64,000 bases of DNA from an uncultured bacterium. GTDB taxonomy: Bacteria > Zhuqueibacterota > QNDG01 > CAYUAG01. Of this stretch, positions 1 to 64,000 are shown one piece after another. How positions within the stretch are numbered: position 1 is the stretch's first letter; each line of letters opens with the position of its first letter. The notes under the pieces are model-generated. The model saw only the letters and a list, made by a program, of their open reading frames with translations. It had not been told where the DNA came from and did no database searches. The stretch covers positions 2,826-66,825 of the forward strand of contig CAZETW010000005.1 in NCBI GenBank assembly GCA_964515295.1. The letters run 5' to 3'. Position numbers and translations under genes: made by a program.

Positions 1-1905
1 GGTAAGGGAATCATTGTGGGTTACGGTTTTTTCATATCGATAGTAATCACTGGCATAACGGTCGGCATTGATGCCGTCTTCATACATCAAAGCCTGATAT
101 TCACCCTTGCCCAGAAAAGACACATCAATCCGGAATTCCCGGGCAGAACAGTCGGTCATAGCTCCCAGATACCAGTCACTACCGTGTTTCCTGGCCAGGA
201 TCACATAGTCGCTGATTTGTGCCTCCAAGACCATGGTGGTATCCCACACAGTGGGAACTGATGACAAGAATTCCATACATTCTTTTTCTCTCAGGTAATG
301 GGAGGGGCTGTCACAGAGCATCTGCAGAGGACTTTCATACACCACATACATGGCTAATTGGTGACACCTGGTTCCCATGCTCATGGGCCGGGTGAATAGG
401 GCCCGGAAGTTTTTCTCTTGAGCGTTTATCATGGCACCCGGGGTGTAATCCATGGGACCGGCAACCATGCGTATAAAGGGCAGGATCAGATTATGCTCAG
501 GTGTCTGCTTATCACTCCACTTACTCTGCTCCAGACCTCGTACCCCTTCCCGGGTGATAACATTGGGGTAGGCTCGTCTCAGTCCACAGGGGGCATAGGC
601 GCCGTGAAAATCCACCACCATTTTTCTTTGAGCAGCTTCCCGGGCAATCAGGTGATAGTAATTGACCATATCCTGGTCATTTCTCTGCATAAAATCTACT
701 TTGATTCCTTTGACTCCCCATTGTTGAAACTGGTTAAGCGCCGGTTCAAGCTGTTTCTGCAGAGGTTTCCATAAAACCCACAATATTACTCCGACTTTTT
801 TACTTTCTGCATATGCACAGATTTCCTTTACATCAATACCCGGGGATTGCTGTAACAGATCTGTGGTTTTTGACCAGCCTTCATCCAGTATGACATATTC
901 GATATTGTATCGGGAGGCGAAATCAATATAGTATTTATAGGTTTGGGTATTGATACCGGCTCTGAAATCCACCCCGTAAATATTGTTGGCGTTCCACCAG
1001 TCCCAGGCCACTTTTCCGGGTGTAATCCAGGAAGTATTTTTCAACTGTAAGGGTGGTGCCAGTTTGTATACCAGCTGGTTGGTAATCAGATCTTTGTCCT
1101 TTTCAGCTAAAATAAACACCCTCCAGGGAAAGGAGCGAGTTCCTCTGGTCTGAGCCATATAGTCAGCCCGCGTTTCTATAATCTCATCCCGATCCGGATT
1201 TCTGCCGGGTTGGATGGTCAGCGGTACGGCCGGGAATCGGGCAGACAGACTGGTATTGTTTTGACCATGCAGAAACATGCCCGGATAATCCTTCAGGTCT
1301 GATTCTGTAAAAATAAGGTTGTAATCATCTGACGTTTTTATAAGCACGGGTACACTGCACATCTGCTGCTCCCCGATTTCACTGATTTTCAGATATTGAT
1401 AGTATCTTTCAAAATGGGTGATAAAACTTTCTTCAGCAGGGAAATAGGTATAAAAATCTCGGGTAAAATGTATACAGACTTCTTCAGATGAAATTTTGAT
1501 CTCTTTCGGAAAGGAGGTTTCGAATCGATAGGCGAATCCTTCATTGTAGGTTCGAAAGACAATGCTGAAATTATTTTTGAAAATCAGGGTCAGCTCATTG
1601 TACTGATTCTTTAGAGTTTTATCTTTCAGGGGGATAACCGGTTTTATGATTTCCTTACAACTATGCCATTTGTGATCCATCAGTTGCGGTTGTTCCCCCA
1701 GAATCTCTTCCGTGACCAGGGTCATGGATAGAGGAGAAGGATCAAGGATCTCAGCTCCTCGGTACTGTACGGAATAGGTGATGTTATCTTTGATTGTAAT
1801 TAATACCTGAATGTTTTTGCCAGGAGACTCCAGTAGATATTCAGAGGCATAGAGGCTGGATACAAATAAATTAATACATATAAAAAGGAAAAATATGTTT
1901 TTCAT
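1..1905 (-). CDS. Glycoside hydrolase family 97 (SusB-like alpha-glucosidase/alpha-galactosidase), N-terminal ~635 codons; 3' end lies beyond the window
   Basis: Not in the ORF track because it is open at the left edge. Hand translation from ATG at 1905 gives MKNIFFLFICINLFVSSLYASEYLLESPGKNIQV (signal peptide). Every segment I translated, down to base 1, was stop-free. Motifs include AGINTQTYKYYIDFASRYNIEYVILDEGW, GIKVDFMQRNDQ and VVDFHG, typical of GH97. The plus-strand ORFs 16..261 and 418..774 are antisense to it. Confidence 0.85.
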   Translation of the reverse strand, partial: MKNIFFLFICINLFVSSLYASEYLLESPGKNIQVLITIKDNITYSVQYRGAEILDPSPLSMTLVTEEILGEQPQLMDHKWHSCKEIIKPVIPLKDKTLKNQYNELTLIFKNNFSIVFRTYNEGFAYRFETSFPKEIKISSEEVCIHFTRDFYTYFPAEESFITHFERYYQYLKISEIGEQQMCSVPVLIKTSDDYNLIFTESDLKDYPGMFLHGQNNTSLSARFPAVPLTIQPGRNPDRDEIIETRADYMAQTRGTRSFPWRVFILAEKDKDLITNQLVYKLAPPLQLKNTSWITPGKVAWDWWNANNIYGVDFRAGINTQTYKYYIDFASRYNIEYVILDEGWSKTTDLLQQSPGIDVKEICAYAESKKVGVILWVLWKPLQKQLEPALNQFQQWGVKGIKVDFMQRNDQDMVNYYHLIAREAAQRKMVVDFHGAYAPCGLRRAYPNVITREGVRGLEQSKWSDKQTPEHNLILPFIRMVAGPMDYTPGAMINAQEKNFRALFTRPMSMGTRCHQLAMYVVYESPLQMLCDSPSHYLREKECMEFLSSVPTVWDTTMVLEAQISDYVILARKHGSDWYLGAMTDCSAREFRIDVSFLGKGEYQALMYEDGINADRYASDYYRYEKTVTHNDSLT

Positions 1906-2150
1906 ACCATACTCCCATAATTTTACAGTGTATTGGATTATGGATGTTTACACTGATAATATTTTGATTATATACTGATTAAGATACACAATAGAGGTGA
2001 GGTATTCAAGGAAAAAATTATGGTATGATCACTCGGAATGGATACCTTACCCTTGGTGTCTTGGAGTCTTAGGGTAATACTCATTTTATAATCCAAAGAC
2101 ATGGAAAACACCAAGAGTAAAAATTTTTTAAGAATTAATGACTATTGGGA

Positions 2151-2369
2151 TTAGTGATTTTTAATAATTCTAAAGATCATAAAAACCAGCATGATTTGAA
2201 TCAGAGCAATTCCCTCAAAAGTAAAGAATGCAAGTAATCGGTCATTGTAAAATTTTTCCCAGCCAAGTCGATTGAGCATAATTATTGGGGTTATTATCAT
2301 TTCAATCACCAGAATACCCAGACGAATAAATATAAAAAAGTACCGGAGAACCGATAACCATAAAAACAA
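2151..2369 (-). CDS. Small hydrophobic membrane protein, probably the frameshifted 3' part of a 79-codon gene starting at 2391
   Basis: Two or three predicted TM helices. An ATG at 2391 overlaps the upstream stop (TAATG) and reads MKKFFWIFVFMVIGSPVL. It then falls out of frame at a T6 run (minus strand, 2334-2339). Removing one T joins it to this ORF. Confidence 0.4.
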   Translation of the reverse strand: MFLWLSVLRYFFIFIRLGILVIEMIITPIIMLNRLGWEKFYNDRLLAFFTFEGIALIQIMLVFMIFRIIKNH

Positions 2370-2390
2370 AAATCCAGAAGAATTTTTTCA

Positions 2391-2543
2391 TTACTCTTTA
2401 CCTTTTTTCGTTTTGGTGCAGGGATGATGCTTGGTATCGCCGTGACATTCCCGGATCTGTTCTTCGGTGCAGTGCTCCGGTTTGTTCTTCAGTTTTTCCG
2501 GCTGTTCACAACAGCAGTTATCATTTGAATGTTCAGTACACAT
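2391..2543 (-). CDS. 50-aa Cys/His-rich peptide (7 Cys, 5 His), candidate metal-binding or metallothionein-like protein
   Basis: MCTEHSNDNCCCEQPEKLKNKPEHCTEEQIRECHGDTKHHPCTKTKKGKE. Strong SD (AAAGGAGG) lies 5 nt upstream of the ATG at 2543. The gene sits directly downstream of an ArsR/SmtB regulator and has its own palindromic operator. The track start at 2609 is probably too long. Confidence 0.6.
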   Translation of the reverse strand: MCTEHSNDNCCCEQPEKLKNKPEHCTEEQIRECHGDTKHHPCTKTKKGKE

Positions 2544-2580
2544 AAAACCTCCTTTAAAAATAAGTTTAAATTTATAATAT

Positions 2581-2596
2581 AATAAGCATTTGCTTA
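2581..2596. promoter_or_regulatory. Perfect palindrome ATAAGCAtttGCTTAT, candidate ArsR-family operator overlapping a TATAAT-like box for the Cys-rich ORF
   Basis: ATAAGCA/TGCTTAT arms lie between the arsR-like stop and the Cys-rich ORF. On the minus strand the palindrome is followed by TATATTATAAAT and the SD. The same ATAAGC...GCTTAT half-sites recur at 2917-2932. Confidence 0.45.
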
Positions 2597-2616
2597 TTAA
2601 CAATGCCAAAAAAATT

Positions 2617-2913
2617 TTACCCTTCTTGTATATCTATAAAATGTTCTCCTAAATGTTTTCGTACACTTGCCTTAAAATCCCGGAGTCGTCTGTCATCCAG
2701 CTGGTAATGGATGATGGATCCGTATCGGTCGCTTTTCACCAGACCGGTTTCCTTTAAAATTGCCAGATGCTGGGACACTGCAGGCTGAGTAATGTTTAAT
2801 TTTTGGGTGATGGCGTTCACACATAACTTCTTGTCCCGGATGAGCTCCAGTATCCTGATCCGGGATTCGGAAGAGAGCGCTTTGAATATTTTGGCTATTT
2901 CAGTTATGTTCAT
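2617..2913 (-). CDS. ArsR/SmtB-family metalloregulatory transcriptional repressor
   Basis: 98 aa with winged HTH: SESRIRILELIRDKKLCVNAITQKLNITQPAVSQHLAILKETGLV. Confidence 0.85.
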   Translation of the reverse strand: MNITEIAKIFKALSSESRIRILELIRDKKLCVNAITQKLNITQPAVSQHLAILKETGLVKSDRYGSIIHYQLDDRRLRDFKASVRKHLGEHFIDIQEG

Positions 2914-2916
2914 TTT

Positions 2917-2932
2917 ATAAGCCTTCGCTTAT
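2917..2932. promoter_or_regulatory. Palindrome ATAAGCcttcGCTTAT next to the arsR-like start codon; candidate autoregulatory operator
   Basis: Same half-sites as 2581-2596. A further ATAAGC half-site and a TATGTTA...TAACATA inverted repeat follow at 2933-2957. Confidence 0.4.
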
Positions 2933-3008
2933 TATGTTATAAGCATATACTAACATAATAAATAAAAGCAGTAATGTCAAGGGAAAAATAAATTTTTTTT
3001 TAGCCTTG

Positions 3009-3071
3009 GTAACGTTCCTTACAATCACAGTTTTAAATACGATTGACAATCACTTGTTGGGAACGTTTTCC
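3009..3071. repeat. attC-like imperfect palindrome (63 bp)
   Basis: GGTAAC-GTTCCTTACAATCACAG...TGACAATCACTTGTTGGGAAC-GTTTTCC. The AACGTTCC/GGAACGTT and ACAA/TTGT arms pair with mismatches or bulges and are bounded by AAC and GTT. It lies 24 nt after the stop of the Y1 fragment. Confidence 0.4.
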
Positions 3072-3094
3072 TGGGACGGTCTCCGTCCATTCAC

Positions 3095-3463
3095 TCACCA
3101 TTCTGTACAAACAGGTATTAACCCTGTTCCCTGTACATAGTTACGGGCACTTGAGTATCTCCAGTGAACAGGATCATCAACATATCCTCGACGAATCGGA
3201 TTATAATGAATGTATTCAATCTTCCGAGTAGTTATTTTTCTTGTCCTCATTTGTTGTGGATGACTGCCTTCCTGCCAGACTTGATATTCCCTGTCCCTCT
3301 TAAATGTTTGTTTTCCATTGGAAAGTGCGCTTAAAATAAATTTAGAGCCGTTTCTTTTGTAATAATCCATAATCTGTCTGGCTGTATACGACTTGAAATT
3401 CCCCAATTCTTTGGAAAGATTATCTGATGATACTACCATATGCAAATGATTTTCCATAATCAC
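3095..3463 (-). pseudogene. 5'-truncated Y1 HUH transposase (IS200/IS605 TnpA or REP-associated RAYT-like)
   Basis: HUH motif ENHLHMVV sits almost at the N-terminus. The C-terminal YIHYNPIRRGYVDDPVHWRYSSARNY is typical of the family. Upstream in frame there are only 13 codons before a stop and no canonical N-terminal ~60 aa. Confidence 0.65.
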
Positions 3464-3593
3464 ATACGACAGGTGAACTTGACAACCAATATCCCTTATT
3501 TATCGTGTGCCATTGCCTTTAGGCAATGTCTTGCCACACCTATTTATTGAAAATTTATGTCATATCCGGATCACCCGACGGTTCATTGTATTG

Positions 3594-3956
3594 TTATTTG
3601 CTATGGTTAAGTTTAAATTTTTTTGCTATGGCATTTAGCCTTTGATCAAATGTCCAAAGTGGAATATCTGTTACCAAAGATGAAGCAAGAATTGCTACGT
3701 CAATATACCCCAAACCTTTACCCATAATTTTATTATTCTCAATAAAGATCATTATCTCGTCATGCTCTATAAGGGAAGATTGCGGTAAGGCTTTAAGGGC
3801 AGCTATAATTTCTTTTCTATTTTTTATGTTACCACACGCCAATTCTCCCAGAATGAATGGATGGCAAAATACCTCTCCATCATTTAGTAATTCAACGAGT
3901 TGATCATTACTATTTCTAAAATGATCAATCCATATAGAAGTATCGACTAAAACCAT
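3594..3956 (-). CDS. vapC: PIN-domain toxin VapC
   Basis: MVLVDTSIWIDHFR..., 120 aa, placed 6 nt after a VapB-like antitoxin gene. Confidence 0.85.
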   Translation of the reverse strand: MVLVDTSIWIDHFRNSNDQLVELLNDGEVFCHPFILGELACGNIKNRKEIIAALKALPQSSLIEHDEIMIFIENNKIMGKGLGYIDVAILASSLVTDIPLWTFDQRLNAIAKKFKLNHSK

Positions 3957-3962
3957 TTTTTA

Positions 3963-4151
3963 CTAATTTCGTCTTCTTGGTATATTGGTTAAATTCTTTT
4001 CTGTTCCACCAAGTTTTGCTAATCTTTTTGCACTTTCACGGGCAATTAATGCTTCAAGACCTAAACGTACGAGCGATGTCTTTTCTTTAATTCCAGTTAA
4101 TTTTGAGGCTTTATCGATTAGCGTGTCTTCAATGTTTAGTGTTGTTCTCAT
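3963..4151 (-). CDS. vapB: VapB-family antitoxin (62 aa)
   Basis: MRTTLNIEDTLIDKASKLTGIKEKTSLVRLGLEALIARESAKRLAKLGG. I placed the start at the internal ATG at 4151, preceded by AAAGGTG. The track start at 4202 has no SD. Confidence 0.8.
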   Translation of the reverse strand: MRTTLNIEDTLIDKASKLTGIKEKTSLVRLGLEALIARESAKRLAKLGGTEKNLTNIPRRRN

Positions 4152-4224
4152 AAACACCTTTATGTATTGTATGTGCATATTAATATGCATAATATAATGC
4201 ATTTTGTCAAGTATTTATTTAGCA

Positions 4225-4319
4225 TATAACGATACAACTGAGCAGCGCGACGCTAAATGAATCATTCTTTCTTTTAGGTAGGGTAGTGTAGGAGCGTCTT
4301 CTCCAGTTGTTCGTTATAC
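4225..4319. repeat. attC-like imperfect palindrome (95 bp)
   Basis: Arms TATAACGATACAACTG (4225-4240) and CAGTTGTTCGTTATA (4304-4318) are complementary except for one extra base in one arm. They are bounded by TATAAC...GTTATA. The site ends 5 nt from the ParE-family stop (4324). Confidence 0.5.
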
Positions 4320-4323
4320 CGGT

Positions 4324-4620
4324 TTATTCATTTACTTCCTCTGAGGGCAATATTTGTTTAAAGTGACGTACTGTTAAAATGAAAATTTCTTCTTGTCGTA
4401 CCTTGTAAATTATTCGATAATTACCATGAATTATTTCTCGTATATATGGTTTATTTGTTTCAGGAACAATGCGCCCACTTTTAGGAAATTTTTTCAAACA
4501 GTCAATAATTTTAAAAATTGATTCTACCCATTTGATTGAAACATCTGGATTATCTTTGGCTATATATTCTGATATTTCTGTCATTCGTTCTACAGATAAA
4601 GGTGACCAGATAATTTTCAT
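4324..4620 (-). CDS. RelE/ParE-family type II toxin
   Basis: 98 aa with ...IREIIHGNYRIIYKVRQEEIFILTVRHFKQ. It overlaps the upstream Phd/YefM gene by 4 nt. Confidence 0.8.
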   Translation of the reverse strand: MKIIWSPLSVERMTEISEYIAKDNPDVSIKWVESIFKIIDCLKKFPKSGRIVPETNKPYIREIIHGNYRIIYKVRQEEIFILTVRHFKQILPSEEVNE

Positions 4621-4898
4621 TTATTAAGCCTCTTGAGAATTTGAGTTTTAGCCTTATCATGACTTATACCTTGCCCTTTTTCTATTTGAGATTCAGCCAG
4701 TTCAATATCACTTAGTAGCTCGATTTTTTCTAATATTTTCTCATATTCAGCAACATCAAGTATTACGGCAGCACTTCTACCATGCTGTGTTAATACAATA
4801 GGTTTTTTGGTACGTTTAATTTCTTCAATTATTGAAGTGATATTTGCGCGAAAATCAGATAATGGTCTAATATTTGTTTCTAAATTTATTCTGTTCAT
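4617..4898 (-). CDS. Phd/YefM-family antitoxin
   Basis: MNRINLETNIRPLSDFRANITSIIEEIKRTKKPIVLTQHGRSAAVILDVAEYEKI. Start moved to the ATG at 4898, preceded by AAAGGAGG. Confidence 0.8.
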   Translation of the reverse strand: MNRINLETNIRPLSDFRANITSIIEEIKRTKKPIVLTQHGRSAAVILDVAEYEKILEKIELLSDIELAESQIEKGQGISHDKAKTQILKRLNK

Positions 4899-4955
4899 AA
4901 TACCTCCTTTTGTACAATTAATATGCCATTTAATGTACAAAATAAGAGATTAATT

Positions 4956-5080
4956 GTCAAACGTGATTTTCACCGGTCGAACCACCAACCGATTTTCCAA
5001 TAAAAGCAAATAATTCCACTAAACTTCAAAATTTGAAAAAATGGTGCGTGGTTCGATCCGCGTGCAAAATTTTGTTATAT
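4956..5080. repeat. attC-like imperfect palindrome (125 bp)
   Basis: Left arm is GTCAAAC-GTGATTTTCACCGGTCGAACCACCAACCG. Right arm is ATGGTGCGTGGTTCGATCCGCGTGCAAAATTTT-GTTATAT. The blocks ATTTT, CAC, CGG and TCGAACCAC pair, with four single-base bulges in one arm. The site ends 11 nt from the stop of the DprA-like gene (5091). Confidence 0.5.
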
Positions 5081-5090
5081 GTGCTCTCTG

Positions 5091-5618
5091 TCAGTACGCC
5101 TCATTTTCCAAGTTATCAGCGAAAATCAACCTGTCTTTTTCTTTTAATTTATTATATAGTTCTACCATCTTACCGCTTGCATCTACATAAGGGATGTATA
5201 TTTTTTTTGTAAGTTTGACCAGAAACTCATTCCGTTTATTACAGAGTTCTCTTGTCGGTCTTGTAATTAAGCCGTGAATTGGCGTTATGATTAAGATTCT
5301 ATTTTCATCTAAACCTGCTCGCCATAATTTCGGGAGACGCATATTATTCAATGACCTTGCTGGACAGATTACTATGGGTTGTATGCCTTTTATTAATACA
5401 TTCAGAATTTCCTGTTCAACCGGTGAATGAAATCCGCTGGCAATAACCAACCCATCTTCACGCCACTGGAAAGCCTGTTCCTGAATCTTTATGATAATAT
5501 TGCCTGGACATTTTGAAGAGCAAAGAAAAGCAAAATCGATTTGGTCAAGCAAACCAATGTTGCCGATATAATCGCAATGATAGTTTCGACTTTCCAAAGT
5601 CAGTTCAATATTATTCAT
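5091..5618 (-). CDS. Short DprA/Smf-like Rossmann-fold (SLOG-type) protein
   Basis: By eye, FAFLCSSKCPG...VIASGFHSPVEQEILNVLIKGIQPIVICPARSL...RILIITP...RPTRELCNKRNEF...YIPYVDASG parallels the DprA core (GSR..., SGxAxGID..AH, tiaVLgcG, SE.p, F..RNR, vvEa..SG). It overlaps the RhuM-like gene by 8 nt. Confidence 0.45.
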   Translation of the reverse strand: MNNIELTLESRNYHCDYIGNIGLLDQIDFAFLCSSKCPGNIIIKIQEQAFQWREDGLVIASGFHSPVEQEILNVLIKGIQPIVICPARSLNNMRLPKLWRAGLDENRILIITPIHGLITRPTRELCNKRNEFLVKLTKKIYIPYVDASGKMVELYNKLKEKDRLIFADNLENEAY

Positions 5619-6708
5619 CTTCTTCGCTTTTGAGTTTTTCCGGATTCTTTACGAATTTTTTGTCTTCCGATTTGATGTGTTTTTTCAAAAGATGTTTTTC
5701 CATTTCCTCCAATTGCTTCAAATCTTCTTCATTAGCAGCAAGTGCCTCTACTTTCTTTCTTTTCGCGTCAAATTCATTATAACGATCTTCGGCTATTTTT
5801 TTTGCAACCTCTGCTTTAACCTGACCTGCATGTGTTAAAAGATCTTGTTCATTGAATTTCAGAAATGCATCCAGCTTATCAGACCATTGGGCCATAGTAA
5901 CTGTTTTACGCTGGCGGGCTTGCCTTTCAGCATAATCCAGATACATGGTTACAATCTCATTAAGGTCTTTGATTTCCTCTGCCTTTAAATAATTCTTGGC
6001 AATACTCACATCTTGCTTGCGGACCACTGATCCTTTCCAGGATGTAAGCCCCATGTTGGGTTTGTTGGAATCGCCTCGTGATTCGATTAGCTCTGCTGCT
6101 GTTTTGCCTGTCACGGCCCAGAGCATTTTGTTCTGCACCTTTTTATAAAACGTTTGGGCCTGAGTAGATGTCTTGTCATAATCTATGGCTGTTGCATAGA
6201 TATCTCGGATTTTCTGATAGAAACGCTTTTCTGAGGCTCTAATATCTCGAATGCGCTCGAGCCATTCATCAAAATAATCCCACTGCTCTGCCTGCTTGAG
6301 GCGAGCGTCATCCATGGCAAAGCCTTTGATGATGTATTCTTTCAAAATCCGGGTCGCCCATATTCTGAATTGGGTGGCGCGTTTGGAATTTACTCGGTAT
6401 CCGACAGCGATGATGGCGTCCAGGTTGAAAAATTCCATCAATCGGGTGACGTCTCTGCCGCCTTCCTGTTGAACTGTTTCCATTTTGGAAACAGTTGCAT
6501 TTCTATCAAGTTCTCGCTCTTCATAAATATTTTTAAGATGTTTGGATATGGCCGGCACATTGACACCAAACAACTCCGCCATCTTCTTCTGCGTGAGCCA
6601 AATGGTCTCATCCTGAATTACTGTGTCTATCCTGATTTTGCCATCATCTGTGGTATAGAGGATTATTTCCGAACTATTCGTTTTCTTAACCATCAGTTCC
6701 TCTTTCAA
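5611..6708 (-). CDS. RhuM-family protein (virulence-protein RhuM/Fic-associated family) with K/E-rich coiled-coil tail
   Basis: ...IWLTQKKMAELFGVNVPAISKHLKNIYEERELD...AIIAVGYRVNSKRATQFRIWATRILKEYIIKGFAMDDARLKQ... is characteristic of RhuM. Confidence 0.75.
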   Translation of the reverse strand: MKEELMVKKTNSSEIILYTTDDGKIRIDTVIQDETIWLTQKKMAELFGVNVPAISKHLKNIYEERELDRNATVSKMETVQQEGGRDVTRLMEFFNLDAIIAVGYRVNSKRATQFRIWATRILKEYIIKGFAMDDARLKQAEQWDYFDEWLERIRDIRASEKRFYQKIRDIYATAIDYDKTSTQAQTFYKKVQNKMLWAVTGKTAAELIESRGDSNKPNMGLTSWKGSVVRKQDVSIAKNYLKAEEIKDLNEIVTMYLDYAERQARQRKTVTMAQWSDKLDAFLKFNEQDLLTHAGQVKAEVAKKIAEDRYNEFDAKRKKVEALAANEEDLKQLEEMEKHLLKKHIKSEDKKFVKNPEKLKSEEDE

Positions 6709-6732
6709 AGCATTTAAGAATACACATTGCTT

Positions 6733-7011
6733 TCATGCAACTTGTGGGGACAGTCCAAGTTTAACCTGCAACTCGGCGCCTGAACCAATCAAGACCATTT
6801 TCCCGACGTCGGCAAAATGGTCTGCAACCTCGTGACCCGCGGTCTCACAAGCTGTTTTCGCTTTTGAAATGACTTTAACAAAGTTATCCCATTTCGAATA
6901 ACCCAATAGATGCTGTAAATCTCTGGCAAACCAGAATTCAATGTCATTAGCTGTTTTATTGGCATGGGTTTCAAAATCTTTGGTTAGTGTTTTGATGATT
7001 TCCTTTTTCAT
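6733..7011 (-). pseudogene. DinD-like (DNA-damage-inducible protein D) N-terminal fragment, truncated after ~85 aa
   Basis: IEFWFARDLQHLLGYSKWDNFVKVISKAKTACETAGHEVADHFADVGKMVLIGSGAE matches the DinD N-terminal half. The expected LSRYACYL... C-terminal half is absent, and the RhuM-like gene starts 25 nt downstream. Confidence 0.6.
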
Positions 7012-7412
7012 TGCATGTCCTTTAAAAGTGTATAGCCCAAGATCGTTTTGTTGACGTCAACAAAATGATCGAGTATTTTATGACCTGATGTTTCACAGGC
7101 TGTTTTTGCCTTATTGATGACTTTGTTAAAATTTCGCCATTCGGTGTAGCCCAGCAAATGCTGAAGATCGCGGGCAAACCAGAATTCAATCCGACCTTTG
7201 ATGGCCCTCGATATTCATCGTGGGCCTCTTTGGGGGAGGGATATCCATCCCGCTGGGTTGGGCAGGGAAGATTCTACTTTTTTCACCTCCCAATATTCGC
7301 TCTTAACAAAAATCGTTGCTATTTCAAATGTACAGAAATAATAAGAAATTTTAGCTGGATCAATTTTGTATTTTTGCATTTTTTTCACTCTTAGTAAGCA
7401 TGGTAATAACAT
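7008..7412 (-). pseudogene. Second DinD-like fragment fused in frame, across an internal TGA, to an unrelated 5' ORF
   Basis: Hand translation gives ...LPQRGPR*ISRAIKGRIEFWFARDLQHLLGYTEWRNFNKVINKAKTACETSGHKILDHFVDVNKTILGYTLLKDMQ*. The in-frame TGA is at 7215-7217. There is no start codon after it. The terminal TGA overlaps the ATG of the 6733..7011 fragment (ATGA). Confidence 0.55.
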
Positions 7413-7517
7413 TCATTAGTCAGTATCTTAGCCCCTAATCCACCCATCGGGATACATATCCCTCTCCATTTTATGCCCAGGATGAATATCCAGGGCAATC
7501 AGCTTTTATGTTATATA

Positions 7518-7814
7518 CTAATCAATAACTCTATCAATCCAGTATTCTGGTACTCTATGTTGGTGTGCTACTGCTAAAATATAAATTTTATTATTATATT
7601 TGGTATAAACTAAATTATAGGGAAACTTTCTTAATACCGCTTTTCTTGTATTTTTTGTAATTTCTGACCATACTTCCGGAAAAATTTTTATCAGTTCAAT
7701 TGTCTTTAAAACTTCATCAAAGAATCCATCTCCAAGCCCTGGAGATTCAAGATTATAATATTTTACAGCGTCATCTAATTCAATTGATGCAGGCTCAATA
7801 AATTCAACATTCAT
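7518..7814 (-). CDS. RelE/ParE-family type II toxin
   Basis: 98 aa with ...AVLRKFPYNLVYTKYNNKIYILAVAHQHRVPEYW. Its ATG abuts the stop of the upstream antitoxin gene. Confidence 0.75.
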   Translation of the reverse strand: MNVEFIEPASIELDDAVKYYNLESPGLGDGFFDEVLKTIELIKIFPEVWSEITKNTRKAVLRKFPYNLVYTKYNNKIYILAVAHQHRVPEYWIDRVID

Positions 7815-8024
7815 TTATTTATACCGTTTTACAATTTCATCTAAAGGTACAGTATCTACTTTTCCTTCTTTTAATGCCTGATATCTTTTTTCTGATTCTT
7901 CAGCCCATATTTTTTCTATTTCTTTATCAGGTTTATCAAGACTTTGTGTTAATTTTTCAATTAACCGAAGTCTTTCGGCCGGCCTTAATTGTAATGCTTC
8001 TTTTAATATTGTTTTTGTATTCAT
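7815..8024 (-). CDS. Addiction-module antitoxin component (TIGR02574-like)
   Basis: 69 aa: ALQLRPAERLRLIEKLTQSLDKPDKEIEKIWAEESEKRYQALKEGKVDTVPLDEI. Confidence 0.7.
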   Translation of the reverse strand: MNTKTILKEALQLRPAERLRLIEKLTQSLDKPDKEIEKIWAEESEKRYQALKEGKVDTVPLDEIVKRYK

Positions 8025-8190
8025 TTATATACTCCCTAAATAGGATGAATTCATTATTATCAATTAACAACTATTTGCAATATACAAAAGCAGTTTCTAT
8101 TATTCAATAAGTAATAATTTAGATTTACCCAGTTTAATTTAAATATCTATTATTTTCAACATTCAGAGTATTGTCTTGTATATATTTAGA

Positions 8191-8374
8191 CATAACGATT
8201 AAATTACCGGTGAAAACAACCGAAATTTAGCGGGCCACCGGTTTAAAATTAAACTGCAGTAAAAATACCGGCCCCATAACAAATTTGTCAATCAAAGGGC
8301 AATGCTATCGTTGGCCGAATGAAAATGTGAAAATGAAAGGTGGCGTTTTCATCCGGTGCATTTTTGTGTTAGCG
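8191..8374. repeat. Long attC-like imperfect palindrome (about 184 bp) directly after the DGR RT stop
   Basis: Left is CATAAC-GATTAAATTACCGGTGAAAACAACCG. Right is GGTGGCGTTTTCATCCGGTGCATTTTTGT-GTTAGCG. The blocks AAAT, ACCGG and TGAAAAC pair with bulges. An inner GGGCCACCGGT...ACCGGCCCC hairpin is present. The arms resemble those of the 4956-5080 site (TTTCACCGGT / CCGNGTGCA...TTTTGT). Confidence 0.4.
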
Positions 8375-8381
8375 TAACATT

Positions 8382-9584
8382 TCATAAATATTTGATTTTA
8401 CATGCAAATTTGCCCGCCCCGTTATGCAAATAAACATAATTCCACCACCATGCAGACAGGTATTTTACAATCATTTCTTTTCTGGCTCTATAAGATTTAT
8501 AATGCTTCATAATACCCAGGTATGAATTCATGCTGCTGAGGAACTTCTCCTGTTCCACCCTTGTCGGCTTATGGTCACGAGCTATTTGATTTTGTTTCTC
8601 AATTGATTCATAAAAGTTACCCTTTGTACGGTTGGCAATATAAACCCGGTGCGGTTTGATTACAGCACCAGGATATTTTACACCTTTTGTAAAATGCTGA
8701 AGGTATATTTTATTGGGATGCAGATCCAGCCTCAAGTATATTTTGAGGTATGATTTAATTACCGGAATCAAGGATTTCAAATATTCTTTGTCTTTATGAA
8801 TCAGAATGAAATCATCCACATACCGGCCATAATATCTGATTTTCAAATCTCTTTTCATAAAATGATCGAATTCATTCAGGTAAACATTTCCGAATAATTG
8901 TGAAGTTAAATTTCCGATGGGCAGGCCGCAATCAGGACCGGAATGAAAAAGGCTTTTATCGTTTGGTAAACCCTGCCAGTCTTTTCTGCAGCCCTTGGTG
9001 ATGCAATCTTGGGTTGGATCGTTGAAAATGATTTTTTCGAGCAAATAAAGAACCAGATGTAAATCAAAATCCGCTCTGCCGGGTGCCGCAGATAAGGCTG
9101 ATTTGATTTTTTCAAAAAGCAGCCGTCGGTTCATGGCCATAAAATAGCCGCGGATGTCCAGTTTTAAGATATGGCAATCTTCAGTATAATTTAATGAGCA
9201 TGACCGGATAAAATGATCAATCCGTTTGATTCCGTAATGCGTGCCTTTACCCTTGCGGCAGCTGTAGCTGTCATTAATAAACATGCCCTCAAAAACAGGT
9301 GCAAGATAATTATAGAGCAAATGATGCACCACCCTGTCACGGAAGTTCGCGGCGAAGATTTCGCGCTTAACGGGTTTATTCACAATAAAAAAGATGCTTT
9401 TTCTCGGTTCGTAGGTGCGGTTCATGATCTCTTCATGCAATTCAAAAAGATTCGTTTCAAAATGTTTTTCAAAAGCCAGCGCATTGATGGTGTTCCTTTT
9501 ATTCCAGCGGGCGTCAAAATACGCCTGAAACAGATCTAACAACAGTTTCTCTTCATTTTGTTCGTCAAACAATGTTGTCTGCAT
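8382..9584 (-). CDS. Diversity-generating retroelement reverse transcriptase
   Basis: 400 aa with RT motifs, including the DGR-type GLPIGNLTSQLFGNVYLNEFDHF (SQ in place of QG) and the catalytic YGRYVDDFILI. It lies adjacent to a TR/VR pair and an avd gene. Confidence 0.9.
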   Translation of the reverse strand: MQTTLFDEQNEEKLLLDLFQAYFDARWNKRNTINALAFEKHFETNLFELHEEIMNRTYEPRKSIFFIVNKPVKREIFAANFRDRVVHHLLYNYLAPVFEGMFINDSYSCRKGKGTHYGIKRIDHFIRSCSLNYTEDCHILKLDIRGYFMAMNRRLLFEKIKSALSAAPGRADFDLHLVLYLLEKIIFNDPTQDCITKGCRKDWQGLPNDKSLFHSGPDCGLPIGNLTSQLFGNVYLNEFDHFMKRDLKIRYYGRYVDDFILIHKDKEYLKSLIPVIKSYLKIYLRLDLHPNKIYLQHFTKGVKYPGAVIKPHRVYIANRTKGNFYESIEKQNQIARDHKPTRVEQEKFLSSMNSYLGIMKHYKSYRARKEMIVKYLSAWWWNYVYLHNGAGKFACKIKYL

Positions 9585-9591
9585 TTTATCT

Positions 9592-9620
9592 GCATGGCGG
9601 CCCGTCCAAGGCCGCCATGC
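9592..9620 (-). other. GC-rich hairpin between TR and the RT start (perfect 11-bp stem, 7-nt loop)
   Basis: GCATGGCGGCC-cgtccaa-GGCCGCCATGC. It lies 16 nt after the TR 3' end and 7 nt before the RT ATG on the minus strand. No SD is visible for the RT. Confidence 0.6.
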
Positions 9621-9636
9621 CCTTTTGACTGTTTTA

Positions 9637-9831
9637 AATCCCGAATAAGCCGGATACTAAAACCGTTTTGCTTATTGTTGTTGTTACGGTTCACGTCTGA
9701 ATTATTGTAATTCAGGTTCCGGTTCCACGCGTTATTGGTATTGTTCTCGGTAGACGACCCAAAATTGGCGTTGTTGCCGAGATTGTTGAAGTTACCATTG
9801 TTGTTGCGGTAACCACCGGGAAGCGCGGAAA
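9637..9831 (-). repeat. DGR template repeat (TR), 195 bp
   Basis: Aligns without gaps to 10471-10665 (offset 834). By hand count there are 39 mismatches. Of these, 37 fall at plus-strand T, which is adenine on the transcribed minus strand of the TR. The TR reading frame is Asn-rich (about two dozen AAY codons). Confidence 0.9.
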
Positions 9832-9985
9832 TAAAAGCAGCCGCTGAATTAATCATGCCTTCATTCTCAGAAAACATGAACTGATACCTCGCAAAAAAAC
9901 ACAAGGGGGCTGCCGGATTTAAATACGCTCGCTTGCCTGCGCCGTGGCGGCAGGCAACTCTGGCTGAACAGTCTAATACAGTTTT

Positions 9986-10016
9986 AAAGTTAAAAGTTGT
10001 AAAGTTCATAAAGTTT
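9986..10016. repeat. Left arm of the inverted repeat bracketing avd (overlaps the avd stop codon)
   Basis: The reverse complement AAACTTTATGAACTTTACAACTTTTAACTTT matches 10370-10401 (AAACTTTATGAACTTTATAAACTTTTAACTTT) with one mismatch and one 1-nt indel. Confidence 0.8.
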
Positions 10017-10353
10017 TAACAAGTCCGGATATGATTTTTGAGATTTCTTCAGCCTTTGCAGATAATTCATCTGCTTGGTTTTGTTTTAATATACTCATCG
10101 CACCTGCCAATAAAAGCATTGACCTGACCTCACCGCATGAGCCTTTGGCAACAAACAGAAAATGCTTGAATTCATTGTTTGATCTTCTTTCAAACCCCTC
10201 TGCAATATTATTCATTATTGAAACACAAGCGCGCTGAATTTGGTCTTTAAAACCATAATCTTTGCTGTTCTCAAACAGCTTGTAAACTTGAATTGTCAGC
10301 AGCTTCGCCTTCTGCCACGCAATAATTTCTTCAAACCTGTTAATCTTCATCAA
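10006..10353 (-). CDS. avd: DGR accessory variability determinant (Avd), four-helix-bundle protein of the 23S rRNA-intervening-sequence-protein family
   Basis: 115 aa: ...AWQKAKLLTIQVYKLFENSKDYGFKDQIQRACVSIMNNIAEGFERRSNNEFKHFLFVAKGSCGEVRSML. This is typical of TIGR02436/PF05635-type proteins. It is located between VR and TR. Confidence 0.8.
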   Translation of the reverse strand: MMKINRFEEIIAWQKAKLLTIQVYKLFENSKDYGFKDQIQRACVSIMNNIAEGFERRSNNEFKHFLFVAKGSCGEVRSMLLLAGAMSILKQNQADELSAKAEEISKIISGLVKTL

Positions 10354-10369
10354 TAACTTTCAACTTTAT

Positions 10370-10401
10370 AAACTTTATGAACTTTATAAACTTTTAACTT
10401 T
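10370..10401. repeat. Right arm of the inverted repeat bracketing avd (16 nt upstream of the avd start)
   Basis: See 9986-10016. The arm is embedded in a run of AACTTT-type hexamer units (10357-10406). Confidence 0.8.
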
Positions 10402-10420
10402 CAACTCAAAAATATTTTCG

Positions 10421-10437
10421 ATTCCGCTTCGCGGAAT
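10421..10437 (-). other. Small hairpin ATTCCGC-ttc-GCGGAAT 33 nt downstream of the VR end; candidate DGR target-site hairpin/cruciform
   Basis: 7-bp perfect stem with a 3-nt loop (GAA on the transcribed strand), just 3' of the target gene stop. Confidence 0.5.
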
Positions 10438-10468
10438 AAATAGTATAATAGTCGAATAGATAAATAGT

Positions 10469-11158
10469 CTAATCCCGAATAAGCCGGATACTATAACCGC
10501 CTTGCTTACCGCCGTCGCCACGGTACACGTCTGAAACACTGTAACCCAGGACCCGGCTCCACGCGCGATAGGTACCGTACTCGGTAGACGACCAAAAATA
10601 GGCGTAGTAGCCGAGAAGGCGGAAGCCACCATTGCCGTGGCGGGAACCACCGGGAAGCGCGGAAAAGCCGCTTTCATTCGTCGCACCTTCATTCGGACTC
10701 CCCCAATGTGTTGTGCCGGTTGTCTTCATCTTGCCGCCAGCAACTTCTTCGCCTCCAAGATAGTTTACCAATGTTGCCCACTCTGCGTCTGTAGGCACAT
10801 GCCAGCCTGAGGGAGCAATATTATGAACATCTGTGACAGCAAACCAGTTATATAAATAACCGTATATATCTGCGGTACTTTCACTATTATCAAAAGCACA
10901 ATAAGCGCCTGTTGATAGATTTTCCCATTGTGAATTGTCTGTAACATGATTTATCGGGGTACCGTCACAGTAATGGGTCACCTTCAAATTCTCGGCCATC
11001 CATACCTGATTACCTATTTTTACGGTTTGATATACATTACCGTCAATATCCTTAACCGTATCCGAAACCGTATTCTCGGTTGGACTCTTTTTGTTGCATC
11101 CCGTTATGAGCATCATAAATAACACTACAACCGTTAATAATGACATTGCTTTTTTCAT
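10469..11158 (-). CDS. DGR target: surface lipoprotein with a Fibrobacter-succinogenes-major-paralogous-type domain and a C-terminal variable region
   Basis: Signal peptide plus lipobox (LITGC). DIDGNVYQTVKIGNQVWMAENLKVTHY...YGYLYNWFAV...APSGWHVPTDAEWATL is typical of TIGR02145. The last ~65 codons are the VR. Confidence 0.85.
   Translation of the reverse strand: MKKAMSLLTVVVLFMMLITGCNKKSPTENTVSDTVKDIDGNVYQTVKIGNQVWMAENLKVTHYCDGTPINHVTDNSQWENLSTGAYCAFDNSESTADIYGYLYNWFAVTDVHNIAPSGWHVPTDAEWATLVNYLGGEEVAGGKMKTTGTTHWGSPNEGATNESGFSALPGGSRHGNGGFRLLGYYAYFWSSTEYGTYRAWSRVLGYSVSDVYRGDGGKQGGYSIRLIRD
10471..10665 (-). repeat. DGR variable repeat (VR), 195 bp, at the 3' end of the target gene
   Basis: See the TR entry. 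The final ~22 nt before the stop are identical to the TR. Confidence 0.9.
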
Positions 11159-11249
11159 CGCTTTTCTCCTTTGTAATTGTTGATTGCTTATGCTGATATT
11201 GTAACTGCATTCTAAGACACTAACATAATATTAACTACCAAAAACCAGC

Positions 11250-11384
11250 CTAAAAAAATATTTTAAGAATGTTCCTCTTAAAGTCATTACGATAACGAAC
11301 GCAAATAAGATCATCTCCATATTTTTTCATGATCTTTTTTGTACCGGGTTGACCAGGTTTTAATTTTTTTATTGTTCTCATCAT
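11250..11384 (-). CDS. 44-aa basic ORF (below the track threshold), possibly a truncated small conserved protein
   Basis: [44 protein letters not shown]. The KPGQ.GTKK...YGD.L.CVRYR pattern looks like a small family I recall from other bacteria. This is from memory and not verified. Confidence 0.3.
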
Positions 11385-11397
11385 ATATTGTCTGCAA

Positions 11398-11508
11398 GGC
11401 TTTTACTCCCAATCCTCCTCGCGGTAGTACATGTGTATAAAACATAGTTGGTGCTTTATTTTTATGCCCTGATAACTCCTGTCGAGTATTTATATTATAA
11501 CTGCATAT
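11398..11508 (-). pseudogene. C-terminal remnant (~35 aa) of an integron-type tyrosine recombinase (IntI-like)
   Basis: Hand translation gives ...[36 protein letters not shown]... Compare the IntI C-terminus ...[32 protein letters not shown]. The catalytic-Tyr box YTHV followed by L..GG.GV is IntI-like rather than XerC/D-like. A stop lies immediately upstream, and the rest of the gene is absent. Confidence 0.55.
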
Positions 11509-11591
11509 TTAATATTTAAAAAGTAATTATATTCATAAGTAATAAATTTTTATAAAAATGTCAAGTTTTTTATGCCGGGTTAAAAAAAACA

Positions 11592-11620
11592 TTGACAAAG
11601 CTTTAAAAAGGTGTTATTTT
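11592..11620 (+). promoter_or_regulatory. Sigma70-like promoter candidate (TTGACA-17 nt-TATTTT) for the ATP-grasp operon
   Basis: TTGACA at 11592-11597 and TATTTT at 11615-11620, about 45 nt before the GTG start at 11665. Confidence 0.35.
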
Positions 11621-11664
11621 AATTTGCAGTTTTGATATTTCATTAAAAACAGAGGAATTAGGAA

Positions 11665-13815
11665 GTGAAAGTTGCTATAATTTATAATGAAGATTTAACC
11701 GGGGTCATCAATCAGTTCGGTATACAGAATAAGGAAATTTATAATCCAACTACGGTAAAATTGGTAGCTGATTCTCTGGAAAAGGGGGGACATAATGTCA
11801 AAGTCATAGACGGCAACATGCAGGTCATAGAGAGCCTGACTGAATTTATGCCCCGGGTGGTTGAAGGCGAACGTATGGGTATGGTGTTTAATATGGCTTA
11901 TGGTATACAGGGAGAAAGCCGGTATACACATCTTCCGGCCATGCTGGAGATGATGGGTATTCCTTATGTAGGTTCCGGCCCCACCGGACATGCAATGGCT
12001 CTTGATAAAGTAATCACAAAAATAATTTTTCAACAGCATACTATTCCCACTCCGGATTTCTGGGTGCTGTCCAGTCCGGATGATGATGTTAGTGAAATTA
12101 GTTTTCCGGTTATAGTAAAACCAAAAATGGAAGCCGTTTCTTATGGTCTTAAAGTTGTTAATAATAAAAGAGATTTACGTAATGCAGTGAAATTTATCAT
12201 TTCAGAATTTCAACAGCAGGCTCTTGTAGAACACTTCATCAGAGGAAGAGAGTTCTGTGTTGCTTTGCTTGGCAATGGTAATCCTGAAGTATTTCCCATT
12301 GTAGAAATAAATCTTGAGAATGATCCTGATGCAATTCAGACTGTTGAAGATAAAAAACAGAAACCAAGAGAAAAAATATGTCCTGCGGATCTGCCCTCTG
12401 AGATAGAATCAGCTATGATTGCAGCCAGTAAAAAAGCCTTTCGGGCTCTGGAATTGAAAGATTTTTCCAGAGTTGATATTCGTATGGATAGTGAAAATAA
12501 TATATATATCTTAGAAATTAATTCAATGGCAAGTCTCGGTAAAACCGGATCTTATGTTTATGCTGCCTCCAAGGTCGGATATACATATTCTCAATTGGTT
12601 AATAAGATGCTGGATGTAGCTGCTGTACGTTATTTTTCTCAACCATCAGTTCAGGATGAGGTAAAAGATGAAAAATCAGCTTTATCAGTACGTATAAGAG
12701 GATTTTTAAGGAGCAGACAGACAAAAACAGAGAAGTTGCTGAAGAAAATGACTGATATTAATACCCATACCAGAAATGTAGAAGGGGTAAACAGATGCGG
12801 TAATATAATATGGGAAGAGCTGAGTAAACTGGGTTTCAGTCAGCAGGTTATCCCCCAAATTCAAATAGGGAATATGCTTTTTTTTACTAACACTATTAAG
12901 AAAAATTATGATGCACTTGTTCTGATACATCTTGACTCTTCTGTCAGTTTCAGAAAACAGCAGAATTATCAAGTGGATAAAAATAGAATTTACGGAACAG
13001 ATGTATGGGAAAGTAAGGGGGGGTTGGCTGTTTTAATATCAGCCCTGCAGGCTTTGCGATTTGTAAGAAAATTACATAGAACAAGAATCGGAATTTTGCT
13101 TACTACTGACAATAAAGCAGGTGGGAGGGTAGCAAGAGAACATATTCTGAATATATCCAGAAAAGCCAGAGTAATCATTGGATTAAAGGGGGGAGGAATA
13201 AAAGGAACAGCCATTACTTCCCGTTCCGGAGCAGCACAGTATTCCTGTCAGATGAATTTTGAGAAAGGCAGTGAAGCAGAAGAAGTAGCTCAAGCCATAG
13301 AAAAATTCACCAGGATTCTTACCAGATGGACTAAATTTACCGATGCTGCTACAGGTGTGGTTGTGTCTCCCAGTAAAGTTGAAATTGATACGAATATTTC
13401 AGAGGTGGTTGCTCACGGTGAGGTAATGCTCAGTGTCCGTTTTAACACTCTGGAAATGGGAGAAGAAGTTGATGAGAAGATTCGCAATGTTATTAAAAAA
13501 AGTCATTCAGGGAATTTTCGAGTGCAAATCGAAGGTGGTATACGACGCCCACCACTCTTAAAAACGGAAAAAAGAGAGAAATACTGGGCACGGATAAAAG
13601 CTATAGCTGATAAAATTGACATCAGACTGCTGGAAGAACATCGCTGGAGTTCCTCAGATGTATGTTTTATTCAGGATGATAAACCAGTGATTGACGGTAT
13701 AGGTCCGGTGGGAGCTAAACATCGGGAGCAAAGTGGCTATATATTGAGGCACAGCCTTTTGGAACGGGCAACGCTTCTGGCCCTTATTCTTAATGATTTG
13801 AGTAAGGAGAAATAA
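11665..13815 (+). CDS. Fusion protein: Ddl-like ATP-grasp ligase (N-terminal) plus M20-peptidase-like domain with substituted catalytic residues (C-terminal)
   Basis: The N-terminal ~320 aa have the D-Ala-D-Ala-ligase-family ATP-grasp layout (...FPVIVKP...EHFIRGREF...ILEINSMASLG). The C-terminal part has M20-like LVLIHLDSSV, GTDVWESKGG and GPVGAKHREQSGYI, but the DEE(I)GS motif reads TTDNKAGG. GTG start with SD. Confidence 0.65.
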   Translation: MKVAIIYNEDLTGVINQFGIQNKEIYNPTTVKLVADSLEKGGHNVKVIDGNMQVIESLTEFMPRVVEGERMGMVFNMAYGIQGESRYTHLPAMLEMMGIPYVGSGPTGHAMALDKVITKIIFQQHTIPTPDFWVLSSPDDDVSEISFPVIVKPKMEAVSYGLKVVNNKRDLRNAVKFIISEFQQQALVEHFIRGREFCVALLGNGNPEVFPIVEINLENDPDAIQTVEDKKQKPREKICPADLPSEIESAMIAASKKAFRALELKDFSRVDIRMDSENNIYILEINSMASLGKTGSYVYAASKVGYTYSQLVNKMLDVAAVRYFSQPSVQDEVKDEKSALSVRIRGFLRSRQTKTEKLLKKMTDINTHTRNVEGVNRCGNIIWEELSKLGFSQQVIPQIQIGNMLFFTNTIKKNYDALVLIHLDSSVSFRKQQNYQVDKNRIYGTDVWESKGGLAVLISALQALRFVRKLHRTRIGILLTTDNKAGGRVAREHILNISRKARVIIGLKGGGIKGTAITSRSGAAQYSCQMNFEKGSEAEEVAQAIEKFTRILTRWTKFTDAATGVVVSPSKVEIDTNISEVVAHGEVMLSVRFNTLEMGEEVDEKIRNVIKKSHSGNFRVQIEGGIRRPPLLKTEKREKYWARIKAIADKIDIRLLEEHRWSSSDVCFIQDDKPVIDGIGPVGAKHREQSGYILRHSLLERATLLALILNDLSKEK

Positions 13816-13816
13816 A

Positions 13817-15442
13817 GTGGATTTTGAAACAATAGAATCAAATTTTATCCCCTCAGAAGATGGTAAAACTGCAATGGGCGAAAACGGAGCAGTTGCAACA
13901 GCTTTTCCGGAAGCAACAGAAGCGGGAATAGAAATATTGAAGAAAAGAGGCAACAGTGTTGATGCAGCCTGTGCAGCAGCTCTAACTTTAAGTGTATGTG
14001 AACCCCAGGCCAGCGGTCTGGGCGGTCAGACAATGCTGCTTATAAGTAAAGGTGGCAAGGTTATAGCTGTAGATGGCAGTTCCAGAGCTCCTTCTCTGAG
14101 TCATGTCGGAGCGGTGTATAAAAGAGACAGAGCCAGCGGTTACAGAGCTACTACAGTACCGAGTACACTGGCAACTCTTGGATATGTACAAAGAGAATAT
14201 GGTAATTTAAAGTGGCGGCAAATCGTGGAACCAGCCTTGAGGATAGCCACTGAAGGCTACAGAATAACTGAATTACAACACAGACTCCAGCAAAGAGAAA
14301 TTGAGAAATTCCGAAAGATTGAATCACAGTCAGGATTATATTATTTTTATAATGAGGGGAAGCCATATAATGTTGGGGACACCTTTAAACAATTGGATTT
14401 AACGGCACTTTTAAAAAGAATTGCAGAGAAGGGAGCGGAGGAGTTTTATATCGGAACTACTGCGCAGCGAATTGATGCTGATATGAGAGAAAACGGCGGA
14501 CTGCTGCGGGCAGATGATCTGGCACTCATCCCCTGGCCTATAGAAAGGAAACCGTTGCGGGGAATATTCCGTGATTTTACTGTATATACTATGCCGCCTC
14601 CAGGTTCGGGTCGCAGTCTTCTTTTTTGTTTAGCTCTCCTTGACAGGCTATCACCAGAAGATCTACAACAGGATAGTTCAGAAATAGGGGTACTGCTTGC
14701 AGAAATTTTCAGAAATGTTCTTCTGGAGCGTTCGGACAGACCATTTGATGCTAATTTTTATCCACAGGTTAATGAAAAAGAGATGCTGAGCAGATCATTC
14801 ACAAGAAAGACAATAAAAAAAATTCTTTCAACTGCAGCCCCTACCTTACCTATCAGAGAGACCGAGGATGAACATGCTGGAGAAACAACACATCTTTCAG
14901 TGATGGACAGTAATGGTATGGCGGTGAGCCTGACACAGTCTATAGAGCGGGTATATGGGAGTAAAGCCGCAGCTCAGGGACTGGGATTCCTATACAATAA
15001 TTATATGATGGATTTTGAATACAAAATAATTCCGCATCCGTATTATCTGCGTCCCAATGCAGTACCCTGGGCAACAGTGGCTCCCAGTATTCTTTTCCAT
15101 GATAAAGACGTATGGATGGCTCTTGGAAGTCCCGGCAGTGAGCGTATAATATCAACCCTGGCTCAATTTCTTATACATGTTATTGATGAAGGTATGTCTC
15201 TTGGTGAAGCTATGCGTTTGCCCAGATTACACTGTTCCCTGGGGGGAAGAGTGAGCATGGAAGCAGAACGTTTTTCGAAAGAGTTTACTTTTTCTCTGAA
15301 AGATAAAGGATATCGGATAAAAGAAAGAGAACCATATTCTTTTTTTCTGGGTGCAGTGCATGCAGTTATGAAATGTCGGAACAGAAAGGAATTTCAGGCA
15401 GTGGCAGAAGTGAGAAGAGACGGTACAGCTGCAGGGTTTTAA
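13817..15442 (+). CDS. ggt: Gamma-glutamyltransferase (Ntn hydrolase)
   Basis: ...GGQTMLLI..., autoprocessing/catalytic region HAGETTHLSVMDSNGMAVSLTQSIERVYGS, and GSPGSERIIS. The GTG start lies 1 nt after the upstream stop. Confidence 0.85.
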   Translation: MDFETIESNFIPSEDGKTAMGENGAVATAFPEATEAGIEILKKRGNSVDAACAAALTLSVCEPQASGLGGQTMLLISKGGKVIAVDGSSRAPSLSHVGAVYKRDRASGYRATTVPSTLATLGYVQREYGNLKWRQIVEPALRIATEGYRITELQHRLQQREIEKFRKIESQSGLYYFYNEGKPYNVGDTFKQLDLTALLKRIAEKGAEEFYIGTTAQRIDADMRENGGLLRADDLALIPWPIERKPLRGIFRDFTVYTMPPPGSGRSLLFCLALLDRLSPEDLQQDSSEIGVLLAEIFRNVLLERSDRPFDANFYPQVNEKEMLSRSFTRKTIKKILSTAAPTLPIRETEDEHAGETTHLSVMDSNGMAVSLTQSIERVYGSKAAAQGLGFLYNNYMMDFEYKIIPHPYYLRPNAVPWATVAPSILFHDKDVWMALGSPGSERIISTLAQFLIHVIDEGMSLGEAMRLPRLHCSLGGRVSMEAERFSKEFTFSLKDKGYRIKEREPYSFFLGAVHAVMKCRNRKEFQAVAEVRRDGTAAGF

Positions 15443-15478
15443 AAGAGGATACGATACAAGACATTCACAGGAGGAAAA

Positions 15479-16270
15479 GTGAAAAAACTTCCTCTATTAA
15501 TTACTGTTGTCCACGGTGGTGAAAAAATTCCTGCTGAATTAAAGAAGTATAATAATCTTTCATATTCAGATATTCTGGAGGATATTGACACCTTTTCAAG
15601 AGATGTTTATGATTTATCTGAAGAAGTACAGCATTATTTGGATACAGACATTGCCCGTCCCTATATTGATTTGAACAGAGCAGTTGATGACTGGCCGCCT
15701 GACAATAAAGATGGAGTAATAAAAACTGAAACTGTATTTAAGGTACCTGTATATACAAATGGATTTTTCCCTGATGATGATCTTATAGAGATAATACTGC
15801 AGAAATACTATTATCCTTTTTATAATAGGTTATATGAAAAAGAATCTTCCCCTGGTCTGATTGCAGGACTTGACTGTCATACTATGCTGCCTTTATCACC
15901 TCCTATCAGTAATTCTCCGAGAGTTAAACGGCCATTGGTTTGTTTAAGCAATGGAGGGGATCATGAAGGTAAACCCCTGTCAATAAACAAAATAACAACC
16001 TGTTCAGTTGACTTTATTCAGCAACTTGCAGAAAGTTTTATACATGCATTACAGTGCGGAAAAGAACAGATTGGGATCAATAATCCCTTCCGGGGAGGAA
16101 AAGTTATTCAGTCCCGCAGGAAGGGCATCATACCCTGGGTGCAAATTGAATTGAATAGGAAATTATATTTGAACCAACATCAACCATTGAAAAAGGATAA
16201 AAACATAATAAAAGAAGTAAATAAATTAATATTGAGTGTTTTTAAAGATTTTGTTTGTAAATTGTATTAG
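15479..16270 (+). CDS. N-formylglutamate amidohydrolase-family (FGase-like) protein
   Basis: LLITVVHGGEKIPAE... and GLDCHTM motifs resemble the FGase family. Strong SD (AGGAGG) before the GTG. Confidence 0.55.
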   Translation: MKKLPLLITVVHGGEKIPAELKKYNNLSYSDILEDIDTFSRDVYDLSEEVQHYLDTDIARPYIDLNRAVDDWPPDNKDGVIKTETVFKVPVYTNGFFPDDDLIEIILQKYYYPFYNRLYEKESSPGLIAGLDCHTMLPLSPPISNSPRVKRPLVCLSNGGDHEGKPLSINKITTCSVDFIQQLAESFIHALQCGKEQIGINNPFRGGKVIQSRRKGIIPWVQIELNRKLYLNQHQPLKKDKNIIKEVNKLILSVFKDFVCKLY

Positions 16271-16409
16271 GAAATCATATATGAAACTTTATATTATAAT
16301 AAGTAGTAAAATAAGCTGATTGTAAAAGAATACTGAACTCTAAAGTGTTGAAAATAAAAATATAAATTTGTAACTTTTAGCAACGCCAGATTTTTTAAAG
16401 GAGGGTATT

Positions 16410-16970
16410 ATGAGTCTCTGGGATAAAATAATTGATGGATTGGAACAGGCAATTGAGGTTTCTTCTGAAAAAGGTACAAAATATTCTCATTTAATCAGAC
16501 TTAAATGGGATTGCAGAACTATTCATAAGAAGATTCACCATCAGATGGAAGAGTTAGGCAGTAAGATATATGAACTTCACCCGAATCCTGAGGAAGAAAA
16601 GATTAAGAATGAGACTTCGGAACATATTGAAGAAATTAATCGTTTGGAAGGAGAGCTGAAAAAGAAGGAAGAAGAAATTGAACAGCTTAAGTCCGGCATA
16701 GAACAGAAACATATGAGAGGATTAAAAAAAGATCTTGAAATGGGAGACGGAACCATTGAACAGATTGTGGTTGGAGAAAAATCATCTCTGGTTGGGAAAA
16801 AATTAGCGGAGATCAAAATTCCCGGATCAGTACTGATTGGTTCAGTAGTACGACAAGAAGAAGTGATTATTCCTGACGGGGAAACAGAAATAAATACAGG
16901 AGATCGGCTTACTGTTCTGGGTAAAAAAGATGAAGTAGAAAAGGTTATCAGACAATTGAATAAGAATTAA
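16410..16970 (+). CDS. Coiled-coil protein with a C-terminal TrkA-C (RCK_C) domain
   Basis: C-terminal VGEKSSLVGKKLAEIKIPGSVLIGSVVRQEEVIIPDGETEINTGDRLTVLGKKDEVEKV is a typical TrkA-C motif. Confidence 0.6.
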   Translation: MSLWDKIIDGLEQAIEVSSEKGTKYSHLIRLKWDCRTIHKKIHHQMEELGSKIYELHPNPEEEKIKNETSEHIEEINRLEGELKKKEEEIEQLKSGIEQKHMRGLKKDLEMGDGTIEQIVVGEKSSLVGKKLAEIKIPGSVLIGSVVRQEEVIIPDGETEINTGDRLTVLGKKDEVEKVIRQLNKN

Positions 16971-16990
16971 GATCATGGGAGGAATATATT

Positions 16991-17617
16991 ATGGAAGAGT
17001 TGAAAAATAATTCAAATGCCACGAAGACAGGGAAGATGTCTGAAAAGGGAAGTACAAAAAAAGAAAAGAAACAAAAAAAAGATAAAAAAACAAAAGTTGA
17101 AGAAAGTGCCAAAAAAGTTGTGAAAAAGTCCAAGAAGATCAGCGCTGATTTCACAGATAAAACCAGGAAGACAGCATCAGAGATTTCAGAATCAACCAAA
17201 AAAGCTACATCAGGTTTTACCAATTCAATAAAAAAAGCAGCATCTAAAATTTTTGGTTCTACTAAAAAGGCAGCAAAAAATATTGCCGGAGAGACAAAAA
17301 AAGTATCCTCAGATCTGGCTGATAAAACAAAAGAGGCAGCACCTGAAATTGCAGACAAAACCAAGAAGTTTGCCAGTGATTTTGCCGAAAAAGCAGGAGA
17401 AACGATAACCCGGGGAAAGCTTCAGACCAGGATTTTTGATTTAAAAAATAAACTGAAAAAGAAATCAGCAGAATTGGGGGGCATTTCTTTTGATTTGCTT
17501 CAGAAAAAGAAAACTACTGGTATTTATAAAGATAACAGAGTACAAGAGCTTATTGAAGAAATGAAAACACTTAAAAACCAAATTAAAGAGACAGAAAAGA
17601 AGTTAGAAGAGATATAA
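16991..17617 (+). CDS. Lys-rich repeat protein (LEA/YtxH-like amphipathic repeats), function unknown
   Basis: Repeated ..TKK(A/V)(A/S)S.. units. The C-terminal coiled coil resembles the N-terminus of the preceding protein. Confidence 0.4.
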   Translation: MEELKNNSNATKTGKMSEKGSTKKEKKQKKDKKTKVEESAKKVVKKSKKISADFTDKTRKTASEISESTKKATSGFTNSIKKAASKIFGSTKKAAKNIAGETKKVSSDLADKTKEAAPEIADKTKKFASDFAEKAGETITRGKLQTRIFDLKNKLKKKSAELGGISFDLLQKKKTTGIYKDNRVQELIEEMKTLKNQIKETEKKLEEI

Positions 17618-17666
17618 CATAGAACTCAATAAGTAATGATAAGAAAGTAAGTAAAGATAAAAATAG

Positions 17667-17751
17667 TGCCGGAGGCGGGAATCGAACCCGCATGGAGCTA
17701 AGCTCCGCTGGATTTTGAATCCAGTGCGTCTACCAGTTTCACCACCCCGGC
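17667..17751 (-). tRNA. tRNA-Leu (anticodon CAA)
   Basis: Minus strand reads GCCGGGGTGGTGAAACTGGTAGACGCACTGGATTCAAAATCCAGCGGAGCTTAGCTCCATGCGGGTTCGATTCCCGCCTCCGGCA. It has a 7-bp acceptor stem, anticodon loop TTCAAAA, a long variable arm and T-loop GGTTCGATTCC. CCA is not encoded. Confidence 0.9.
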
Positions 17752-17816
17752 ATTTACCTATTCTGGAATCTCAATATACGAAATATTATTCTGTTATTCA
17801 AATTTTTTAAAATATA

Positions 17817-20800
17817 TTATCTTAATAAAATACATTTTTTCATTTTTATTACAGAGCCGGCTTTGAGTATATAAAAATAAATTCCACTACTTACAGTTTC
17901 TCCGACTTTATTGGTCCCGTCCCAAATGGTATTATAGATACCCCTGGATTTTGTTCCTGTTACCAGTGTTTTGATGTGCTGTCCGCTGGAATTAAAAATT
18001 GACAATTCGACCTCACTTGTTTTTGGTATGTGGAATTGTATAGTAGTTTCAGGATTAAAAGGATTCGGTATATTTTGACATAAACTAAAATACTTTGGTG
18101 TCTTTTCTGAATTATTATTTACACCTGTTATAATTTCTTCCATAACAGCAGTAACACTTTTAGGAGAGGTCATTTTAATACTGTCAGGGTTAGATTTACC
18201 AGTTAGTCCGCCATTCCAATTCAGGAAATTAAAGTATTCTGCCGGTTCAATGTGTACAGTGACATAGGTATTTTCATTGCACCATTTTCCAGGTGGTGCA
18301 GGGGTCATATTCCCGCCTTGAGGAGGATTTACAGAAGTTGAAAGGTAATATTGAGTGGTAAAATAGGCTTTATATATTTTTTTATTTCCTATGATAATGA
18401 CTTGTTCTCTGTTCCCGCCGTTGTCCCAATGGTTATAGTAGTATTTTATAACATCATTTTTATGGTATGACTGGGGAGTGCTGATAGTATGACTGGAACC
18501 GGAAATCCAGTTAAACTGGTGAGGTGAAATATAGGTGATTCCATCAACAGTGATCGGTATACTATCCGGTTCAGTAGTAATGGTAATGGTTCCCTGTATA
18601 ATAAAATGAGCGTATATTTTTTTTGGTTGATCAATAATTAAATGTTCGGGATTATCATTTCCGCTCAGATCTCCGCTCCAGTATGAAAACTCATAATCAC
18701 TGTTAGTTGCAGGAACTGCAGTGACTGTTATTTCTTCATTTTTTTTGATCCATTCACTATTTGTATTAAATTGTATTGTTCCGCCCCAGGCAGGAATTGT
18801 TGATGTAGCAACTCTGTATTGTAATTCCCAGTTAGCTGTTTCAGTGACAGGATTATTAATAGTAATGGTGTGAGAAACCTCTTTTCCGCTGTATGCTCCA
18901 ATTCCGGTTCCTGTCCATCCGGTAAATACATATTGAGAATCACCTTTCATGGTAATTAAGGTCGGGTTTATGGAAAAATTAGCTTCAGTTTCGTCGTCAT
19001 ACCATCCTTCACCCTGGGTTGTACCATGTCCGTTATTTTCTATAGTTAAATAGTACTGTGGCTGCCAGGTTGCTGTCACTGTTTTAGGAAAATCCATTAT
19101 TACAGTATCTGTAGGAGTTGTATTGTCTGTAATATCACCTGTCCAGCTGAGAAAAGAGAAACGTATTTTATTAGATTTATAATAATATTCATTAACTGAA
19201 AAAACAGCAACGGAATCCATGTTATACCATCCTTCACCTTCAGGACTATCATATGATGATTTTACTGTCAGAAAGTATTGGGTGAAAAAATGAGCAGTAA
19301 TTGAGGTGTCTGTGAGAGGTACAGTAAACAACTGATCATTTTCTTCCTGATTACTCCAGGTATTAAATTTATAACGGGTTTTATTATCCAGATATTGAAT
19401 AGTATCTGCATTAAGATCATGTTCAGAGTTCTCTAGCCAGATAAAGGTATAGGGTCCGGTATAAGATCTATCATCTGCAGTGAATTTAAGTCCGGGAGGT
19501 TCAGTGGCAACAGTAACCAGAATTTCTTTTTTAAAATGTGCAGTAATACTCTTGGGATTTGATATTTTTACCATTATAGAATTCTTTTTAGCAGTTGTAT
19601 CTCCGGACCAGCCGGTGAATTGATATCCTTCTGCTGCTGAAGCATTCAGTTGCACTACACTATCTTCTTCGCACCAGCTTCCCGGTGGAGAAGGAGTAAT
19701 AGTACCACCTTCTTCCGGCTGTTCAGAAAGACTCAGATAATGCTGGATTATCCAGTGAGCAGTAATGGTTTTGGCATTATCCATGATCACAGCACCGGTA
19801 GTTTCAGTTCCGGAATAATCTCCATCCCAGTGGTCAAAAATATATTTGGTTAAATCTTTTTCAACAACTGAAGCCACAGAGAAACTGGCAGATGTATTTT
19901 CATCGTACCATCCTTCTCCCAGAGGATCCCCATAAAGTGAACTGATGTGAAGGTAATATTGGGTATCCCAGGATGCAGTTATAGTTTTGGGGGTGTTCAT
20001 AGTTATCGTACCAGAAGAAGATGAACCGCTGTAATCCCCTCCCCAGCTGTTAAACAGATAGCGGGTAGTACCATTGATATCCGGAGTGGTGACTGAAAAA
20101 GAGGCATCTTGATTTTCATCATACCACCCTTCTCCCTGGGGGGCTCCGTGCGGCGTATCAAGAGTTAAATGATACTGTTTTTTGAAATTTATAGTCAGAT
20201 TTTCGTTTGTGGCCGGGACTGTATATTCACGTGCGATTTCAGCTTCATCGCTCCAGGAAGAAAACACATAACGTATCCCCGGACCGGAAGGTTGGGGAGA
20301 TGCTGCCTGTAATGTATGGGTGATTTTTTCAGTCCAGGTAAAAGTATGAGGAGCTGTATATAAGGAATCGTCAGCATAAAACTTCAATCCCGGTGGTTCA
20401 GTATTGACAGTAATCTGTACCTTTTTACCAAAGTTGGCATAAACAGTTTTTGGTTCATTCATTGTAATGGTGGCAGGGTTATCGCTTTCTGATAAATCAC
20501 CAGACCACCATATAAAATCATAACCACTATATGCAGTAGCTTTTACAGTTTTATCAATCCCGGCATCAACCCATTGTCCGGGCGGAGAAGGAGTGATGGT
20601 GCCTCTCCCTACAGGGATTGTACCAGTAGTAAGAAAATATTGCGTAGACCAGACAGCTGTCACTGTTTTACTGGTATCCATAGTGGTTGCACCGTTAGTA
20701 GATGTTCCCGTATAATCCCCAAACCATTCCTGAAAAATATATTTAATAGAGTCATTAACCTCTGGTGAGGTTATGGAAAAATGAGCAGTGGTGCCTTTAT

Positions 20801-22883
20801 TATACCAGGCTTCCCCTTGTGGATTACCATGAGGAGAGATAACATTCAGATAGTGCTGAACAGACCAGTGAGCATTGATGGTTTTAGGACCGTCCATGAT
20901 TATTGAGCCTGCCGGTTCTGTTTCATAAGTATCCCCAGACCAGTTTTGAAATATATATTTTGTATTTCCATTTAATACAGGTGTAGTTACTGAATAATCA
21001 GCAGTCGTATTTTCATCATACCAGTTTGTACCCTGGGGGTTCCCTCGTTTTGAATTTACATTAAGATAATATTGTTTGGTCATATATCCTGTTAAGGTAT
21101 CAGGTGTAGTTACAGTATACGTATGAGAGCGGTTTTCTTCATTACTCCAGGAATCAAAAACAAATCTGCTTTCCGGAGTTTGGTTTTGAGGAGTAGGAAT
21201 TGAAATCTGGTGCTCGGAATTTTTAAACCATTGAAAACTGTGAGGAGTGGAGTAGGGTACACCGTCAACCACAACTTCCTGTCCTTCAGGCTCAGTGGTA
21301 ATGATGATTTCATATTTGGGGAAATTGGCATAACTTCCCGGTGAATAATAATTCCAGTTTTGTTTCAGACGTCTATAGAGAGGGTCTTCCCATTTACTGA
21401 CTTCCGGATATTTATTGGGTTTATTGTTATAGAAAATTTTAATTTTTGGACTCGCTCCGGAAATATCACAGCTGATCAGTTCTTCTCTGCTGTCACCTGC
21501 CACATCTGCAACATAGATTAATTTGGACTGGATAGACGGATCTCTGGTCAGTGTGGTCCAGACAGAATCTCCGGTAACAGCATCAAATATTCCAACATTT
21601 TCTGCGTTCTGTCGTGACTGCCCTGTAATATAATTCTTTCCATCTCCAGCCCAGTCAATAGTCCATATCAATTCCAGTCCGTTTGCATTACCGCCGTTTT
21701 GTTCAGAATTGAAGCCTTGAGGCAATGTATTTTCAGTTCCATAATGAGAGAACAGATTTCCATAGGTATCATATATCCAGGGATGCTGGCCTGTTCCATG
21801 TCGATGTTTTTCATCATAATCGAACCGGGAACGATTCCATATTTCAAAATGAGGTTTATCCATATCAAATTCGCCAACTGCAATATTTTGGGGTTCTTTG
21901 CGGTAGCCTCTGAATATACCTGCTTCTGTACGGAATATAATTTTATTTCCTGAAAACATAACAGTATTCCATTGATTGCTCACATTACTGTCCCGAACCT
22001 GATCTTCCTCACAGATAACCCATTCCAGACCAGGTAGATCCCTCCGGAAATTTCCTACAGCAATAGCATCAATATGATCAATATATTCCTTTGAAGCAGC
22101 ATTAATCCATTGTCTCCAGATATTATAGTATCCTGGATCCCTGACTTCACCGTTTTCTTCTACTATAGTAGCTCCAACTACTTCATCCCGTCCATCCATA
22201 TCGATATCTGCACATATAAAGGAATTATGTGCACAGCCGAAATACCCTTCATAAGTTGAACCATAGGAAGGATGAGCTGCATTGCGAATATCATCGTCCT
22301 GTTCAACTCTCCATATTTCTTCAAAAGATTCTAAATTATAGGCTATAAGAGTACGGTTAATATAATATTCCTGAAAACCTTCCGGATGTCTGTCAATGGT
22401 TTGAACAATAGCATCATGATCTCCGTTTCCGCGAAGATTAACCACAGCAATATGTCCCAGTATTTGAGTAGGACTATTAGTAACAGAAATTGTATTTTCC
22501 AGAACACCGTTATTAGCGTTAAATATATATATTTTGGATGTATCAATAGCAACAATTTCCACTGTACCATCATTGTCGATATCTGCAGCACCGTGTTTAG
22601 TGCCGTGATTGTTAATGCCTATACCGGGATAGGCAAGTGGCACACTCCACATGAAATTACCATAATGATCATAAGCATAGAGAGTGGTTTTAGAACGGAA
22701 GGTATAATCAAGGAGACCATCACCGTTCAGATCTGCAGTAAAAAAGGATTCTCCATATACTGTATCCGGGATTGTAAACTGAAAAGGATTGGTTGCATAT
22801 TCAGGAAATTCTGCTGAAATTGAAGTGATGTTAATCCCTGTAAGGATTATTAAGAATAAGAAGATTGTTTTTGTACTATTCAT
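17817..22883 (-). CDS. Giant secreted protein (1688 aa): FG-GAP/VCBS-like propeller, about 15 InlB-B-repeat-like modules, T9SS C-terminal sorting domain
   Basis: Signal peptide. DLNGDGLLDY, DIDNDGTVEIV, DIDMDGRDEVV and DVAGDSREEL repeats. Reiterated QYYLxV.S..G.P.GEGWY......FSV...... and ..P..GG.I.P.PPG.W....V.A.P..GY.F..WSGD...NP..I.M..PK.V.A.F modules. The C-terminus QNIPNPFNPETTIQF...SGIYFYILKAG is a T9SS CTD. Confidence 0.75.
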   Translation of the reverse strand: MNSTKTIFLFLIILTGINITSISAEFPEYATNPFQFTIPDTVYGESFFTADLNGDGLLDYTFRSKTTLYAYDHYGNFMWSVPLAYPGIGINNHGTKHGAADIDNDGTVEIVAIDTSKIYIFNANNGVLENTISVTNSPTQILGHIAVVNLRGNGDHDAIVQTIDRHPEGFQEYYINRTLIAYNLESFEEIWRVEQDDDIRNAAHPSYGSTYEGYFGCAHNSFICADIDMDGRDEVVGATIVEENGEVRDPGYYNIWRQWINAASKEYIDHIDAIAVGNFRRDLPGLEWVICEEDQVRDSNVSNQWNTVMFSGNKIIFRTEAGIFRGYRKEPQNIAVGEFDMDKPHFEIWNRSRFDYDEKHRHGTGQHPWIYDTYGNLFSHYGTENTLPQGFNSEQNGGNANGLELIWTIDWAGDGKNYITGQSRQNAENVGIFDAVTGDSVWTTLTRDPSIQSKLIYVADVAGDSREELISCDISGASPKIKIFYNNKPNKYPEVSKWEDPLYRRLKQNWNYYSPGSYANFPKYEIIITTEPEGQEVVVDGVPYSTPHSFQWFKNSEHQISIPTPQNQTPESRFVFDSWSNEENRSHTYTVTTPDTLTGYMTKQYYLNVNSKRGNPQGTNWYDENTTADYSVTTPVLNGNTKYIFQNWSGDTYETEPAGSIIMDGPKTINAHWSVQHYLNVISPHGNPQGEAWYNKGTTAHFSITSPEVNDSIKYIFQEWFGDYTGTSTNGATTMDTSKTVTAVWSTQYFLTTGTIPVGRGTITPSPPGQWVDAGIDKTVKATAYSGYDFIWWSGDLSESDNPATITMNEPKTVYANFGKKVQITVNTEPPGLKFYADDSLYTAPHTFTWTEKITHTLQAASPQPSGPGIRYVFSSWSDEAEIAREYTVPATNENLTINFKKQYHLTLDTPHGAPQGEGWYDENQDASFSVTTPDINGTTRYLFNSWGGDYSGSSSSGTITMNTPKTITASWDTQYYLHISSLYGDPLGEGWYDENTSASFSVASVVEKDLTKYIFDHWDGDYSGTETTGAVIMDNAKTITAHWIIQHYLSLSEQPEEGGTITPSPPGSWCEEDSVVQLNASAAEGYQFTGWSGDTTAKKNSIMVKISNPKSITAHFKKEILVTVATEPPGLKFTADDRSYTGPYTFIWLENSEHDLNADTIQYLDNKTRYKFNTWSNQEENDQLFTVPLTDTSITAHFFTQYFLTVKSSYDSPEGEGWYNMDSVAVFSVNEYYYKSNKIRFSFLSWTGDITDNTTPTDTVIMDFPKTVTATWQPQYYLTIENNGHGTTQGEGWYDDETEANFSINPTLITMKGDSQYVFTGWTGTGIGAYSGKEVSHTITINNPVTETANWELQYRVATSTIPAWGGTIQFNTNSEWIKKNEEITVTAVPATNSDYEFSYWSGDLSGNDNPEHLIIDQPKKIYAHFIIQGTITITTEPDSIPITVDGITYISPHQFNWISGSSHTISTPQSYHKNDVIKYYYNHWDNGGNREQVIIIGNKKIYKAYFTTQYYLSTSVNPPQGGNMTPAPPGKWCNENTYVTVHIEPAEYFNFLNWNGGLTGKSNPDSIKMTSPKSVTAVMEEIITGVNNNSEKTPKYFSLCQNIPNPFNPETTIQFHIPKTSEVELSIFNSSGQHIKTLVTGTKSRGIYNTIWDGTNKVGETVSSGIYFYILKAGSVIKMKKCILLR

Positions 22884-22907
22884 CGGGTATTACCCCCTGA
22901 AATCTGA

Positions 22908-25900
22908 TTATTTTATAAACAGTAATTTTTTAATTTTGATCTGCGTGTCATTTTTCAGGATATAATAGTATATTCCGCTGCTTACCATGTATCCTGAATC
23001 ATCTCTGCCGTTCCAGATAGTCTGGTAAGTACCGGCTTTTTGATATGAATCAACCAATATCCTGATGGTTTGACCTTTGGTATTACATATTTCAAGTTTA
23101 ATATGTCCGGAGGCAGGGATTTGATACTCTATGGTTGTTTCCGGATTAAATGGATTCGGATAATTTTGTCCCAGCTTAAATTCATTGGGAAAGTCAGTAT
23201 TTTCACTTATGTCTGTAGTTTTATGAAAATGAGCAATGACACTTTTCGCTTTATCCATAATTGTTGCTACCGGGTTGTTTGTGGTGTTAATACTGCCTGA
23301 CCATTGTGAAAAGGCATACCCTTCCTCAGGTGTTGCATTAATAGTAATTGTTACTCCTTTGTTAAACCAGCTGCCCGGGACAGAGGGAGAAATGCTGCCT
23401 CCGTCTGATGGATTTGTCTGAGTATGCAGAAAATATTGAGTGTTGAATACAGCTTTGTACATATTTCTATCTCCTACACTGATCGTACGGGTTGTATCAC
23501 CCTGATCAGTCCAGTGTTGAAAAAGGTATTGCACATCATTATTTGGTTTATATTTGCCCGGCACACTGATTGAATGAGTTGTCCCGTATGACCAGTTAAA
23601 ATATTTTGGTGATACATAGTTTATTCCATCAACGGTGATGGGAAGTCCTGAAGGTTCTGTGGCTATGAGGGTTTTCTCGGTAGTGTTGAAATTTGCTGTA
23701 ATATTTTCTGGTTTGTCGACATAGAATGTATCAGGATTATCAGTGCTGATCAGATCCCCTGACCAGGATGCAAATATATAATTGTTAGCTGTATCAGGAA
23801 CAGCAGTTACAGTTGTATAGGTATTTTCTTTATGCCAGTTTCCCTGGGGTGAGAATTTGACTGTTCCGCCCCATTCCGGATTGACAGATGTCTTGATGTA
23901 ATACTCTTTATGCCAGACAGCAGTTTCAATTATAGGATTTTTTACGATAATTGAAGGGGTAAGCAAGTTACCGCTGTACGAGTTCTCCCCGATTCCTACC
24001 CATTTTGAAAAACCATAGCGCTGAGTGCTGTCAATATTAACCGGAGTGCTGACACGTATAGCTGCAGTTGTATTTTCAGTATACCACCCCTGACCATAGG
24101 TTGTTCCCCAGGGAGAAATTACATCAACATAGTACTGCTCTTTCCAGCTGGCAGTGATCGTTTTAGGTTTGTTCATAGTTATAGATACAAGAGTGTCAGT
24201 CCCTGCATAATCTCCTTTCCATTGATAAAAAGTTTTCCGTGTTTGATCATTCGGGTCTGAGTCAATATATTTATTAACAGATATCTGGGCTGTGGTCTCT
24301 TTTTCATACCATCCCTCTCCTTCCGGGGTGCCATAGGGTGAATGCAGTGTGAGATGGTAATAGGTTGTGAAATGAGCAGTCAGAGTATCTTGATTTTCCG
24401 GGACTTTATAAGTATGTTCCTGTGGTTTTCCATCACTCCATGAACTGAATTCATAATGATGAAAATCATCGGGATTCTGGGGAGAATTCACAGAAACTGT
24501 ATGCGCGGTCTGTGCTGTCCACATAAATGTATGTGGAGCTGTATATTCAACATCATCAGCGGTAAATTTTAAATTAGTCGGTTTTGTGTCTATAGTTATT
24601 CCTTTTGTTAAACCAAAGACTGCTTTAATATTTTTGGGTTTATCCATAATAATACTTGTCGGATTCATATCATGTTCAATATTACCTGACCAATGAGAAA
24701 AAAGGTATTCATTTTTTGGTGAGGCACTTATTTCAATGCTAGCATTTTCATTGAACCAGTTTCCGGGAGAGGCAGGTTTAATGGTTCCGCTGTTTTCTGG
24801 TTCTACAGAGGTTGACAAATAGTATTTCGTGTTCCATTCTGCTTTTTCAATAATGGGATTATTTAAGATCACAGTAGCGGTGTAATTAGTTCCCGTATAA
24901 GAACCACCCCCAGTTCCTCTCCACTTTATAAAAACATGTTTTATCGTATCTCCTATAGTCTGAATAATTGGTGATATTGAAAATGTTACTTCTGAACCTT
25001 CAGGATACCATCCTTGCCCTGAAGTAGTGCCATAATCCGATAATAATTCAATGAAGTATTCAGTGTCCCATACAGCAGTTATGGTTTTTGGTTTGTTCAG
25101 GATTACAGAATCTGAGTTAGAATATCCTTCAAAATCTCCGGTCCATTTATTGAATGTTTTTTTGGTAAAACCCTGTTTATCAATTTCATCAACAGAAAAT
25201 CCAACTTTTGTATCTTTATTGTACCACCCTTCTCCTTCTGGATTTCCAAAATCTGAATCGATAGTTAAATAATATTGTATATCATAATGTGCCGTTATAG
25301 TAGTATTATTCTCAGGGACTGTAATAGTATGTTCCCTTGTTCCTCCATCACTCCATTCATGATATTTATATCTTACTCCGGTATCAGCAGCATATAATGA
25401 ATCCGCAGTAATGATATGGGTTGAATTTTGTGCCCAGGAGAAGGTATGGGGAGCAGTATAATTTTTTCCATCTGCAGTAAAGGGAAGACCGGCAGGTTGA
25501 GTGTCTATTGTCACTTCAATTAAGGGAGAGAATTGTGCTGTTACAGTCATTGGGGCGGTTACAGCTTTTATGGTTGGATTTTCAGTTCCTAAAATATCTC
25601 CAGTCCAAAAGAGAAATTTATAGGAGTTTGCCGGTACAGCGGATATTTCAGCTTCTGAGTTTGCAGTATACCACTTGCCGGGAGGAGCCGGAGTAATATT
25701 ACCTCCATTATGAGGATTAACATCAGTAGAAAGAAGATATTGTAAAGTCCACTCCACTTTTTCAATAATTGGATTGTTCATTACAACAGAATGGGAAGTA
25801 GCTTTTCCTGTATAAGAGCCGGGGCCGGTTCCTTCCCAGTTGGAGAAAACATACCGAATGGCTTCCCCTTCCATGACAGTTGTTTTTGTTATTGAAAAAG

Positions 25901-27719
25901 GAGCAGTCTGTCCCTTATCATACCATCCCTCTCCAGTAACCTTACCATGCCCGGAATTTTTTACAGTCAGATAATACTGAGTTTCCCAGCTGGCATGAAC
26001 AGTTTTAGGACTGCTCATTACAATTGAATTAGAAGGTGAAGTTGAAGAATAATCTCCACTCCATTTGGTAAAGATATATCTTGTTGCTCCCTGAAGATCC
26101 GGGTCAGTAACTGAAAAATCTGCATTTGTATTTGCATCATACCAGCCTGTTCCTTCAGGATACCCGTGTTCTGAATCTACGGTAAGATGATACTGTTTTT
26201 TTAAGGAACATGTGAGTATTTCATCTTCATCAGATACTGTATAATTTTGGATTTTTGTTCCGCCGTTATCCCAGGAATGAAAAGTATATCTGGTATCTTT
26301 TACTGTGTAAACGGGTGATTTTACTGAAATAGAATGAATAGTTTTTTCTACCCATTCGAATGTCTGAGGAGCGGTATATTCTGTACCGTCGACTACAATG
26401 ATCTGTTGCGATGGGTTTGTTTTAATAGTCACATTAACAATCTTTAGAAAATTTGCAGTAACATTTACCGGATTAGTCATCTTCACAGTTGTTGGATTTT
26501 CACTTACTCCTATATCACCAGACCATTCTGAGAATATATAATCAGTTGCCGGAGAAGCTGATAACTGGATTTGCTGATTTTTATCAATCCATTGACCCGG
26601 GGGCGAAGGTGTAGTACTTCCACCCTGATTTGGATTTTTTTGTATGGTTAAATAATATTGGGTGTCCCATTCAGCCTTGATTATTTTGGATGTATCCATC
26701 AATATGGATGTATTTGAAGAGAAACCCGAATAATCTCCGGTCCAGTTTGTAAAAATATATTTGGTTTGTCCCTTAATATCAGGAGTGGTCACAGAGAATC
26801 CGGCATGTGAATTTTTACTATACCACCCTTCTCCCTGTGGATTTCCATATGCTGAATTTACGGTAAGATAGTGTTGGGTATCCCAGTTTACAGTAAAATA
26901 TTTGGGAGAATCCATGTTTACAATCAAGGAAGTATCTGTACTGTATTGATCACCTGACCAGTGATTGAACAAATATCGTGTATTTTTTTTGACCTCCTTG
27001 GATTGTATGGAGATAATAGCATTTTCATGTTTATAATACCATCCATCTCCCTGAGGATTTCCGTGATTGCTTTCTATCTGCAAATAGAAAATTTCATAGA
27101 AGAACGCTGTTATAGTTGTGTCTACATTTTTGACTTGATATTTAAAATCCTTTTTTTCGCCATTACTCCAATGTGTAAAATATCCGCCGGTATTATCTTC
27201 CAGATGCTGTAATGAATCCAGTGATATATTATGCACAGAATATATTTCCCAGTCAAAGGTATGAGGTGTGGTATATTCAACACTGTCTGCATAGAATTTA
27301 AATCCTGAAGGGTCAGATGCTATAGTAACTTGAAATGTTGGTCGTTTCATAACAGTTAATCCGCCGTCATCAGAAGGATTATACGTTAAAATCACTTCAT
27401 CAGCGCCTGTCCCTCCTTCATTATCATAAAAATGTATAACCAATACTTCATCAGCATCCCATGAAGACGGGAAAGAGCTGCATTGTATCACCCATATGCC
27501 AGAATCAGGATAGTAATCGCATCCGGGTGAATTTTCTGTCAGTTTTTCATTACTGCGTGAGGATATATAAGCTTCAAAAGTTATTTCTTGTGGAATAGTC
27601 TGATCCGAATATTCAAGATTTCCATAAACTAAATGAGGTGTCTGAGATAAAATCTGCACAGGATTTAATATGTATAATAATCCGAAAAGTATAACAATAT
27701 ATTGTATATATTTTTTCAT
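22908..27719 (-). CDS. Giant secreted protein (1603 aa) built from a 4-module super-repeat of InlB-B-repeat-like domains, with T9SS C-terminal sorting domain
   Basis: Signal peptide. Repeating order: A (V.I.T.P.GL.F..DG..YT.PHTF.W), B and B' (QYYLTV.S..G...GEGWY), C (QYYL.T.V.P..GG.I.P.PPG.W). The C-terminus QNYPNPFNPETTIEY...SGIYYYILKND is a T9SS CTD. Confidence 0.75.
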   Translation of the reverse strand: MKKYIQYIVILFGLLYILNPVQILSQTPHLVYGNLEYSDQTIPQEITFEAYISSRSNEKLTENSPGCDYYPDSGIWVIQCSSFPSSWDADEVLVIHFYDNEGGTGADEVILTYNPSDDGGLTVMKRPTFQVTIASDPSGFKFYADSVEYTTPHTFDWEIYSVHNISLDSLQHLEDNTGGYFTHWSNGEKKDFKYQVKNVDTTITAFFYEIFYLQIESNHGNPQGDGWYYKHENAIISIQSKEVKKNTRYLFNHWSGDQYSTDTSLIVNMDSPKYFTVNWDTQHYLTVNSAYGNPQGEGWYSKNSHAGFSVTTPDIKGQTKYIFTNWTGDYSGFSSNTSILMDTSKIIKAEWDTQYYLTIQKNPNQGGSTTPSPPGQWIDKNQQIQLSASPATDYIFSEWSGDIGVSENPTTVKMTNPVNVTANFLKIVNVTIKTNPSQQIIVVDGTEYTAPQTFEWVEKTIHSISVKSPVYTVKDTRYTFHSWDNGGTKIQNYTVSDEDEILTCSLKKQYHLTVDSEHGYPEGTGWYDANTNADFSVTDPDLQGATRYIFTKWSGDYSSTSPSNSIVMSSPKTVHASWETQYYLTVKNSGHGKVTGEGWYDKGQTAPFSITKTTVMEGEAIRYVFSNWEGTGPGSYTGKATSHSVVMNNPIIEKVEWTLQYLLSTDVNPHNGGNITPAPPGKWYTANSEAEISAVPANSYKFLFWTGDILGTENPTIKAVTAPMTVTAQFSPLIEVTIDTQPAGLPFTADGKNYTAPHTFSWAQNSTHIITADSLYAADTGVRYKYHEWSDGGTREHTITVPENNTTITAHYDIQYYLTIDSDFGNPEGEGWYNKDTKVGFSVDEIDKQGFTKKTFNKWTGDFEGYSNSDSVILNKPKTITAVWDTEYFIELLSDYGTTSGQGWYPEGSEVTFSISPIIQTIGDTIKHVFIKWRGTGGGSYTGTNYTATVILNNPIIEKAEWNTKYYLSTSVEPENSGTIKPASPGNWFNENASIEISASPKNEYLFSHWSGNIEHDMNPTSIIMDKPKNIKAVFGLTKGITIDTKPTNLKFTADDVEYTAPHTFMWTAQTAHTVSVNSPQNPDDFHHYEFSSWSDGKPQEHTYKVPENQDTLTAHFTTYYHLTLHSPYGTPEGEGWYEKETTAQISVNKYIDSDPNDQTRKTFYQWKGDYAGTDTLVSITMNKPKTITASWKEQYYVDVISPWGTTYGQGWYTENTTAAIRVSTPVNIDSTQRYGFSKWVGIGENSYSGNLLTPSIIVKNPIIETAVWHKEYYIKTSVNPEWGGTVKFSPQGNWHKENTYTTVTAVPDTANNYIFASWSGDLISTDNPDTFYVDKPENITANFNTTEKTLIATEPSGLPITVDGINYVSPKYFNWSYGTTHSISVPGKYKPNNDVQYLFQHWTDQGDTTRTISVGDRNMYKAVFNTQYFLHTQTNPSDGGSISPSVPGSWFNKGVTITINATPEEGYAFSQWSGSINTTNNPVATIMDKAKSVIAHFHKTTDISENTDFPNEFKLGQNYPNPFNPETTIEYQIPASGHIKLEICNTKGQTIRILVDSYQKAGTYQTIWNGRDDSGYMVSSGIYYYILKNDTQIKIKKLLFIK

Positions 27720-27734
27720 ATTTACTCCGTGATC

Positions 27735-30700
27735 CTACCGGACTAATAAGACTTTTATAGTTTTAGAGAATTTTTCGGTTTTCATATTAATAAAGTATAT
27801 ACCACTGCCCAGTCTATTATTTTTATTATCTGTTCCATCCCATCTTAATGAATGATACCCTGATTTTACTTCCTTATTAATTAATACCCTAATTTCTTGT
27901 CCTTTAATATTATATATAACAACCTTAATTTCAGAAGATTCAGGAATTTCATACTGAATTAATGTTTCCTGATTAAAAGGATTGGGATGATTCTGTTTAA
28001 TGTCAAAATATTCTGGTATATTATTTGAGTTAGGATTTGATGTACGCTTTGCTTTATCCGACGATTCACTGGTAAGGATAATTTGAACAGAGTCTACTAT
28101 GTTCCCAGCATTATTTTTAAATTCTACACATAAGGTATCTCCTGTCTTCCAGCCAAATGGTAAATTACCAATTTGTGCCACCCAGTAAGAATTTTGTACA
28201 GTACAATTTGGAAATTCCTGATTAATAATTTCTTGTGGATTTGCATTAATAAAAGCATCGAATTGGGTAATTTTATTTTTATTATCTGTATTACCTGCTC
28301 TGGAATCAAACTCACCCCATACGATATGCGGTATTCTTTTTCTTTTAAATAAGATTTTTTCATCTGATAATTTTTTCATTATTTTTGGGCTTCCCCCGCC
28401 CGGCCAGATAATATCAGCTGTCATATTAACTAAATAGGGGTAACCGGCTCTTATATTGAAATCAGTAAAAGGTAAATCTGCAATATATTGTTTATAGTAT
28501 TGCTTTTTTGAATGCCATACAGCAATACTATTACAATGAGGTATTTCTGATAACAATTGTGATGCTTTGGTTAAATTACTTTTATTCAGCGGAAGCATTA
28601 TTTCGTTGAAGTCAGTACCCGGAGTTGTAATAAGAGTATAAGTCGTATCCACAGGGGTGCCAATCAAACTAAAATATGAATCTTTTGTAATGTTTACATG
28701 ATACGGGTATCCCATATTTATATTAAAATTATTAATATTTAATCCTTTCACATATTGAATATAGGTTTGATTGACTGCATCCCATTTAGCTATTGAATTG
28801 CTGTAAGGTATCATATTACAGAGATCTTCCGCATTTGATATATTATCAATTTTAAACGGTATTGCAATAGAATTAAAATTTGTAGAATTTGTCGTATACA
28901 GTGGATATCTGTATTCCCCCATTATAGAAGAAGGTTGACTTTCAGTCCCGCTGGCAGATGTAACTTTATAAAAAATACTTGAGGAAGATATATAACTTAA
29001 CGTATCAGTAAAATTTACAATATTTTCAGATTTAATATTCATTATTCCGCTTCCAACTCTATTCGAACCGTTTATTGTATCTGGAATAAATTCAGGTATA
29101 GTATCCCGGTATACATTATAAAAACTTGCACCCTCAATTGAAGAAAACTTCATATCAAAATAATTATTTGTTTTATTAATTGATATTGGTGTGGGAGGCA
29201 AAGGTTTTATACTTCCAATTTCTTTATACGACCACTTATTGAAATTATATTCTATTTTCCTGCCATGCCTTTGTACTGTTATTACCCCATTGTTCCAGGA
29301 TATTATATTTTCTCCAATATTGGTTTCTGTATGAATCCTTTTATCAGGAGCATATTGTATTTGTTTTCCGTTAAATTTTGTCTGATCACCACTGTTCATA
29401 AGTGTATCACCGTGACTATTAATAAACTGAGCATTGTATCCCGGTATTATCTGGGCATTATTTAATACAGCATTTTTAAATTCTTCATAGGTGTCGTAAT
29501 CAATATCAATAGTACATACTTCAATTGCGGATGCTTGATTAGTCATTTGTAAAGCTACCGCTACTCGATCCTCTTTAAAAAATCGCCAGTCAGATATTGT
29601 TTCGTCAACATCAAATACATTTCCAAGCCCGCCAAAATGAAGATAAGGATCATTAACTTTCACTAATAAATAATTTTTATATTGATATCCTCCGCTGCCC
29701 AACACAAGTCCTAATCCCTGATCTTCATACTCCGGTAATGATTCACTATCATTAATCCAGATTTTTATACTCCCTACAGGGATTAAATGATGAGGATAGT
29801 TTATCTCTTCATTATTAGAAGCAATATTCAGCTGCCAGCCTCTATTCAGACTATAATCTGTTCCACCCATATTATAGTATTTAGTAACATACGTCCATTT
29901 ACTTTGATTGTTATTTAATCCTCCTGCACCGTTAGATTCAATATTCAGATGCCAATAATTGTCCGGTTCATCTTTTAGAATTCCAATATCTTCTATTACT
30001 CCCGGCAGTTGATAGCTGCTTACATAAGCATCATATAAGCTTCCGAGAACCGAACCATCGGGATTAGGTCCCTTTCTCCAGTAAATCCACTGATAGATAT
30101 TAGGCTGTCCTGCCATGACACTGTAAGGGTAATTCCTCCCCAGCCAGCCTCCGTGTAAACCTGCACTAAAATCCATGGTTGAATCAAGCAATATGAGATC
30201 TAATATCATTTTTGCTCTTTTTTTTATTTCCTCATTGATTGAAAAATCATAAATTGTATATAAGCAAACAACCATAGCCATTGTGTAATAACCATCAAGT
30301 TCATAATTACCCTTGAATGCCAACTGGTAGAATCTCCAGAACAGCCAGTCTCTGCTGATGTTATATGAATTATAATAATTTTCTGGTATATAGTATCTGC
30401 CTTCCCAACTAAATTCAGGTAATCCGGCAGGATAATAAACATTGATATTTTTGTGATGTTGAGAATATAAATATCTCAAGGTATAGTCGTACAATCTATT
30501 ATTAAAATTGTATTTATTAAAAGATGATTTTTTAATAAACTTGAGAAATTTATTTTCAAGAAAAATACTGTCCGATTCTGATATCATATGATGATATTGA
30601 AACAGAATTCTATATAAAAGAACACATGTCAGATCCCAGTTTGTTCTCCACCTCCAAAGATAAGGTTCTCCTGGTTCGCCTACTGTACCCCAAAATTGTA

Positions 30701-30923
30701 TAATATCATGAATCTGTTGAGCTTTGGTTGTATCATTATTTTCTAGCCAGGCCCAAATACTTTGCCCTCCGTGTAAATAACCTTCACCATTTTTTCTTAG
30801 ATACTCATCAGCGTTTAGTTTTAAAATAGAATTTTTTATCTGGGCATAGTTATTGTTAATGAATACAATAAGGAAAAACAGAATAATTGTTCTCGTTATT
30901 ATTTTTAAAATATAATTTTTCAT
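27735..30923 (-). CDS. Secreted protein (1062 aa) of unknown function with an FN3-like segment, an internally duplicated ~75-aa domain and a T9SS C-terminal sorting domain
   Basis: Signal peptide. Duplicated ..FNSIAIPFKIDN...GYPYHVNIT.. / ..FNEIMLPLNKSN...GYPYLVNMT.. segments. The C-terminus QNHPNPFNQETLIQY...SGIYFINMKTE is a T9SS CTD. Confidence 0.65.
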   Translation of the reverse strand: MKNYILKIITRTIILFFLIVFINNNYAQIKNSILKLNADEYLRKNGEGYLHGGQSIWAWLENNDTTKAQQIHDIIQFWGTVGEPGEPYLWRWRTNWDLTCVLLYRILFQYHHMISESDSIFLENKFLKFIKKSSFNKYNFNNRLYDYTLRYLYSQHHKNINVYYPAGLPEFSWEGRYYIPENYYNSYNISRDWLFWRFYQLAFKGNYELDGYYTMAMVVCLYTIYDFSINEEIKKRAKMILDLILLDSTMDFSAGLHGGWLGRNYPYSVMAGQPNIYQWIYWRKGPNPDGSVLGSLYDAYVSSYQLPGVIEDIGILKDEPDNYWHLNIESNGAGGLNNNQSKWTYVTKYYNMGGTDYSLNRGWQLNIASNNEEINYPHHLIPVGSIKIWINDSESLPEYEDQGLGLVLGSGGYQYKNYLLVKVNDPYLHFGGLGNVFDVDETISDWRFFKEDRVAVALQMTNQASAIEVCTIDIDYDTYEEFKNAVLNNAQIIPGYNAQFINSHGDTLMNSGDQTKFNGKQIQYAPDKRIHTETNIGENIISWNNGVITVQRHGRKIEYNFNKWSYKEIGSIKPLPPTPISINKTNNYFDMKFSSIEGASFYNVYRDTIPEFIPDTINGSNRVGSGIMNIKSENIVNFTDTLSYISSSSIFYKVTSASGTESQPSSIMGEYRYPLYTTNSTNFNSIAIPFKIDNISNAEDLCNMIPYSNSIAKWDAVNQTYIQYVKGLNINNFNINMGYPYHVNITKDSYFSLIGTPVDTTYTLITTPGTDFNEIMLPLNKSNLTKASQLLSEIPHCNSIAVWHSKKQYYKQYIADLPFTDFNIRAGYPYLVNMTADIIWPGGGSPKIMKKLSDEKILFKRKRIPHIVWGEFDSRAGNTDNKNKITQFDAFINANPQEIINQEFPNCTVQNSYWVAQIGNLPFGWKTGDTLCVEFKNNAGNIVDSVQIILTSESSDKAKRTSNPNSNNIPEYFDIKQNHPNPFNQETLIQYEIPESSEIKVVIYNIKGQEIRVLINKEVKSGYHSLRWDGTDNKNNRLGSGIYFINMKTEKFSKTIKVLLVR

Positions 30924-31292
30924 ATTTTTAAAGTTTAAATAAAAATTTAATATTTTTCCACTTATTGATTTTCAGTCACTCTGTATTTATTTTTACCAGT
31001 ATCATATTACTGATATTAATTATTAAGATTACTATTGATTACCAATTTTTTTTATGTAATTATTTAAAATTAATAAATTCAGTAACTTATTTTTATAATT
31101 CATAATTATTTTAAATTTTATCAATCCATAATAAATATCCTGATAATACATAGAATTTTGTATTAAATTTTTTATGCAATAATTGAGCCATTATATAAAT
31201 TTTTAATTTTACTTGACTATTAAAAAAATTATCAAGAAATTATTAATAGTTATAATATAAGGATTTTAATAAATTTATATGAAGGGTGTGTT

Positions 31293-31910
31293 TTGGTTAT
31301 AGGTGTTACAGGTGGTATTGGTTCTGGTAAATCTTTATTCACCAGAGAACTGGGAAAATTAGGAGCATATACTATTGATGCTGATAACATTGCACGGAGA
31401 TTAATTGATCAAAATAAAGCTCTACGCAGGCAGATTAAAAAGAATTTTAGCCCTGAGATATTTGATAAAAAAGATAATTTACAGCGGCGAAAATTTGGAA
31501 AACTGGTGTTTGCTCATTCAGAATTATTAAAACAATTAAATTCAATTATTCATGATCCGCTGCTTGGTGAGATAAAAGCATGTATTAAAAGTGTTCAAGA
31601 TAAGTATAACAATTGCATTATTGTAGTAGATATGGCTGTTATCTTTGAAGCAGAAGCTGAATCAATGTTCGATTACATTGTTACTGTTGATGCTCCTTTG
31701 GGTATGAGGATCAAAAGGCTGGAAAAGGACAGGGGATGGACTAAGAAGGAGATCAAGGATCGGATCAATTCTCAAATAAATGCTGAGGAGAAGATTAAAA
31801 AAAGTGATTTTGTTATTAAAAATAATGGCTCAGTTAAAGATCTGAAATTAAAAGCTTCTAAGTTTTACAGTTTTATTTACTCATTATTTATAAAAGAGAA
31901 TAATAATTAG
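31293..31910 (+). CDS. coaE: Dephospho-CoA kinase
   Basis: (TTG)VIGVTGGIGSGKS P-loop, ...VVDMAVIFE..., 205 aa. Confidence 0.85.
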   Translation: MVIGVTGGIGSGKSLFTRELGKLGAYTIDADNIARRLIDQNKALRRQIKKNFSPEIFDKKDNLQRRKFGKLVFAHSELLKQLNSIIHDPLLGEIKACIKSVQDKYNNCIIVVDMAVIFEAEAESMFDYIVTVDAPLGMRIKRLEKDRGWTKKEIKDRINSQINAEEKIKKSDFVIKNNGSVKDLKLKASKFYSFIYSLFIKENNN

Positions 31911-32308
31911 CTAATGTATAATGTGTTAATTCAATTATCTTATTTAATCCACTTAATACAGACGATATATAATGGTGAAAATTGTACACTTTTTAAAGAG
32001 GAATGGGGGATTTATGGTCTTTATGAGCAATACAACACTTTGTTGAATATTTTATAAGTCTAATAAAATTAACTATTTGATAAAATATTATTTTTTTGGT
32101 CTGATTGTTGCTATATTTTAGTACGAATAAATTGAGATGAATAATCTCAATTATTCCTTTCCTCATTTCCTCCTTTTTTTTTATAGCCGTTGTCTTAATT
32201 AAGACAACGGCTAGCCTCTAATTTTTATTATCATTATACTTGATTTTAAAATCATAATTTTGTACTTTCAGTTATATTTATTATAATATAATTCAGAAAG
32301 GACACATC

Positions 32309-32650
32309 ATGAAAATTTTGCATTACGATGCAATCGCTCCCACAAAGGTTGAGGATAAGGATGCTGAAGGGGTAACTATCCGGTGGTTGATCTCAAAAGA
32401 AGATGGAGCTGATAATTTTGCTATGCGTTTTTTTGAAATAGAACCCGGAGGTAAAACCCCTCTTCACAATCATGAACATGAACACGAAGTGTATATCATC
32501 GAAGGAGAAGGCGTTGTATGGAAGCAGGGTAATGAAATACCAATAAAGCCCGGAATGGCTGTTTTTGTCCCGCCTCAAGAAAAACATTGCTTTATTAACA
32601 ATAGTCAGGCAACATTAAAGTTTATCTGCTTAATACCCAATATTAATTAA
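32309..32650 (+). CDS. Cupin-domain protein
   Basis: 113 aa with the cupin motifs GGKTPLHNHEHEHEVYIIEG and GMAVFVPPQEKHCFIN. Confidence 0.7.
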   Translation: MKILHYDAIAPTKVEDKDAEGVTIRWLISKEDGADNFAMRFFEIEPGGKTPLHNHEHEHEVYIIEGEGVVWKQGNEIPIKPGMAVFVPPQEKHCFINNSQATLKFICLIPNIN

Positions 32651-32673
32651 TTTTTTAAATATGGAGTATACTT

Positions 32674-35319
32674 ATGAAAAGATTATGCCGGATATGTATA
32701 GTTTTTATTTATATGGTGATATATAGCAGCTGTTTTTCATTAAGTCCGGCTGATGAGGTTATTACAAGTCCTGAGAAGTTTTTTGATTTCAGGCCCGGAA
32801 CAGACAGACATTTGATTGATTATGAAGAACTTATCAGTTATTTTAATTATCTTGCTCAGAATTCTGCACGTTTAAAGCTTGTTGATATCGGAAAGTCCCC
32901 TCTGGGTAAAACAATGTACATTGCTTTTATTTCTTCAGAAACGAATATACAGAATCTGGAAGAATTAAAAGAGATCAATAAGCGATTAGCTCTTGATTCT
33001 AATATCCCCGACAAAGAAAGAGAAGCACTTATAGAAAAGGGAAAAGTATTTTTTCTGGCCACTTTATCTATGCATTCAGGTGAAGTCGGACCTTCACAGT
33101 CTGCTCCTTTAATTGCATATGAATGGATTAGCACCCATGATCCTGAGAAAATTACACTGCTTGATAATGTTGTATATATGATGGTACCCTGTCATAATCC
33201 GGATGGAATGGATATGGTAGTTCATCATTACAGAAAGTATAAGAATACAAAATACGAAGGTTGTTCTATGCCCGGATTATATCATAAATATGTGGGACAT
33301 GATAATAATCGTGATTTTGTAAGTCTTACACAAAAAGATAATCAAGCAATATCTCGTATATTCAGTACAGAGTGGTATCCTCAGGTTATGGTAGAAAAAC
33401 ATCAAATGGGTTCTACAGGGCCGCGGTATTTTGTTCCGCCTATGCATGATCCGATTGCAGAAAATGTACCTGCAGAAATATGGAACTGGGCAGGCATATT
33501 TGGTTCCAATATGATCCAGGAGATGACAAAAGAGGGTTTGTATGGTGTGGTACAGCATTATGCATTTGATGACTACTGGCCAGGTTCCACTGAGACATGT
33601 ATATGGAAGAATGTTATCGGAATGCTCACTGAGTGTGCAAGTGCACAATATGCTACTCCTATTTATGTTGAACCAAATGAACTGCGGGTAAGAGGAAAAG
33701 GTTTGGCTGAGTACAAAAAAAGTATTAATATGCCTGAACCCTGGCCCGGAGGTACCTGGGGATTAAGTGATATTATACAGTATGAAATCGTTTCGACCAG
33801 AGCTATTATACAGACAGCATCTATGCATCGTACAGAAATACTAAAAGTGAGAAATGATCTTTGTAAAAAAGAAGTTGAACGCGGCACACAAATCCCTCCG
33901 TATTATTATATTCTTCCCTTGGATCAGCATGACAGAAGCGAGATGGTTGCTTTGGTTAATTTATTGATAGAACATGGAGTCAAGGTGCATTCATTGTCGG
34001 AAGATAAAATGCTTAAAGACAGATTGTATAAAGAAGATGATATTGTTATCTCCCTGGCTCAGGCATTTCGACCCTTTATTAAAGAGGTAATGGAAAAACA
34101 AATTTTTCCGGAAAGACATTATACACCTGGTGGAAAGATGATCAGGCCATATGATATCACCAGCTGGTCACTTCCTCTTCACAGAGGTGTAACTGCATAT
34201 GAAGTGAAGAGCAGAGATAGACACTTAGAATCTATAATTACCTCGATTGTAGGGAAATTTGTCCTGGAAAAGGAAATACCAGATACTTATGAAGCAGTTG
34301 TTTGTAATGTTAATAATAATGAAAGCTTCAAAACTGCATTCAGAGCTGAGCAAAAGGGTTTAGATGTGTACAGAACTGATAATGATATGAAGCTGGAGAA
34401 TGACATTATACCAAAAGGAAGTTTCGTAATAAAAAAATCTAAAGGTAATAATAAAGTATTGAATGATATTGTCGAGACGTTAAGTGTTCCTCCGATTTAT
34501 GTTCAAGAGAATATGGATGTACAGCTCCATACATTAGATATTCCCAGAATAGCTTTGGTTGAGAGCTATTTTCATCATATGGATGCTGGCTGGACACGCT
34601 ACGTTTTCGATAGTTACTCCCTTCCTTATACAGTAATTCGGCCCGGGGATTTTAAGGATACTGATTTTTCCGGAAGATTTGATGTGGTAGTTTTCCCGGA
34701 TGAGAACAAATCGGTTCTTATGAAGGGTAAAAGTCAATATGGAGATAAAGAGTATTTAAGCAGTTATCCTCCGGAATTTACTGAAGGTATCGGTAAGGAA
34801 GGATTGGAAAAATTATTAATATTTTTAGATGATGGCGGATGTATACTGTCCTGGGGCAGGTCCGCTCATTTATTTCTCGGTATTCTTTCAATTAACCAGA
34901 AAAAGGATAAAAAAGAGGAGTTTCAGCTTCCTGTCCGGGATATCTCTGCAGAATTAAGCAAAGATGGTCTGCAATGTCCGGGTTCATTACTCAGGTTAAT
35001 ACTGAATAATAATCATCCCTTAACAATGGGGATGGAAAAAGAAGTTAATATTTTTTTTAGAGGCCGGCCTGTTTTTGAGACCTCAATTCCCCAGTGGGAT
35101 ATGGACAGAAGGGTAATAGGCAGATTTCCGGAAAGAGATATTCTGATCAGCGGATACTGTAAAAATGAAACGTTGTTGGCCAATAAAACAGCATTAGTCT
35201 GGCTGAAAAAAGGCAAAGGTCAACTTGTTCTATTTGGATTCAACCCTCAATTTCGAGGTTCCACTCAGGGCAGTTTTAAACTTCTTTTTAATGCAGTGCT
35301 GTTGCCCGGACTCAAATGA
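32674..35319 (+). CDS. M14-family metallocarboxypeptidase-like secreted protein (881 aa)
   Basis: Signal peptide, ...HSGEVGPSQ..., MVPCHNPDGMD..., HDNNRDF. Large C-terminal extension. Confidence 0.65.
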   Translation: MKRLCRICIVFIYMVIYSSCFSLSPADEVITSPEKFFDFRPGTDRHLIDYEELISYFNYLAQNSARLKLVDIGKSPLGKTMYIAFISSETNIQNLEELKEINKRLALDSNIPDKEREALIEKGKVFFLATLSMHSGEVGPSQSAPLIAYEWISTHDPEKITLLDNVVYMMVPCHNPDGMDMVVHHYRKYKNTKYEGCSMPGLYHKYVGHDNNRDFVSLTQKDNQAISRIFSTEWYPQVMVEKHQMGSTGPRYFVPPMHDPIAENVPAEIWNWAGIFGSNMIQEMTKEGLYGVVQHYAFDDYWPGSTETCIWKNVIGMLTECASAQYATPIYVEPNELRVRGKGLAEYKKSINMPEPWPGGTWGLSDIIQYEIVSTRAIIQTASMHRTEILKVRNDLCKKEVERGTQIPPYYYILPLDQHDRSEMVALVNLLIEHGVKVHSLSEDKMLKDRLYKEDDIVISLAQAFRPFIKEVMEKQIFPERHYTPGGKMIRPYDITSWSLPLHRGVTAYEVKSRDRHLESIITSIVGKFVLEKEIPDTYEAVVCNVNNNESFKTAFRAEQKGLDVYRTDNDMKLENDIIPKGSFVIKKSKGNNKVLNDIVETLSVPPIYVQENMDVQLHTLDIPRIALVESYFHHMDAGWTRYVFDSYSLPYTVIRPGDFKDTDFSGRFDVVVFPDENKSVLMKGKSQYGDKEYLSSYPPEFTEGIGKEGLEKLLIFLDDGGCILSWGRSAHLFLGILSINQKKDKKEEFQLPVRDISAELSKDGLQCPGSLLRLILNNNHPLTMGMEKEVNIFFRGRPVFETSIPQWDMDRRVIGRFPERDILISGYCKNETLLANKTALVWLKKGKGQLVLFGFNPQFRGSTQGSFKLLFNAVLLPGLK

Positions 35320-35367
35320 ATATGATAAAAATTTATATTCAAAGTTAATAATAAGAGGTATATTATT

Positions 35368-36573
35368 ATGAATTATGTAAAAGAGTTTATACTGGTTTTT
35401 TGTATTGTAATCGTATTAGTTGTTGTATCTGGCTGTACTCAGGAATCGATTCATGAAAGTGTATTAACGGTTGATACACATGTTGATACTCCTTTTATGT
35501 TTAGACGTGCTGATTGGAATATTGGAGAATACCATAGTCCTGATGTAAACAGAGTTGATTTTCCCCGTATGAAAGAGGGCGGACTGGATGCGATTTTTTT
35601 TGCAGTTTATATTGGTCAGGGACCAAGAACTTCTGAGGGCAATGAAAAAGCCAGGCAGCAAGCTTTGCAGCTTTTTGATCAAATCCGGAAAGCTGTTGCA
35701 GATCATCCTGAACAGGCAGAATTGGCCCTTACCCCTGCTGATGCGTATGAGATCGAGAAAAAAGGGAAAAGGGCTGTCTATATTGGTGTGGAAAATGGAT
35801 ATCCAATTGGGAAAGATATATCACATATAGAAAAATTTTATGATCTCGGAGCTCGATATATCACTTTATGTCATAGCAGGAATAATGATATTTGTGATTC
35901 CTCAACAGATACACCGGAGCATAATGGATTAAGTAAATTTGGAGAAAAAGTTGTTAAAGAAATGAACAGACTGGGGATAATGATAGATGTTTCTCATATT
36001 TCTGATGATTCATTTTATGATGTTATTGAAATTTCTCAGGCACCTGTAATTGCTTCACATTCATGTGCACGAGCTGTTTGTAACAGTCCCAGAAATTTTG
36101 ATGATGATATGCTAAAAAAATTAGCAGAAAATAATGGAGTAATTCAGGTGTGCATGGTTCCAGATTTTGTGAAGGAAATGGAGTCTAACCCACTGCGAAG
36201 AGAAGCTATAAATAAATTAAGAGAGAAGTATAGTAATTTTTCTGAATTATCCAAAGAAGTACGGGAAAAAGCTCGCCAGGAATGGAGCAAAATTAATAAG
36301 GAATATCCGCCCAATCTTCCTACCATAGATGATTTTGTTGATCATATAGATCATATTGTAAAGGTTATAGGTGCTGATCATGTAGGTATTGGAAGTGATT
36401 TTGATGGCGGTGGACAATTGAAAGATTGTCAGGATGTGAGTGATTATGGTAAAATCACTCAGAAACTTCTTGAACGAAATTATTCTAAAAAAGAGATTGA
36501 GAAAATATGGGGTGGAAATTTCATGCGGGTTTTCAGGGATGTAATAGCTGTCTCTGAACAAATTAAAGATTAA
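35368..36573 (+). CDS. Membrane dipeptidase (peptidase family M19)
   Basis: VDTHVDTP, GGLDAIFFAVY, ITLCHSRNNDICDS, IDVSHISD, IASHSCARA and GIGSDFDGGG motifs. Confidence 0.85.
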   Translation: MNYVKEFILVFCIVIVLVVVSGCTQESIHESVLTVDTHVDTPFMFRRADWNIGEYHSPDVNRVDFPRMKEGGLDAIFFAVYIGQGPRTSEGNEKARQQALQLFDQIRKAVADHPEQAELALTPADAYEIEKKGKRAVYIGVENGYPIGKDISHIEKFYDLGARYITLCHSRNNDICDSSTDTPEHNGLSKFGEKVVKEMNRLGIMIDVSHISDDSFYDVIEISQAPVIASHSCARAVCNSPRNFDDDMLKKLAENNGVIQVCMVPDFVKEMESNPLRREAINKLREKYSNFSELSKEVREKARQEWSKINKEYPPNLPTIDDFVDHIDHIVKVIGADHVGIGSDFDGGGQLKDCQDVSDYGKITQKLLERNYSKKEIEKIWGGNFMRVFRDVIAVSEQIKD

Positions 36574-36585
36574 TAAAATATTCTT

Positions 36586-36609
36586 AACTAAGATAAAATC
36601 ATCTTAGTT
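36586..36609 (+). terminator. Candidate intrinsic terminator after the dipeptidase gene
   Basis: AACTAAGAT-aaaatc-ATCTTAGTT, a 9-bp perfect stem 13 nt after the stop. The T-tract is weak (TTT only). Confidence 0.4.
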
Positions 36610-36787
36610 TATGAGTGGTGTATTACAAACCAACTTATTTAATTTCGTGCTAAGTCATGCAATTTGAAAAGATTATATAAGTTCTTTAAAAATAATTAAA
36701 TAGGTTAATTATTCGGTTTCCGTAATAATTCAGGCATGAAAATTGCTTGATTAGGATTTGATAAAAAATAGATATTTGATTTTTCTA

Positions 36788-37504
36788 ATGAATGTAATGC
36801 TTATGTTTATCAATAAAATTAGGTCAAATAAATTACTGATTATATCATTTTTAGTCTTTCTTTTTATGGGGATGAATGCTTATTCAGCAAATATCACCTT
36901 AGCTGTATTAGATTTTGAGAATAATAGTATATTCAATGCTGACAACTATGATCCTTTAAAGGCTGGTATTGCTGAAATGATGATCTCTGAATTAAGTACA
37001 ATTGATTTAATAACTATAGTTGAGCGTAAAAGGTTGCACACAATTCTTGATGAGTTAAAGATGTCTCAATCTGGTTTGACCACTAATCACTCAATAAAAG
37101 CCGGAAAACTAGTCGGTGCAGATTATTTAGTTTTTGGCAGTTTTATTGTTACAATGAAAGATAAAGTCCGAATAGATACGAGGGTGGTGGAGGTTGAAAC
37201 TGGTTTAACTGTAAAAGCCGAAGAAGTTACAGGAAAAACCAAAAAAATTCTGATAATGATTCAAAAGCTGGGCGAGAAGATATTACAAGGTATAGATAAA
37301 AAACTGTTAGAAAATGAAAAGACTACCTTTATAAAAGGACAAAAATTAGATATTGATGCAGTAATCTGGTTTTCGAAAGGTGTTGCGTACCGGGATATGA
37401 ATAAATATGACGAAGCAAAAGAATGTTTTACACAAGCACTGAAGATTGAACCTGAATATAAACAGGCGAAAAACGAATTAAAGCTTTTATATAATATGGA
37501 ATAA
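36788..37504 (+). CDS. CsgG/LpoB-like periplasmic domain protein with C-terminal TPR
   Basis: Signal peptide. ITLAVLDFENNS...AGIAEMMISELS...IVERKRLHTILDELKMSQSGLT...AGKLVGADYLVFGSF...IDTRVVEVETG is the CsgG-like (COG1462-type) pattern. TPR lies at the C-terminus. Start uncertain (TTG 36758 or ATG 36788). Confidence 0.5.
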   Translation: MNVMLMFINKIRSNKLLIISFLVFLFMGMNAYSANITLAVLDFENNSIFNADNYDPLKAGIAEMMISELSTIDLITIVERKRLHTILDELKMSQSGLTTNHSIKAGKLVGADYLVFGSFIVTMKDKVRIDTRVVEVETGLTVKAEEVTGKTKKILIMIQKLGEKILQGIDKKLLENEKTTFIKGQKLDIDAVIWFSKGVAYRDMNKYDEAKECFTQALKIEPEYKQAKNELKLLYNME

Positions 37505-37518
37505 TTAGGGAGGTATAA

Positions 37519-38886
37519 GTGAGGGCATTAAAAATTTCAGTGGTATTGTTCTCCCTTTTATTAATAAGCTGTGCTACTTCAAGGTTTCAAGAGGCTGAAC
37601 AATTAGTACAAAACAAAGAATACAGACAAGCTCTTCGTGAATATATTACAATGCTGCAACCTCATGTTCGGGATGGGAAAAGATATATTTATTATGATGA
37701 AGAGATTTACACCAGAATTGGTTCTTTATTCTGGTATATGGGAAGTTATGAATCAGCATCTAAAATATTAAGATTGGTGTTAAATAAAAGCCCTGATTAC
37801 GGAAAGGCTCTATTTTATTTAGGGTTGGTTAGCGAGAGTATGGATAATAATGAAAGAGCGCTGGAAATATATAAAAATTATTATAAATTAGATAAAAGTG
37901 ATTATTATAGATCTGCACTGTTAAGCAGAATGGATTTTATTGTAAAGCAGATTATGACTGTAGAAATTCAGGAGGCAATGAGAAGAGAGGAAAGTATTTC
38001 AATAGAAAATATCCCCGAGAAGAGCTTAGCAGTTTTATATTTTTTGAATTTAAGTAACAATCCGGAATGGCAGCCATTACAAAAAGGACTGGCTGACATG
38101 ATCATCACTGATCTTTCTCAGATTGAGCAATTGAAAGTGGTTGAAAGAATACGATTAAATTACCTTATGGATGAATTACGGATGGGGGTTTCTGGTATAG
38201 CTGAAGAAGAAAATTTTACAAGAGTGGGAAAACTGCTCGGCATCAGAAATTTAATAAACGGCTCGTATATGATTACTCCAACTGATGAGGTGATACTTGA
38301 GGCCAATGTTTTCAAGCTTTCCACTGATTTAATGCCTCAGACTGCAAGTTATGAAGGCAATCTTGCCGAACTTTTTAGACTGGAAAAAGAACTGGTTTTA
38401 AAAATCATTAACTATTTCGGAATCAGATTAACTCCTGAAAAAAGGAGTGAGATTTTTGAAATACCAACTCAGGATATGGAAGCTTTTATAAATTATTGTA
38501 TGGGTCTTGAAGCTATGGATAAAGGAGATATGGTGAATGCTCAGAAATATTTTCAAAAGGCTTTATATATCGATAAAAATTTTCAGGAGGCAAAAGATAA
38601 GTTGATATCACCTCGTATCTGGGAAGCAACTCACAGTGAAAACAGAATAAGAGTTGCTAGTGAGGTTGATAATTATGCAGAAGAAATGGCAAAAAGAGGA
38701 AGAGAAGAGCTTTATATTCAACCTAGAATGGTCAATGCTATGAATAGATTGCGGTGGATGGCAGGAAAACAAAATGCTGAATTCATACCAGATGAAGAGT
38801 TTCGGCGTTCATTTGTAGAAGCAGAGCGGGTTTTATCGTTATTACCTGAACGCTTAGATACACCGCCTCAGCCACCTGGCAGTTAA
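37519..38886 (+). CDS. TPR plus CsgG/LpoB-like domain lipoprotein (paralogue of the preceding gene)
   Basis: Lipobox LLISC, N- and C-terminal TPRs, and a central LAVLYFLNLSNNPEWQPLQKGLADMIITDLSQIEQLKVVERIRLNYLMDELRMGVSG...VGKLLGIRNLINGSY. Confidence 0.5.
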   Translation: MRALKISVVLFSLLLISCATSRFQEAEQLVQNKEYRQALREYITMLQPHVRDGKRYIYYDEEIYTRIGSLFWYMGSYESASKILRLVLNKSPDYGKALFYLGLVSESMDNNERALEIYKNYYKLDKSDYYRSALLSRMDFIVKQIMTVEIQEAMRREESISIENIPEKSLAVLYFLNLSNNPEWQPLQKGLADMIITDLSQIEQLKVVERIRLNYLMDELRMGVSGIAEEENFTRVGKLLGIRNLINGSYMITPTDEVILEANVFKLSTDLMPQTASYEGNLAELFRLEKELVLKIINYFGIRLTPEKRSEIFEIPTQDMEAFINYCMGLEAMDKGDMVNAQKYFQKALYIDKNFQEAKDKLISPRIWEATHSENRIRVASEVDNYAEEMAKRGREELYIQPRMVNAMNRLRWMAGKQNAEFIPDEEFRRSFVEAERVLSLLPERLDTPPQPPGS

Positions 38887-38911
38887 AAAAAAATAAGTTA
38901 GGAGAAAATAT

Positions 38912-41900
38912 ATGCGGTATTCTCGTATATTTTTATTTATTATAATATTATTATCATTATCTTCTGTATTTGGTCAAAGCTCTGACAATGCAGAACTGAT
39001 CGGCAGATGGGGGCATGGACATAGTAAAGCAATTGCCCGCTGGCAGGATACATTTACATTTATTGGAAATGGAAGTATCTTGGAAGTGTATGGATATGAT
39101 GTCGGAAGTTCTGATCTTGAAAAGCTGGATCAGATTCTCCTGGCTGGAGAAATAGTTGATATTGCAGTTCATGATGTCACACCCACTGATGAACAGATAA
39201 ATGTTTGTGTAGCTTTAGGTGATACTGGTTTTCAGATGGTCTTTTTTTATAATCAAGGACTGTATAGGGGTACATTTGATGTCAGTACATATATAAAAAG
39301 TACAGAAGGCAAAGCTCTTGGTGTATCCTGGGATACAGAGGATTATATTTTTATTGCAGATGGTAATAATGGATTAGTAGTATGTAATGCTCAGGAAGTA
39401 TCCAATCCTAGTTTTATAGAAAATATCAAAACTGCAGGTTATGCAAGAGATGTTTGTGTAGTGAATGACAGTTCAGTAGTAGTAGCTGTAGATACTTCTG
39501 GTGTACAGTCAATTAGTATCGAAAGAAATGCTCAGAATAAGATTATAACTTTACAGAGTGCTGATACACTTAAGATCCCGCCTTATTTTCCTTCTCTATT
39601 ATATCCTGATAAATCCCAGCCTGCAGCCTATGAAATATTTACTGTTGATAATTATACCTATGTTTCTGCTGGATGGGGGGGGCTGAGAATGATTGATGCA
39701 ACTGCACCCCATAATTTGAGCAGTATAGGATATTGGGTTAATTCTGGGCCGGTTGATGTACTAAGTGCCAGTATATGTAATGACTATGTTTATATTTTAG
39801 GTATTGATGCAGAAGGCGATCCGGGATTGTATACACATATTGATAAATCTTCAGGTGTGCTCAGTCCGGATAGTTCCTATGTTTACAGATATAATAATAT
39901 AGAAAAGTTAGAAAAAATTATTGTTGCAAATGATACAGCGTTTGTATGTGATGGTTATGGGGGATTTAAGGTCCTCGAATTATTTGATAGGAATTCCATT
40001 CCTATCTATCCTGCTGAACTTTATTATTTTAAAACCTCTGATTATACTTACGATGCTGTGATCTCAGGTAATTATTGTTTTACTGCTTCCGGAAGGTCAG
40101 GTATTAAGATATTTGATACAAATTTTGCTCCTCCGGATGAATATATGGAACCTATTGATAGTTTAAATACTCCCGGAGAAGTATTTGGTATTTGTTTTCA
40201 TAATAACAAACTTTATTTGGCCGATGGTACAAAAGGTTTATCTATAATTAATTTTAGTAATTTTCCGTATAATCCTTATATTTGGTCAACGCCCCAATTA
40301 TCAAATCCAACTGATTCCAGCTATGATGTAGATGTTAGTTCAGACGGGTATGCATTTCTGGCATGTGGCAGGGATGGATTCAGAGTTGTTGATGTCAGAT
40401 ACCAACCCTCGGAATTAACCTCTATAGGAAGCCCTTTTAACACTTTTAATAATGTTAAGGCTGTAAAAGTTACAGATGACAGACTCATTGTTGCTGATAC
40501 AGCAGGAGTATATGTTTATGATATTTCTGGTCTCCCGAACAACATAACCAGAACCCATACACTTGAAACTCCTGCTGAAGAACTAGAACCCCTAGGAGTT
40601 GATGCAATTGGTGACAGTCTGTTTATAGCTAATGGCAGGCATGGTTTATATTTCTGGAATCTTTCAGATGATTCTTTTTCAAAATTTGCAGCTACAACAG
40701 GTAAATGTACAGACATTATAATCAATAAAAAAACTATATATATCAGTGATGCTGATAAAGGTCTTAGAGTGTTTGATCTTTCTCTTCCTGATACCTTACT
40801 GAAAACAGGTACATACTGGACTAATGGAACAGCTAACAGGATTGATATTTCTGGTACTAATTTATCGATTGCAGATAAAGAAGATGGTTTATATATTGTT
40901 GAAAGTTTAGTACAACCTGAGATTTCCCTTTCTTCAACAGATATTGAATTTGGCACTGTACCAGTCAGTGAAACCAGGACCAGATTATTATGGATAAAAA
41001 ATACCGGAACTACGTTATTAAAAGGGAACATTAGTATTTCCGGAGATGATTCACTTTTTGTTTTTTCTCCATCTGAGTTTAAAGTGCCTCCGGGTTTAAC
41101 TGAGAAAATTTCCATAAAATTTATACCAAGTGAGCAGTTAACTCTGGGGCAACAATACAGTAAAGTTGTAAGAGTGATTTCTAATGATCCTGTGGATGAA
41201 GAAATTGAACTCACCTTTTCTTTTGAGAGGGGTTTTCCTATTGCTAAAACAGCATATCAGTCGGATGTTTTTACAGTCGGATTATGGCATTTTAATGAAC
41301 AAAGCGGAGGTATTGCTTTTGATAGTTCGCCAAATCTTTTAAACGGAACCTGGGTGAATATTAATTCAACAGGAAATGGTAAATTTGCCAGAAGTTATCA
41401 ATTTGGGGGGAAAAATAATCCGGCTCATGTTGAATTTCCCTATCATAAAGATTTGAACTTTAAAGAGCATGAATTTACAGTAGAACTTTGGTTTAATATG
41501 ATCTCTATTCCAAAGGATTATGCCATGTTAGCATGCCGTGGTAATCATCCTAACAGGCAATTTGAGTTATTCTTGGATCCGGAAAATGGTATTGTGGGTA
41601 GAGTGTACCACACTTCTTCTGATGATAATGAGGTCGCTACCGGATCTCTGGATCAACTTTCTGTATATCAATGGTACCATGTTGCTTTGACCTGGGATCG
41701 TGATTCACTTAAAATATATTTGAATAGTATACAAAAAGACAGTAAGTATGTACGTCAGGGACTCATCGATCAAAATGTTGCTCCCTTGTCAGTAGGTGCA
41801 GCCACCACCCAGTCAGCACCTTTTGAAGGTTTAATTGATGAAGTGAGAGTATCCTCAGTAGATCGTCGGCCCTGGGAGTTTAATGTCAGCAGAGCAAATT

Positions 41901-44900
41901 TAAATATTAAGGAAGATACATTATTTTTTGATAAAGTATTAACTGAGAGAAAACGAAGGATCCCCCTATATATCAGTAACAGAGGAGGTGAAGTGCTTGA
42001 AATATCCAATATCTCATCTCCTTCCTCTCAGGTCAGTTTTTATCCTCAGATTTCAGAATCTTCACCTATGCTGGTTGAAGCTGGCACAAACAGTGTTATC
42101 TGGGTAAGCTACACTGCCCAGGGATATGGCAATTTTAGTTCTAACATTACTATAGAATCCAATGATCCCACCTTTCCGGAAACAAGTGTTCCGTTTCAGG
42201 GAACCACTGTGGTGTCACCTCAGTTAGGCAAATATAAAACAGATAACTTTACTCTGGGGTTATGGCATTTTAATTATCCTTCAGGTCCTACTGGTAAAAT
42301 GGTAATACCGGATTCATCCGGACATGGAATGGACGGTATCTGGAATGGACTGCAGCCGGGAACTGCTGTAGCCCGGTTTGACAAAGCTATTTATCTGGAT
42401 GGAAATGATGATTTCTGTGTTATGGATACTGTCGGAGGACATATATTATATGACAGATGGGGAGGATTTACAGTTGAAGGATGGTTTTATCTTGATCCAA
42501 TTACAGTAGGCAAACAATATTTAATTAGAAGAGGATTCGCTGATGCCCAACAGTTCAATTTGTTTATTAATGAAGATGATCAGGTGGTTGGCAATATTTA
42601 TAATAAAAATAAACAAAAATTTGAAGTTGTAAGCAACAAAACACTGGAAAGTGAAAAGTGGTATCATCTGGCTTTGGTTTTATATAGTGATTCTCTATTA
42701 AATCTTTATATTGATGGTAGTGTGAATAACAGTATTGCTGTAAACGGAGAGTTGAACTCCAAAACTAATCCCATTGACACTCTCTCAGTTCTTATCGGAG
42801 GAAACTGGAAAAGTAATGATTGTTTTCATGGTTATATTGATGAAGTACGGTTGTCCTCTGTCCCCAGATTACCCTGGGAATTCAGTGTACGGAGTGCCAG
42901 TATTGTGGTGAGTACTAAAGAAGTTGATTTTGGTCAAGTAATTGCCGGGGCCAAGCGTACTCTGCAATACTGGATCAGTAACGGGAGTATGGAAGATACA
43001 CTTAAAATCTGGCCTGTTAATATTGAAAGCCTTGAATATTTCACTGTTCCTTCAGAAACTTTGAAAGTCGCTCCCTATGAAGAAGAAAGTGAAATACAAA
43101 GTGAAGCTTTGACTATTCATTTTACTCCTTCTGAATCGGGAAGCTTTACTGAAGAACTTTCTTTTGTTTCAAATGATCCAAACTATTTAAATGAGAATTT
43201 TAAAATTACTCTCGAGGGAGAGGGATTTATAACTAGATTAACCAATTTTTATGGATCGGATGTATTTACAGGAGCATTATACCATTTTGAAGAAGGCACA
43301 GGAGAACAATCAGTAGATTCTTCCGGCTATGGGGGGACCGCGGAATTGGATAATATTACCTGGACCGAGTCCGGCCGGTTTGGGAGAGCTATAAGAATGT
43401 CAAGTTTGAACAGTGAGGTACGAATAACAGGAGTTCCTTATCAGCATGTGAAAAATTCAACATTTACCACTGAGTTCTGGTTTAACATGAATTCAATATC
43501 AACAAATAATTATAATACATTAATGGAAATTGGTGATGGAGATATTAATTCAGTAGAAATACTCTATCATTGGCTTCATGGTCTAGTAGCTAAAGTGTAT
43601 GATTCAAATGGTGTTTTAACTCAGTTACAAACTGACAATTTAAACTTTTTTGTTACTCAGAAATGGTATCATAGTGCATTGGTCTGTGATGGTGATTCGT
43701 TATGGCTATACCTTAATAACAGGTGTATGGACAGTAAAAGTTTAAATAATCAGATAGATTTTACCGGGGCAGGATCTATTTATATTGGCAGGGAGGAACA
43801 AGGTGCAACAAGCTACTTTAACGGAATCATTGATGAGATCAGGTTTTCAAATATTAACAGGCAGACATGGGAATTTAATGTATTTCCACGAGAATTAGTT
43901 GTTGTTCCTCAGCAAATACAATTTCCTCCTGTAAGATCAGGTAATTCTAAAAGTTTAAATCTATGGATTGCCAATGAGGGAGATGAATTTTTAAATACTA
44001 CTGTGATCACCGGAGTTGAACAGGAATTTACCTTACCTAATTCAATGTCACAAAATAGTAGTTTCGATACAACCTTATTGGGGAAAAGTTATATAACAAT
44101 TCCTGTTATTTATACTCCAGTTGCAGAAGAAATAGTTGATAACTGGACAATTACCAGTAATGATCCTCAGAATGAAGCAATAGACATTACTATCAGCGGC
44201 ACCAGTTCGAGTTCTTTACGTGTAACCCCTTATATCGCTGATGCCCATACTGTAGCTTTATATCATTTAAACAGAGTTGTACAAAATAATATTGTTGAGG
44301 ATAATTCCATTAATAAAAATAATGGTGCATTAATTAACGGTACTATTGGGGAAGGATATTTTAATTACGGAATTTTATTTGACGGTAGAGCGAGCAGAAT
44401 TGAGGTGCCATATAATGAAACACTTGCCTTTGATTTTAATAAAGACAATTTTACAATTGAGTGTTTCTTTAAGACCGATACAGTATCTCAGACCTTAATT
44501 TCCAGAGGGATAGAAACTGGAAACAGTGATATAAATTATTGGATTTATATTAACAGAAAAGGCAGAATCACAGTAAACGGATTAGGATCATTTGGTCCAA
44601 ATATAAGTGACAATGCCTGGCATCATGTTGCTGTTTCTTATAATCGTTTTACAGAAGAGGGAAGTGTATTTATCGATGGTGAATTAATCGAAGAAACTGA
44701 ATGGGATGAAACTCCTGAGATTTTAGATCAAAGGCCGCTCATTATAGGAGCTTATGAGCAGAGTGTTGGAAGTTATTCAGATTATTTTCATGGATATATT
44801 GATGAAGTTAGAATTTCAAATACACCGAGAACAAAACTGGAATTTGCTATGGGTGATTTTAGTGAAGAATTTGATATTCGCATTGCAGACACTAACCCCA

Positions 44901-46540
44901 AACAGCCTGAAAATAATAAATCACTTGTTGTAGATATCAGAGTATCCAGTGCATTAAATGCGGGAACTGTCAGTTTATATTATCGAGGTGTGGGCAATAC
45001 GGCATATTCAAATGTAACAGCTACAACAATTAATGATTCTACTTATCGGTGTACAATTCCTGCTGAGGATGTAAAAATTACTGGATTGGAATATTATGTC
45101 AGTGTAACTACGGATCAAGAAACATTGACTGATCCAAGATTAGATCCGGGGGCTAATCCCAAAGCTTTATCTGTCCACCATTCTGGTTTAAAGGCACCAT
45201 TAGTATTGCCTCATAGAGAATGGAAAATGTTTTCTATCCCCTTTAATTTAGATAATAACGATGTAGAAAGTATATTAGAAGATGATTTGGGCTCTTATAA
45301 TCCTTACAGGTGGAGGTTATTTTATTGGAGTGAGGGCAGATATCGAGAGTATGTTCCTCCTGAATTCTATCTTAATCCAGGTGAAGCCTATTGGATTCAG
45401 ACTCATTTGGAGAAAACTTTTAATATTGGAGCAGGCAGTTCTGTTACCAGTAGTGAGCATTTTGAAATCAGCTTAGATTCATCCTCAGTTGATACTATAG
45501 GGTTTAGTGACGGGTGGAAGATGGTCGGTCTCCCCTTTAATTTTCCTATAGACTGGAAAGACTGCAGTATTTCATCTCCATCTGTGAAAGGACCATATTA
45601 TTGGGATGGAGAACAGTATATTCCTCCTGAAAATATAAAAGTATTGGAACCATGGAAAGGATATTTTTTCTGTAATCAAAGTACAAGTAATGCAACATTA
45701 ATGATTCCCCCTATCAAATCCAGTACTGAATTAGCAGCTAAAGAAGGGCTGAAAAAAATAACTGATAATTATGATTTACTGTCCGGAGAATGGTTATTCA
45801 GAATAGAAGGTAGGTCGGATAACTCAAAAGATATATATAATTATGCAGGAGTTAAAATCGATGCTAATAGTGGATGGGGTCGGTATGATCAGCCTGAACC
45901 TCCTCAGATAAGTGAAGATTTTGCTGTTTATTTTCATCATGATGATTGGGGGCAATTTAATGGAAAATATTGTTCAGATTTTCAAAAGGCAGGTGAGGAA
46001 GGGTACATGTGGGATTTTTATGTAGAAAACAATACTGATAATCAAAACTATGAAATACACTGTATCCTTAATAATTCATTACCAGAAAACTGGAGAGCGT
46101 ATATTTTTGATCTTGACAGAGGAGTTGCAAAGAATATTTTGGAAGATGATCAATGGAATATAACTCATGATGAAAAGGATGAAAGATTAAATAAGTTTAA
46201 ACTGATTGTAGGTACTGAAGAATTTATACAAGAAAACAGTGATAATATTCCATTAGTTCCGGTTGAATTTGAACTTTCTCAGAATTTTCCCAATCCTTTT
46301 AATAATAATACGTTAATTGAATATGGATTACCTGAGAATGGTAAAGTTGAAATTGTTATCTTTAATTCTTTGGGACAGAAAGTAAGAGAACTGGTTAATA
46401 AGGAACAAAAAAGTGGTTTTCATGTAGTCGAATGGGATGGAAGAGATGCATCAGGGTTATATGTTGCAAGCGGGGTTTATATTTGCAGATTAAAAGCACA
46501 TAAGAATATAAAAGTTAGGAAAATGGTGTTTATTAAATAG
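38912..46540 (+). CDS. Giant secreted protein (2542 aa): LVIVD-repeat propeller, 4x (Ig-like ASH/HYDIN-type + LamG), unknown ~600-aa region, T9SS C-terminal sorting domain
   Basis: Signal peptide. Repeats such as DYIFIADGNNGLVVCN, NKLYLADGTKGLSIINFS, GYAFLACGRDGFRVVDV and TIYISDADKGLRVFDL (LVIVD-like). Four LamG-like units end in IDEVRVSSVDRRPWEF, IDEVRLSSVPRLPWEF, IDEIRFSNINRQTWEF and IDEVRISNTPRTKLEF. The C-terminus QNFPNPFNNNTLIEY...SGVYICRLKA is a T9SS CTD. Confidence 0.7.
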   Translation: MRYSRIFLFIIILLSLSSVFGQSSDNAELIGRWGHGHSKAIARWQDTFTFIGNGSILEVYGYDVGSSDLEKLDQILLAGEIVDIAVHDVTPTDEQINVCVALGDTGFQMVFFYNQGLYRGTFDVSTYIKSTEGKALGVSWDTEDYIFIADGNNGLVVCNAQEVSNPSFIENIKTAGYARDVCVVNDSSVVVAVDTSGVQSISIERNAQNKIITLQSADTLKIPPYFPSLLYPDKSQPAAYEIFTVDNYTYVSAGWGGLRMIDATAPHNLSSIGYWVNSGPVDVLSASICNDYVYILGIDAEGDPGLYTHIDKSSGVLSPDSSYVYRYNNIEKLEKIIVANDTAFVCDGYGGFKVLELFDRNSIPIYPAELYYFKTSDYTYDAVISGNYCFTASGRSGIKIFDTNFAPPDEYMEPIDSLNTPGEVFGICFHNNKLYLADGTKGLSIINFSNFPYNPYIWSTPQLSNPTDSSYDVDVSSDGYAFLACGRDGFRVVDVRYQPSELTSIGSPFNTFNNVKAVKVTDDRLIVADTAGVYVYDISGLPNNITRTHTLETPAEELEPLGVDAIGDSLFIANGRHGLYFWNLSDDSFSKFAATTGKCTDIIINKKTIYISDADKGLRVFDLSLPDTLLKTGTYWTNGTANRIDISGTNLSIADKEDGLYIVESLVQPEISLSSTDIEFGTVPVSETRTRLLWIKNTGTTLLKGNISISGDDSLFVFSPSEFKVPPGLTEKISIKFIPSEQLTLGQQYSKVVRVISNDPVDEEIELTFSFERGFPIAKTAYQSDVFTVGLWHFNEQSGGIAFDSSPNLLNGTWVNINSTGNGKFARSYQFGGKNNPAHVEFPYHKDLNFKEHEFTVELWFNMISIPKDYAMLACRGNHPNRQFELFLDPENGIVGRVYHTSSDDNEVATGSLDQLSVYQWYHVALTWDRDSLKIYLNSIQKDSKYVRQGLIDQNVAPLSVGAATTQSAPFEGLIDEVRVSSVDRRPWEFNVSRANLNIKEDTLFFDKVLTERKRRIPLYISNRGGEVLEISNISSPSSQVSFYPQISESSPMLVEAGTNSVIWVSYTAQGYGNFSSNITIESNDPTFPETSVPFQGTTVVSPQLGKYKTDNFTLGLWHFNYPSGPTGKMVIPDSSGHGMDGIWNGLQPGTAVARFDKAIYLDGNDDFCVMDTVGGHILYDRWGGFTVEGWFYLDPITVGKQYLIRRGFADAQQFNLFINEDDQVVGNIYNKNKQKFEVVSNKTLESEKWYHLALVLYSDSLLNLYIDGSVNNSIAVNGELNSKTNPIDTLSVLIGGNWKSNDCFHGYIDEVRLSSVPRLPWEFSVRSASIVVSTKEVDFGQVIAGAKRTLQYWISNGSMEDTLKIWPVNIESLEYFTVPSETLKVAPYEEESEIQSEALTIHFTPSESGSFTEELSFVSNDPNYLNENFKITLEGEGFITRLTNFYGSDVFTGALYHFEEGTGEQSVDSSGYGGTAELDNITWTESGRFGRAIRMSSLNSEVRITGVPYQHVKNSTFTTEFWFNMNSISTNNYNTLMEIGDGDINSVEILYHWLHGLVAKVYDSNGVLTQLQTDNLNFFVTQKWYHSALVCDGDSLWLYLNNRCMDSKSLNNQIDFTGAGSIYIGREEQGATSYFNGIIDEIRFSNINRQTWEFNVFPRELVVVPQQIQFPPVRSGNSKSLNLWIANEGDEFLNTTVITGVEQEFTLPNSMSQNSSFDTTLLGKSYITIPVIYTPVAEEIVDNWTITSNDPQNEAIDITISGTSSSSLRVTPYIADAHTVALYHLNRVVQNNIVEDNSINKNNGALINGTIGEGYFNYGILFDGRASRIEVPYNETLAFDFNKDNFTIECFFKTDTVSQTLISRGIETGNSDINYWIYINRKGRITVNGLGSFGPNISDNAWHHVAVSYNRFTEEGSVFIDGELIEETEWDETPEILDQRPLIIGAYEQSVGSYSDYFHGYIDEVRISNTPRTKLEFAMGDFSEEFDIRIADTNPKQPENNKSLVVDIRVSSALNAGTVSLYYRGVGNTAYSNVTATTINDSTYRCTIPAEDVKITGLEYYVSVTTDQETLTDPRLDPGANPKALSVHHSGLKAPLVLPHREWKMFSIPFNLDNNDVESILEDDLGSYNPYRWRLFYWSEGRYREYVPPEFYLNPGEAYWIQTHLEKTFNIGAGSSVTSSEHFEISLDSSSVDTIGFSDGWKMVGLPFNFPIDWKDCSISSPSVKGPYYWDGEQYIPPENIKVLEPWKGYFFCNQSTSNATLMIPPIKSSTELAAKEGLKKITDNYDLLSGEWLFRIEGRSDNSKDIYNYAGVKIDANSGWGRYDQPEPPQISEDFAVYFHHDDWGQFNGKYCSDFQKAGEEGYMWDFYVENNTDNQNYEIHCILNNSLPENWRAYIFDLDRGVAKNILEDDQWNITHDEKDERLNKFKLIVGTEEFIQENSDNIPLVPVEFELSQNFPNPFNNNTLIEYGLPENGKVEIVIFNSLGQKVRELVNKEQKSGFHVVEWDGRDASGLYVASGVYICRLKAHKNIKVRKMVFIK

Positions 46541-46570
46541 AGTCCAGTAAAGACAGTTAGGGGAATATTT

Positions 46571-47695
46571 ATGAAATATAAGATATTGTTAATAATTGTA
46601 TTATTTGTGGTTTGTGGTCAGTTATTTGCCCAGGAGGAAGTCCTTCCTATTCAGCGCAGAAGATTTGTTTCTGTAGGCTCAAGTTTTCAGATATGGAAAA
46701 GACGTACTGCTCCTGCAGTAACTCAAATTTCCTTACCTTTCTCATATATGTATCCTGTTAATAGGCGTCTTACTTTCTCCATTACAAGTGCACCTGCTGT
46801 TTCCTGGTGGTTTGGTGATTATAAAGTTTTTGGACTTTCTGATACCTGGATTAATACAAGCTGGTTACTTGTTGATGAGAGATTACTATTAAATGTTGGA
46901 ATGGCAATACCGACCGGTAAAACTCATCTTGATGAATATCAATTCAGGGTTATAACTGAAGGATTAACCAAGAATATTTATAAGTTTAATTTACCTAATT
47001 ATGGTCAGGGCTTTTCATTTCGCACCGGTATGGTGTATTCTATACCTGTAACAGAAAATATAGTTTTTGGTATGGGAGGACAATTTATTTATAATTCTTC
47101 ATACACTCCTGTTGAATATGATATTGGTATTGAGGGCACTGAGTCCTGGGAAGTGAGATATAAACCTGGTGATATTGCGTCATTAAATATGGGAGTAGAT
47201 TTTTCTTTAAATGATAATATGAAGTTAATGCTTGACGGATTTTATACATATTATTTTAGTGATATGCTGGAGGACAGTCTTTTATATCGTGCAGGTGGTA
47301 AAGCATCTCTCAATGCAGGTTATTTTTATAGATTTGATGATAAGTATCTGTGGTTATTTTTACAATATCGCCAGAGAAGTGAAAATAAAGAGATGAAAAA
47401 TTTCAGATTAAATTATATGGATTCTAATCATCAATATCAATTTGAAGCTAATATGATGGTCAAACCAGTGGAATTTGACCAGGGAGATATGGTATTATTA
47501 GGTGATTTTCGATATTATGGTAAAAGTGATATTTTAATAACAGATGATTATTTATTAGGTGGCGGAGTCGGTTTTATATATGAAGTGAATGAATACATGA
47601 GATGGGATATAAGGGTAAAGTATTTAGTTGGACGAGTCAGAGACGAAAGTGCTAATGGATTTGATTTATCTGTTATCTTACAATATGAATTTTAA
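46571..47695 (+). CDS. Outer-membrane beta-barrel protein (family unknown)
   Basis: Signal peptide, alternating amphipathic strands, aromatic C-terminus ...VILQYEF. Confidence 0.5.
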   Translation: MKYKILLIIVLFVVCGQLFAQEEVLPIQRRRFVSVGSSFQIWKRRTAPAVTQISLPFSYMYPVNRRLTFSITSAPAVSWWFGDYKVFGLSDTWINTSWLLVDERLLLNVGMAIPTGKTHLDEYQFRVITEGLTKNIYKFNLPNYGQGFSFRTGMVYSIPVTENIVFGMGGQFIYNSSYTPVEYDIGIEGTESWEVRYKPGDIASLNMGVDFSLNDNMKLMLDGFYTYYFSDMLEDSLLYRAGGKASLNAGYFYRFDDKYLWLFLQYRQRSENKEMKNFRLNYMDSNHQYQFEANMMVKPVEFDQGDMVLLGDFRYYGKSDILITDDYLLGGGVGFIYEVNEYMRWDIRVKYLVGRVRDESANGFDLSVILQYEF

Positions 47696-47772
47696 TGATT
47701 TGATTTTTTATAAATAATAATTATATTTTCAGGTTTAAGATAATTGTTCAATTATTAATAAAGGAGGTTACA

Positions 47773-47943
47773 TTGGCTCACAAGATTACTGAAGAATGTA
47801 TTATGTGCGGTGCCTGTATTGATGAATGTCCTGAAGAGGCAATTTCTGAAAGTGATGAAATTTGTGTGATTGATGCAGAAAAATGTACGGATTGTGGTTC
47901 TTGTGTAGAGGTATGCCCGACTGATGCTATTATTGAAGCCTAG
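47773..47943 (+). CDS. 2x[4Fe-4S] ferredoxin (56 aa), missing from the ORF track (under 60 aa)
   Basis: TTG start 6 nt after AAAGGAGG. Translation (M)AHKITEECIMCGACIDECPEEAISESDEICVIDAEKCTDCGSCVEVCPTDAIIEA has two CxxCxxCxxxCP motifs. Confidence 0.85.
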   Translation: MAHKITEECIMCGACIDECPEEAISESDEICVIDAEKCTDCGSCVEVCPTDAIIEA

Positions 47944-48145
47944 GAAATGATAATTTAGGATTCTTTTGTTGAATCTTTGGGGTTGTTTAGAAAGAGAATT
48001 AATACTAAAAGTTTATTGATAAAAACAGAAATTACAAACTGGATTATAAATAATTTGTTTTTCTGTTATTTTTTTATTAATATTTGTTTATAGTTATAAT
48101 TCTTTACTTTTTAAACAACCCTTATTGTTTATATTCCGGAGAAAT

Positions 48146-48934
48146 ATGTTTAAAAGTGTTTTAACAATAGCAGATTCAGATTCCAGCGGGAGTGGCGGGA
48201 TCCAGGCAGATTTAAAGACTTTTTTTTCTTTTGGTATATATGGAATGTCTGTTATAACTTCGGTAACAGCTCAGAATTCATTAAGGATCAATGGTATAGT
48301 ACATTTATCCAAAGAATTTATCAGCCTTCAGATCGAATCAGTTCTGTCAGATTTTAAGATCGATGGAATAAAGATCGGGATTTTATATGACAGAGATACA
48401 GTCATAACAGTAGCCCGTAAAATATTAGAGAATAAAATACCTGTCATAGTTATTGATCCGGCCATGAAGACAAAAAGTGGAGAGACGCTTTTAAAAGATA
48501 ATAGTATCGGAATTTTTAAAAGAGAGTTAATTCCTCACGCAACTCTTATTACTCCTAATATTCCAGAAGCTGAGATCTTATCACATATAATAATTGAGAA
48601 TCCTGATGATGCTAAAAAAGCTGCGGAAAAAATATATGGATTAGGCTGTAAATCTGTATTGATAACCGGAGGACATTTAAAAGGTGAGCCTGTTGATATA
48701 CTTTTTGATGGACAAGAGTTTACTTTATTCAGAGGAAAACGAGTTGATTCAATAAATACTCATGGAACAGGCTGTACATTTTCTGCTGCAATAACAGCGA
48801 ATTTAGTAAAAGGAAATTCTCTGAGAGAATCAATACACAGTGCAAAAGATTATCTTTACAGAGCCATTAAAGCATCATTCAACCTGGGAAAGGGATATAG
48901 ATCGTTGAATCATTTCGTAAGAGCAGATGCATAA
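48146..48934 (+). CDS. thiD: Hydroxymethylpyrimidine/phosphomethylpyrimidine kinase
   Basis: MFKSVLTIADSDSSGSGGIQADLKTF...VTAQNS...THGTGCTFSAAITANL. Start taken at the internal ATG. Confidence 0.85.
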   Translation: MFKSVLTIADSDSSGSGGIQADLKTFFSFGIYGMSVITSVTAQNSLRINGIVHLSKEFISLQIESVLSDFKIDGIKIGILYDRDTVITVARKILENKIPVIVIDPAMKTKSGETLLKDNSIGIFKRELIPHATLITPNIPEAEILSHIIIENPDDAKKAAEKIYGLGCKSVLITGGHLKGEPVDILFDGQEFTLFRGKRVDSINTHGTGCTFSAAITANLVKGNSLRESIHSAKDYLYRAIKASFNLGKGYRSLNHFVRADA

Positions 48935-49496
48935 GATAATGGATACTCATAAGCCAAAACTTTTCTTACATGCATGTTGTGCCCCCTGTACTACGTATCC
49001 CTATACAGAGTTATACCAGTATTATACAGTTTCTGTTTATTTTTATAATCCTAATATTCATCCAGCCGCAGAATATGATATGAGATTAAAAAATATGAGG
49101 GAACTTGCTTATAAGTGGAAGTTTGACCTTATTGTAGCTTCATATGATGTGAATAGATGGCATCAGGCAATAGAAGGGCTGGAAGATTGTCAAGAAGGTG
49201 GGAAAAGATGTGTTGAATGTTACAGACTTCGATTACAAAAGACTGCTGAAACGGCTAAAAAGAGAGGATTTGATCTTTTTGCTACAACATTAACTGTAAG
49301 TCCCTTAAAAAATGCTGAGGTTATCAATAGTATCGGACAAAAAATTCAAAAAAAGATTGGAATAAATTACCTGGAATCTGATTTTAAAAAGAAAGACGGC
49401 TTTAAAAAGAGTTGTAAAATCAGCAAACAGGAAGGTCTGTATAGACAAAATTATTGCGGATGTATTTACAGCAGGAGAGAATCAAGTAATGATTGA
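48927..49496 (+). CDS. queH: Epoxyqueuosine reductase QueH (DUF208)
   Basis: LFLHACCAPCTTYP, YFYNPNIHP..EY and CVECYRLRL motifs. Confidence 0.8.
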   Translation: MHKIMDTHKPKLFLHACCAPCTTYPYTELYQYYTVSVYFYNPNIHPAAEYDMRLKNMRELAYKWKFDLIVASYDVNRWHQAIEGLEDCQEGGKRCVECYRLRLQKTAETAKKRGFDLFATTLTVSPLKNAEVINSIGQKIQKKIGINYLESDFKKKDGFKKSCKISKQEGLYRQNYCGCIYSRRESSND

Positions 49497-49629
49497 TTAA
49501 TATGATTTTGGGAAAATGAGCATTGATGGATAAAATAATCGGTGCTTTTAATTTAGCCTGTTAAGAAATAAGATTTGCACAGGAGTCATTATTACTGAGT
49601 ATCGTAAAAAAATTATACTAGTATTAGCA

Positions 49630-49971
49630 GTGTTGATTCCTTTAGGCTTTATATCAAAATTATATCAGGGACCTTATCACAGCTGGTTTAATTATTATTT
49701 AGGAGGACTATTGTATGAGATTTTCTGGTGTCTGCTTATTGCATTTATTGGTCCTAAGATTTCGAAAATAAAAATTGTTACTATAGTACTAATTTTTACT
49801 TGTTGTCTGGAATTTTTACAGTTATACCATAATTCTTTTCTGGATAATATTCGTTCCACCTTTTGGGGAAGGACATTGATAGGACATTCTTTTTCCTGGT
49901 ATGATTTTCCTTATTATTTTATTGGATGCGGAATGGGATATGTAATTTTGGTACAATTGGATAAAAAGTAA
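49630..49971 (+). CDS. DUF2809-family membrane protein; true start probably upstream
   Basis: GGLLYEIFW...CLEFLQLY...GRTLIGHSFSWYDFPYYFIG matches the DUF2809 pattern. The frame is open back to 49558 with no ATG/GTG/TTG. Confidence 0.55.
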   Translation: MLIPLGFISKLYQGPYHSWFNYYLGGLLYEIFWCLLIAFIGPKISKIKIVTIVLIFTCCLEFLQLYHNSFLDNIRSTFWGRTLIGHSFSWYDFPYYFIGCGMGYVILVQLDKK

Positions 49972-49987
49972 ACTTTAAGAGAACAGT

Positions 49988-50959
49988 ATGAAAAAAAAAC
50001 AAATGCAACCAACATTCGATCAAATCAAGGAGGCATATAAACGGATAAAAACTGTTGTCCACAGAACTCCGGTTTTAACCTGTAATTCCATCAATCAAAT
50101 GGTGCAATCGCAACTGTTTTTTAAGTGTGAAAATTTTCAAAAAACAGGATCTTTTAAATTCAGGGGAGCATCTAATGGTGTTTTCTCTTTATCAGATAAA
50201 CAGGCTTTATCAGGAGTAGTAACTCATTCTTCAGGAAACCATGCTGCAGCACTTTCTCTGAGTGCCAGAACGAAAAACATTCCGGCGTATATTGTTATGC
50301 CGTCCATAGCCCCCAAGGTTAAAGTTGAAGCTGTAAGAGGGTATGGAGGAATAATTACATTTTGTCGGCCCACGCTAAAAGCAAGAGAAGAAACTGCTCA
50401 GAAAATTATTGATGAAAAGCATGCACATTTAATTCATTCGTATAATAATTATAACATTATTGCCGGGCAGGGTACAGCTGCGTTAGAACTGATTGAGGAG
50501 ATTAATGATTTGGATATTATAGTAACACCGGTCGGAGGCGGTGGACTGCTCAGCGGTACTGCTATAACAGCTAAGTCACAAAAAGATACTGTTCAGGTAA
50601 TAGGTTGTGAGCCTGAAAATGCAGATGATGCTTTCAGATCAAAAAAAGTCGGCTATATCATTCCATCCGAAAATCCGGATACAATTGCTGATGGTCTTTT
50701 GACTTCTTTGGGAACAAAAACATTTCCGATTATCAGGGATCTGGTGGATGATATTGTGCTGGTTTCTGAAACTGAAATTGTGAATGCTATGCGCCTGATA
50801 TTTGAAAGAATGAAAATGGTCATAGAACCTTCTGCTGCTGTTCCTCTGGGAGCACTGATATCGGATAAACTGAAAGTTAAGGATAAAAAAGTCGGGATAA
50901 TTGTATCCGGAGGAAATATTGATACAGAAAATATTTCTTCGATTATTAATTACAAGTAA
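49988..50959 (+). CDS. PLP-dependent serine/threonine dehydratase family protein
   Basis: FFKCENFQKTGSFKFRGA (PLP lysine), SSGNHAAAL and TPVGGGGLLSG motifs. Confidence 0.8.
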   Translation: MKKKQMQPTFDQIKEAYKRIKTVVHRTPVLTCNSINQMVQSQLFFKCENFQKTGSFKFRGASNGVFSLSDKQALSGVVTHSSGNHAAALSLSARTKNIPAYIVMPSIAPKVKVEAVRGYGGIITFCRPTLKAREETAQKIIDEKHAHLIHSYNNYNIIAGQGTAALELIEEINDLDIIVTPVGGGGLLSGTAITAKSQKDTVQVIGCEPENADDAFRSKKVGYIIPSENPDTIADGLLTSLGTKTFPIIRDLVDDIVLVSETEIVNAMRLIFERMKMVIEPSAAVPLGALISDKLKVKDKKVGIIVSGGNIDTENISSIINYK

Positions 50960-51037
50960 AAGATCTCCAGCAGCTATTTTGAAATTTGGATAAAAAATTT
51001 TATATTATAAACCTTAGAATTTTTATGGTGATTAAGG

Positions 51038-51910
51038 ATGAATGAAAGATTAGTAATACTTGCAGGAGGGATTTCATCCCGGATGAAGAACACTCCTGTA
51101 GAGTCAGATGTTTCTGTAGATAAAGAACTGGTAAAAGAAGCTCAGGTTAAATCCAAGTCCATGCTGGGAGTTGGTAAGAATCACAGGCCGTTTCTTGATT
51201 ATTTGTTATACAATGCTGCGCAGGCTGGATATAAAGATATTGTCATAGTAGTAGGAGAAAAAGATACATCCATCAGGTCTTTTTACGGAAATAACCCCAG
51301 AAATAACAAGTATATGGGATTATATATTTCTTATGCAGTGCAGACTATACCAGAGGGAAGAGAAAAACCTCTGGGAACAGCAGATGCTTTATTGCAGGCA
51401 TTGACATATAGAACTGACTGGCAGGGGAAAAAATTTACTGTATGCAACAGTGATAATTTGTATTCAACCAAAGCTTTTCGTTTACTGGCAGAAGATAATC
51501 ACCCTAACTCTTTTATTGATTATGACCGCTCTGCCTTAAAGTTTAAAAAAAGCAGAATTCTCAAGTTTGCTGTTACACAAAAGGATTCTCAGGGATTTCT
51601 GGAGGATATCATCGAAAAACCAACTGATGAAGATATTGAACATATAAAGAACAATGATGGCAAAATTGGTATCAGTATGAATATTTTTAGATTAAGCTAT
51701 GATATGATTTTACCTTTTCTTAAAAAAGTACCAGTAAATCCTAAACGAAATGAAAAAGAGCTGCCGGAAGCAGTAGTGATGATGACGAAAAAATATCCCC
51801 AATCCTGTTATGCAATTTTTTTTGCCGAACATGTTCCTGATTTGACCAGTTGTAATGATGTTGAAAATGTACAGAAATATTTGACTGCAGATTTTGACAA
51901 TTTACCTTAA
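51038..51910 (+). CDS. Sugar-phosphate nucleotidyltransferase-family protein
   Basis: N-terminal VILAGGISSRMK and ...PLGTADAL... motifs. Confidence 0.6.
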   Translation: MNERLVILAGGISSRMKNTPVESDVSVDKELVKEAQVKSKSMLGVGKNHRPFLDYLLYNAAQAGYKDIVIVVGEKDTSIRSFYGNNPRNNKYMGLYISYAVQTIPEGREKPLGTADALLQALTYRTDWQGKKFTVCNSDNLYSTKAFRLLAEDNHPNSFIDYDRSALKFKKSRILKFAVTQKDSQGFLEDIIEKPTDEDIEHIKNNDGKIGISMNIFRLSYDMILPFLKKVPVNPKRNEKELPEAVVMMTKKYPQSCYAIFFAEHVPDLTSCNDVENVQKYLTADFDNLP

Positions 51911-51927
51911 GATGTGGAATATAAATT

Positions 51928-53205
51928 ATGGGAAAAAAATTATTCAGATCACCTAAAGGTGTAAATGATGTACTGCCGGATGAACAAATTTTTTGGCAGT
52001 ATGTAGAAAATAAAATAAATAAAATTACTAAAGTTTTCGGATATGAAAAACTCGGATTGCCAATATTTGAAATTACTGAGCTTTTTACCCGGGGAGTAGG
52101 AGTAACTACAGATATTGTAGAAAAAGAAATGTATACCTTTAAGGATAAAGGTGGAAATTCTCTTACTCTCCGACCTGAATTTACTGCTGGTGTCATGAGA
52201 GCTTATCTGCAGAATGGCATGTCAAATCTTCCCAAACCAGTGAAACTGTGGTCACTGGGACCTATCTTCAGATATGAGCGGCCACAGGCCGGACGATTCA
52301 GACAACATACTCAGTTTAATGTAGAGGCCATAGGAGTACAGGATCCGGCTTTGGATCTGGAAGTAATGTCAGTAGCCTGGCAGTTGTATGATGAACTGCA
52401 GTTCAGGAATCTGAATTTTCAGATTAACAGCATAGGCTGTCCGAAATGCAGACCTGCCTATTTACATCAGTTACAGGAATATTATAAAGAAAATGAATCT
52501 CTGGTATGTGATGAATGCAGGAGAAGAATAAAGAAAAATCCCCTCCGCGTATTGGACTGTAAAAATGAAAAGTGTCTTCCTGTTATAGAAAAAGCTCCGA
52601 ACATAAGCAAAACTTTATGTGAAGAATGTAATAAACATTTTCAGACATTAAAAAAATATCTTGATAAATTAAATCGGCCTTATACAGTTAATCACCGGCT
52701 GGTCAGAGGTCTTGATTATTATACCAGAACTGTTTTTGAAGTATGGGCAGAAGGAATTGGTGCCCAGAATGCAGTATGCGGAGGAGGACGTTATGACAGG
52801 CTTGCAGAAATATTAGGAGGTGAGCCGACCCCGGCAGTTGGCTTTGCCTCCGGCATTGAACGAATTGTGCTAACCTTAAAACAAAATAAGATTGATATTC
52901 CGGATACAACACAACCAAAGATTTATTGTGCTTATTTAGGAGATAAAGCAAAAGATGAAGTAATAACCTTAGTTGCTCAGATGCGTACCGCAGGAGTTAA
53001 AGCAGTAATGGGATTTGGGTCCAGAAGTTTAAAAGCTCAGCTTCGTGATGCAAATAAAAAGAATTCAGAATATGCAGTAATTATTGGTGATGAGGAGGTT
53101 GAAAACAGAGAAGCACAAGTAAAAGATATGAGAACGTTTAAAGAAAAATTTATTCCATTTAAAGATATTGTAAATTTAGCAGCAAAGCATGAAAAACTTA
53201 TTTAA
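51928..53205 (+). CDS. hisS: Histidine--tRNA ligase
   Basis: PKGVNDVLPDE, LTLRPEFTAG, GPIFRYERPQAGRFRQHTQFNVE and GGGRYD motifs. Confidence 0.9.
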   Translation: MGKKLFRSPKGVNDVLPDEQIFWQYVENKINKITKVFGYEKLGLPIFEITELFTRGVGVTTDIVEKEMYTFKDKGGNSLTLRPEFTAGVMRAYLQNGMSNLPKPVKLWSLGPIFRYERPQAGRFRQHTQFNVEAIGVQDPALDLEVMSVAWQLYDELQFRNLNFQINSIGCPKCRPAYLHQLQEYYKENESLVCDECRRRIKKNPLRVLDCKNEKCLPVIEKAPNISKTLCEECNKHFQTLKKYLDKLNRPYTVNHRLVRGLDYYTRTVFEVWAEGIGAQNAVCGGGRYDRLAEILGGEPTPAVGFASGIERIVLTLKQNKIDIPDTTQPKIYCAYLGDKAKDEVITLVAQMRTAGVKAVMGFGSRSLKAQLRDANKKNSEYAVIIGDEEVENREAQVKDMRTFKEKFIPFKDIVNLAAKHEKLI

Positions 53206-54205
53206 GAGTGAAAATGTAAAAAAAGTCTTAGTCACTGGTGCAAATGGATTTATCGGCAGTAATCTAGTAGATTGTTTAGCTGCCCGGGATGTCTATGTTA
53301 AATGCTTAGTCTATCATAAAGATCAATTACAGTGGATCAATAATCTGCCAGGAAAGGTTGAGATCATTGTGGGGGATATTGTGGATATCAATTCTCTAAA
53401 AGATGCAGTTCAGGGAGTAGATGTTATTTTTCATCTTGCAGGAGTTGTAAAATCCCTGCAGAAAAGAGATTTTTTTAATATTAATGTGCAGGGTACAGAA
53501 AATTTGCTGAAAGCAACTGTTAAATATAATCCCAATTTACAACGATTTCTCTTTATGTCATCTCAGTCTGCTTCTGGTCCCAGTTGTAACGGAGATGTTG
53601 TTACTGAGAATAATTCTTGTTGTCCTGTCTCAGAATATGGCCGGAGCAAGCTGGAAGCAGAGAACGTTGTCCTTTCTTACAGCAATATTATTCCGGTAAC
53701 CATTTTAAGACCCTCAGCCGTATACGGACCACGGGACAGAGAATTTTTGTTTATATTTGATCTTATTAAAAAAGGAATAAGGCCATTCATGGGGTTTCAT
53801 CAGAGGTTTTTAAATTTTTGTTATATTGATGATTTGATAAAAGCAACTATATTAGCTTCAATAAATAAACAAAGCATCGGGCAGACTTATTTTATTCATT
53901 CTGATGAGAAATTTTCTCTTAATCAATTTATAGAAGAAATTGTCCACAGTTTAAATAAAAGAGTAATTAAACTGCCTGTACCCTTTTTTTTAATTAAATT
54001 GTATTTTTTATATAATGAATTCTTTGCTTTGTTATGCACAGACAGAAAGGTTTTTACCCGGGATAAATATAATGAATTAAAACAGAACAATTGGGGGTGT
54101 TCTATAGATAAAGCCAAGAAAGAAATAGGGTATATCCCTGATTATTGTTTGACCCGTGGTATATCAAAAAGTATACAATGGTATAAAAAGCAAGGTTGGT
54201 TATAG
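53189..54205 (+). CDS. NAD-dependent epimerase/dehydratase (SDR extended family)
   Basis: VLVTGANGFIGSNL Rossmann motif and the YGRSK catalytic motif. Confidence 0.8.
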   Translation: MKNLFKSENVKKVLVTGANGFIGSNLVDCLAARDVYVKCLVYHKDQLQWINNLPGKVEIIVGDIVDINSLKDAVQGVDVIFHLAGVVKSLQKRDFFNINVQGTENLLKATVKYNPNLQRFLFMSSQSASGPSCNGDVVTENNSCCPVSEYGRSKLEAENVVLSYSNIIPVTILRPSAVYGPRDREFLFIFDLIKKGIRPFMGFHQRFLNFCYIDDLIKATILASINKQSIGQTYFIHSDEKFSLNQFIEEIVHSLNKRVIKLPVPFFLIKLYFLYNEFFALLCTDRKVFTRDKYNELKQNNWGCSIDKAKKEIGYIPDYCLTRGISKSIQWYKKQGWL

Positions 54206-54210
54206 AACAT

Positions 54211-55089
54211 TTATCCGTTCGTAAGTATCTGAAGACTTTCCTGAAGAGACTTAATATCTTGTTCTAATTGTGATGTTCCTGTTTCACTTTTTTTTAATTT
54301 TTCTTTTAATCTGAATAATTTAGCTTCTAAATAAGTGATAAGATTTTGTTTATTAACCAGTGGTTTATATTCATAGACAGGATTGTCTCGGTTTTTCTGA
54401 CTCATTTCAATGGGGATCTGAATAAATACAGCTGATATTCTAAATAGTAACTGGGGAGAAATTTTCTTACGAGAAAGAAATCCCGTATTTACTAATTTAT
54501 CTAATTTTGCATTCAGTTGTGATGCAGTAATAGAATCTGTAAAATCATAATTACTGTAGATATCCAGTTGAGTCCCCTGATTATTGTTAAACAGATAAGA
54601 AAAGGCTTTAGCTTCAATTTTATCACACACATAATCAGAATACGGGTCAATTGTTCTTATTTGAGGTTTTTCTGAATCTGATTTGAATTGATTGGGATAA
54701 TCTTCTTTTAGTTTGTCTTTAATATATTTATTTAAAGAGATTTTCTGATGGGAGTAAAGATCATATGAGACTATATCTTTATAGTGTGCAGTATCAACAG
54801 CAGCTTTATCTATTTTATTTTTAATGTTTTCATAATCAAATAAGTATTCCATATTTTTATTTACAACCGTAGATTCTCTTTCTTCAGGAATAAATTTTTT
54901 TTTATCAGCAGGTTCAGAATTCAATACAGAAGATGATTGTTGCTGAGTTTGAGGTGGTCTTTCAGCAATAATATTAAATGTTATATGATCTGTTTTCTGT
55001 GTTAATTTTAAATTTAAGCTAAACAATATTAAAAGTAATATTAGATGAATTATAACTGATATCAGGAATGTTTTTAAGTATTTTCCCAT
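54211..55089 (-). CDS. Membrane-anchored hypothetical protein
   Basis: Single N-terminal TM helix. No recognisable motif. Confidence 0.4.
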   Translation of the reverse strand: MGKYLKTFLISVIIHLILLLILFSLNLKLTQKTDHITFNIIAERPPQTQQQSSSVLNSEPADKKKFIPEERESTVVNKNMEYLFDYENIKNKIDKAAVDTAHYKDIVSYDLYSHQKISLNKYIKDKLKEDYPNQFKSDSEKPQIRTIDPYSDYVCDKIEAKAFSYLFNNNQGTQLDIYSNYDFTDSITASQLNAKLDKLVNTGFLSRKKISPQLLFRISAVFIQIPIEMSQKNRDNPVYEYKPLVNKQNLITYLEAKLFRLKEKLKKSETGTSQLEQDIKSLQESLQILTNG

Positions 55090-55296
55090 TCAATATTACC
55101 TTGTTTATTTATTAACGATATACTGTGTTATGTTGTTCCCTGTTTTACATTGTATATTAAAATATAAATTATATATATAAGGTTCAATGGTTATAAATAA
55201 TGATTAAAATTTTTGTTTTTTTGAAAAATGATAATATATTAATAACGGAACATTTATTGTTCAGGTATAGTTATTATCGATAATGGTGCAATTATT

Positions 55297-56190
55297 ATGA
55301 ATAATACTTCTGCACATTCTAATGGATATAATTTATATTACGCATTATTAATTTCAGTTTTATTACATTTCATTCTTTTATTAGTATTAAGTATAAATAA
55401 AAAATGGATTAACATAAAAAATAATCAGTTATCATTTTCTGATAGAGTGGATAAAATGAAGTTTGAAATTGTAAAAACTCCTGATAATATTGCACATCAT
55501 AAACCGGATCAGAAAACATTTCTTCTTTCAGATAAAGACAGCAGGGTAAGTGATGTTGATATAAAAGATATTAACAAAGGAAAACTTCCCTTTTTACAGG
55601 GAAATGTTAAAGAAAAGGATATTATTTCCAATAATACGGGAACAAAACAAGGGGAAACTGGTAAGGGAGCAAACAAGCAATTAATTTATGGAAATAATAA
55701 AAATATTTACAGAGAAGAGACAGAAAAGGATTATACAAGTGAATATTCAAATTTTGATGCTTTCAGTAAACATCTTTTAACAAAAAAAAGACCTGAGACT
55801 CATTCAGGTTCAAAAAATGTTCAACCAAGATACGATCAAACTGAAGTGGATGCCCCAAATAGAGGAGGTATTACTTTTAATACCTATAACTGGGACTTTG
55901 CTCCATATTTACTTTATTTGAAAAACAAAATCCAGAATAATATTTATCCTCCCACTTCTTTTACCCGTTTAGGATTTAGCGGAGAAAATATAATCAGATT
56001 TAAAGTATCTCCGGATGGAAAACTTGTACATTCTAATGTAAGAGGATATAAAGGATCAGAGGCTCTGGTAGAGACAAGTGTTAAAGCTATTGAGATGTCT
56101 GCACCATTCAGATCTCTACCGGAAGATTTCCCGGAAGATTTTTTAATTGTCACAGCTAAATTTTCATACTATTTATTATCTAATAATTAA
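55297..56190 (+). CDS. TonB-like energy-transducer protein (C-terminal TonB domain)
   Basis: N-terminal TM anchor. The C-terminal ...YLLYLKNKIQNNIYPPTSFTRLGFSGENIIRFKVSPDGKLVHSNV...ALVETSVKAIEMSAPFRSLP resembles TonB_C. It is followed by exbB. Confidence 0.5.
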   Translation: MNNTSAHSNGYNLYYALLISVLLHFILLLVLSINKKWINIKNNQLSFSDRVDKMKFEIVKTPDNIAHHKPDQKTFLLSDKDSRVSDVDIKDINKGKLPFLQGNVKEKDIISNNTGTKQGETGKGANKQLIYGNNKNIYREETEKDYTSEYSNFDAFSKHLLTKKRPETHSGSKNVQPRYDQTEVDAPNRGGITFNTYNWDFAPYLLYLKNKIQNNIYPPTSFTRLGFSGENIIRFKVSPDGKLVHSNVRGYKGSEALVETSVKAIEMSAPFRSLPEDFPEDFLIVTAKFSYYLLSNN

Positions 56191-56205
56191 TTAAGTGGGG
56201 TTTTT

Positions 56206-56826
56206 ATGTCAGGTATATGGGAAATGTTAGTTAAGGGAGGGGTGGTTATGATTCCTCTCTTTATTACTTCAATCGTCGGATTAGCAGTATTTTTAGAGAG
56301 AGTATGGTATTTGAGACGTAAAAAAATTATTGATTCCGAAACTAAATTTTTAATTAATAATATTGAATCTCAGGAAGATGTTGAAAAAACAATAAAAGAA
56401 TTAGATTCACCCAAAGGCCCTCTACAACACATTGTTACTATAACACTTGAGAATTATACCCGACCAAGAGAAGAAATAAAAGAAAAAATTGTAGATCAGG
56501 GACGTCAGGAATCAGGAAAGATGGAAAAAGGACTGGTTGTTTTAGAAACTGTTGCCGGTATATCGCCTTTAATGGGATTGCTGGGTACAGTTTTGGGTAT
56601 GATAGAAGTCTTTCAGGTAATTTCTGAGGAAGGATTAGGCCAGACTCAGAATCTTTCCAGCGGGATTTCGCAGGCATTAATTACTACTGTAGTGGGTTTG
56701 TCTATAGCCATTCCCACTTTAATAGCTTACAATTATTTGAATCATAAGGTAGAGAATTTGGTGCTTGAGATTGAAGATTATTCGCGGAAATTACTGGACA
56801 GGATTTTATATTTCAGAAAAAATTAA
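56206..56826 (+). CDS. exbB: MotA/TolQ/ExbB proton-channel protein
   Basis: Three TM segments. ...LETVAGISPLMGLLGTVLGMIEVF...ISQALITTVVGLSIAIP is the family signature. Confidence 0.8.
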   Translation: MSGIWEMLVKGGVVMIPLFITSIVGLAVFLERVWYLRRKKIIDSETKFLINNIESQEDVEKTIKELDSPKGPLQHIVTITLENYTRPREEIKEKIVDQGRQESGKMEKGLVVLETVAGISPLMGLLGTVLGMIEVFQVISEEGLGQTQNLSSGISQALITTVVGLSIAIPTLIAYNYLNHKVENLVLEIEDYSRKLLDRILYFRKN

Positions 56827-56835
56827 AGGATTACT

Positions 56836-57834
56836 ATGATTACATTTTCAAAAGAAAGAATTAACAGCTTATTTACTGAATTCAAAAATCAGAAAATAGT
56901 AGTTGTTGGTGATCTTATGCTGGACAGGTATATTTGGGGGAGTGTTTCAAAAATATCTCCTGAAGCACCTGTACCAGTGGTTGAAGTTGAAAGGGAATCA
57001 CATCGATTTGGAGGAGCTGCTAATGTGGTTAATAATGTAAAAAGTCTGGGAGCACAAGTTTTTCCTATTGGTATACTCGGTAAAGACAGTGGCGGTGAAT
57101 TATTAACTGGTCTGTTTAAGAAGGAGGATATATCAGTTGAAGGGTTGATATATGAATCACAGAGAAACACAACCATAAAAACCCGTATCATTGCTCATAA
57201 TCAGCATGTTGTAAGAATTGACAGAGAGGTGAAATCTGGTGTTTCCAAAAAGACTCAGGATAAAATATTAGATATTTTAAAAGATCATTTGAATGATGCG
57301 GATGGATTAATTCTTGAAGATTATAATAAAGGTCTCCTGACTCCTCGTTTAATAGAGAACATAATTAATCTGGCCAGAGAAAAAGAAGTAAAGGTTTTGG
57401 TTGATCCTAAATTTGATAATTTTTTTGCTTATAAAAATTCCACCTTATTTAAACCTAACAAAAAAGAAATCGCAGATAAATTAGGAACCAAGCTTAAAAC
57501 CAGAAAAGATGTTTTAAAAGCAGGTGAAAAACTACAGCAAAGATTAAATTGTGAAGCAGTTTTAATAACCCTGGGTGAAAAAGGAATGATACTGATTGAC
57601 AGAGGAGGGGAGCCTTTTACTATCCCGACGAAAGCTGTAAAGGTTCATGATGTGTCCGGTGCCGGAGATACTGTTATTGCAACTATGGCTGTATTGATTG
57701 CAACCGGTGCAAACTACAGAGAAGCAGCAGCAATTTCTAATTATGCTGCTGGTGTTGTTTGTGGAGAAGTGGGCATAGTTCCAATTGAATATGATAATCT
57801 GTTGAATATAATGATAAGTACTGTTAATGTATAG
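56836..57834 (+). CDS. D-glycero-beta-D-manno-heptose-7-phosphate kinase (RfaE/HldE domain I, PfkB family)
   Basis: KIVVVGDLMLDRYIWGSVSKISPEAPVPVV and DVSGAGDTV motifs. Confidence 0.75.
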   Translation: MITFSKERINSLFTEFKNQKIVVVGDLMLDRYIWGSVSKISPEAPVPVVEVERESHRFGGAANVVNNVKSLGAQVFPIGILGKDSGGELLTGLFKKEDISVEGLIYESQRNTTIKTRIIAHNQHVVRIDREVKSGVSKKTQDKILDILKDHLNDADGLILEDYNKGLLTPRLIENIINLAREKEVKVLVDPKFDNFFAYKNSTLFKPNKKEIADKLGTKLKTRKDVLKAGEKLQQRLNCEAVLITLGEKGMILIDRGGEPFTIPTKAVKVHDVSGAGDTVIATMAVLIATGANYREAAAISNYAAGVVCGEVGIVPIEYDNLLNIMISTVNV

Positions 57835-58501
57835 ATCTGGTCAAGAAAAATTATCTATAGCTGTTTTTGATATTGATAAAACGTTATTGCCCGGAACCTC
57901 GGCAGAGATACAGCTCATTCGTTTTTTATACAAAAAAAAAGTTATTGATGCAGAAGATATAATAAAAAGTTTGATCAGGTCTCTTTTTCAGATTTTTAAG
58001 GGTTTTGATTGGGTTATTTATAACAAATCAAGATACTTGGAAGGTGTTGAGAAAAAGGTTATTATTTCTCATTTACCGGAATTTTATGAAAATTACATTT
58101 GGCCTCAGCTTTCAGAAGAGTTATTACTGTATTTAAAAGATTTAAAAAAGAAAAATTTTGAAATAATTATTATTTCCGGAACTCTCGATTTTTTACTGAA
58201 ACCATTTATTAAGAAATTAAATGCTGATGGTGGTATCGGATCCCATATGGAAGTAAATAATGGTAAGTTTTCAGGAAGAATTACAAATGTTTATCCTTAT
58301 AAATACGGGAAAATATTGGCTTTGAAACATTATTTAAATGAAAGAGAAGTTGATTATACTAATTCTTATGCATTTGCTGATAGTCTGGCAGATATACCAC
58401 TTCTTAAATTGTTCGGTAATCCTGTAGTAGTAAATCCGGGTCTTTTGCTGTGGTTCAAGGCGAGAATAGAGGGATGGAAGATAATGAAGCTAAAAATTTA
58501 A
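57827..58501 (+). CDS. HAD-IB family hydrolase (SerB-like)
   Basis: AVFDIDKTLL, ISGTLDF and FADSLADIPLL motifs. Confidence 0.7.
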   Translation: MYRSGQEKLSIAVFDIDKTLLPGTSAEIQLIRFLYKKKVIDAEDIIKSLIRSLFQIFKGFDWVIYNKSRYLEGVEKKVIISHLPEFYENYIWPQLSEELLLYLKDLKKKNFEIIIISGTLDFLLKPFIKKLNADGGIGSHMEVNNGKFSGRITNVYPYKYGKILALKHYLNEREVDYTNSYAFADSLADIPLLKLFGNPVVVNPGLLLWFKARIEGWKIMKLKI

Positions 58502-58513
58502 TCGAATATTTAC

Positions 58514-58777
58514 TTATTTTAAAAGAATGTAAATACCAAATGCAATTGCCAGGAAAGGGAGCAGCGGAGCTATAAAGCCAAAAGGAATGAGAATAGCTGT
58601 AGTAATAAAAGTAATAATAATAGGGAAAAAAGCGATTACACATATAAACATTATTAATACAGCGATTATTTGCAGAGGAATCGTTAAGATTAATATGCCA
58701 GCTTTGAATATAATTCCTAATAATTTAAATGCAATTAAAAAAATTGCCAGAATCAGAAGTATGGATAATATTTCCAT
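58514..58777 (-). CDS. Small polytopic membrane protein
   Basis: Very hydrophobic 87 aa. The ATG at 58777 is preceded by AAGGAGGG. Confidence 0.45.
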   Translation of the reverse strand: MEILSILLILAIFLIAFKLLGIIFKAGILILTIPLQIIAVLIMFICVIAFFPIIITFITTAILIPFGFIAPLLPFLAIAFGIYILLK

Positions 58778-58867
58778 AGTCCCTCCTTTTTTTCTCATAC
58801 ACGATAAATATATTTACGATAAATATATTTATTTGTTTCACTATTGTCAATGTATAGGAGATAAATT

Positions 58868-59776
58868 TTGTCAAAAAACATACCCACTCTTGTAGTACAT
58901 GGCGGCGCCTGGGATATCCCGGATACATTGGAAAAAGCGCACCTACAGGGAATGAAAAAAGCTCTTTCCAAAGGCTGGGAGTACCTTTCAAAATCAGGTT
59001 CTGCTCTGGATGCAGTTGAAGAAGCAGTTGTTATTATGGAGAATGACCAGATATTTGATGCAGGTAAGGGTTCTGTATTAAATACAGACGGATCAGTTGA
59101 GATGGATGCTTCTATTATGGATGGGAAAACACTTAATGCAGGTGCGGTTGCTGCTTTGAGAAATTTTTCTAATCCAATCCGTATCTGCAGAAAAATTATG
59201 GAAAAAACTGAACATATACTTCTGGCAGGAAAGGGATGTGAAGAATTTGCTCTGCAACAAGGCTTTAAAAAAGTGCCGGTAGAAGATTTATTAACGGAAC
59301 GAGAATTATTACGCCTTAAAGAGCTAAAGAAGAATCAAAAGTATAAAACTGAGTATTCTTTTGGTAATAAAAAGGGTACAGTGGGAGCAGTAGCAATTGA
59401 TATTAATGGTAATATTGCAGCTGCGACCTCAACCGGTGGAACTCCTAAAAAGATTCCGGGAAGAGTAGGGGATACGCCCATAATCGGCTGTGGAACATAT
59501 GCAGAAAACGGGGTTGGGGGTATTTCCTGTACCGGATGGGGAGAATCTATAATGAAAACCATGCTGGCAAGAGAAACTGCTGAAAAAATGCGTACATGCA
59601 GCAGTGCTCAGAAAGCGGCTGAATATGCAATTAATCTTTTACACCGCCGATGTAATGGTTTAGCAGGTATTATTTGTATAGACAGTAAAAGCAGACTGGG
59701 AATATATTATAATACTCCCAAAATGGCAAGAGGGTATATGTGCTCTGCACAGAAGGAACCTTTAGTAGAGATTTAG
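58868..59776 (+). CDS. Isoaspartyl peptidase/L-asparaginase (Ntn hydrolase)
   Basis: LVVHGGAW and the autocleavage site GTVGAVAID. TTG start 7 nt after AGGAG. Confidence 0.85.
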   Translation: MSKNIPTLVVHGGAWDIPDTLEKAHLQGMKKALSKGWEYLSKSGSALDAVEEAVVIMENDQIFDAGKGSVLNTDGSVEMDASIMDGKTLNAGAVAALRNFSNPIRICRKIMEKTEHILLAGKGCEEFALQQGFKKVPVEDLLTERELLRLKELKKNQKYKTEYSFGNKKGTVGAVAIDINGNIAAATSTGGTPKKIPGRVGDTPIIGCGTYAENGVGGISCTGWGESIMKTMLARETAEKMRTCSSAQKAAEYAINLLHRRCNGLAGIICIDSKSRLGIYYNTPKMARGYMCSAQKEPLVEI

Positions 59777-59778
59777 TA

Positions 59779-61212
59779 ATGTTTGAGAGTATGGTAATGG
59801 AAAATTATTTTGATCTTTTTGGTGTAACTGAAGAAATGGTAGGAAAAATACTGTCTGAAGCACTGTCCAGTGGAGGTGATTACTGTGATCTGTTTTTTCA
59901 GTATCGGTCAACCAAAAATCTGCATCTTGAGGATAATGCAGTAAATAGTGCTTTTAATGCTACTGATTTTGGTGTCGGGATCAGAGTGATCAGTAATGAG
60001 CAAATCGGATTTTCGTTCACTGAAGATTTAACTTTTCATTCCATGCTAAAAGCAGCCAGAACCGCATCAGCTATTGCCAACTCAGTGAATTTGTTCAAAG
60101 AGTTAACGTTCGTTCCTAAATCTGAGAATCTACCGAACTATTATCCTATATTGAAAACGTGGGATTCAGTTCACATCAAAGATAAGATGCCTGTTTTAAA
60201 TAAGATTAACAGTTCGATTTTTTCTCTGGATTCACGAATTATACAATGTAATATCAGTTTCACTGATACAGAATCAAAAGTTCTCATTATAAATTCTGAT
60301 GGAGGAATTGTAACTGATTATCGTCCTTTATTCAGTCTGAAAGTAAAAGTTACAGCACAGGAAAATAACAGCCGGGAGTCAAATATGGCAGCCCGTTCCG
60401 GACGGTACGGTTTTGAATTTTTAAATGATGATGTAATCAGAGATATATCTCAGGAAGCTGTCAGAAGAGCTGTGGATTTGTTTGATGCAGTTAAACCAGA
60501 CGGTGGTGAAATGGAAATTGTTTTAGCTCCGGGCAGTTCAGGAATACTGCTTCACGAAGCAATAGGGCATGGTTTGGAGGCTGACTTTAATCGTAAAAAG
60601 ACTTCTTTGTTCTATAATAAGCTGGGTGAAAAAGTTGCAGCACCATTTGTATCCATTGTTGATGACGGAACCTGGAAAAATGCACGCGGATCATTAAACA
60701 TAGATGATGAAGGCAATAGAACTGAAAAAACCTTTCTGGTAAAAGATGGTGTATTGGTCAATTATATACATGACAGGATAAGTTCACAGCATTTTAAAGT
60801 TTCACCGACCGGCAATGGCCGCAGACAGTCCTTCAGATACCCGCCTGCACCCCGGATGAGAAATACTTATATGCTTTCCGGTCCTCATGCACCTGAAGAA
60901 ATCATCAGAAGTGTTAAAAAAGGAATATATGCTGAGACTTTCAGCAATGGTCAGGTACTGATAGGTGCCGGGGATTTTACTTTTTATGTAAAAACCGGAT
61001 ATCTGATTGAGAATGGAGAATTTACTAAGCCGGTAAAAGATATTAATATTATAGGTAATGGTCCTGAGGTGTTAAAAAATGTAGTAATGGTCGGTGATGA
61101 TTTAACCTTAGATTCAGGGACCTGGACCTGCGGTAAAGAGTCACAGGGAGTTCCTGTATCACATGGGTTACCTACCATAAAAGTCTCCAGAATTACAGTC
61201 GGGGGAATATAA
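59779..61212 (+). CDS. tldD: Metalloprotease TldD
   Basis: HEAIGHGLEADF zinc motif. Start taken at the ATG just after the upstream stop. Confidence 0.9.
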   Translation: MFESMVMENYFDLFGVTEEMVGKILSEALSSGGDYCDLFFQYRSTKNLHLEDNAVNSAFNATDFGVGIRVISNEQIGFSFTEDLTFHSMLKAARTASAIANSVNLFKELTFVPKSENLPNYYPILKTWDSVHIKDKMPVLNKINSSIFSLDSRIIQCNISFTDTESKVLIINSDGGIVTDYRPLFSLKVKVTAQENNSRESNMAARSGRYGFEFLNDDVIRDISQEAVRRAVDLFDAVKPDGGEMEIVLAPGSSGILLHEAIGHGLEADFNRKKTSLFYNKLGEKVAAPFVSIVDDGTWKNARGSLNIDDEGNRTEKTFLVKDGVLVNYIHDRISSQHFKVSPTGNGRRQSFRYPPAPRMRNTYMLSGPHAPEEIIRSVKKGIYAETFSNGQVLIGAGDFTFYVKTGYLIENGEFTKPVKDINIIGNGPEVLKNVVMVGDDLTLDSGTWTCGKESQGVPVSHGLPTIKVSRITVGGI

Positions 61213-62534
61213 TGGATTATGAAAAGAGATATAAGCTGGCAGAATGGATAATGGATTATACTATAAGCTCCGGAGCAGATGAGGTTGGGGTGGATTTGGT
61301 AAGAGCTGAAGAACTGGATATTGAATTTCGTGATAATACTGTCGATAAGCTTGAACAGGGAATACAGGATCTTCTGTATTTGGAAATATACAGAGATCAC
61401 CGCTATTCAGTACACAAATCTAATTTTTTGGATAAAGAGCATTTAGAAGATTTTATAGATAACGCTCTCAATACAATTAGGTATTTGGAAAAAGATTTGT
61501 TCCGTACTTTGCCGGATAAAACATTATATCCGGAAAAAGCAGAATATGATCTGCAATTATATGATAACTCATACAGTAGGTTTAGCAATAAAGATAAGAT
61601 TAAAATTGCCTCGAACATAGAAAAAGCATCCTTAAGTTTAAGTGAAAAGGTGATTGCTTCAACATCTTCATATTCAGAGGGATTTTTCCATCTCATAAAA
61701 ATGCAAAGCAATGGTTTCAGGGGAGATAAATATTCAACCAGTTATTCAATCGGAGCAGAGGTGACTGCCAAAGATGAAAACAATAATTTATGTGAGGATT
61801 CATATTATGCTCATACCAGGTTTTTTAATGATCTGCCTTCAACTGAAAAAGTAGGGAAGGAAGCAGCAGAAAGATGCCTGAAGAAAATCGGCCAGAGAAA
61901 GATCAGATCAGGTATATATACTATGGTGGTTGAAAACAGTGAAGCCAGTACTTTATTAGGTATGATTTTAAGTGCAATGAAAGGAAGCAGTTTATTTTTA
62001 CGGAGTTCTTTTCTGGAAGGAATGAAAGGAAAAAGGGTTGCTTCGGAAAAGCTTACCATCATTGATGATCCCTATAAAAGAAAAGGACTGAGATCAAATT
62101 ATTTTGATTCAGAGGGGTGTGCTACTCAAAAAAGAGTAGTGGTTGATAAAGGTGTTTTAAAAGAATATTATATTGATACTTATTACGGGAAAAAGTTGAA
62201 AATGAAGCCAACTAATGGAGAAAGATCAAATATCTTATTACAGTATGGCTCCAGTTCCTGTGAAGAATTATTTGTAAAAGCTGGGAAAGGTATTTTTATC
62301 ACTGAGTTTATAGGAGGGAATTTCAACAGCACCACTGGTGATTTTTCATTCGGCATTGCAGGTTTTTTATTTGAAAAGGGGAGGATAGTTCAACCTATCA
62401 ATGAGATGAATATTACCGGGAATGCTTTACGTTTGTGGAATAATCTGATTGAAGTTGGTAATGATCCTTTTCCCTATTCTTCTGTGCAAACCCCGACTCT
62501 GGTCTTTAAAGAAGTGCTCTTTAGTGGAGATTAG
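61212..62534 (+). CDS. pmbA: Metalloprotease PmbA/TldE
   Basis: TldD paralogue lacking HExxH, with C-terminal GGNFNSTTGDFSFGIAGF. Its start overlaps the tldD stop. Confidence 0.85.
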   Translation: MDYEKRYKLAEWIMDYTISSGADEVGVDLVRAEELDIEFRDNTVDKLEQGIQDLLYLEIYRDHRYSVHKSNFLDKEHLEDFIDNALNTIRYLEKDLFRTLPDKTLYPEKAEYDLQLYDNSYSRFSNKDKIKIASNIEKASLSLSEKVIASTSSYSEGFFHLIKMQSNGFRGDKYSTSYSIGAEVTAKDENNNLCEDSYYAHTRFFNDLPSTEKVGKEAAERCLKKIGQRKIRSGIYTMVVENSEASTLLGMILSAMKGSSLFLRSSFLEGMKGKRVASEKLTIIDDPYKRKGLRSNYFDSEGCATQKRVVVDKGVLKEYYIDTYYGKKLKMKPTNGERSNILLQYGSSSCEELFVKAGKGIFITEFIGGNFNSTTGDFSFGIAGFLFEKGRIVQPINEMNITGNALRLWNNLIEVGNDPFPYSSVQTPTLVFKEVLFSGD

Positions 62535-62893
62535 TGCTTTTATTTGTTGTTTTATGGTTGTCATAGTAATTTTTATCACGCAGTTTGAAGTATACAAGGA
62601 ATTAAGACCAAAGATAAAAAGATCAGAACCTGAGAACGTGAGAATTTTAGAGCTTAAGAGAGTGTACATTCAGAAGTCAGAGATCAGTTTTTGTTAATAC
62701 AAATTAAGATCACTCAGGTGAGTGAAATGGAGTGTCTGGGTAACGGAGTCTTGAAGAAAAATGCAGAATAATAGATACGGCGGTCAGCCGTCAGCAGTCT
62801 GCGGTCCTTTAAAAAATTATAGTCCATAAAGAGTAAATAAAACATACAAAAAATTATTATATTTAATCTAATAAATTTATATAGGGAGTCAGT

Positions 62894-64000
62894 ATTATTG
62901 TTAATGAAAAGATCCAGCAAAGTATTGAGATCTTAAAAGAAAAAAATATTGATATGTGGCTTACTTTTGTGCGGGAATCAGCCACTGTACCTGATCCGGC
63001 TTTGGAACTTATCTTAGGTTCTCATGTTACTTGGGCGTCTGTATTTCTAATCACCTCCTCGGGCAGGAAAACAGCCATTGTAGGCAGTCTGGATGTCCAG
63101 AATATTAAAGACCATGCAGATTATGAAGTGCTCGATTATCTTGATTCAGTAGAGGATACACTTTTAACAGTACTTAAAGAAACTGATCCTAAACAAATTG
63201 CCATTAATTATTCCATCAATGATGTGACTGCAGACGGATTGAGTCATGGTATGTATCTGATGTTACAGGAATATTTATCCGGAACAGTGTATACTGACAG
63301 ATTAGTATCAAGTGAGGAAATCCTGAGTGCACTTCGGGGCAGAAAATCTCCGGAAGAACTTAAACGTATAAAGGCAGCTATAAAAGAAACCCTGCAGATT
63401 TTTGACCAGGTTACTGAGTATGTAAAACCAGGGCTTAGTGAAAAAGATATACAGGATTTTATCGTAAACATTGTACGTGAAAAAAGGCTTGGCCTCGCCT
63501 GGAATCCTGAACACTGTCCTGCTGTTTTTACCGGGCCTGATACTGCTGGCGCTCATGCTATGCCTACTAAGCGGAAGATTAAACCCGGACATATCATGAA
63601 TATTGATTTCGGAGTAAAAAAAGATGATTATGTTTCAGATCTGCAGCGGACCTGGTATTTTCTGAGAGAAGAGGAGAGTTTTCCTCCGCCTGAGGTTGTC
63701 AAAGGTTTTGAGACCATACGGGATGCTATAAAAAAGGCTGCCTCTGTACTGAAGCCGGGTGTGCAGGGTGTAGAAGTTGATACTGCAGCCAGACAGTTTA
63801 TTATTGATGCTGGTTATGATGAGTTTTCTCATGGCCTGGGACATCAGGTGGGCAGAGAAGCCCATGATGGTTCCACTTTGTTATGTCCTGCCTGGGACAG
63901 GTACAAAAATCTTCCCCGCCGCAGGGTTGAGGATGGGCAGGTGTTTACCATAGAACCGCGTTTAACGGTTGAAGGGTATGGTGTCGCTACCATCGAAGAA
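62894..64000 (+). CDS. M24-family Xaa-Pro peptidase (partial, runs off the right edge); start codon uncertain
   Basis: Hand translation gives ...IQQSIEILKEKNIDMWLTFVRES...KSPEELKRIKAA...HGLGHQVGREAHDG...GQVFTIEPR. The frame is open from the stop at 62882-62884 to 64000. It is absent from the ORF track because it is open-ended. Confidence 0.8.
   Translation, partial: MIVNEKIQQSIEILKEKNIDMWLTFVRESATVPDPALELILGSHVTWASVFLITSSGRKTAIVGSLDVQNIKDHADYEVLDYLDSVEDTLLTVLKETDPKQIAINYSINDVTADGLSHGMYLMLQEYLSGTVYTDRLVSSEEILSALRGRKSPEELKRIKAAIKETLQIFDQVTEYVKPGLSEKDIQDFIVNIVREKRLGLAWNPEHCPAVFTGPDTAGAHAMPTKRKIKPGHIMNIDFGVKKDDYVSDLQRTWYFLREEESFPPPEVVKGFETIRDAIKKAASVLKPGVQGVEVDTAARQFIIDAGYDEFSHGLGHQVGREAHDGSTLLCPAWDRYKNLPRRRVEDGQVFTIEPRLTVEGYGVATIEE

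Follow-up and report, generated by a model that had tools for sequence, protein, structure and literature searches.

The window, a 64-kb stretch of DNA analysed along its whole length, carries near its left end an accessory island (~2998–11590) in which every ORF lies on the minus strand, as had been stated in a preliminary description of the locus. That description had started the island at position 2151. However, synteny with a related MAG extends over the genes for an ArsR regulator, a Cys-rich ORF and GH97, homology starting at position 2997, and the left edge of the island was therefore placed near 2998. The three toxin-antitoxin pairs ascribed to the island were all found: VapB-VapC at 3594–4202 (PF09957, PF01850; NF047959), Phd/ParE at 4324–4898, and a TIGR02574-type antitoxin (7815–8024) with a ParE-like toxin (7518–7814), together spanning 7518–8024 (PF09720, PF05016; TIGR02574). 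Small regulators and decayed fragments, also claimed, were recovered in profile searches; these are the ArsR regulator, an N-terminally truncated REP-associated tyrosine transposase (RAYT; 3095–3463; NF047646, E=2e-18, model positions 54–146 of 146) and two DinD/Bro-N gene fragments in tandem (6733–7200; PRK11525, E=5e-31, model positions 1–83 of 288; PF02498), a region with an internal duplication (70%). Further cargo at 5091–6708 consists of a RhuM-family protein (5611–6708; PF13310, E=2e-113) overlapping a 175-aa DprA/PsyrA-like ORF (ORF175; 5091–5618); profile matches to this region include PADLOC PDC-S05 (E=9e-146) and PsyrA (E=1.3e-4). The ORF at 9536–10009, previously regarded as decayed, in fact corresponds to the template repeat of an intact diversity-generating retroelement (DGR; 8382–11158).

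At the 5' end of the island, positions 11398–11508 of the minus strand encode the last ~34 codons of a truncated integron integrase gene, intI. The only models matching this stub are those of integron integrases, TIGR02249 (E=1.5e-4, model positions 279–309 of 315) and PRK15417, with no match to any Xer or phage integrase family at E≤1; its earlier identification as an IntI-type C-terminus thus stands, and the proviso that it might be closer to XerC/D or phage integrases does not apply. The stub shares approximately 22 of 30 residues with the IntI C-terminal consensus, and the remaining part of the protein corresponds to residues ~291–324 of a 328-aa IntI. When 71 full-length IntI proteins from attC-bearing loci were used as tblastn queries, the stub was the sole match (59–69% identity, E~1e-8); the window holds no further part of an IntI and accordingly lacks the intact intI of a complete integron. 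The stub points toward the cassettes from the same strand, as had been proposed. This inverted arrangement is one of the two seen among 40 real integrons, and an inverted-integrase group of chromosomal integrons has been named (PMC3575428). The stretch between the stub and the DGR, where attI would be expected, contains a 44-aa ORF (KPGQPGTKK...CVRYRND; 11250–11384, minus strand) with no Pfam or NCBIfam match and no homology to any compared locus. Similarly, the segment 11150–11600 showed no homology to the compared loci, and neither an attI nor a Pc promoter was identified.

To look for attC sites, we searched both strands of the whole 64 kb with three covariance models, none of which is IntegronFinder's own: R1, derived from 22 class 1 attC sites; R2, derived from 112 attC hits located next to IntI genes from many phyla; and R3, a lineage-matched model whose attC sites come from unrelated metagenomic arrays. 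No sequence from the window entered R1 or R2. As a control, R1 detected arrays next to the IntI genes of 40 loci, each lying in one or other of the two legal arrangements. Five attC candidates had been put forward for the island. With these proxy models, three of the four main ones were matched at full length and on the expected strand (minus): attC2 (4224–4319, 96 nt), attC3 (4956–5080, 125 nt) and attC4 (8190–8374, 185 nt). The fourth (3009–3071) and a weaker one (7405–7516) were not. The strongest site, attC2, scored 23.7 bits with R1 (E=0.002), 24.2 bits with R2 (E=0.004) and 34.8 bits with R3. The corresponding values were 10.1, 14.1 and 26.0 bits (R3 E=0.003) for attC3, and 7.9, 12.6 and 31.9 bits (R3 E=1e-4) for attC4. 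Within the window, attC2, attC3 and attC4 ranked first, third and sixth with R1 and first, second and third with R2, attC3 and attC4 on their own being marginal under these general models (E=0.6–9). With R3 all three reached 26–35 bits (E=2e-5 to 3e-3) against noise of at most 14.7 bits, scores that partly reflect family homology. In ~166 kb of related non-integron DNA there was no full-length attC match above 12 bits. As described before, the sites lie shortly after stop codons, beginning 4–24 nt past them; the distance is 4 nt for attC2 (parE), 10 nt for attC3 (ORF175) and 7 nt for attC4 (RT). Two further attC sites lie beyond GH97 on the Logan contig L081, just left of the window, where the array continues; together with attC4 they constitute one 185-nt attC family.

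Spacers, an L box and extrahelical bases near L'' are defining features of attC sites (PMC5027507). Each site in the window is made up of R'' (7 nt, with AAC as its last three bases), 5 nt of spacer, an L box that includes an extrahelical base (position 16), a variable loop, a second spacer of 5–6 nt and an R' that opens with GTT. The same 7-5-3-EHB layout was found in 23/23 reference attC sites. The R''/R' cores are GTATAAC/GTTATAT in attC2, ATATAAC/GTTTGAC in attC3 (crossover at G4962^T4961) and CGCTAAC/GTTATGT in attC4; when compared with RYYYAAC/GTTRRRY, AAC and GTT are exact in all three, with one or two deviations at the degenerate positions. Extrahelical bases are located at position 16 in attC2, at 16, 20 and 24 in attC3, and at 16 and 23 in attC4. 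Folding of the plus-strand DNA substantiated all four palindromes described earlier (3009–3071, 4225–4319, 4956–5080 and 8191–8374), with bulged arms and AAC/GTT outer ends, the energies being −11.8, −15.1, −20.4 and −28.8 kcal/mol (z-scores of −2.8, −3.2, −3.1 and −2.2), respectively. Also as described, the sites differ in sequence while two have arms in common, TTTTCACCGGT occurring at both 4967–4977 and 8206–8216. In an alignment of five attC sites, 87% of cells were paired, compared with 22–44% when the partners were slid, although the alignment was fitted to a covariance model and the statistic is hence biased toward pairing; both sides had changed in 7/9 of the L-box pairs.

The two rejected candidates yielded no match with R1, R2 or R3, nor any at E≤10 even when the island was searched alone. 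The weak palindrome 3009–3071, at the left edge of the island, is symmetric, has no extrahelical base and is built on the self-complementary AACGTT. Candidate 7405–7516 is one 69-nt arm of an inverted-repeat element (7199–7501), a REP/REPIN- or MITE-like structure with two inverted 69-nt arms of short hairpins that is inserted in the dinD/Bro-N-like gene. One arm of this element is 93.7% identical to positions 9999–10077 of contig L304 of the related MAG, and in a comparison of the 64 kb of this genome with that MAG the element behaves like a dispersed repeat.

The Phd-ParE unit (4231–4961, minus strand) comprises phd (4617–4898), parE (4324–4620) and its own attC up to G4230. It is 89.4–89.8% identical at the nucleotide level to four metagenomic contigs (L291, L294, L296 and L297), the homology being restricted to window positions 4960 to 4220/4225. 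The breakpoints, the left of which is at 4960, coincide with the R' crossover points, and after GTTATA the four contigs continue in four different ways. In these contigs the unit is flanked by attC matches of 36.9–42.3 bits downstream and 16–23 bits upstream. Judged by these sequence comparisons, Phd-ParE is a discrete, proven cassette that is found in other arrays with different neighbours. It is the only unit of the island shown to combine its own attC, G^TT bounds and varied neighbours; for VapB-VapC, no attC of its own was detectable in the covariance model search of the island.

The DGR, which the preliminary description had missed, takes up the interval that separates the intI stub from the first attC site, with attC4 directly following its reverse transcriptase (RT) gene; all of its genes are on the minus strand. 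The target gene (10469–11158) encodes a lipoprotein with a FISUMP (Fib_succ_major) domain (PF09603, E=7e-52; TIGR02145), and the variable repeat (VR; 10471–10665) is positioned at its 3' end. It is followed by the gene for an accessory variability determinant, an Avd-type four-helix-bundle protein (10006–10353; PF05635, E=4e-33, bAvd; TIGR02436). Directly 5' of the template repeat (TR) is an RT-7 structured RNA motif (9830–9964; Rfam RF03028, 65.4 bits, E=1.2e-13, below the gathering score), which was matched at the same position in five related DGRs. The TR itself (9637–9831, 195 nt) is 80% identical to the VR, and TR adenines account for 37/39 of the mismatched positions (23 A>G, 9 A>T and 5 A>C). 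The RT (8382–9584; PF00078) is intact and 400 aa long; thousands of homologues ~70% identical to it occur in DGR contexts with a target, avd and TR. The DGR should diversify, via adenine-specific mutagenic retrohoming, the predicted C-terminal ligand-binding surface of the FISUMP lipoprotein. It is its position that suggests that the DGR may itself be a cassette. No attC was found with related DGRs at 70–74% RT identity, and a literature search retrieved no publication connecting DGRs with integron cassettes.

The term CALIN stands for two or more attC sites clustered within 4 kb with no functional integron integrase nearby (PMC4889954). Here the distance is 3.1 kb from attC4 to attC3 and 0.64 kb from attC3 to attC2, and only a truncated intI is present. 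With a probability of roughly 85%, the island is what remains, after decay, of the head of a sedentary chromosomal integron belonging to the inverted-integrase type, that is, a CALIN beside an intI pseudogene; the element is of a known kind. The original proposal of a degenerate integron cassette array, favoured by every refutation test that had accompanied it, is thus upheld, with corrections concerning two of the candidate sites, the left boundary and the DGR. Cassettes would have entered as circles, IntI presumably recombining the folded bottom strand of attC (the plus strand of the window) with attI or another attC and probably cleaving R' at G^TT. Since the destruction of intI the array would have been frozen, unless IntI acts in trans. 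Later decay would be recorded by missing attC sites, gene fragments, the REP-like insertion and the RAYT stub.

The preliminary description had itself raised the alternative of REP/REPIN elements. On this view, a RAYT transposase would have mobilised the palindromes, and their resemblance to attC would be accidental. The island does contain a RAYT fragment and, at 7199–7501, a genuine REP-like inverted repeat with copies in the related MAG; moreover, a break between Logan contigs of this genome falls within attC3, where they overlap by 30 nt (5047–5076), hinting at a repeated 30-mer. However, the REP-like motif has no sequence relationship to the attC sites, and these are unlike one another in both sequence and length. 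Instead of many near-identical copies, the other 52 kb of the window contain no further full-length match to them. They also fit attC models trained elsewhere, retain their pairing through compensatory changes and bound a cassette exactly at G^TT crossovers. Consequently, the REP/REPIN explanation is largely refuted, and we assign it a very slim chance. It is also very unlikely that the locus is a generic toxin-antitoxin and defence island beside a degraded phage or Xer-type integrase, with the hairpins acting as terminators or antitoxin operators. Cargo of this sort (three toxin-antitoxin pairs, RhuM/PDC-S05 and a DGR) is typical of such islands, and short operator-like palindromes do occur upstream of vapB (4174–4201) and phd (4898–4952). 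Yet the hairpins in question are distinct from these palindromes, being 96–185 nt long, devoid of T-runs and situated 3' of genes, and they score as attC, while the recombinase fragment matches IntI families only.

Group IIC-attC introns are a known association of an RT with attC, and the RT beside attC4 could in principle belong to an intron of this kind that invaded the site rather than to a DGR. A partial match to an NCBIfam group II RT model (99.5 bits against a cut-off of 300) and a weak group II D1–D4 match following the RT in the closest relative (L288) point in this direction. However, no group II intron RNA domain was detected in the island at E≤10, the RT is co-oriented with the cassettes, and it is accompanied by avd, TR and VR as part of a complete DGR. 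The adenine-specific TR/VR pattern refutes the intron for this window, leaving it next to no probability. Adjacency of the RT gene to attC is thus shared with group IIC-attC introns, whereas orientation, the lack of intron RNA and the complete DGR are not. In turn, the order target-VR, avd, TR and RT, the adenine-specific differences and the VR at the target C-terminus are as in DGRs with FISUMP/C-type-lectin-fold targets, the prototype of which is that of Bordetella phage BPP-1; unlike in such DGRs, the one described here lies between an intI stub and an attC starting 7 nt past the RT stop, and carries the RT-7 motif 5' of TR.

The island resembles CALINs and sedentary inverted-integrase integrons (Cury et al. 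2016, PMC4889954) in its co-oriented attC cluster of canonical architecture, the intI pseudogene on the same strand at its 5' end, a homogeneous attC family and cargo mostly without known function, and likewise in that its cassette content differs from that of a related genome, in which the array is variable. It differs from such integrons in that only ~34 codons of intI are left and in that its host belongs to an uncultured low-GC lineage. Furthermore, two inter-attC intervals measure 3.1 and 5.5 kb and contain several genes each, implying that several attC sites were lost or never present. Conserved genes, from ArsR to GH97, separate segments of the array, yet adjoin core genes in a relative; this implies a rearrangement. 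As in the Vibrio cholerae superintegron and other large chromosomal integrons, type II pairs (Phd/ParE, ParE-like and VapBC) are interspersed in the array, although here only Phd-ParE is shown to be a bounded cassette. Each pair has intergenic room for its own promoter, as in the superintegron, and the three modules would penalise deletions and therefore plausibly help to retain the array.

The island at ~2998–11590 is a CALIN (a cluster of attC sites lacking an integrase), or decayed inverted-type chromosomal integron, an element of a known kind that carries an unusual passenger, a diversity-generating retroelement (DGR). The preliminary description had read the region as a degenerate integron cassette array, and this reading held, as judged from attC covariance models, an integrase (IntI) fragment and a bounded Phd-ParE cassette. 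The region provides a well-documented example of an inverted-type integron remnant in an uncultured lineage of low GC content, and its main scientific interest lies in the DGR found in the first cassette position.

All four palindromes that had been proposed as attC sites fold better than shuffled controls. The test for attC was rebuilt from data outside the window, with class 1 arrays recovered using IntI1. A common architecture is found in 22 of 22 curated class 1 attC: the R'' end box (7 nt), a 5-nt spacer, 3 bp, one extrahelical base and a stem, closed by 3 bp, a 5–6-nt spacer and the R' end box (7 nt). A model built from these sites (R1), applied to both strands of the entire 64 kb without filters, gave attC#2 (4224–4319, minus strand) as the top match in the window (23.7 bits, E=0.002); attC#3 (4956–5080, minus strand) ranked third and attC#4 (8190–8373, minus strand) sixth, and both matched the full model. 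R1 then picked up 112 attC beside IntI genes of many phyla. The model was considered validated because only two arrangements occur among the 40 loci: 19 have their attC upstream and on the opposite strand, and 21 have them downstream and on the same strand. In searches with a second model made from those 112 sites (R2), attC#2, attC#3 and attC#4 occupied ranks 1, 2 and 3 with 24.2, 14.1 and 12.6 bits, respectively; low-GC integrons with intact intI obtain comparable scores (13–40 bits). A third model (R3), based on attC that come from unrelated arrays in metagenomes, assigned the same sites 34.8, 26.0 and 31.9 bits versus noise of at most 14.7 bits. Even in such a genome, the best-preserved attC is still detected by models trained on class 1 cassettes of clinical origin.

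The two other proposed sites, at 3009–3071 and 7405–7516, were matched by none of the models, even when the search was confined to the island, and Rfam gave no match on the candidate sites. A scan for the bare architecture (AAC, 5 nt, 3+1 L box, GTT) picked up attC#2 and attC#4 and was dropped as non-specific, returning ~3 matches per shuffled window. The TTCGA motif of attC#3 was considered as a possible tRNA fragment, a reading that was rejected; ARAGORN and Rfam give only tRNA-Leu at 17666–17751.

The fragment at 11398–11508 had been described as an IntI-type C-terminus, which both profile and protein searches bear out. Its only profile matches are to the integron integrase family TIGR02249 (E=1.5e-4, positions 279–309 of 315) and to PRK15417, and in a tblastn search with 71 full-length IntI from attC-bearing loci it was the sole match, covering the last ~34 residues at 59–69% identity. 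The remaining ~90% of intI is lost. The truncation adjoins the right edge of the island, beyond which homology to two of the compared loci (L001 and L002) resumes at ~11580–11591; this is the only island edge fixed by synteny with L001–L003. The inverted position of the integrase was likewise recognized correctly, since the same-strand, downstream layout of the window is the one found in 21 of the 40 surveyed loci.

Evidence for cassette mobility comes from the Phd-ParE unit. ParE homologues of 84–89% identity are present on contigs L291–L297, where the gene is followed, 5 nt on, by an attC of 94–95 nt (36.9–42.3 bits) and another attC precedes. Nucleotide homology to the window (89.4–89.8%) is confined to 4960 to 4220/4225, and the predicted crossovers fall at G4962^T4961 in the R' of attC#3 and G4230^T4229 in the R' of attC#2. 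Past the common GTTATA core the sequences take four unrelated continuations (the window; L291 and L294, which are alike; L296; L297), and on the left side an additional ~25 nt separate the R' of the other contigs from the point where homology begins. In a second group of relatives (L298–L301) the same toxin-antitoxin genes are found with different downstream genes within an array of at least eight attC. On these alignments the Phd-ParE unit is a rigorously bounded mobile cassette, the one cassette here whose limits are proven by comparing it with other arrays.

On the left, a related metagenome-assembled genome (L304, BLK5-2.bin.76) aligns with the window at 83–90% identity over 2997–2383 and 1905–1. 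Synteny in L304 marks ArsR, a Cys-rich ORF and GH97 as conserved chromosomal genes, and the island starts near 2998; the boundary of 2151 proposed earlier was too far left. The segment 1906–2382, with a 72-aa membrane ORF and its surroundings, is absent from the otherwise syntenic ArsR–GH97 block of L304 and represents a small indel. A Logan contig of the same genome (L081), 100% identical to window positions 1–5076, extends 2.6 kb further left and contains two more co-oriented attC, 1.3–2.6 kb left of window position 1 (L081 6386–6570 and 7517–7696), which belong to the same 185-nt family as attC#4; R2 scores them at 26.1 and 11.6 bits, R3 at 31.2 and 19.8 bits. The two sites are preceded by ORFs for a 281-aa protein that matches no family and for a 266-aa TolB-like beta-propeller. 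Therefore, the cassette array extends past GH97, and the conserved ArsR–GH97 block lies between array segments. Across the five array sites, 87% of the model pair cells are paired versus 22–44% with partners slid, and L-box pairs are changed on both sides in seven of nine cases. Downstream of its own GH97, L304 carries different cassettes (10450–11713: a 150-aa ORF with a strong attC of 37.7 bits, then a DUF6364/PIN_3 toxin-antitoxin pair), which shows cassette turnover at the shared locus.

Every ORF between GH97 (1–1947) and a 716-aa ATP-grasp/M20 gene (11665–13815) is indeed on the minus strand, as originally stated. Along that strand from the high-coordinate end, family searches identified the integrase fragment, a 44-aa ORF, a FISUMP-domain lipoprotein (10469–11158), an Avd-type four-helix-bundle protein (10006–10353), an intact reverse transcriptase (RT; 8382–9584), an antitoxin/ParE-like pair (7518–8024), two DinD/Bro-N fragments, overlapping RhuM and 175-aa DprA/PsyrA-like ORFs (5091–6708), Phd/ParE, VapB/VapC, an N-terminally truncated RAYT and finally ArsR, the Cys-rich ORF and the 72-aa membrane ORF. 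The RhuM-family gene corresponds to the PADLOC candidate defence family PDC-S05 (E=9e-146) and overlaps by 8 nt the 175-aa ORF, itself a weak PsyrA/DprA-like match; the two may form a defence module. Among the loci compared, no homology was found for the stretch from VapBC to the first proposed site (3009–3071), nor, apart from a REP-like arm, for the 3.1 kb that separate attC#4 from attC#3.

This arm belongs to an element at 7199–7501, inserted in the dinD-like gene and composed of two inverted 69-nt arms of REP-like hairpins (TGCCCTGGATATTCATCCTGGGCA and GGGATATGTATCCC). The element, which resembles REP/REPIN or MITE sequences, accounts for the weaker attC candidate at 7405–7516. One of its arms recurs in L304 at 93.7% identity (9999–10077), with a second spot at ~7363–7383, and the L304 copies flank the ArsR–GH97 block. 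Logan contigs of the same genome (SRR7048218, SRR7048220) end in attC#3 and in the REP-like arm (~7228), two of them overlapping exactly over 30 nt (5047–5076) in attC#3, which suggests that the source sample contains further copies or polymorphic versions of both.

The earlier account of the region left out the DGR (8382–11158). A 195-nt repeat is present in two 80% identical copies, at 9637–9831 and 10471–10665. Since the first copy has an adenine at 37 of the 39 mismatched positions (23 A>G, 9 A>T, 5 A>C), the copies are the template repeat (TR) and variable repeat (VR) of a DGR; the TR lies where a decayed ORF had been proposed (9536–10009), and there is no gene at that place. Together with the FISUMP gene, which carries the VR at its 3' end, the accessory gene avd and the intact RT, they make the segment a complete DGR. 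RT-7, an Rfam RNA motif of unknown role that occurs near RT genes (RF03028), lies directly 5' of the TR, between avd and TR (9830–9964, minus strand; E=1e-13), and occupies the same position in five related DGRs (L288 8175–8311; L289 9609–9745; L384 5617–5751; L385 776–909; L387 2620–2754), all with E-values of 1e-6 to 2e-15 and all, like that of the window, below the Rfam gathering score. RT-7 looks like a conserved component of the DGR RNA in this clade.

The whole DGR (target, avd, TR and RT; ~3.2 kb) may itself be an integron gene cassette with its own attC, a tentative reading to which we assign a probability of roughly one in three. Counted from the intI stub, the DGR comes first, in the integrase-proximal slot, and attC#4 begins 7 nt past the RT stop. 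Its closest relative, L288, is 80% identical at the nucleotide level from avd to RT and retains GTTACGCTAAC after the RT stop, including an R''-like CGCTAAC box, beyond which the sequences diverge; this suggests that the DGR–attC link may be older than the split of the two lineages. A recurrent link was not borne out, as attC sites were not found in the closest relatives (L288, L289, L384–L389), and more distant ones have ordinary chromosomal surroundings without attC. No 5' boundary of the unit emerged, and 11150–11600 gave no homology among the loci compared. The literature searched yielded no description of a DGR within an integron. If the DGR is a true cassette, a targeted hypermutation system can be captured, stored and moved by integrons, two diversity engines (gene shuffling and targeted hypermutation) are physically coupled, and DGRs have a means of spreading horizontally that is absent from that literature.

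In L288, the R''-like CGCTAAC is followed by a weak match to group II intron D1-D4 (9758–9942; 35.5 bits, E=2.7e-4), and this stretch could represent an attC that an intron remnant has invaded or truncated. Outside the island, the minus strand of window positions 17817–30923 holds three very long ORFs (1688, 1603 and 1062 aa) with many internal repeats, spaced mostly at multiples of ~220–230 nt (families D1 and D2), which look like repeat-domain surface proteins.

Follow-up and report, generated by a model that had tools for sequence, protein, structure and literature searches.

Can a whole hypermutation retroelement (DGR) be the cargo of an integron gene cassette? Integrons and DGRs, two of the main systems by which bacteria produce diversity when it is needed, have been the subject of separate lines of study. 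In the 64,000-nt stretch of DNA from an uncultured bacterium analysed here (the window), a DGR lies beside the remains of an integron integrase, and an earlier note on this DNA had placed the whole DGR in a cassette position of an array. The core sequences at both of its ends, together with related DGR cassettes, bear that placement out, and we conclude that the DGR is in all likelihood a single integron gene cassette (8196-11223), the first in a decayed chromosomal integron of the 'inverted' type.

The retroelement is a complete DGR. Its four parts, namely target, avd, TR and reverse transcriptase (RT), had been described as co-oriented with the cassettes, and all of them map to the minus strand:

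10469-11158, minus strand: DGR target gene, a 229-aa lipoprotein (PF09603 Fib_succ_major, E 7e-52) with an LITGC lipobox in its translation
10471-10665, minus strand: VR, at the C-terminus of the target, 80% identical to TR
10006-10353, minus strand: avd, accessory variability determinant (PF05635, E 4e-33; bAvd, E 1e-3)
9830-9964, minus strand: structured RNA between avd and TR, the RT-7 motif (Rfam RF03028), which is found near RT genes
9637-9831, minus strand: TR, adenine-rich, paired with VR
8382-9584, minus strand: DGR reverse transcriptase, 400 aa (PF00078, E 2e-12)

Each feature expected of a DGR is present: a DGR-type RT, whose translation carries IGNLTSQ and YVDD motifs and whose stop codon lies at 8384-8382; an Avd protein; a VR at the 3' end of the target; and adenine-specific differences between TR and VR, with TR adenines accounting for 37 of the 39 mismatches over 195 nt. 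The metagenome runs used here are assembled contigs from which rare variants are dropped, which bears on how heterogeneity of VR in the population would appear. The RT-7 match scores 65 bits (E 1e-13), under the gathering score, and the motif occupies the equivalent position in two related loci (L006 and L009). Exact-protein look-ups of RT, Avd and ParE returned matches from the same genome only.

Directly behind the RT lies the candidate recombination site of the unit:

8190-8374, minus strand: attC-type site of the DGR cassette, with R'' core CGCTAAC at 8374-8368 and R' core GTTATGT at 8196-8190

The earlier note had picked out this sequence as the largest attC-like palindrome, and it is indeed the longest of the cassette-end hairpins evaluated in the window, an imperfect hairpin of 185 nt that begins 7 nt past the RT stop. 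Its R'' and R' cores are inverted relative to each other and, as in an attC at the 3' end of a cassette, it is the bottom strand, complementary to the genes, that folds from end to end as one hairpin (-27.9 kcal/mol, z -2.2, with 4 of 200 shuffles equally good); the gene (top) strand reaches z -0.8 and has no end-to-end fold. In the bottom-strand fold the arm beside the GTTAGCG end exceeds the other by 2 nt, the fold having a single bulged T and GC opposite T. The hairpin belongs to a repeat family. Both arms (8192-8220 and 8330-8371) are found again in another contig of the source mat sample (3,489 nt, X1/X2), where they enclose a different 110-nt loop between different flanks, and X3 and X4 contain the 5' arm in multiple copies. 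Rfam gave no match at 8190-8374. Across the RT clade, the sequence that directly follows the RT stop keeps this R'' core together with its 5' flank.

The other end of the unit abuts what is left of an integron platform:

8196-11223, minus strand: DGR gene cassette, 3,028 bp, from the TT of core GTTAGTG to the G of core GTTATGT
11218-11224, minus strand: R'-type core GTTAGTG, the left recombination junction, at which X3 contigs diverge
11253-11381, minus strand: orfX, a truncated small gene with homologues P0001 and P0002
11385-11478, minus strand: C-terminal stump of an integron integrase (TIGR02249), about 32 codons with a 1-nt frameshift, the N-terminal ~290 codons being absent

A cassette begins where the attI or attC core before it is split at G|TT, here the core at 11224-11218. 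The evidence for this left junction consists of two short contigs (230 and 80 nt, Logan) from X3, a sediment metagenome unrelated to and independent of the source sample, which represent a relative that shares about 92% identity over the target leader, and which both depart from the window at precisely 11224. The upstream site of that relative ends ...GGGGTTTATGG|GTTAGTG, and this different upstream context is the sign of mobility that the window itself offers. Because the divergence falls exactly at 11224 and a hairpin marks the right end, the cassette is taken as 8196-11223, its predicted right end being set by the attC-type hairpin and by comparison with related cassettes, whose junctions fall at G|TT. 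A joint of 8196 with 11223, as left by excision or carried on a circle, was absent from the source-sample contigs. The earlier note could see no convincing attC or attI site between 11159 and 11250; a core does stand there, but it is a bare one, with no attC hairpin ending at it and neither a hairpin nor integrase-binding repeats visible upstream. Judged from sequence, this core beside the integrase platform would be either attI-like or an eroded attC. In one contig with an orfX relative (L134) five TCTAATAATAGAAAC-like repeats occupy the position of the attI region, and the window has none. A hairpin at 11377-11218 that would enclose orfX was also considered, and folding gave it no support.

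That the DGR sits promoter-proximally, just downstream of an intI remnant and a small ORF, had likewise been proposed, and both are found directly upstream. The stump, which is shared with L135 and L136 from other samples, matches solely integron-integrase models in NCBIfam, namely TIGR02249 (E 2e-4, profile positions 284-313 of 315) and PRK15417. The start of orfX overlaps the integrase stop, and about 30 nt separate orfX from GTTAGTG; by comparison with L135, about 105 nt have been deleted from the orfX region of the window. This gene, for which we found no description in the literature, belongs to a family of 1,602 representatives, and in all five contigs compared (L134, L137, L138, L139 and L140) its relatives immediately follow an integron integrase that is encoded on the same strand. 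The integrase before orfX is TIGR02249 in L137 (465 bits, full length), L138, L139 and L140, and has an IntI-like C-terminus in L134, while the order in L137 is integrase, orfX, GTTAGGT, an ORF and an attC (CCTAAC ... GTTAGAC). The platform of the window is homologous to that of bona fide integrons. What remains of intI adjoining the array is some 32 frameshifted C-terminal codons, and with no functional intI the array is therefore a degenerate, CALIN-like integron. With the local integrase reduced to a dead, frameshifted stump, this copy could probably move only with the help of another integrase acting in trans. The earlier note had raised the prospect of a ~3-kb hypermutation system mobilisable as a cassette, and related DGR cassettes do prove mobile between contexts.

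Beyond the DGR, the array continues with further units on the same strand:

7518-8024, minus strand: next cassette, an antitoxin (PF09720) and a ParE toxin, by domain match
4955-5076, minus strand: attC-type hairpin, ~122 nt, after a RhuM/DprA-like gene pair
4224-4319, minus strand: attC-type hairpin, GTATAAC ... GTTATAT, 96 nt, 4 nt past a ParE/RelE-like gene

Two more hairpin candidates, at 7516-7405 and 3592-3476, are weak. The array also contains the remnant of a REP-associated tyrosine transposase (3095-3463) and a multi-copy repeat at 7433-7501. Scans for a core plus a stem separated array from non-array DNA poorly and, on the gene strand, overlooked even the hairpin of the window; they were therefore replaced by a covariance model and by comparisons of junctions.

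Relatives of the RT at 60-72% identity occur at 130 loci, in MAGs labelled as several phyla, and none above 72% was present in the genome or metagenome contig collections. Over 133 related loci the covariance model, R1, which was built from Bacteroidales-type sites, found 68 hairpins (21 + 47) on the RT strand; its minus-strand rows were two only, both weak, one being the palindromic echo of a plus-strand match. Compensatory changes affect 14 of the 20 pairs of this hairpin family, which has an unusual asymmetry of 2-nt and 5-nt spacers. A model-detected hairpin begins at most 120 nt past the RT stop in 29 of the 106 evaluable loci (~27%), and in 28 of these at most 65 nt past it; the closest RT relatives (70-72% identity, e.g. 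L001, L054 and L057) have no detectable hairpin. R1 matched no hairpin in the array of the window, whose sites are of a different sequence type from the R1 family.

At least six distinct loci hold a DGR cassette flanked on both sides; these cassettes are 3.1-5.3 kb long, and several share the Fib_succ_major target. Behind one and the same DGR and its post-RT hairpin, nine different sequences are found, with divergence right after GTT: the G of the R' core is matched at all nine joints and the TT is also shared at eight, after which the sequences differ. At the opposite end, one and the same cassette start occurs behind four different hairpins, with the joint at G|TTAGCATTCAGTGG, and two further pairs behave alike. 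Homologous DGRs thus do occur in cassette arrays, with G|TT junctions and in many contexts, the setting in which the earlier note had proposed to look for them. A reverse polarity, in which cassettes would read opposite to the genes, was considered, prompted by relatives at 83-87% identity that lose similarity after GCTAAC and by the extra bases of R1 on the gene-strand 3' arm. It was rejected because near-identical copies are alike through the whole hairpin and part after the GTT at its 3' end, and because their left ends also begin at G|TT.

Among other explanations, the one that survives best, though we hold it to be unlikely, is that the DGR is ordinary island cargo beside an integron remnant, that it never moved as a cassette and that the palindrome belongs to the neighbouring toxin-antitoxin cassette or is a terminator. 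The missing upstream hairpin, the dead integrase, the closest RT relatives without hairpins and the failure of R1 to match in the window all suit such a history. It fits poorly with the R'' core and 5' flank kept behind the RT stop across the clade, with the X3 relative that breaks at the predicted left core and with the related DGRs flanked on both sides at G|TT junctions in many contexts; in cassette geometry, moreover, an attC goes with the gene that precedes it, here the RT.

The hairpins might instead be the ends of some other hairpin-dependent unit (REP/RAYT-type or IS200/IS605-like), or mark a cassette system run by an Xer-like recombinase, a reading that we consider decidedly improbable. 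It draws on the transposase remnant and the multi-copy repeat of the array, on the spacer asymmetry of the R1 family and on the recombinases of the related loci. No integron integrase was found within 8-10 kb of R1-type arrays in the fetched loci, and a motif and tblastn search of the 133 loci returned no tyrosine recombinase of the IntI type; the recombinases that were found are IS91-linked (L124), truncated Xer-like (L096) and a Bacteroidetes-type integrase (L084), with Xer-like recombinases adjoining hairpins in L096 and L124. That of L096, however, is truncated by an insertion and that of L124 belongs to an IS91 element, while the cores fit attC R'' and R' (..YTAAC / GTTRRRY) with G|TT junctions, of the 12 sites for which both strands were scored, 11 fold better as the bottom strand than as the top, as does W1, and the array of the window begins at an IntI-orfX platform homologous to those of bona fide integrons.

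Composition adds little on the origin of the unit. The earlier note had taken the GC-rich target, VR and TR region as consistent with foreign origin, and the k-mer check does find the DGR unit atypical, its tetranucleotide distance exceeding that of all 50 control windows (z 2.9) and its GC content being 40.8% against 35.6% in the remainder of the window. Much of the visible GC richness, however, is that of VR itself (58.5% GC), which is accounted for by DGR adenine mutagenesis. It is therefore weak evidence for foreign origin, and we reject it as proof. That a larger element, such as a prophage, ICE or transposon, brought the DGR in and that the flanking cores match by chance is highly improbable: phages and ICEs are the usual carriers of DGRs (PMC11601372) and the unit is atypical in composition, but 8196-11223 contains no phage, conjugation or transposase genes and the conserved unit in relatives stops exactly at the cores.

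If the DGR is an integron cassette, its history may be pictured as follows. In the inverted type of integron, the integrase, the small conserved gene, the attI junction and the cassettes all point in the same direction. Recombination at G|TT between two attC sites, each with its bottom strand folded, would once have allowed an integron integrase to release the unit as a circle, which it would then have inserted at the attI junction beside the integrase platform. There the unit may be read from the promoter region of the platform or from promoters of its own, and its position in the array would control its expression. Inside the cassette the DGR would work as usual, with the TR-containing RNA being reverse-transcribed with errors at adenines and the cDNA replacing VR at the C-terminus of the surface lipoprotein. 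We infer, too, that an IntI catalysed the moves seen among the relatives.

The unit shares with cassettes of sedentary chromosomal integrons and CALINs a promoter-poor body followed by an imperfect hairpin with RYYYAAC/GTTRRRY-type cores, boundaries at G|TT and the occurrence of one unit behind different upstream and before different downstream sequences; neighbouring toxin-antitoxin cassettes are likewise typical of chromosomal integron arrays. It differs in that an ordinary cassette carries one small ORF, whereas the cargo here is a 3-kb retroelement of three genes and a template repeat, in that its attC is long (185 nt) and in that the local integrase is merely a stump. The inverted integrase layout is documented (PMC4889954), and as in inverted-integrase integrons of the Treponema denticola type (PMC4889954, PMC3607928) the integrase lies on the cassette strand with the junction past its 3' end. 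Unlike that type, the present one has a conserved small gene (~110-130 aa when intact) between the integrase and the first cassette, and its integrase is deleted save for 32 codons. With the DGRs of phages (BPP-1) and of Bacteroides conjugative elements (PMC11601372) it has in common the RT, Avd, the adenine-specific TR/VR and a C-type-lectin-like variable C-terminus on a surface protein, but it is carried by an integron cassette instead of a phage or ICE. Group IIC-attC (and IIB) introns also place a reverse-transcriptase gene beside attC in integron arrays (PMC7923331); those introns, however, are self-splicing and insert into attC as parasites, whereas the RT here is that of the DGR and the whole DGR is cargo with an attC of its own. 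No report of a DGR inside an integron cassette was found in the literature searched.

The integron machinery could capture and reorder a DGR in cassette form, move it next to the promoter or leave it silent at the distal end of an array, and transfer it from one species to another. This would give 'evolvability' a concrete horizontal route besides phages and ICEs and would help to explain why RTs that are 60-72% identical to the present one occur in MAGs labelled as several phyla. With it, cassette cargo also comes to include units of 3-5 kb that combine several genes with a non-coding template. Standard surveys report integrons to be nearly absent from Bacteroidales (PMC9024848), and the related loci point to cassette arrays in that very order. 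Taken jointly, it appears somewhat likely that this clade of DGRs spreads between phyla (Bacteroidota, Calditrichota and Marinimicrobia-like lineages) as cassettes, that integrase-driven shuffling sets whether and how strongly a DGR is expressed, that the attC arrays carrying these DGRs are common in Bacteroidales, and that a conserved, undescribed small gene stands between intI and attI in integrons of the inverted type.

The locus is unambiguously a diversity-generating retroelement (DGR); its parts, listed below, lie on the minus strand, as do all genes of the window between about 1.9 and 11.5 kb.

11158..10469, minus strand, DGR target, a 229-aa lipoprotein with a Fib_succ_major domain
10665-10471, minus strand, VR, 3'-terminal 195 nt of the target gene, matching the TR
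10353..10006, minus strand, avd
9831-9637, minus strand, TR, a 195-nt adenine-rich repeat
9584..8382, minus strand, RT, 400 aa, with IGNLTSQ and YVDD motifs

TR and VR differ by 39 mismatches, 37 of which fall at TR adenines. The stretch separating avd from the TR holds a structured RNA that matches the Rfam RT-7 motif (9830-9964, minus strand; E 1e-13, under the gathering score), a motif described just as 'near RT genes' and present at the equivalent place in two related loci (L006, 3240-3399; L009, 3734-3879); given this location, it is probably the spacer/priming RNA of this DGR clade. Inverted AAAGTT(A/C)TAAAGTT-type repeats stand on both sides of avd (9980-10016 and 10370-10406) and also flank the avd remnant of L050 (149-224), a locus in a Neomarinimicrobiota MAG. 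A GC-rich 11-bp stem, GCATGGCGGCC ... GGCCGCCATGC, follows the TR and precedes the RT start (9592-9620). In one contig of X3, a separate study's sediment metagenome, 8377 (next to the RT stop, on its hairpin side) is joined to 9608, just upstream of the RT start; it would represent a relative without the RT gene but, with a 31-nt side as its sole support, may be spurious.

An imperfect palindrome of 185 nt (8374-8190) starts 7 nt beyond the RT stop; on the gene strand its first bases are CGCTAAC and its last GTTATGT. Its bottom strand folds into a single hairpin from end to end (-27.9 kcal/mol, z -2.2), in which the R''-side arm exceeds its partner by 2 nt; folding of the gene strand gave no such end-to-end hairpin (z -0.8). 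Integron attC sites react as the bottom strand and carry extrahelical bases on the R''-L'' arm, and both the bottom-strand fold and the longer R''-side arm are thus properties expected of such sites. The arms recur in the source metagenome (runs X1 and X2) on a 3,489-nt contig that belongs to a less abundant organism, where they are identical over 8192-8220, carry six changes over 8330-8371, enclose a different 110-nt loop and lie within different flanks; in X3 and a further run, X4, the 5' arm is found at multi-copy depth and in several contexts.

At the left end, the earlier note had seen no convincing site between 11159 and 11250. This interval does hold a core, GTTAGTG (11224-11218), which precedes the target start codon by 59 nt and has no hairpin ending at it. 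Decisive for the boundary is X3, which contains a relative at about 90-95% identity, represented by pieces of the RT, spacer RNA and target leader, and two short X3 contigs match the target leader up to 11224 before continuing into unrelated sequence, the gene strand reading ...GGGGTTTATGG|GTTAGTG there versus ...TAATATTAT|GTTAGTG in the window. Judged from where these two contigs break off, the left boundary of the putative unit (8196-11223, 3,028 bp) is sharp and falls on the G of the GTT core, as expected of an integron cassette. No excision joint was seen among contigs of the source sample.

RT relatives at 60-72% identity occur at 51 genome loci (in Bacteroidota, Calditrichota, Neomarinimicrobiota and others) and 80 metagenome loci. 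A large RT subclade carries a ~130-nt hairpin with GCTAAC ... GTTAGN cores that starts 12-13 nt after the RT stop; 12 of these were aligned, with compensatory changes in 14 of 20 stem pairs, and used to build a covariance model, R1. In the related loci R1 detects 21 + 47 sites on the RT strand and two weak matches on the minus strand, one being a palindromic echo of a plus-strand match. In 106 loci the RT stop and sufficient sequence beyond it are available; a match starts at most 120 nt after the stop in 29 of these (at most 65 nt in 28) and at 230-300 nt in four others. Twelve sites were scored on both strands, and in 11 of them the arms fold better on the bottom strand, by 0.4 to 5 kcal/mol. 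Units flanked on both sides (L013 (= L081), L070, L078 (= L079), L096, L006, L009, L065, L066 and L067) measure 3.1-5.3 kb, and several are arranged as target-avd-TR-RT, the target being a Fib_succ_major protein. No hairpin is detectable in the closest RT relatives (70-72%), and R1 gives no match to the window's own hairpins, which form a distinct sequence type closest to the site after the degraded DGR of L050. No IntI was found within 8-10 kb around R1-type arrays in the related loci.

Nine contigs share one DGR and one post-RT hairpin, the common sequence running through the G of the R' core; the TT that follows is kept in eight of the nine copies (L015 reads GTAAGCC), and beyond it every copy differs (AGGC, AGCG, ACCG, GTTT, ATGG, ACCA and so on). 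At the upstream side, one cassette start is preceded by four different hairpins (L013, L015, L096, L078), with the joint at G|TTAGCATTCAGTGG... each time, and the pairs L067/L006 and L065/L066 behave in the same way. G|TT is the canonical attC crossover position. The junctions also fix the polarity, with the gene strand as top strand, and settle the reading of the related DGRs in favour of cassettes.

Single DGR cassettes are also found at non-array sites: adjoining a SusC gene (L020), downstream of a Bacteroidetes-type integrase (L084) and, in what looks like a secondary-site insertion, at a GTT within a gene for an Xer-like recombinase (L096). The latter gene (3736-4575), which lies next to a post-RT hairpin, ends prematurely at ...KTT, and the break coincides exactly with the cassette junction G|TTGTTT. 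In L124 (3788-5810) the post-RT hairpin is followed by an Xer-like tyrosine recombinase and an IS91 transposase, and in L015 (Geofilum rhodophaeum) an IS21-type element (4219-6977; IstA 522 aa, IstB 241 aa) interrupts the RT gene at its 3' end, accompanied by a 10-nt target duplication, the cassette being otherwise 98% identical to the L013 copy.

Directly upstream of the DGR unit in the window is an integron-integrase-like C-terminus of ~32 codons with a 1-nt frameshift (11478-11385, minus strand). Translated across the frameshift, it matches two models, both of integron integrases, and no others: TIGR02249 (E 2e-4, positions 284-313 of the 315-position profile) and PRK15417. The IS91-linked recombinase of L124 matches the same C-terminal part of TIGR02249. 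Such a short C-terminus is by itself weak evidence for an integron integrase, so the platform was tested through the small ORF that overlaps its stop codon (11381..11253, minus strand) and has homologues. The family numbers 1,602 representatives, typically of 100-130 aa, with an N-terminal motif KLKPGQxGTKKL..YGDxLxCVRYRYD and no Pfam or NCBIfam model. In five of five contigs (L134, L137-L140) the small gene follows a same-strand integrase at a distance of 17-235 nt, placed between the intI gene and the array's first cassette: IntI is full-length in L137 (465 bits against a TIGR02249 cut-off of 265), cut by contig ends in L138 (373 bits), L139 (211) and L140 (402), and seen as an IntI-like C-terminus in L134. 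The order in L137, all on one strand, is integrase, small gene, GTTAGGT, ORF and attC (CCTAAC ... CAAC GTTAGAC). This is the 'inverted integrase' arrangement known from Treponema and others (PMC4889954), and the small-gene family may be an undescribed component of such platforms.

The window's stump, small ORF and TTGACA-containing leader are ~88% identical to those of L135 and L136, from two other samples, relative to which its small ORF has lost ~105 nt; the left neighbour of this conserved block is a ligase operon in the window versus a TetR gene in L135 and L136. The common block, which starts at AAAAACTTGACAT (window 11559-11564, minus strand) and runs through the stump and small ORF, may hold the promoter of the array. 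Together, the position of the small gene downstream of integrases and the shared stump and ORF indicate that the window holds the probable decayed head of an inverted-type integron, with the DGR as first cassette; the local integrase is dead. Elsewhere in the array, a ~69-nt repeat (7433-7501, inverted copy 7199-7267) has 4-6 times genome depth in the source metagenome and many different flanks, with contigs breaking there, and a remnant of a REP-associated tyrosine transposase lies at 3095-3463.

The GC-rich DGR region had also been read as consistent with a foreign origin. The unit does deviate, with 40.8% GC against 35.6% in the rest of the window and the most deviant tetranucleotide usage of any 3-kb stretch (z 2.9), but the richness of the VR (58.5% GC) results from adenine mutagenesis, and composition argues only weakly for foreign origin.

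The observation of the earlier note holds and its interpretation is supported: a DGR in cassette position by its anatomy, the 8374-8190 hairpin, the left core at 11224-11218 and the G|TT junctions of relatives, and homologous DGRs in cassette arrays by the relatives flanked on both sides and their varied contexts. We consider it likely that the window DGR is an integron cassette. Group II introns are known in integrons (PMC7923331), DGRs on phages and ICEs (PMC11601372), and integrons are rare in Bacteroidetes according to IntegronFinder 2.0 (PMC9024848); nothing in the literature searched describes a DGR carried as an integron cassette. DGRs and integrons are each known; what would be new here is the DGR as cassette cargo, across many lineages, with, as a side result, a small gene conserved in the inverted integron platform.

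Follow-up and report, generated by a model that had tools for sequence, protein, structure and literature searches.

Does this locus hold a complete and still active DGR, or an element that has lost part of its machinery? A sequence-only reading of the window (the whole 64-kb stretch of DNA analysed here) had described the first: a complete, apparently active DGR diversifying the C-terminus of a surface lipoprotein. The element is a genuine DGR, with an adenine-specific TR/VR pair, a DGR-type reverse transcriptase (RT), the layout target-accessory-TR-RT and a GC hairpin after the VR. It is also incomplete: its clade's cognate avd is missing, and a paralogue encoding an IVS protein stands in the operon instead, on an IVS-like, selfish-type cassette. 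The core of the element consists of the following.

10469..11158, minus strand: target gene, encoding a 229-aa protein of the FISUMP / Fib_succ_major type with an apparent signal peptide and lipobox (LITGC); PF09603, TIGR02145
10471..10665, minus strand: VR, covering target residues 166-229 (the last 64 codons) and the stop codon's first base
9637..9831, minus strand: TR (template repeat), with 63 adenines and 24 AAY codons
8382..9584, minus strand: DGR reverse transcriptase of 400 aa with both IGNLTSQ and YVDD preserved; RVT_1 E 2e-12

Re-alignment of the TR and VR reproduced the coordinates and counts given earlier in full: 195 nt without gaps (80% identity) and 39 mismatches, 37 of them at TR adenines, the only exceptions lying at plus-strand positions 9660 and 9760. 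With 63 adenine positions available, at least 37 of 39 mismatches would fall on them by chance with P = 1.8e-20 (hypergeometric). The 37 adenines (of 63) that changed became G in 23 cases, T in 9 and C in 5, and the 3′ ends of the two repeats are identical. In the target frame, 22 mismatches are at codon position 1, 17 at position 2 and none at position 3. The TR-encoded and VR-encoded peptides differ at about 26 residues, 24 of them through adenines; the earlier figure of about 65 diversified residues was thus an overstatement. No second VR was found within the 64-kb window.

The RT was judged by the motif-4 signature [ILV]GxxxSQ, the catalytic YxDD and family-model scores. IGNLTSQ and YVDD are both in the translation, as had been read. 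The best solved homologue is 8ub7_A (E 3.6e-31), which we take to be the bRT of Bordetella phage BPP-1, and its IGSLTSQ aligns with IGNLTSQ; among columns that are at least 95% conserved, the RT departs at one only (Y138H). Models of group II, retron and Drt RTs match weakly, all far under their curated cut-offs (e.g. 99.5 versus 300 bits; for the retron model, 36.5 bits against a cut-off of 235). We collected 131 related RT loci, 84 of which have their own adenine-biased TR/VR pair. The hosts of this clade are Bacteroidota, Calditrichota/Marinimicrobia-like bacteria and Patescibacteria, and the element in the window is chromosomal.

The proposal that the target is a Fib_succ_major lipoprotein is supported: PF09603 matches strongly and over its full length (176.8 bits, cut-off 33.9; E 7e-52), TIGR02145 scores 134.5 bits (cut-off 41.65; E 6e-39), and a putative lipobox (pattern [LVI][ASTVI][GAS]C) is visible in the translation as MKKAMSLLTVVVLFMMLITGC, with its ITGC. 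The protein has more than 7,800 homologues in the protein database, the nearest at 65% identity. An AlphaFold model of the full-length target is good (pLDDT 86, pTM 0.81) and one of the C-terminal part alone is poor (pLDDT 60). Foldseek comparison of the model with the PDB gave no significant match (the top entries are snake C-type-lectin-like proteins, E 0.37-5, TM at most 0.34), and even a profile search of the PDB returned no sequence relatives; these comparisons did not confirm a C-type-lectin fold. This class of target is already known for DGRs, as category 'd' (PMC5758913). The target shares a weak Lcl_C/DUF1566 match with the Legionella pneumophila DGR (LdtA) and the 'category d / CLec2' DGRs (Wu et al. 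2018), from which it differs in its strong, full-length Fib_succ_major match. The Legionella element is ICE-borne and has both avd and an MSL (PMC5758913), whereas here there is neither bAvd nor MSL.

Two features adjoin the VR.

10438..10469, minus strand: four tandem octamers, GACTATTT ATCTATTC GACTATTA TACTATTT, between VR and hairpin, read from the sequence
10421..10437, minus strand: GC hairpin with a 7-bp stem and GAA loop, 33 nt after the VR and followed by TCGAAAATATTTTT; it forms in RNA and in either DNA strand

The hairpin is where it had been placed earlier, and its distance is inside the range of 4-34 bp described for hairpins or cruciforms after a VR, with a loop of 3 nt rather than 4 (PMC3240598). 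Relatives have similar hairpins, looped by GAA or GTA. Of 70 distinct VRs, 50% are followed by an in-register octamer array of at least three copies, against 0% for the TRs that belong to them and 0.9% for random windows. This suggests that the octamer array (GACTATTT) and the GAA-loop GC hairpin together single out the VR, as opposed to the TR, as recipient.

On the TR side are the following RNA elements.

9967..9973, minus strand: upstream duplex strand GACUGUU, pairing with 9627-9633 in the spacer 3′ of the TR (MFE fold)
9830..9964, minus strand: RT-7 RNA motif (Rfam RF03028), four helices, reaching the TR's first base; Rfam E 4.5e-14
9933-9957, minus strand: helix 1 of RT-7, the hairpin 5′ of the TR, within the Rfam RT-7 match
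9915..9923, minus strand: linker within RT-7, UUUAAAUCC, the complement of the TR's 3′ end; in the MFE fold it pairs with 9633-9641 (GGAUUUAAA)
9592..9620, minus strand: 12-bp GC stem-loop in the 52-nt TR-RT spacer; −26.5 kcal/mol, z = −6.1

The sequence-only reading had listed three hairpins (the one after the VR and those at 9933-9957 and 9592-9620) and a spacer of about 52 nt. All three exist and the spacer measures 52 nt; the stem at 9592-9620 has 12 bp, not 11, and that at 9933-9957 is one stem of the larger RT-7 motif. The match spans the whole RT-7 model (positions 1-191) at 65.4 bits, its shorter variable inserts keeping it under the gathering score of 116.8. The eight relatives with an RT-7 match score 38-79 bits, likewise below the gathering score, and with a purpose-built model the region scores 126 bits. 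As in the published RT-7 (Weinberg et al. 2017), the full model is matched by the same helices, and these covary: in an alignment of 67 distinct sequences that had been fitted to the model, pairing holds in 95.4% of cells, as against 39-66% in shuffled and slid controls, and every one of the 34 pairs has changed on both sides. An independent MAFFT/RNAalifold run on eight sequences found compensatory changes in 24 of the 34 pairs.

RT-7 adjoins the TR across the clade. The pairing of the RT-7 linker with the TR 3′ end covaries (e.g. CAGUCC:GGACUG and UAGUUC:GAACUA; 8.04 versus 6.47 +/- 0.22 for permuted partners), as does the duplex of 9967-9973 with 9627-9633 over 47 loci (8.09 versus 6.55 +/- 0.19 for permuted partners), and the MFE fold recovers both. 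At the position of the spacer stem-loop, which is that of the 'Avd-binding stem-loop' (10.1101/2023.10.23.563531), 10 relatives have a hairpin of different sequence. Taken together, the folding and covariation point to a TR RNA that would form a closed loop, with RT-7 directly 5′, two long-range duplexes, and then the 12-bp stem-loop. RT-7 was given no function in the original paper, in which only RT-10 was linked to a DGR (PMC5737381); here this orphan Rfam motif is placed as a 5′ leader abutting a DGR TR. The DGR and its target class are of known kinds, and these clade-level RNA findings are the new and useful part of the analysis.

Comparison with the BPP-1 DGR (mtd-avd-TR-brt) shows how much of this architecture is shared. 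The two elements are alike in gene order (target-accessory-TR-RT), in adenine-specific transfer from the TR to the 3′ end of the target gene, and in an RT that aligns with 8ub7_A. The spacer of BPP-1 is about 140 nt long, and the one here is shorter. In both, the VR is closely followed by a GC hairpin (PMC3240598), with a loop of GRNA in BPP-1 and of three nucleotides (GAA) here. Upstream-downstream RNA pairing around the TR and a stem-loop just 3′ of it are also common to both (10.1101/2023.10.23.563531). However, BPP-1 is phage-borne and its target is Mtd, and the element here is chromosomal with a FISUMP lipoprotein as target; a 135-nt RT-7 domain lies between accessory gene and TR only in the latter; the strand pairing with the TR 3′ end is upstream here (in RT-7) and in the downstream spacer in BPP-1; and the cognate Avd is absent here. 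In topology alone, the leader also resembles retrons (msr-msd), in which inverted sequences flank a structured leader and template, and the strand that pairs with the template's 3′ end lies upstream with the polarity of a primer. Unlike in retrons, the RT is of a non-retron type by the model score given above and the template is protein-coding with a VR partner.

The missing component becomes apparent between the VR hairpin and RT-7.

10370..10406, minus strand: cassette left arm, an (AAAGTT)n array; a 37-nt inverted repeat, 78% complementary to 9980-10016
10006..10353, minus strand: 115-aa 23S-rRNA-IVS-protein (S23p / four-helix-bundle) gene in the usual place of avd; PF05635
9980..10016, minus strand: cassette right arm, an (AACTTT)n array, pairing with 10370-10406

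This open reading frame had been taken for avd. Its product is instead a PF05635 (23S_rRNA_IVP) paralogue, matching that family at 114.4 bits (cut-off 33.8) and TIGR02436 at 112 bits (cut-off 24; E 1.6e-32), against only 19.5 bits for bAvd; purpose-built profiles give 192 bits for IVP and 13 for the clade's bAvd. The accessory proteins of relatives, in contrast, match bAvd (PF22296) at 46-80 bits, and a BLASTP comparison with the Avd of the closest relative gave no alignment. A bAvd-type gene is present in all 84 relatives that have a TR/VR pair, whereas tblastn and profile searches found no such reading frame anywhere in the 64-kb window, and the DGR thus cannot be called complete. Among all catalogued DGRs, about a quarter lack avd.

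The cassette is built like the 23S rRNA IVS of Coxiella, Leptospira and Xanthomonas, where the two ends around an S23p / PF05635 reading frame are complementary and pair into a long stem (PMC4990558). When the cassette RNA is folded (MFE, z = −4.8), its arms pair as the terminal stem, and such arms exceed shuffled controls in 61 of 77 loci homologous to the IVP gene; AAAGTT-type arrays also flank this gene family in other phyla. The known IVS are inside 23S rRNA genes and are cut out by RNase III; here the window has no rRNA, the cassette is inside a DGR operon, and the arms are tandem AAAGTT-type repeats.

Could the DGR be complete and active after all, with the IVS-type four-helix-bundle paralogue having taken over the role of Avd? 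The protein is intact and occupies the exact avd position, its pI of 9.17 is within the range of the clade's bAvd (9.39 +/- 0.25), and it is homologous to the pentameric S23p structures 2gsc (E 6e-12) and 2rld, from the superfamily to which Avd belongs (PMC10053308); in addition, the RT and every RNA element are intact. It could thus stand in for Avd, but we consider this unlikely: an IVP-type protein is used alone in 0 of the 84 relatives with a TR/VR pair; related DGRs that carry the IVP gene (L172, L067, L128) have it as an add-on beside bAvd; an RT is nearby in only 2 of the 80 closest IVP homologues, and both of those loci have bAvd too; pairwise comparison detects no similarity between the protein and the cognate Avd; and a Trp-to-Gly change in the TR, described below, is absent from the VR. 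Also compatible with the intact RT and RNA elements would be a bAvd acting in trans from elsewhere in the genome, for example from a second DGR. Experiments have shown that avd, TR and brt function in trans (PMC5758913), and some related MAGs do have more than one DGR RT (L040 and L128 are in the same MAG). Yet bAvd is absent from all 64 kb of the window, in the survey of PMC5758913 avd-less cassettes proved to have no avd gene at a distance, and the TR defect and unchanged VR again point the other way, which makes trans supply improbable.

That the locus is not a DGR at all, and is an ordinary duplication beside an RT from a retron, a group II intron or a defence system, has almost no probability. 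The sub-threshold matches to group II, retron and Drt models speak for it, but these are far below the curated cut-offs, the best solved homologue (8ub7_A) is taken as a DGR RT, and 84 relatives have TR/VR pairs of their own. The adenine bias (P 2e-20) refutes it already; an ordinary duplication with a non-DGR RT is ruled out by the adenine-specific mismatches.

We think it rather probable that a chromosomal DGR here once diversified the tip of a FISUMP lipoprotein, lost its cognate avd, and is now likely impaired or frozen. The steps of TR-to-VR transfer are established DGR biology, and the TR/VR pattern itself is observed here. In this element, the template would have been a leader-TR-spacer RNA in which the RT-7 linker pairs with the TR 3′ end and the spacer pairs with the bases immediately upstream of RT-7. 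The RT, misincorporating at adenines, would have turned it into cDNA that took the place of the final 64 codons of the surface lipoprotein gene and altered 24 residues. The ancestor most likely had both avd and the IVP gene, and recombination between repeat arrays may then have deleted avd. Relatives offer possible counterparts of such arrangements: L172 has the layout array-bAvd-array-IVP-arm-RT-7, its two arrays being direct repeats (84.5% identical), L001 has bAvd and a degenerate cassette, and in L050 fragments of bAvd and IVP are fused to each other, along with an RT remnant. With avd gone, the DGR is probably impaired or frozen now. The RT reading frame, RT-7, duplexes, spacer stem-loop, AAY codons, TR/VR 3′ ends and VR hairpin are all intact, so any loss of function would have to be recent.

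An impaired or frozen element would also fit a mutation at the Trp189 codon of the TR, which reads GGG (Gly) where the VR has TGG. Trp189 is invariant in the 66 target homologues compared; its codon is TGG in both TR and VR of 12 relatives, and the residue is kept in 34 of the 35 relatives' TRs in which the motif was located. This change has not passed into the VR. Two Logan assemblies (SRR7048218 and SRR7048220) match the locus of the window at 100% identity across 5 kb, the VR included; the three identical VRs presumably come from one study, given the consecutive run accessions. The protein database held no further VR allele of this target. With Gly for an invariant Trp in the TR and the same VR in both assemblies, the description of the element as apparently active is not supported and is somewhat doubtful. 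The clade, on the other hand, is active in nature, judging by the VR alleles of loci with identical TRs: relatives of this kind from different samples have five distinct VRs each, differing at 35-37 TR-adenine columns, and only three columns vary in the 300 nt upstream.

Against impairment, the Trp-to-Gly change in the TR is one single mutation. Two non-adenine mismatches are common in relatives, 12 of 69 distinct TRs having exactly two, and active relatives, too, show a few non-A changes.

The window element is a genuine diversity-generating retroelement (DGR); its type is known, and it adds a new member to a clade that is already well populated. Its target gene, a 115-aa ORF, its template repeat (TR) and its reverse transcriptase (RT) gene all lie on the minus strand, with the variable repeat (VR) at the 3′ end of the target gene:

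8382-9584, minus strand, RT gene
9637-9831, minus strand, TR
9980-10016 and 10370-10406, cassette arms, a 37-nt inverted repeat of AAAGTT-type units
10006-10353, minus strand, 115-aa ORF
10438-10469, minus strand, octamer array between the VR stop codon and a GC hairpin
10469-11158, minus strand, target gene
10471-10665, minus strand, VR, a 195-nt ungapped repeat with the TR

As a sequence-only reading had claimed, TR and VR align without gaps over 195 nt with 39 mismatches, 37 of which fall at sense-strand adenines of the TR (the chance of at least 37 of 39 at A positions is 1.8e-20), and the two exceptions lie at plus-strand positions 9660 and 9760. The TR holds 63 A, and the 37 that are altered became G (23), T (9) or C (5); mismatches are confined to codon positions 1 or 2, and the TR contains 24 AAY codons. 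Where that reading counted ~65 diversified residues, 26 of 64 residues actually differ, 24 of them via adenines. A second VR was sought in the window and none was found. The translated RT carries IGNLTSQ and YVDD, Group II, retron and Drt models score far under their cut-offs, and the best solved relative is chain 8ub7_A (deposited as “Reverse transcriptase”; E 3.6e-31), which we take to be the Bordetella phage bRT. The target belongs to the Fib_succ_major/FISUMP proteins (E 7e-52) and has an ITGC lipobox. Targets of the DUF1566/DUF823/Fib_succ_major type, the Legionella lipoprotein LdtA among them, account for 14% of DGRs in the catalogue of Wu et al. (PMC5758913); because this target class and the gene order have already been catalogued, the element is ordinary as a FISUMP/DUF1566-type lipoprotein diversifier. 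Foldseek of the target model against the PDB gave no significant match, PDB sequence and profile searches were empty, a BFVD search returned other FISUMP proteins only, and a model of the C-terminus alone was too poor in quality for structure search. Exact look-up in public assemblies yielded no record of the RT or the 115-aa ORF, the target protein alone being matched. A 157-aa ORF (9536-10009, minus strand) was rejected as a gene; it is the TR and its leader read in frame, with an Asn-rich translation.

RT scans recovered 51 genomic and 80 metagenomic related loci (34-72% identity), whose MAG labels include Calditrichaceae, Bacteroidales, Neomarinimicrobiota, Patescibacteria and others. With a simple DGR finder based on self-BLAST, 84 of these 131 loci proved to have a TR/VR pair with adenine bias, for a total of 69 distinct TRs. 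The clade is demonstrably active and diversifies in natural settings: groups of loci that come from separate samples but have one and the same TR carry up to five distinct VRs each, a number reached in both of two groups (L013/L015/L161/L163/L164/L177 and L155/L156/L158/L159/L162/L204). Within such groups the VRs differ at 35-37 TR-adenine columns and at two or three others, and the 300 nt upstream are variable at just three columns. Four RT relatives look degenerate: in two the RT is frameshifted (L026, L030), and in two it is intact with neither a TR/VR pair nor an avd nearby (L160, L198).

Two things make the window element of interest: avd appears to have given way naturally to an IVS-like cassette, and RNA and DNA elements were uncovered that are found clade-wide. 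The ORF between VR and TR had been read as avd; it is instead a paralogue in the 23S-rRNA-IVS-protein family (IVP, or S23p), scoring 114 bits on 23S_rRNA_IVP (PF05635) versus 19.5 bits on the Avd family bAvd (PF22296). On profiles built from 80 IVP homologues and from 8 clade Avds, its scores are 192 bits and 13 bits, respectively, and BLASTP against the Avd of L001, the closest full relative (RT 71% identical), gave no alignment. The relatives’ accessory proteins start MAKYDELPVYKASYDLL and match bAvd at 46-80 bits. A bAvd-type gene is present in all 84 relatives with a TR/VR pair, and in 103 loci in total; a bAvd-profile search of the other ORFs in the window found no match, and the description of this DGR as complete does not stand. 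Comparison with relatives exposes a complete-looking DGR as lacking a clade-universal component, a caution for annotation: a PF05635 match at a site between VR and TR need not be the cognate Avd. Of the 80 genomic homologues nearest to the window IVP protein (54-71% identity, from several phyla), two have an RT within 3.5 kb, and both of those loci also carry bAvd. Five relatives have an extra ORF of 150-183 aa between VR and avd with a faint MutS_I match (L006, 2438-2899; L007, 3659-4210; L009; L016, 1326-1781; L172, ~1074-1540), probably MSL, an accessory gene in Wu et al. 2018; the window lacks an ORF of this kind.

The way in which avd may have been lost is suggested by three related DGRs that are intermediate stages. 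In L172 the order is array, bAvd, array, IVP gene, arm and then the RNA motif RT-7, and the two arrays repeat each other in direct orientation, with 84.5% identity over 84 nt. In L001 a degenerate cassette comes after bAvd. L050 (a Ca. Neomarinimicrobiota MAG, 1-460) is a decayed relative in which a piece of bAvd runs out of frame into a C-terminal fragment of IVP, after which come an (AAAGTT)9/(AACTTT) palindrome and an RT remnant that is truncated, reads YVND and is 87% identical to the window RT. The window and L001 have CGAAAATATTTTT in common after the VR hairpin, directly followed by the array in the window and by avd in L001. We infer an ancestor with both the bAvd and the IVP gene, from which the window lineage lost avd when arrays recombined with each other.

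The gene that is left sits within a cassette whose arms are predicted to form the terminal stem of its RNA (z = -4.8). This is the design of the classical S23p-encoding intervening sequences of 23S rRNA, in which RNase III cuts the complementary termini on either side of an ORF (PMC4990558). Of 77 homologous IVP loci, 61 have flanks with more complementarity than shuffled controls, and the arms are AAAGTY/RACTTT repeats in Bacteroidota, Patescibacteria, Nitrospirota and others; at least three repeats occur on both flanks in 37 of the 77, versus 0.8% of background windows. Among the homologues of the window IVP gene (L054-L133), inverted arrays surround IVP/TIGR02436 genes with AAAGTY upstream and RACTTT downstream, at a period of 8-9. 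A limited literature search for a description of AAAGT arrays found none, which is not proof of novelty.

A second repeat array lies beside the VR. At their 3′ ends TR and VR match as far as the stop codon and differ beyond it, and the VR flank holds two to six in-register octamers (consensus GACTATTT) followed by a GC hairpin. At least three copies are present after 50% of VRs and 0% of TRs, compared with 0.9% of random windows; arrays of two to six copies occur after the VRs of relatives L001-L026, Patescibacteria relatives included, and never after a TR. A perfect-stem finder (at least 6 bp) gave 20 of 70 for the hairpin, a value not usable as a frequency because the finder missed short CCGC-GAA-GCGG hairpins. 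The octamer array may bind a protein, mark the target or belong to the avd promoter. We propose that the array and the GNA-loop hairpin, rather than IMH/IMH* differences, would mark the VR as recipient. Together with the AAAGT arrays of the IVP genes, the octamers suggest recognition of repeat sequences by four-helix-bundle pentamers.

On the RNA side, the Rfam motif RT-7 (RF03028) matches 9830-9964 on the minus strand (E 4.5e-14, below the gathering score). All three hairpins of the sequence-only reading are real; the one at 9933-9957, however, is the first stem of RT-7 and no stand-alone hairpin, and the one in the TR-RT spacer has 12 bp (z = -6.1), not 11. The RT-7 match ends within a few nucleotides of the TR start in 8 of 9 relatives. 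A model made from eight sequences matches the window once and is found upstream of the RT in most of 100 loci (87 matches at E <=0.01), with its 3′ end at most 6 nt from where TR/VR homology begins in 32 of 39 loci. Across 67 distinct sequences in an alignment fitted to the model, 95.4% of cells in its four helices are paired and 34 of 34 pairs show compensatory changes; an independent MAFFT/RNAalifold run on eight sequences gave 24 of 34. RT-7 is the TR leader, abutting the TR. Weinberg et al. left RT-7 unassigned and tied RT-10 alone to a DGR (PMC5737381); we found no paper linking RT-7 to DGRs in a limited search, which does not prove novelty. In L023 (Paludibacter sp. 221, NZ_QVMH01000013.1, 1243-4179), seven tandem units lie between avd and RT, each made up of an RT-7-like leader and, after it, a segment resembling TR/VR; similarity among the segments is 62-88%, and by eye they seem to differ mostly at AAC-type codons. 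This locus may be a multi-template DGR or hold tandemly inserted copies of a mutagenised template.

Two long-range duplexes connect the leader region to the TR 3′ end and the spacer. In the first, UUUAAAUCC of the RT-7 linker (9915-9923) is paired to GGAUUUAAA at the 3′ end of the TR (9633-9641); in the second, GACUGUU just 5′ of RT-7 (9967-9973) is the partner of AACAGUC in the spacer (9627-9633). Each covaries across loci, at 8.04 versus 6.47 +/- 0.22 and 8.09 versus 6.55 +/- 0.19 for partner-permuted controls, respectively, and both are present in the MFE fold of a 401-nt RNA (z = -5.5). An orphan Rfam family thereby gains a precise place and two covarying long-range helices. The duplexes match the “distal upstream/downstream duplex” reported for 207 of 278 DGRs (10.1101/2023.10.23.563531); here the partner of the TR 3′ end is upstream and would have the polarity of a primer. 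The spacer stem-loop, kept in position and not in sequence across relatives, sits where an Avd-binding stem-loop has been proposed (10.1101/2023.10.23.563531). A terminator scan gave a lone terminator-like match at this stem-loop, on the wrong strand, and a sigma-70 promoter scan is uninformative for this kind of organism.

These features are consistent with a mechanism in which RT-7 would be the functional 5′ half of the DGR RNA in this clade, and its linker, paired with the TR 3′ end, would let cDNA be primed from the upstream leader. Such a topology would be retron-like, in contrast to BPP-1, which primes from the downstream spacer. That this RNA half, leader priming, the octamer and hairpin mark on the VR, and a natural avd knockout in the window all hold jointly is a tentative proposal that we consider possible rather than probable. 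If true, avd has been knocked out naturally in the window element, and an S23p paralogue of IVS type either rescues the system or does not; the proposal also provides a testable model for the organisation and priming of DGR RNAs outside the BPP-1 type.

Whether the window DGR still works was weighed from several sides, and we lean, with some reserve, towards its being impaired or frozen. In the model system bAvd is essential together with bRT (PMC5758913; 10.1101/2023.10.23.563531). In addition, the VR reads TGG at Trp189 but the TR reads GGG; this residue is invariant in 66 homologues, encoded by TGG in both TR and VR of 12 relatives and kept in 34 of the 35 relatives’ TRs where the motif was found. 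The TR therefore mutated after the last fixed homing event, and homing from the present TR would destroy the conserved Trp. Two Logan assemblies (SRR7048218 and SRR7048220) carry the VR unchanged, and a search for VR alleles found no target homologues at 66-99% identity. The sequence-only reading had called the DGR apparently active; with bAvd absent, Trp189 changed to Gly in the TR and an identical VR in two assemblies, its activity is somewhat doubtful. Rescue by the IVP paralogue acting for Avd is unlikely, even though that protein is intact and as basic as Avd; its pI was dropped as a discriminator, bAvd being equally basic. Rescue in trans by bAvd strikes us as slightly less likely again. 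In favour of activity, every RNA and DNA element is intact, and the window RT has one odd substitution (Y138H), like intact relatives. An impaired or frozen state remains the reading that we prefer. The two non-adenine mismatches were dropped as a sign of decay; they are unremarkable, since 0, 1, 2 or 3 such changes are seen in 23, 20, 12 and 9, respectively, of the 69 distinct relatives’ TRs, and active relatives show them too. Of the two, only the Trp-to-Gly change in the TR is informative. One Logan contig (SRR7048220; L052) is 100% identical to the window and ends inside the TR at 9704; there is no 31-mer common to TR and VR at the break, where low coverage or variation is possible.

The window DGR is chromosomal and lies at a synteny break (flanks 1-8100 and 11600-16300). 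One flank carries PIN, RhuM, Bro-N fragments and ParE/antitoxin genes, and the other carries housekeeping genes (ATP-grasp/M20, gamma-glutamyltranspeptidase and FGase). MAGs with 81-87% identical housekeeping flank genes have unrelated sequence where the DGR would be; because these relatives share nothing upstream of the ATP-grasp gene, there is no definable empty site. Farther along the window, tRNA-Leu(CAA) (17666-17751) adjoins three very large minus-strand ORFs of 1688, 1603 and 1062 aa (17817-30923), and a 2542-aa ORF lies on the plus strand at 38912-46540.

Follow-up and report, generated by a model that had tools for sequence, protein, structure and literature searches.

A palindrome-bounded, IVS-like cassette encoding a PF05635 protein probably occupies the avd position of a DGR that appears to have lost bAvd

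The window (the whole stretch of DNA analyzed, 64,000 nucleotides from an uncultured bacterium) contains on its minus strand a target gene with its VR, a short GC hairpin, a 114-aa ORF, a TR and an RT, in this order (Table 1). The TR/VR pair, the adjoining RT, and the adenine specificity of the differences between the two repeats, 37 out of 39 of which fall on TR adenines, identify the locus as a DGR. Two non-adenine TR/VR mismatches were counted, compared to a median of one in the 44 relatives that keep a bAvd gene, so that the repeat pair is as clean here as in those relatives. Apart from the loss of bAvd discussed below, the DGR looks intact, judging from its full-length RT and from the position of the TR/VR differences on adenines. 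A full-model match to the RT-7 RNA (RF03028) lies 17 nt from the end of the cassette described here, as its neighbor and not as a part of it; matches to this motif scored between 49 and 88 bits across loci, under the Rfam gathering score of 116.8.

Structured DGR RNA is seemingly kept upstream of the TR in this clade, where the spacing between the TR and the RT start is only ~50 nt. In the window, this interval holds a perfect 11-bp GC-rich hairpin between the TR end and the RT start codon (9592–9620, GCATGGCGGCC...GGCCGCCATGC), which might serve the DGR RNA as a stem-loop for protein binding. The RT is followed immediately by a ParE toxin/"Unstab_antitox" antitoxin pair and, farther out, by a RhuM-family gene and a Bro-N fragment (together 7518–8024 and 5611–7011, minus strand), which suggests that the neighborhood of the DGR is mobile or defense-island-like.

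Table 1 Features of the DGR and of the cassette, in minus-strand order; positions refer to the window unless another locus is named.
Feature	Position	Strand	Description
Target gene, Fib_succ_major lipoprotein	10469–11158	−	VR at its 3′ end
VR	10471–10665	−	3′ end of the target gene
Short GC hairpin, TTCCGC-gaa-GCGGAA	10422–10436	−	Just 3′ of the VR; usual DGR target-site hairpin; kept in L169 and L080
Deletion junction	10406–10410	−	~350 nt with bAvd gone between "CGAAAATATTTTT" and the 5′ end of the cassette; from the L169 alignment
Whole palindrome-bounded cassette (5′ arm, PF05635 ORF, 3′ arm)	9981–10405	−	~425 nt; from the comparison of filled and empty DGR sites
5′ arm	10355–10406	−	Six AAAGTT units and one degenerate unit (GAGTT), spaced 7–9 nt; takes in 10370–10401
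Cassette ORF	10006–10350	−	114 aa; PF05635/TIGR02436 "four helix bundle (23S rRNA IVS) protein"; profile match
3′ arm	9980–10016	−	AACTTT array complementary to the 5′ arm; takes in the final K-T-L codons along with the TGA stop
RT-7-like structured RNA (RF03028)	9830–9964	−	65 bits, E = 1e-14, full model; directly upstream of the TR
TR	9637–9831	−	195-nt repeat; repeat search
DGR reverse transcriptase	8382–9584	−	400 aa, full length
ORF-less hairpins in other loci	L118 1531–1619 and 1973–2055; L125 769–841 and 1289–1350; L002 3000–3073		Also in L020, L044, L079 and others

The 114-aa ORF matches PF05635 (114 bits, cut-off 33.8) and TIGR02436 (112 bits), and no match to the bAvd models PF22296 and NF033474 was obtained. 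The closest solved structure is that of the pentameric XCC0516 (2GSC, five chains, E = 6.5e-12). Cassette proteins are mildly basic (median pI 8.7), with a pI of 9.2 for the window protein. The subfamily is very large and well conserved, with 7,926 of the 8,000 candidates scored reaching E ≤ 1e-10, and members in KSB1, Bacteroidota, and further phyla are 60–82% identical to the window protein. This protein resembles bAvd (PF22296/NF033474) in its small size, basic character, four-helix-bundle fold, and gene position between target gene and TR-RT, and PF05635 and bAvd are recognized structural homologs (PMC10053308). It differs from bAvd in matching only PF05635/TIGR02436, and relatives encode bAvd in a gene of its own alongside the cassette ORF. 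The preliminary description of this locus had taken the ORF for the avd of the DGR; this does not hold, as the Avd of the lineage is a different protein, of the bAvd type (PF22296), whose gene has been deleted in the window.

The ORF is enclosed by two complementary arms. Read directly from the window, the reverse complement of 9986–10016 is AAACTTTATGAACTTTACAACTTTTAACTTT, and 10370–10401 reads AAACTTTATGAACTTTATAAACTTTTAACTTT; the two differ by one substitution and one 1-nt indel, exactly as first described. A repeat search delimited the arms as 9980–10016 and 10370–10406, with 37 nt that are 78% complementary without gaps and two sub-blocks complementary at 94% and 93%. Both arms are made up of tandem AAAGTT units spaced 7–9 nt (TRF), and all eight matches to AAAGTT-N1-3-AAAGTT found in the 64 kb, where 0.14 would be expected, lie inside them. 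The termini of the cassette are GTTGAAAGTT...AACTTTAAAAC. The ORF stop does lie inside the downstream arm (TGA at 10008–10006, minus strand), as had been claimed. The other arm was said to lie 16 nt upstream of the start, which is true of the TTG at 10353 and false for the ATG at 10350, the likelier start because homologs begin with MKI.RFE. The 5′ AAAGTT array reaches 10355 and therefore almost touches the start codon.

In the predicted RNA fold of 9950–10440 (minus strand), a check proposed with the original observation, the arms pair around the ORF in both the MFE and the centroid structures, with 35 flank-to-flank pairs in the MFE fold. The folding energy was −126.6 kcal/mol (z = −3.7), and none of 100 shuffles was as stable. 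The analogy that had been drawn with IVS elements is thus a fitting one, a PF05635 ORF being looped out by a predicted stem of ~35 bp. An AAAGT-like array at 17092–17133 was discarded as lysine-rich coding sequence unrelated to the arms. A scan for sigma-70-type promoters, which does not cover those of the Bacteroidota type, gave none in the arms.

We then compared 79 homologous loci taken from species-representative genomes of several phyla. Nearly all of them carry (AAAGTN)n before the start codon and a complementary (NACTTT)n from the last codons on. Of these genome loci, 74 could be scored; with the window added, the inverted-repeat score was at least 30 in 62 of 75 cases (~80%), with a median of 41, whereas direct repeats gave 19 and shuffles 17. 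The MFE folds of the cassettes contained a median of 34 flank-to-flank pairs, whereas those of bAvd genes contained 10 (p = 2e-11). Only four or five of the 79 loci are associated with DGRs, by an adjoining RT or target gene (L001, L002, L004, L005, and possibly L044). Hence, the survey of flanks suggested at the outset showed PF05635 homologs to be mostly flanked by arms, nearly all of them outside DGRs. The view of the arms as a feature of DGRs had to be abandoned: the bAvd-type avd genes of ~55 related DGRs lack them, and the arms go with the cassette. Cultured strains with the same architecture include Segatella hominis, Butyricimonas synergistica, Labilibacter marinus, and Riemerella anatipestifer.

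The placement of the cassettes is regular. The upstream neighbor is co-oriented with the ORF in 63 of the 64 determinable loci and the downstream neighbor in 53 of 64, and the 5′ arm follows the upstream stop codon by a median of 6 nt. Most arms have 4–5 units, at intervals of 9 nt (100 cases), 7 nt (82 cases), or 8 nt (21 cases). In 35 of the loci L001–L079, the first ACTTT unit of the 3′ arm lies inside the last ORF codons and encodes the nearly invariant C-terminal K-T-L and the stop (AAAACTTTATAA/TGA), so conservation of the protein and conservation of the arm are confounded there. Outside DGRs, cassettes occur among housekeeping genes; from gene names read off the flanks, these presumably include sufB and sufC on either side of a cassette, and dnaJ after another one. 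On cyanobacterial plasmids, family members were found in the arrangements cas6-[4HB]-cas4 and cmr2-[4HB]-cmr3. No cassette was found inside an rRNA gene among 20 homologous loci, Rfam detected no rRNA in the window, and no relatives of the cassette in phages were found in IMG/VR.

The fetched loci also contain 19 ORF-less hairpins made of AAAGT/ACTTT arrays, with loops of 2–40 nt and some of them inside DGRs, which look like cargo-less derivatives of the cassette. The polarity of the arrays never changes: whichever strand is read, AAAGT comes on its 5′ side, and this held for the 19 ORF-less hairpins. The opposite topology at short range was never seen in the fetched loci.

The variants AAAGTC and AAAGTT agree between the two arms of a locus (Spearman 0.72, n = 59), and odd loci have arms of TTAGGG/CCCTAA or GGAAAG/CTTTCC. 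Eight distant PF05635 genes, 28–43% identical and located on cyanobacterial and Riemerella plasmids, are flanked by units such as GGGAAAA, AAGGTTYA, AGGTGAC, AGGAGATA, and GGGTGTA. In seven of these eight loci, the downstream array repeats the upstream one as its reverse complement, and the inverted-repeat scores range from 29 to 56, compared to ~15–19 for shuffles. The genome loci contain two distant second copies that likewise stand between inverted arrays of other units. As the units are unrelated and yet inverted in seven of the eight plasmid loci, it is the complementarity that is conserved and not the sequence. The covariation anticipated for the flanks was therefore observed at this distance, with complementarity kept by quite different units.

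An exception is L166, a Pseudanabaena plasmid (1390–1980), where the long arrays around a four-helix gene between cas6 and cas4 are in direct orientation, with (AAAAGCT)n on the upstream side and (AAAAGCC)n on the downstream side. In two other cyanobacterial plasmids, L162 and L163, the 5′ arrays are Shine-Dalgarno-like (AGGAGATA and AGGTGAC), and the 3′ arrays therefore resemble the 3′ end of 16S rRNA (CCTCCT and TCACCT). Judged from these sequences, the cyanobacterial stem would sequester the Shine-Dalgarno-like motifs, which bears on the proposal that the duplex occludes translation.

The mismatches of 58 stems showed no excess of G·U (60 G·U compared to 58 A·C), as would be expected if the sense RNA were under selection, so complementarity may be maintained at the DNA level and not via the sense RNA. 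The partner arm was the best match of an arm in only 7 of 75 loci, AAAGTT-type arms being largely interchangeable, and in the DGR sub-clade the arms of orthologous cassettes are as similar to each other as are both arms inside one cassette. Pairing-specific co-evolution is thus not demonstrated within the subfamily. No signal of co-evolution between the protein and the repeat unit was detected there either (mean identities of 0.69, 0.66, and 0.68). We had considered that the deletion of bAvd re-templated the 5′ arm by concerted evolution; this was dropped, as orthologous arms are equally similar.

To place the cassette within the DGR lineage, 80 DGR loci were gathered by RT similarity (52–72%). 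Upstream sequence was long enough in 66 of them, of which 64 have a bAvd-type gene (PF22296), and this gene usually starts ~760 nt before the RT; the cassette ORF of the window starts at −766, the same position. The bAvd-type gene of the relatives scored 62–66 bits on PF22296 (cut-off 40). L118 is the only one of the loci gathered by RT similarity to have a cassette ORF besides bAvd. In L004 and L001, KSB1 relatives, the target gene and the TR are separated by two four-helix genes of 114 aa each: the first is a PF22296 match (62 bits) that also scores 60 bits on NF033474 (DGR Avd), below the cut-off of 80, and the second is the arm-flanked PF05635 gene. Overall, bAvd and the cassette occur together in about ten related DGRs (L001, L002, L004, L005, L118, and L168–171).

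All filled sites share one junction, with the cassette located between the last codons of bAvd and the RT-7-like motif and with the 5′ arm encoding the final 3–4 codons of bAvd and its stop (...WQKS/VKS-stop). In the empty-site DGRs, the RT-7-like element begins ~10 nt past the bAvd stop, and the RT-7 (RF03028) matches there cover the full model, with E between 1e-8 and 1e-19 and scores below the gathering score. A decayed site is found in L080 (2620–2850), where both arms are intact and the ORF has decayed to ~46 codons; this ORF is broken by a GC-rich palindromic insert of the C6/G6 type. The existence of empty, filled, and decayed sites in related DGRs, as well as the identical arm type flanking most homologs outside DGRs, strongly supports the proposal that the gene arrived as an IVS- or MITE-like insertion. 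No consistent target-site duplication was seen when six filled DGR sites were compared to empty ones, where repeat-like junctions could hide a short one.

The closest relative of the window is P0002 (L168–171), with 82% protein identity and 85% nucleotide identity over the ORF, and it keeps both bAvd and the cassette. The alignment of L169 with the window shows unbroken homology across the VR, the hairpin, and "CGAAAATATTTT", followed by a clean gap of ~350 nt that spans bAvd, and homology restarts in the 5′ arm. No bAvd-like sequence was found elsewhere in the 64-kb window. By this gap and this absence, the window is the only case seen of a cassette without bAvd. With bAvd deleted, the cassette ORF is the sole remaining Avd-like gene.

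Taken together, 9981–10405 (minus strand) is probably one inserted IVS-like cassette, whose arms would pair in the host RNA and loop out the PF05635 ORF. The sequence comparisons show an insertion between the last codons of bAvd and the RT-7-like RNA, followed in the window by the loss of bAvd. The host transcript would carry the cassette by read-through from the host gene, and the arms would zip into a stem of ~35 bp with the ORF looped out, like the terminal stems of ORF-bearing 23S rRNA IVS. Such a loop-out would keep the flanking RNA juxtaposed, placing VR-proximal RNA beside the RT-7/TR RNA in the window and, in the filled relatives, the 3′ end of bAvd beside the RT-7-like/TR RNA; this junction is of importance in the Bordetella phage, in which the 3′ end of avd pairs with Sp. 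The stem would be a long dsRNA and a candidate substrate of RNase III, by analogy with the Coxiella IVS. We hold this RNA-level sequence of read-through, pairing, and loop-out to be finely balanced, leaning slightly to the doubtful side, because of the missing G·U excess, the interchangeable arms, and the equal similarity of orthologous arms. Upkeep of the palindrome at the DNA level, or binding of a pentamer to the arrays, are live alternatives that are compatible with the RNA model.

Other origins of the arms were weighed against this inserted cassette. They might be the terminal inverted repeats of a MITE-like non-autonomous DNA element moved in trans or by hairpin-specific enzymes, with the RNA pairing incidental. 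The insertion polymorphism among related DGRs, the 19 ORF-less hairpins of identical array type in the fetched loci, the arms retained by the decayed copy of L080, the endpoint of the bAvd deletion exactly at the cassette terminus, and the stems without G·U bias would all agree with such an element. We nevertheless consider it unlikely: neither a transposase nor a target-site duplication was seen, and the upstream gene running in the same direction in all but one of 64 loci suggests that the cassette relies on transcription of its host. Moreover, the length and the sequence of the arms are highly variable even in close relatives and the units are unrelated across subfamilies, which is a poor fit to the recognition of specific ends by a transposase. 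It is likewise improbable, and compatible with the inserted cassette rather than exclusive of it, that each arm is a row of sites to which the pentameric four-helix-bundle protein itself binds, in autoregulation or RNP assembly, the arrays being inverted because both flanks bind one protein. The typical 4–5 units per arm would match the homopentamer of 2GSC, the unit sequence differs between protein subfamilies, the proteins are basic, and all five bAvd protomers contact an RNA stem-loop (bioRxiv 10.1101/2023.10.23.563531). However, the unit variant does not track protein similarity within the subfamily, ORF-less hairpins exist, and no sequence specificity is known for the binding of nucleic acid by Avd (PMC5758913).

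Three further readings carry very little weight. The stem reaches up to the start codon and includes the stop codon, and the cassette ends 17 nt from the RT-7-like motif, as might be expected of a DGR-specific regulator evolved in place to control avd translation or to define the 5′ end of the TR RNA; this is very improbable and already contradicted by the distribution, since ~55 related DGRs have a bAvd-type avd without a stem and ~75 of the 79 homologous cassettes lie outside DGRs. DNA inversions are common in Bacteroidota, to which many of the carriers belong, and a small gene between inverted repeats could recall a DNA segment that inverts in phase variation. This scenario is contradicted by the shared orientation of ORF and upstream gene in 63 of 64 loci, and the cassette has no associated recombinase; we regard the scenario as barely credible. 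The possibility that the repeat is a chance low-complexity AACTTT satellite, named in the preliminary description and in keeping with arms made of short repeats, is refuted beyond reasonable doubt: in 64 kb the motif is confined to the two arms, and arms paired in this way are found again in dozens of independent genomes.

Some of these elements can be combined with the inserted cassette in a single, broader reading, which we put forward tentatively and with more doubt than conviction. PF05635 proteins would be the cargo of a widespread and hitherto undescribed class of palindrome-bounded cassettes with ORF-less derivatives, which would settle after the stop codons of transcribed genes and be harmless through loop-out. 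The rRNA IVS would then be the special case located in rRNA, the protein of the window cassette would have replaced bAvd naturally in a DGR that is otherwise intact, and the arrays of ~5 units may dock the pentamer. If true, this would tie selfish cassettes to how DGR Avd arose, or to its interchangeability.

The closest known counterparts of the cassette are the ORF-bearing 23S rRNA IVS of Leptospira and Coxiella. The Coxiella burnetii IVS is 428 nt long, RNase III cuts its 28-bp terminal stem, and its S23p ORF lacks a Shine-Dalgarno sequence (PMC4990558). The window cassette has a similar length (~425 nt), encodes a protein of the same PF05635 family from an ORF that also lacks a Shine-Dalgarno sequence, and is enclosed by a long complementary terminal stem (~30 bp in IVS; arms of 31–37 nt in the window, in a predicted fold). 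In contrast, its arms are tandem arrays of a 7–9-nt unit, and it is located in a DGR, the other cassettes lying between protein-coding genes and not in rRNA. For this last reason the cassette is not an IVS in the strict sense, though it is built like one. With MITEs and REP/BIME it has in common the short unit bounded by inverted repeats and the ORF-less intergenic derivatives, but its arms are variable tandem arrays with no fixed terminal sequence, no transposase is linked to it, no target-site duplication was seen, and its orientation to the upstream gene is strict.

Embedding of 23S_rRNA_IVP genes in operons, those of cas among them, has been reported (Zhang & Ye 2014, PMC3936711), and CPR rRNA insertions with family members are known (PMC11270868). 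Single members inside operons were also found here, in the cas6/cas4 and cmr2/cmr3 cases. In the accessible part of these two papers, the gene is treated as possibly associated with the system, and flanking inverted arrays are not described. A large DGR survey reported one DGR with two avd genes and did not mention flanking repeats. In open-access text, we found no published description of inverted tandem arrays around non-rRNA PF05635 members, of an IVS-type cassette inserted in DGRs, or of a loss of bAvd leaving such a cassette in place, in agreement with the earlier impression that this arrangement had not been described.

These results matter for the annotation of DGRs, where a PF05635-like gene near a DGR RT is routinely named "avd": two four-helix genes can fill this slot and one of them is an intruder, which affects what is inferred on the evolution of Avd. 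With an intact RT, TR, VR, and RT-7-like RNA and an IVS-type protein only, the window represents a natural experiment in which the replacement of bAvd by such a protein could be tested. The role of IVS proteins and the origin and spread of ORF-bearing IVS have been in question since 1993, and a searchable architecture (inverted short-unit arrays, a site just after a stop codon, and strict co-orientation) offers a direct handle on both. It also accounts for the genes of this family inside cas and other operons without functional membership there.

In a group of near-identical bAvd-type DGRs (L104, L107, and L114), the MFE folds pair the end of the VR (GGGCTTTTTAAC) with a segment 3′ of avd (GTTTAAAAGC...GGGAC) over 19–22 bp, a predicted pairing that may be due to chance or may be a real long-range contact. 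L002 is Segatella hominis BCRC 81118 (NZ_SGVY01000096.1), a cultured human-gut isolate that carries the target gene, bAvd, the cassette, the TR, and the RT, and whose cassette protein, P0007, is recorded on 252 contigs. This isolate provides a practical experimental system.
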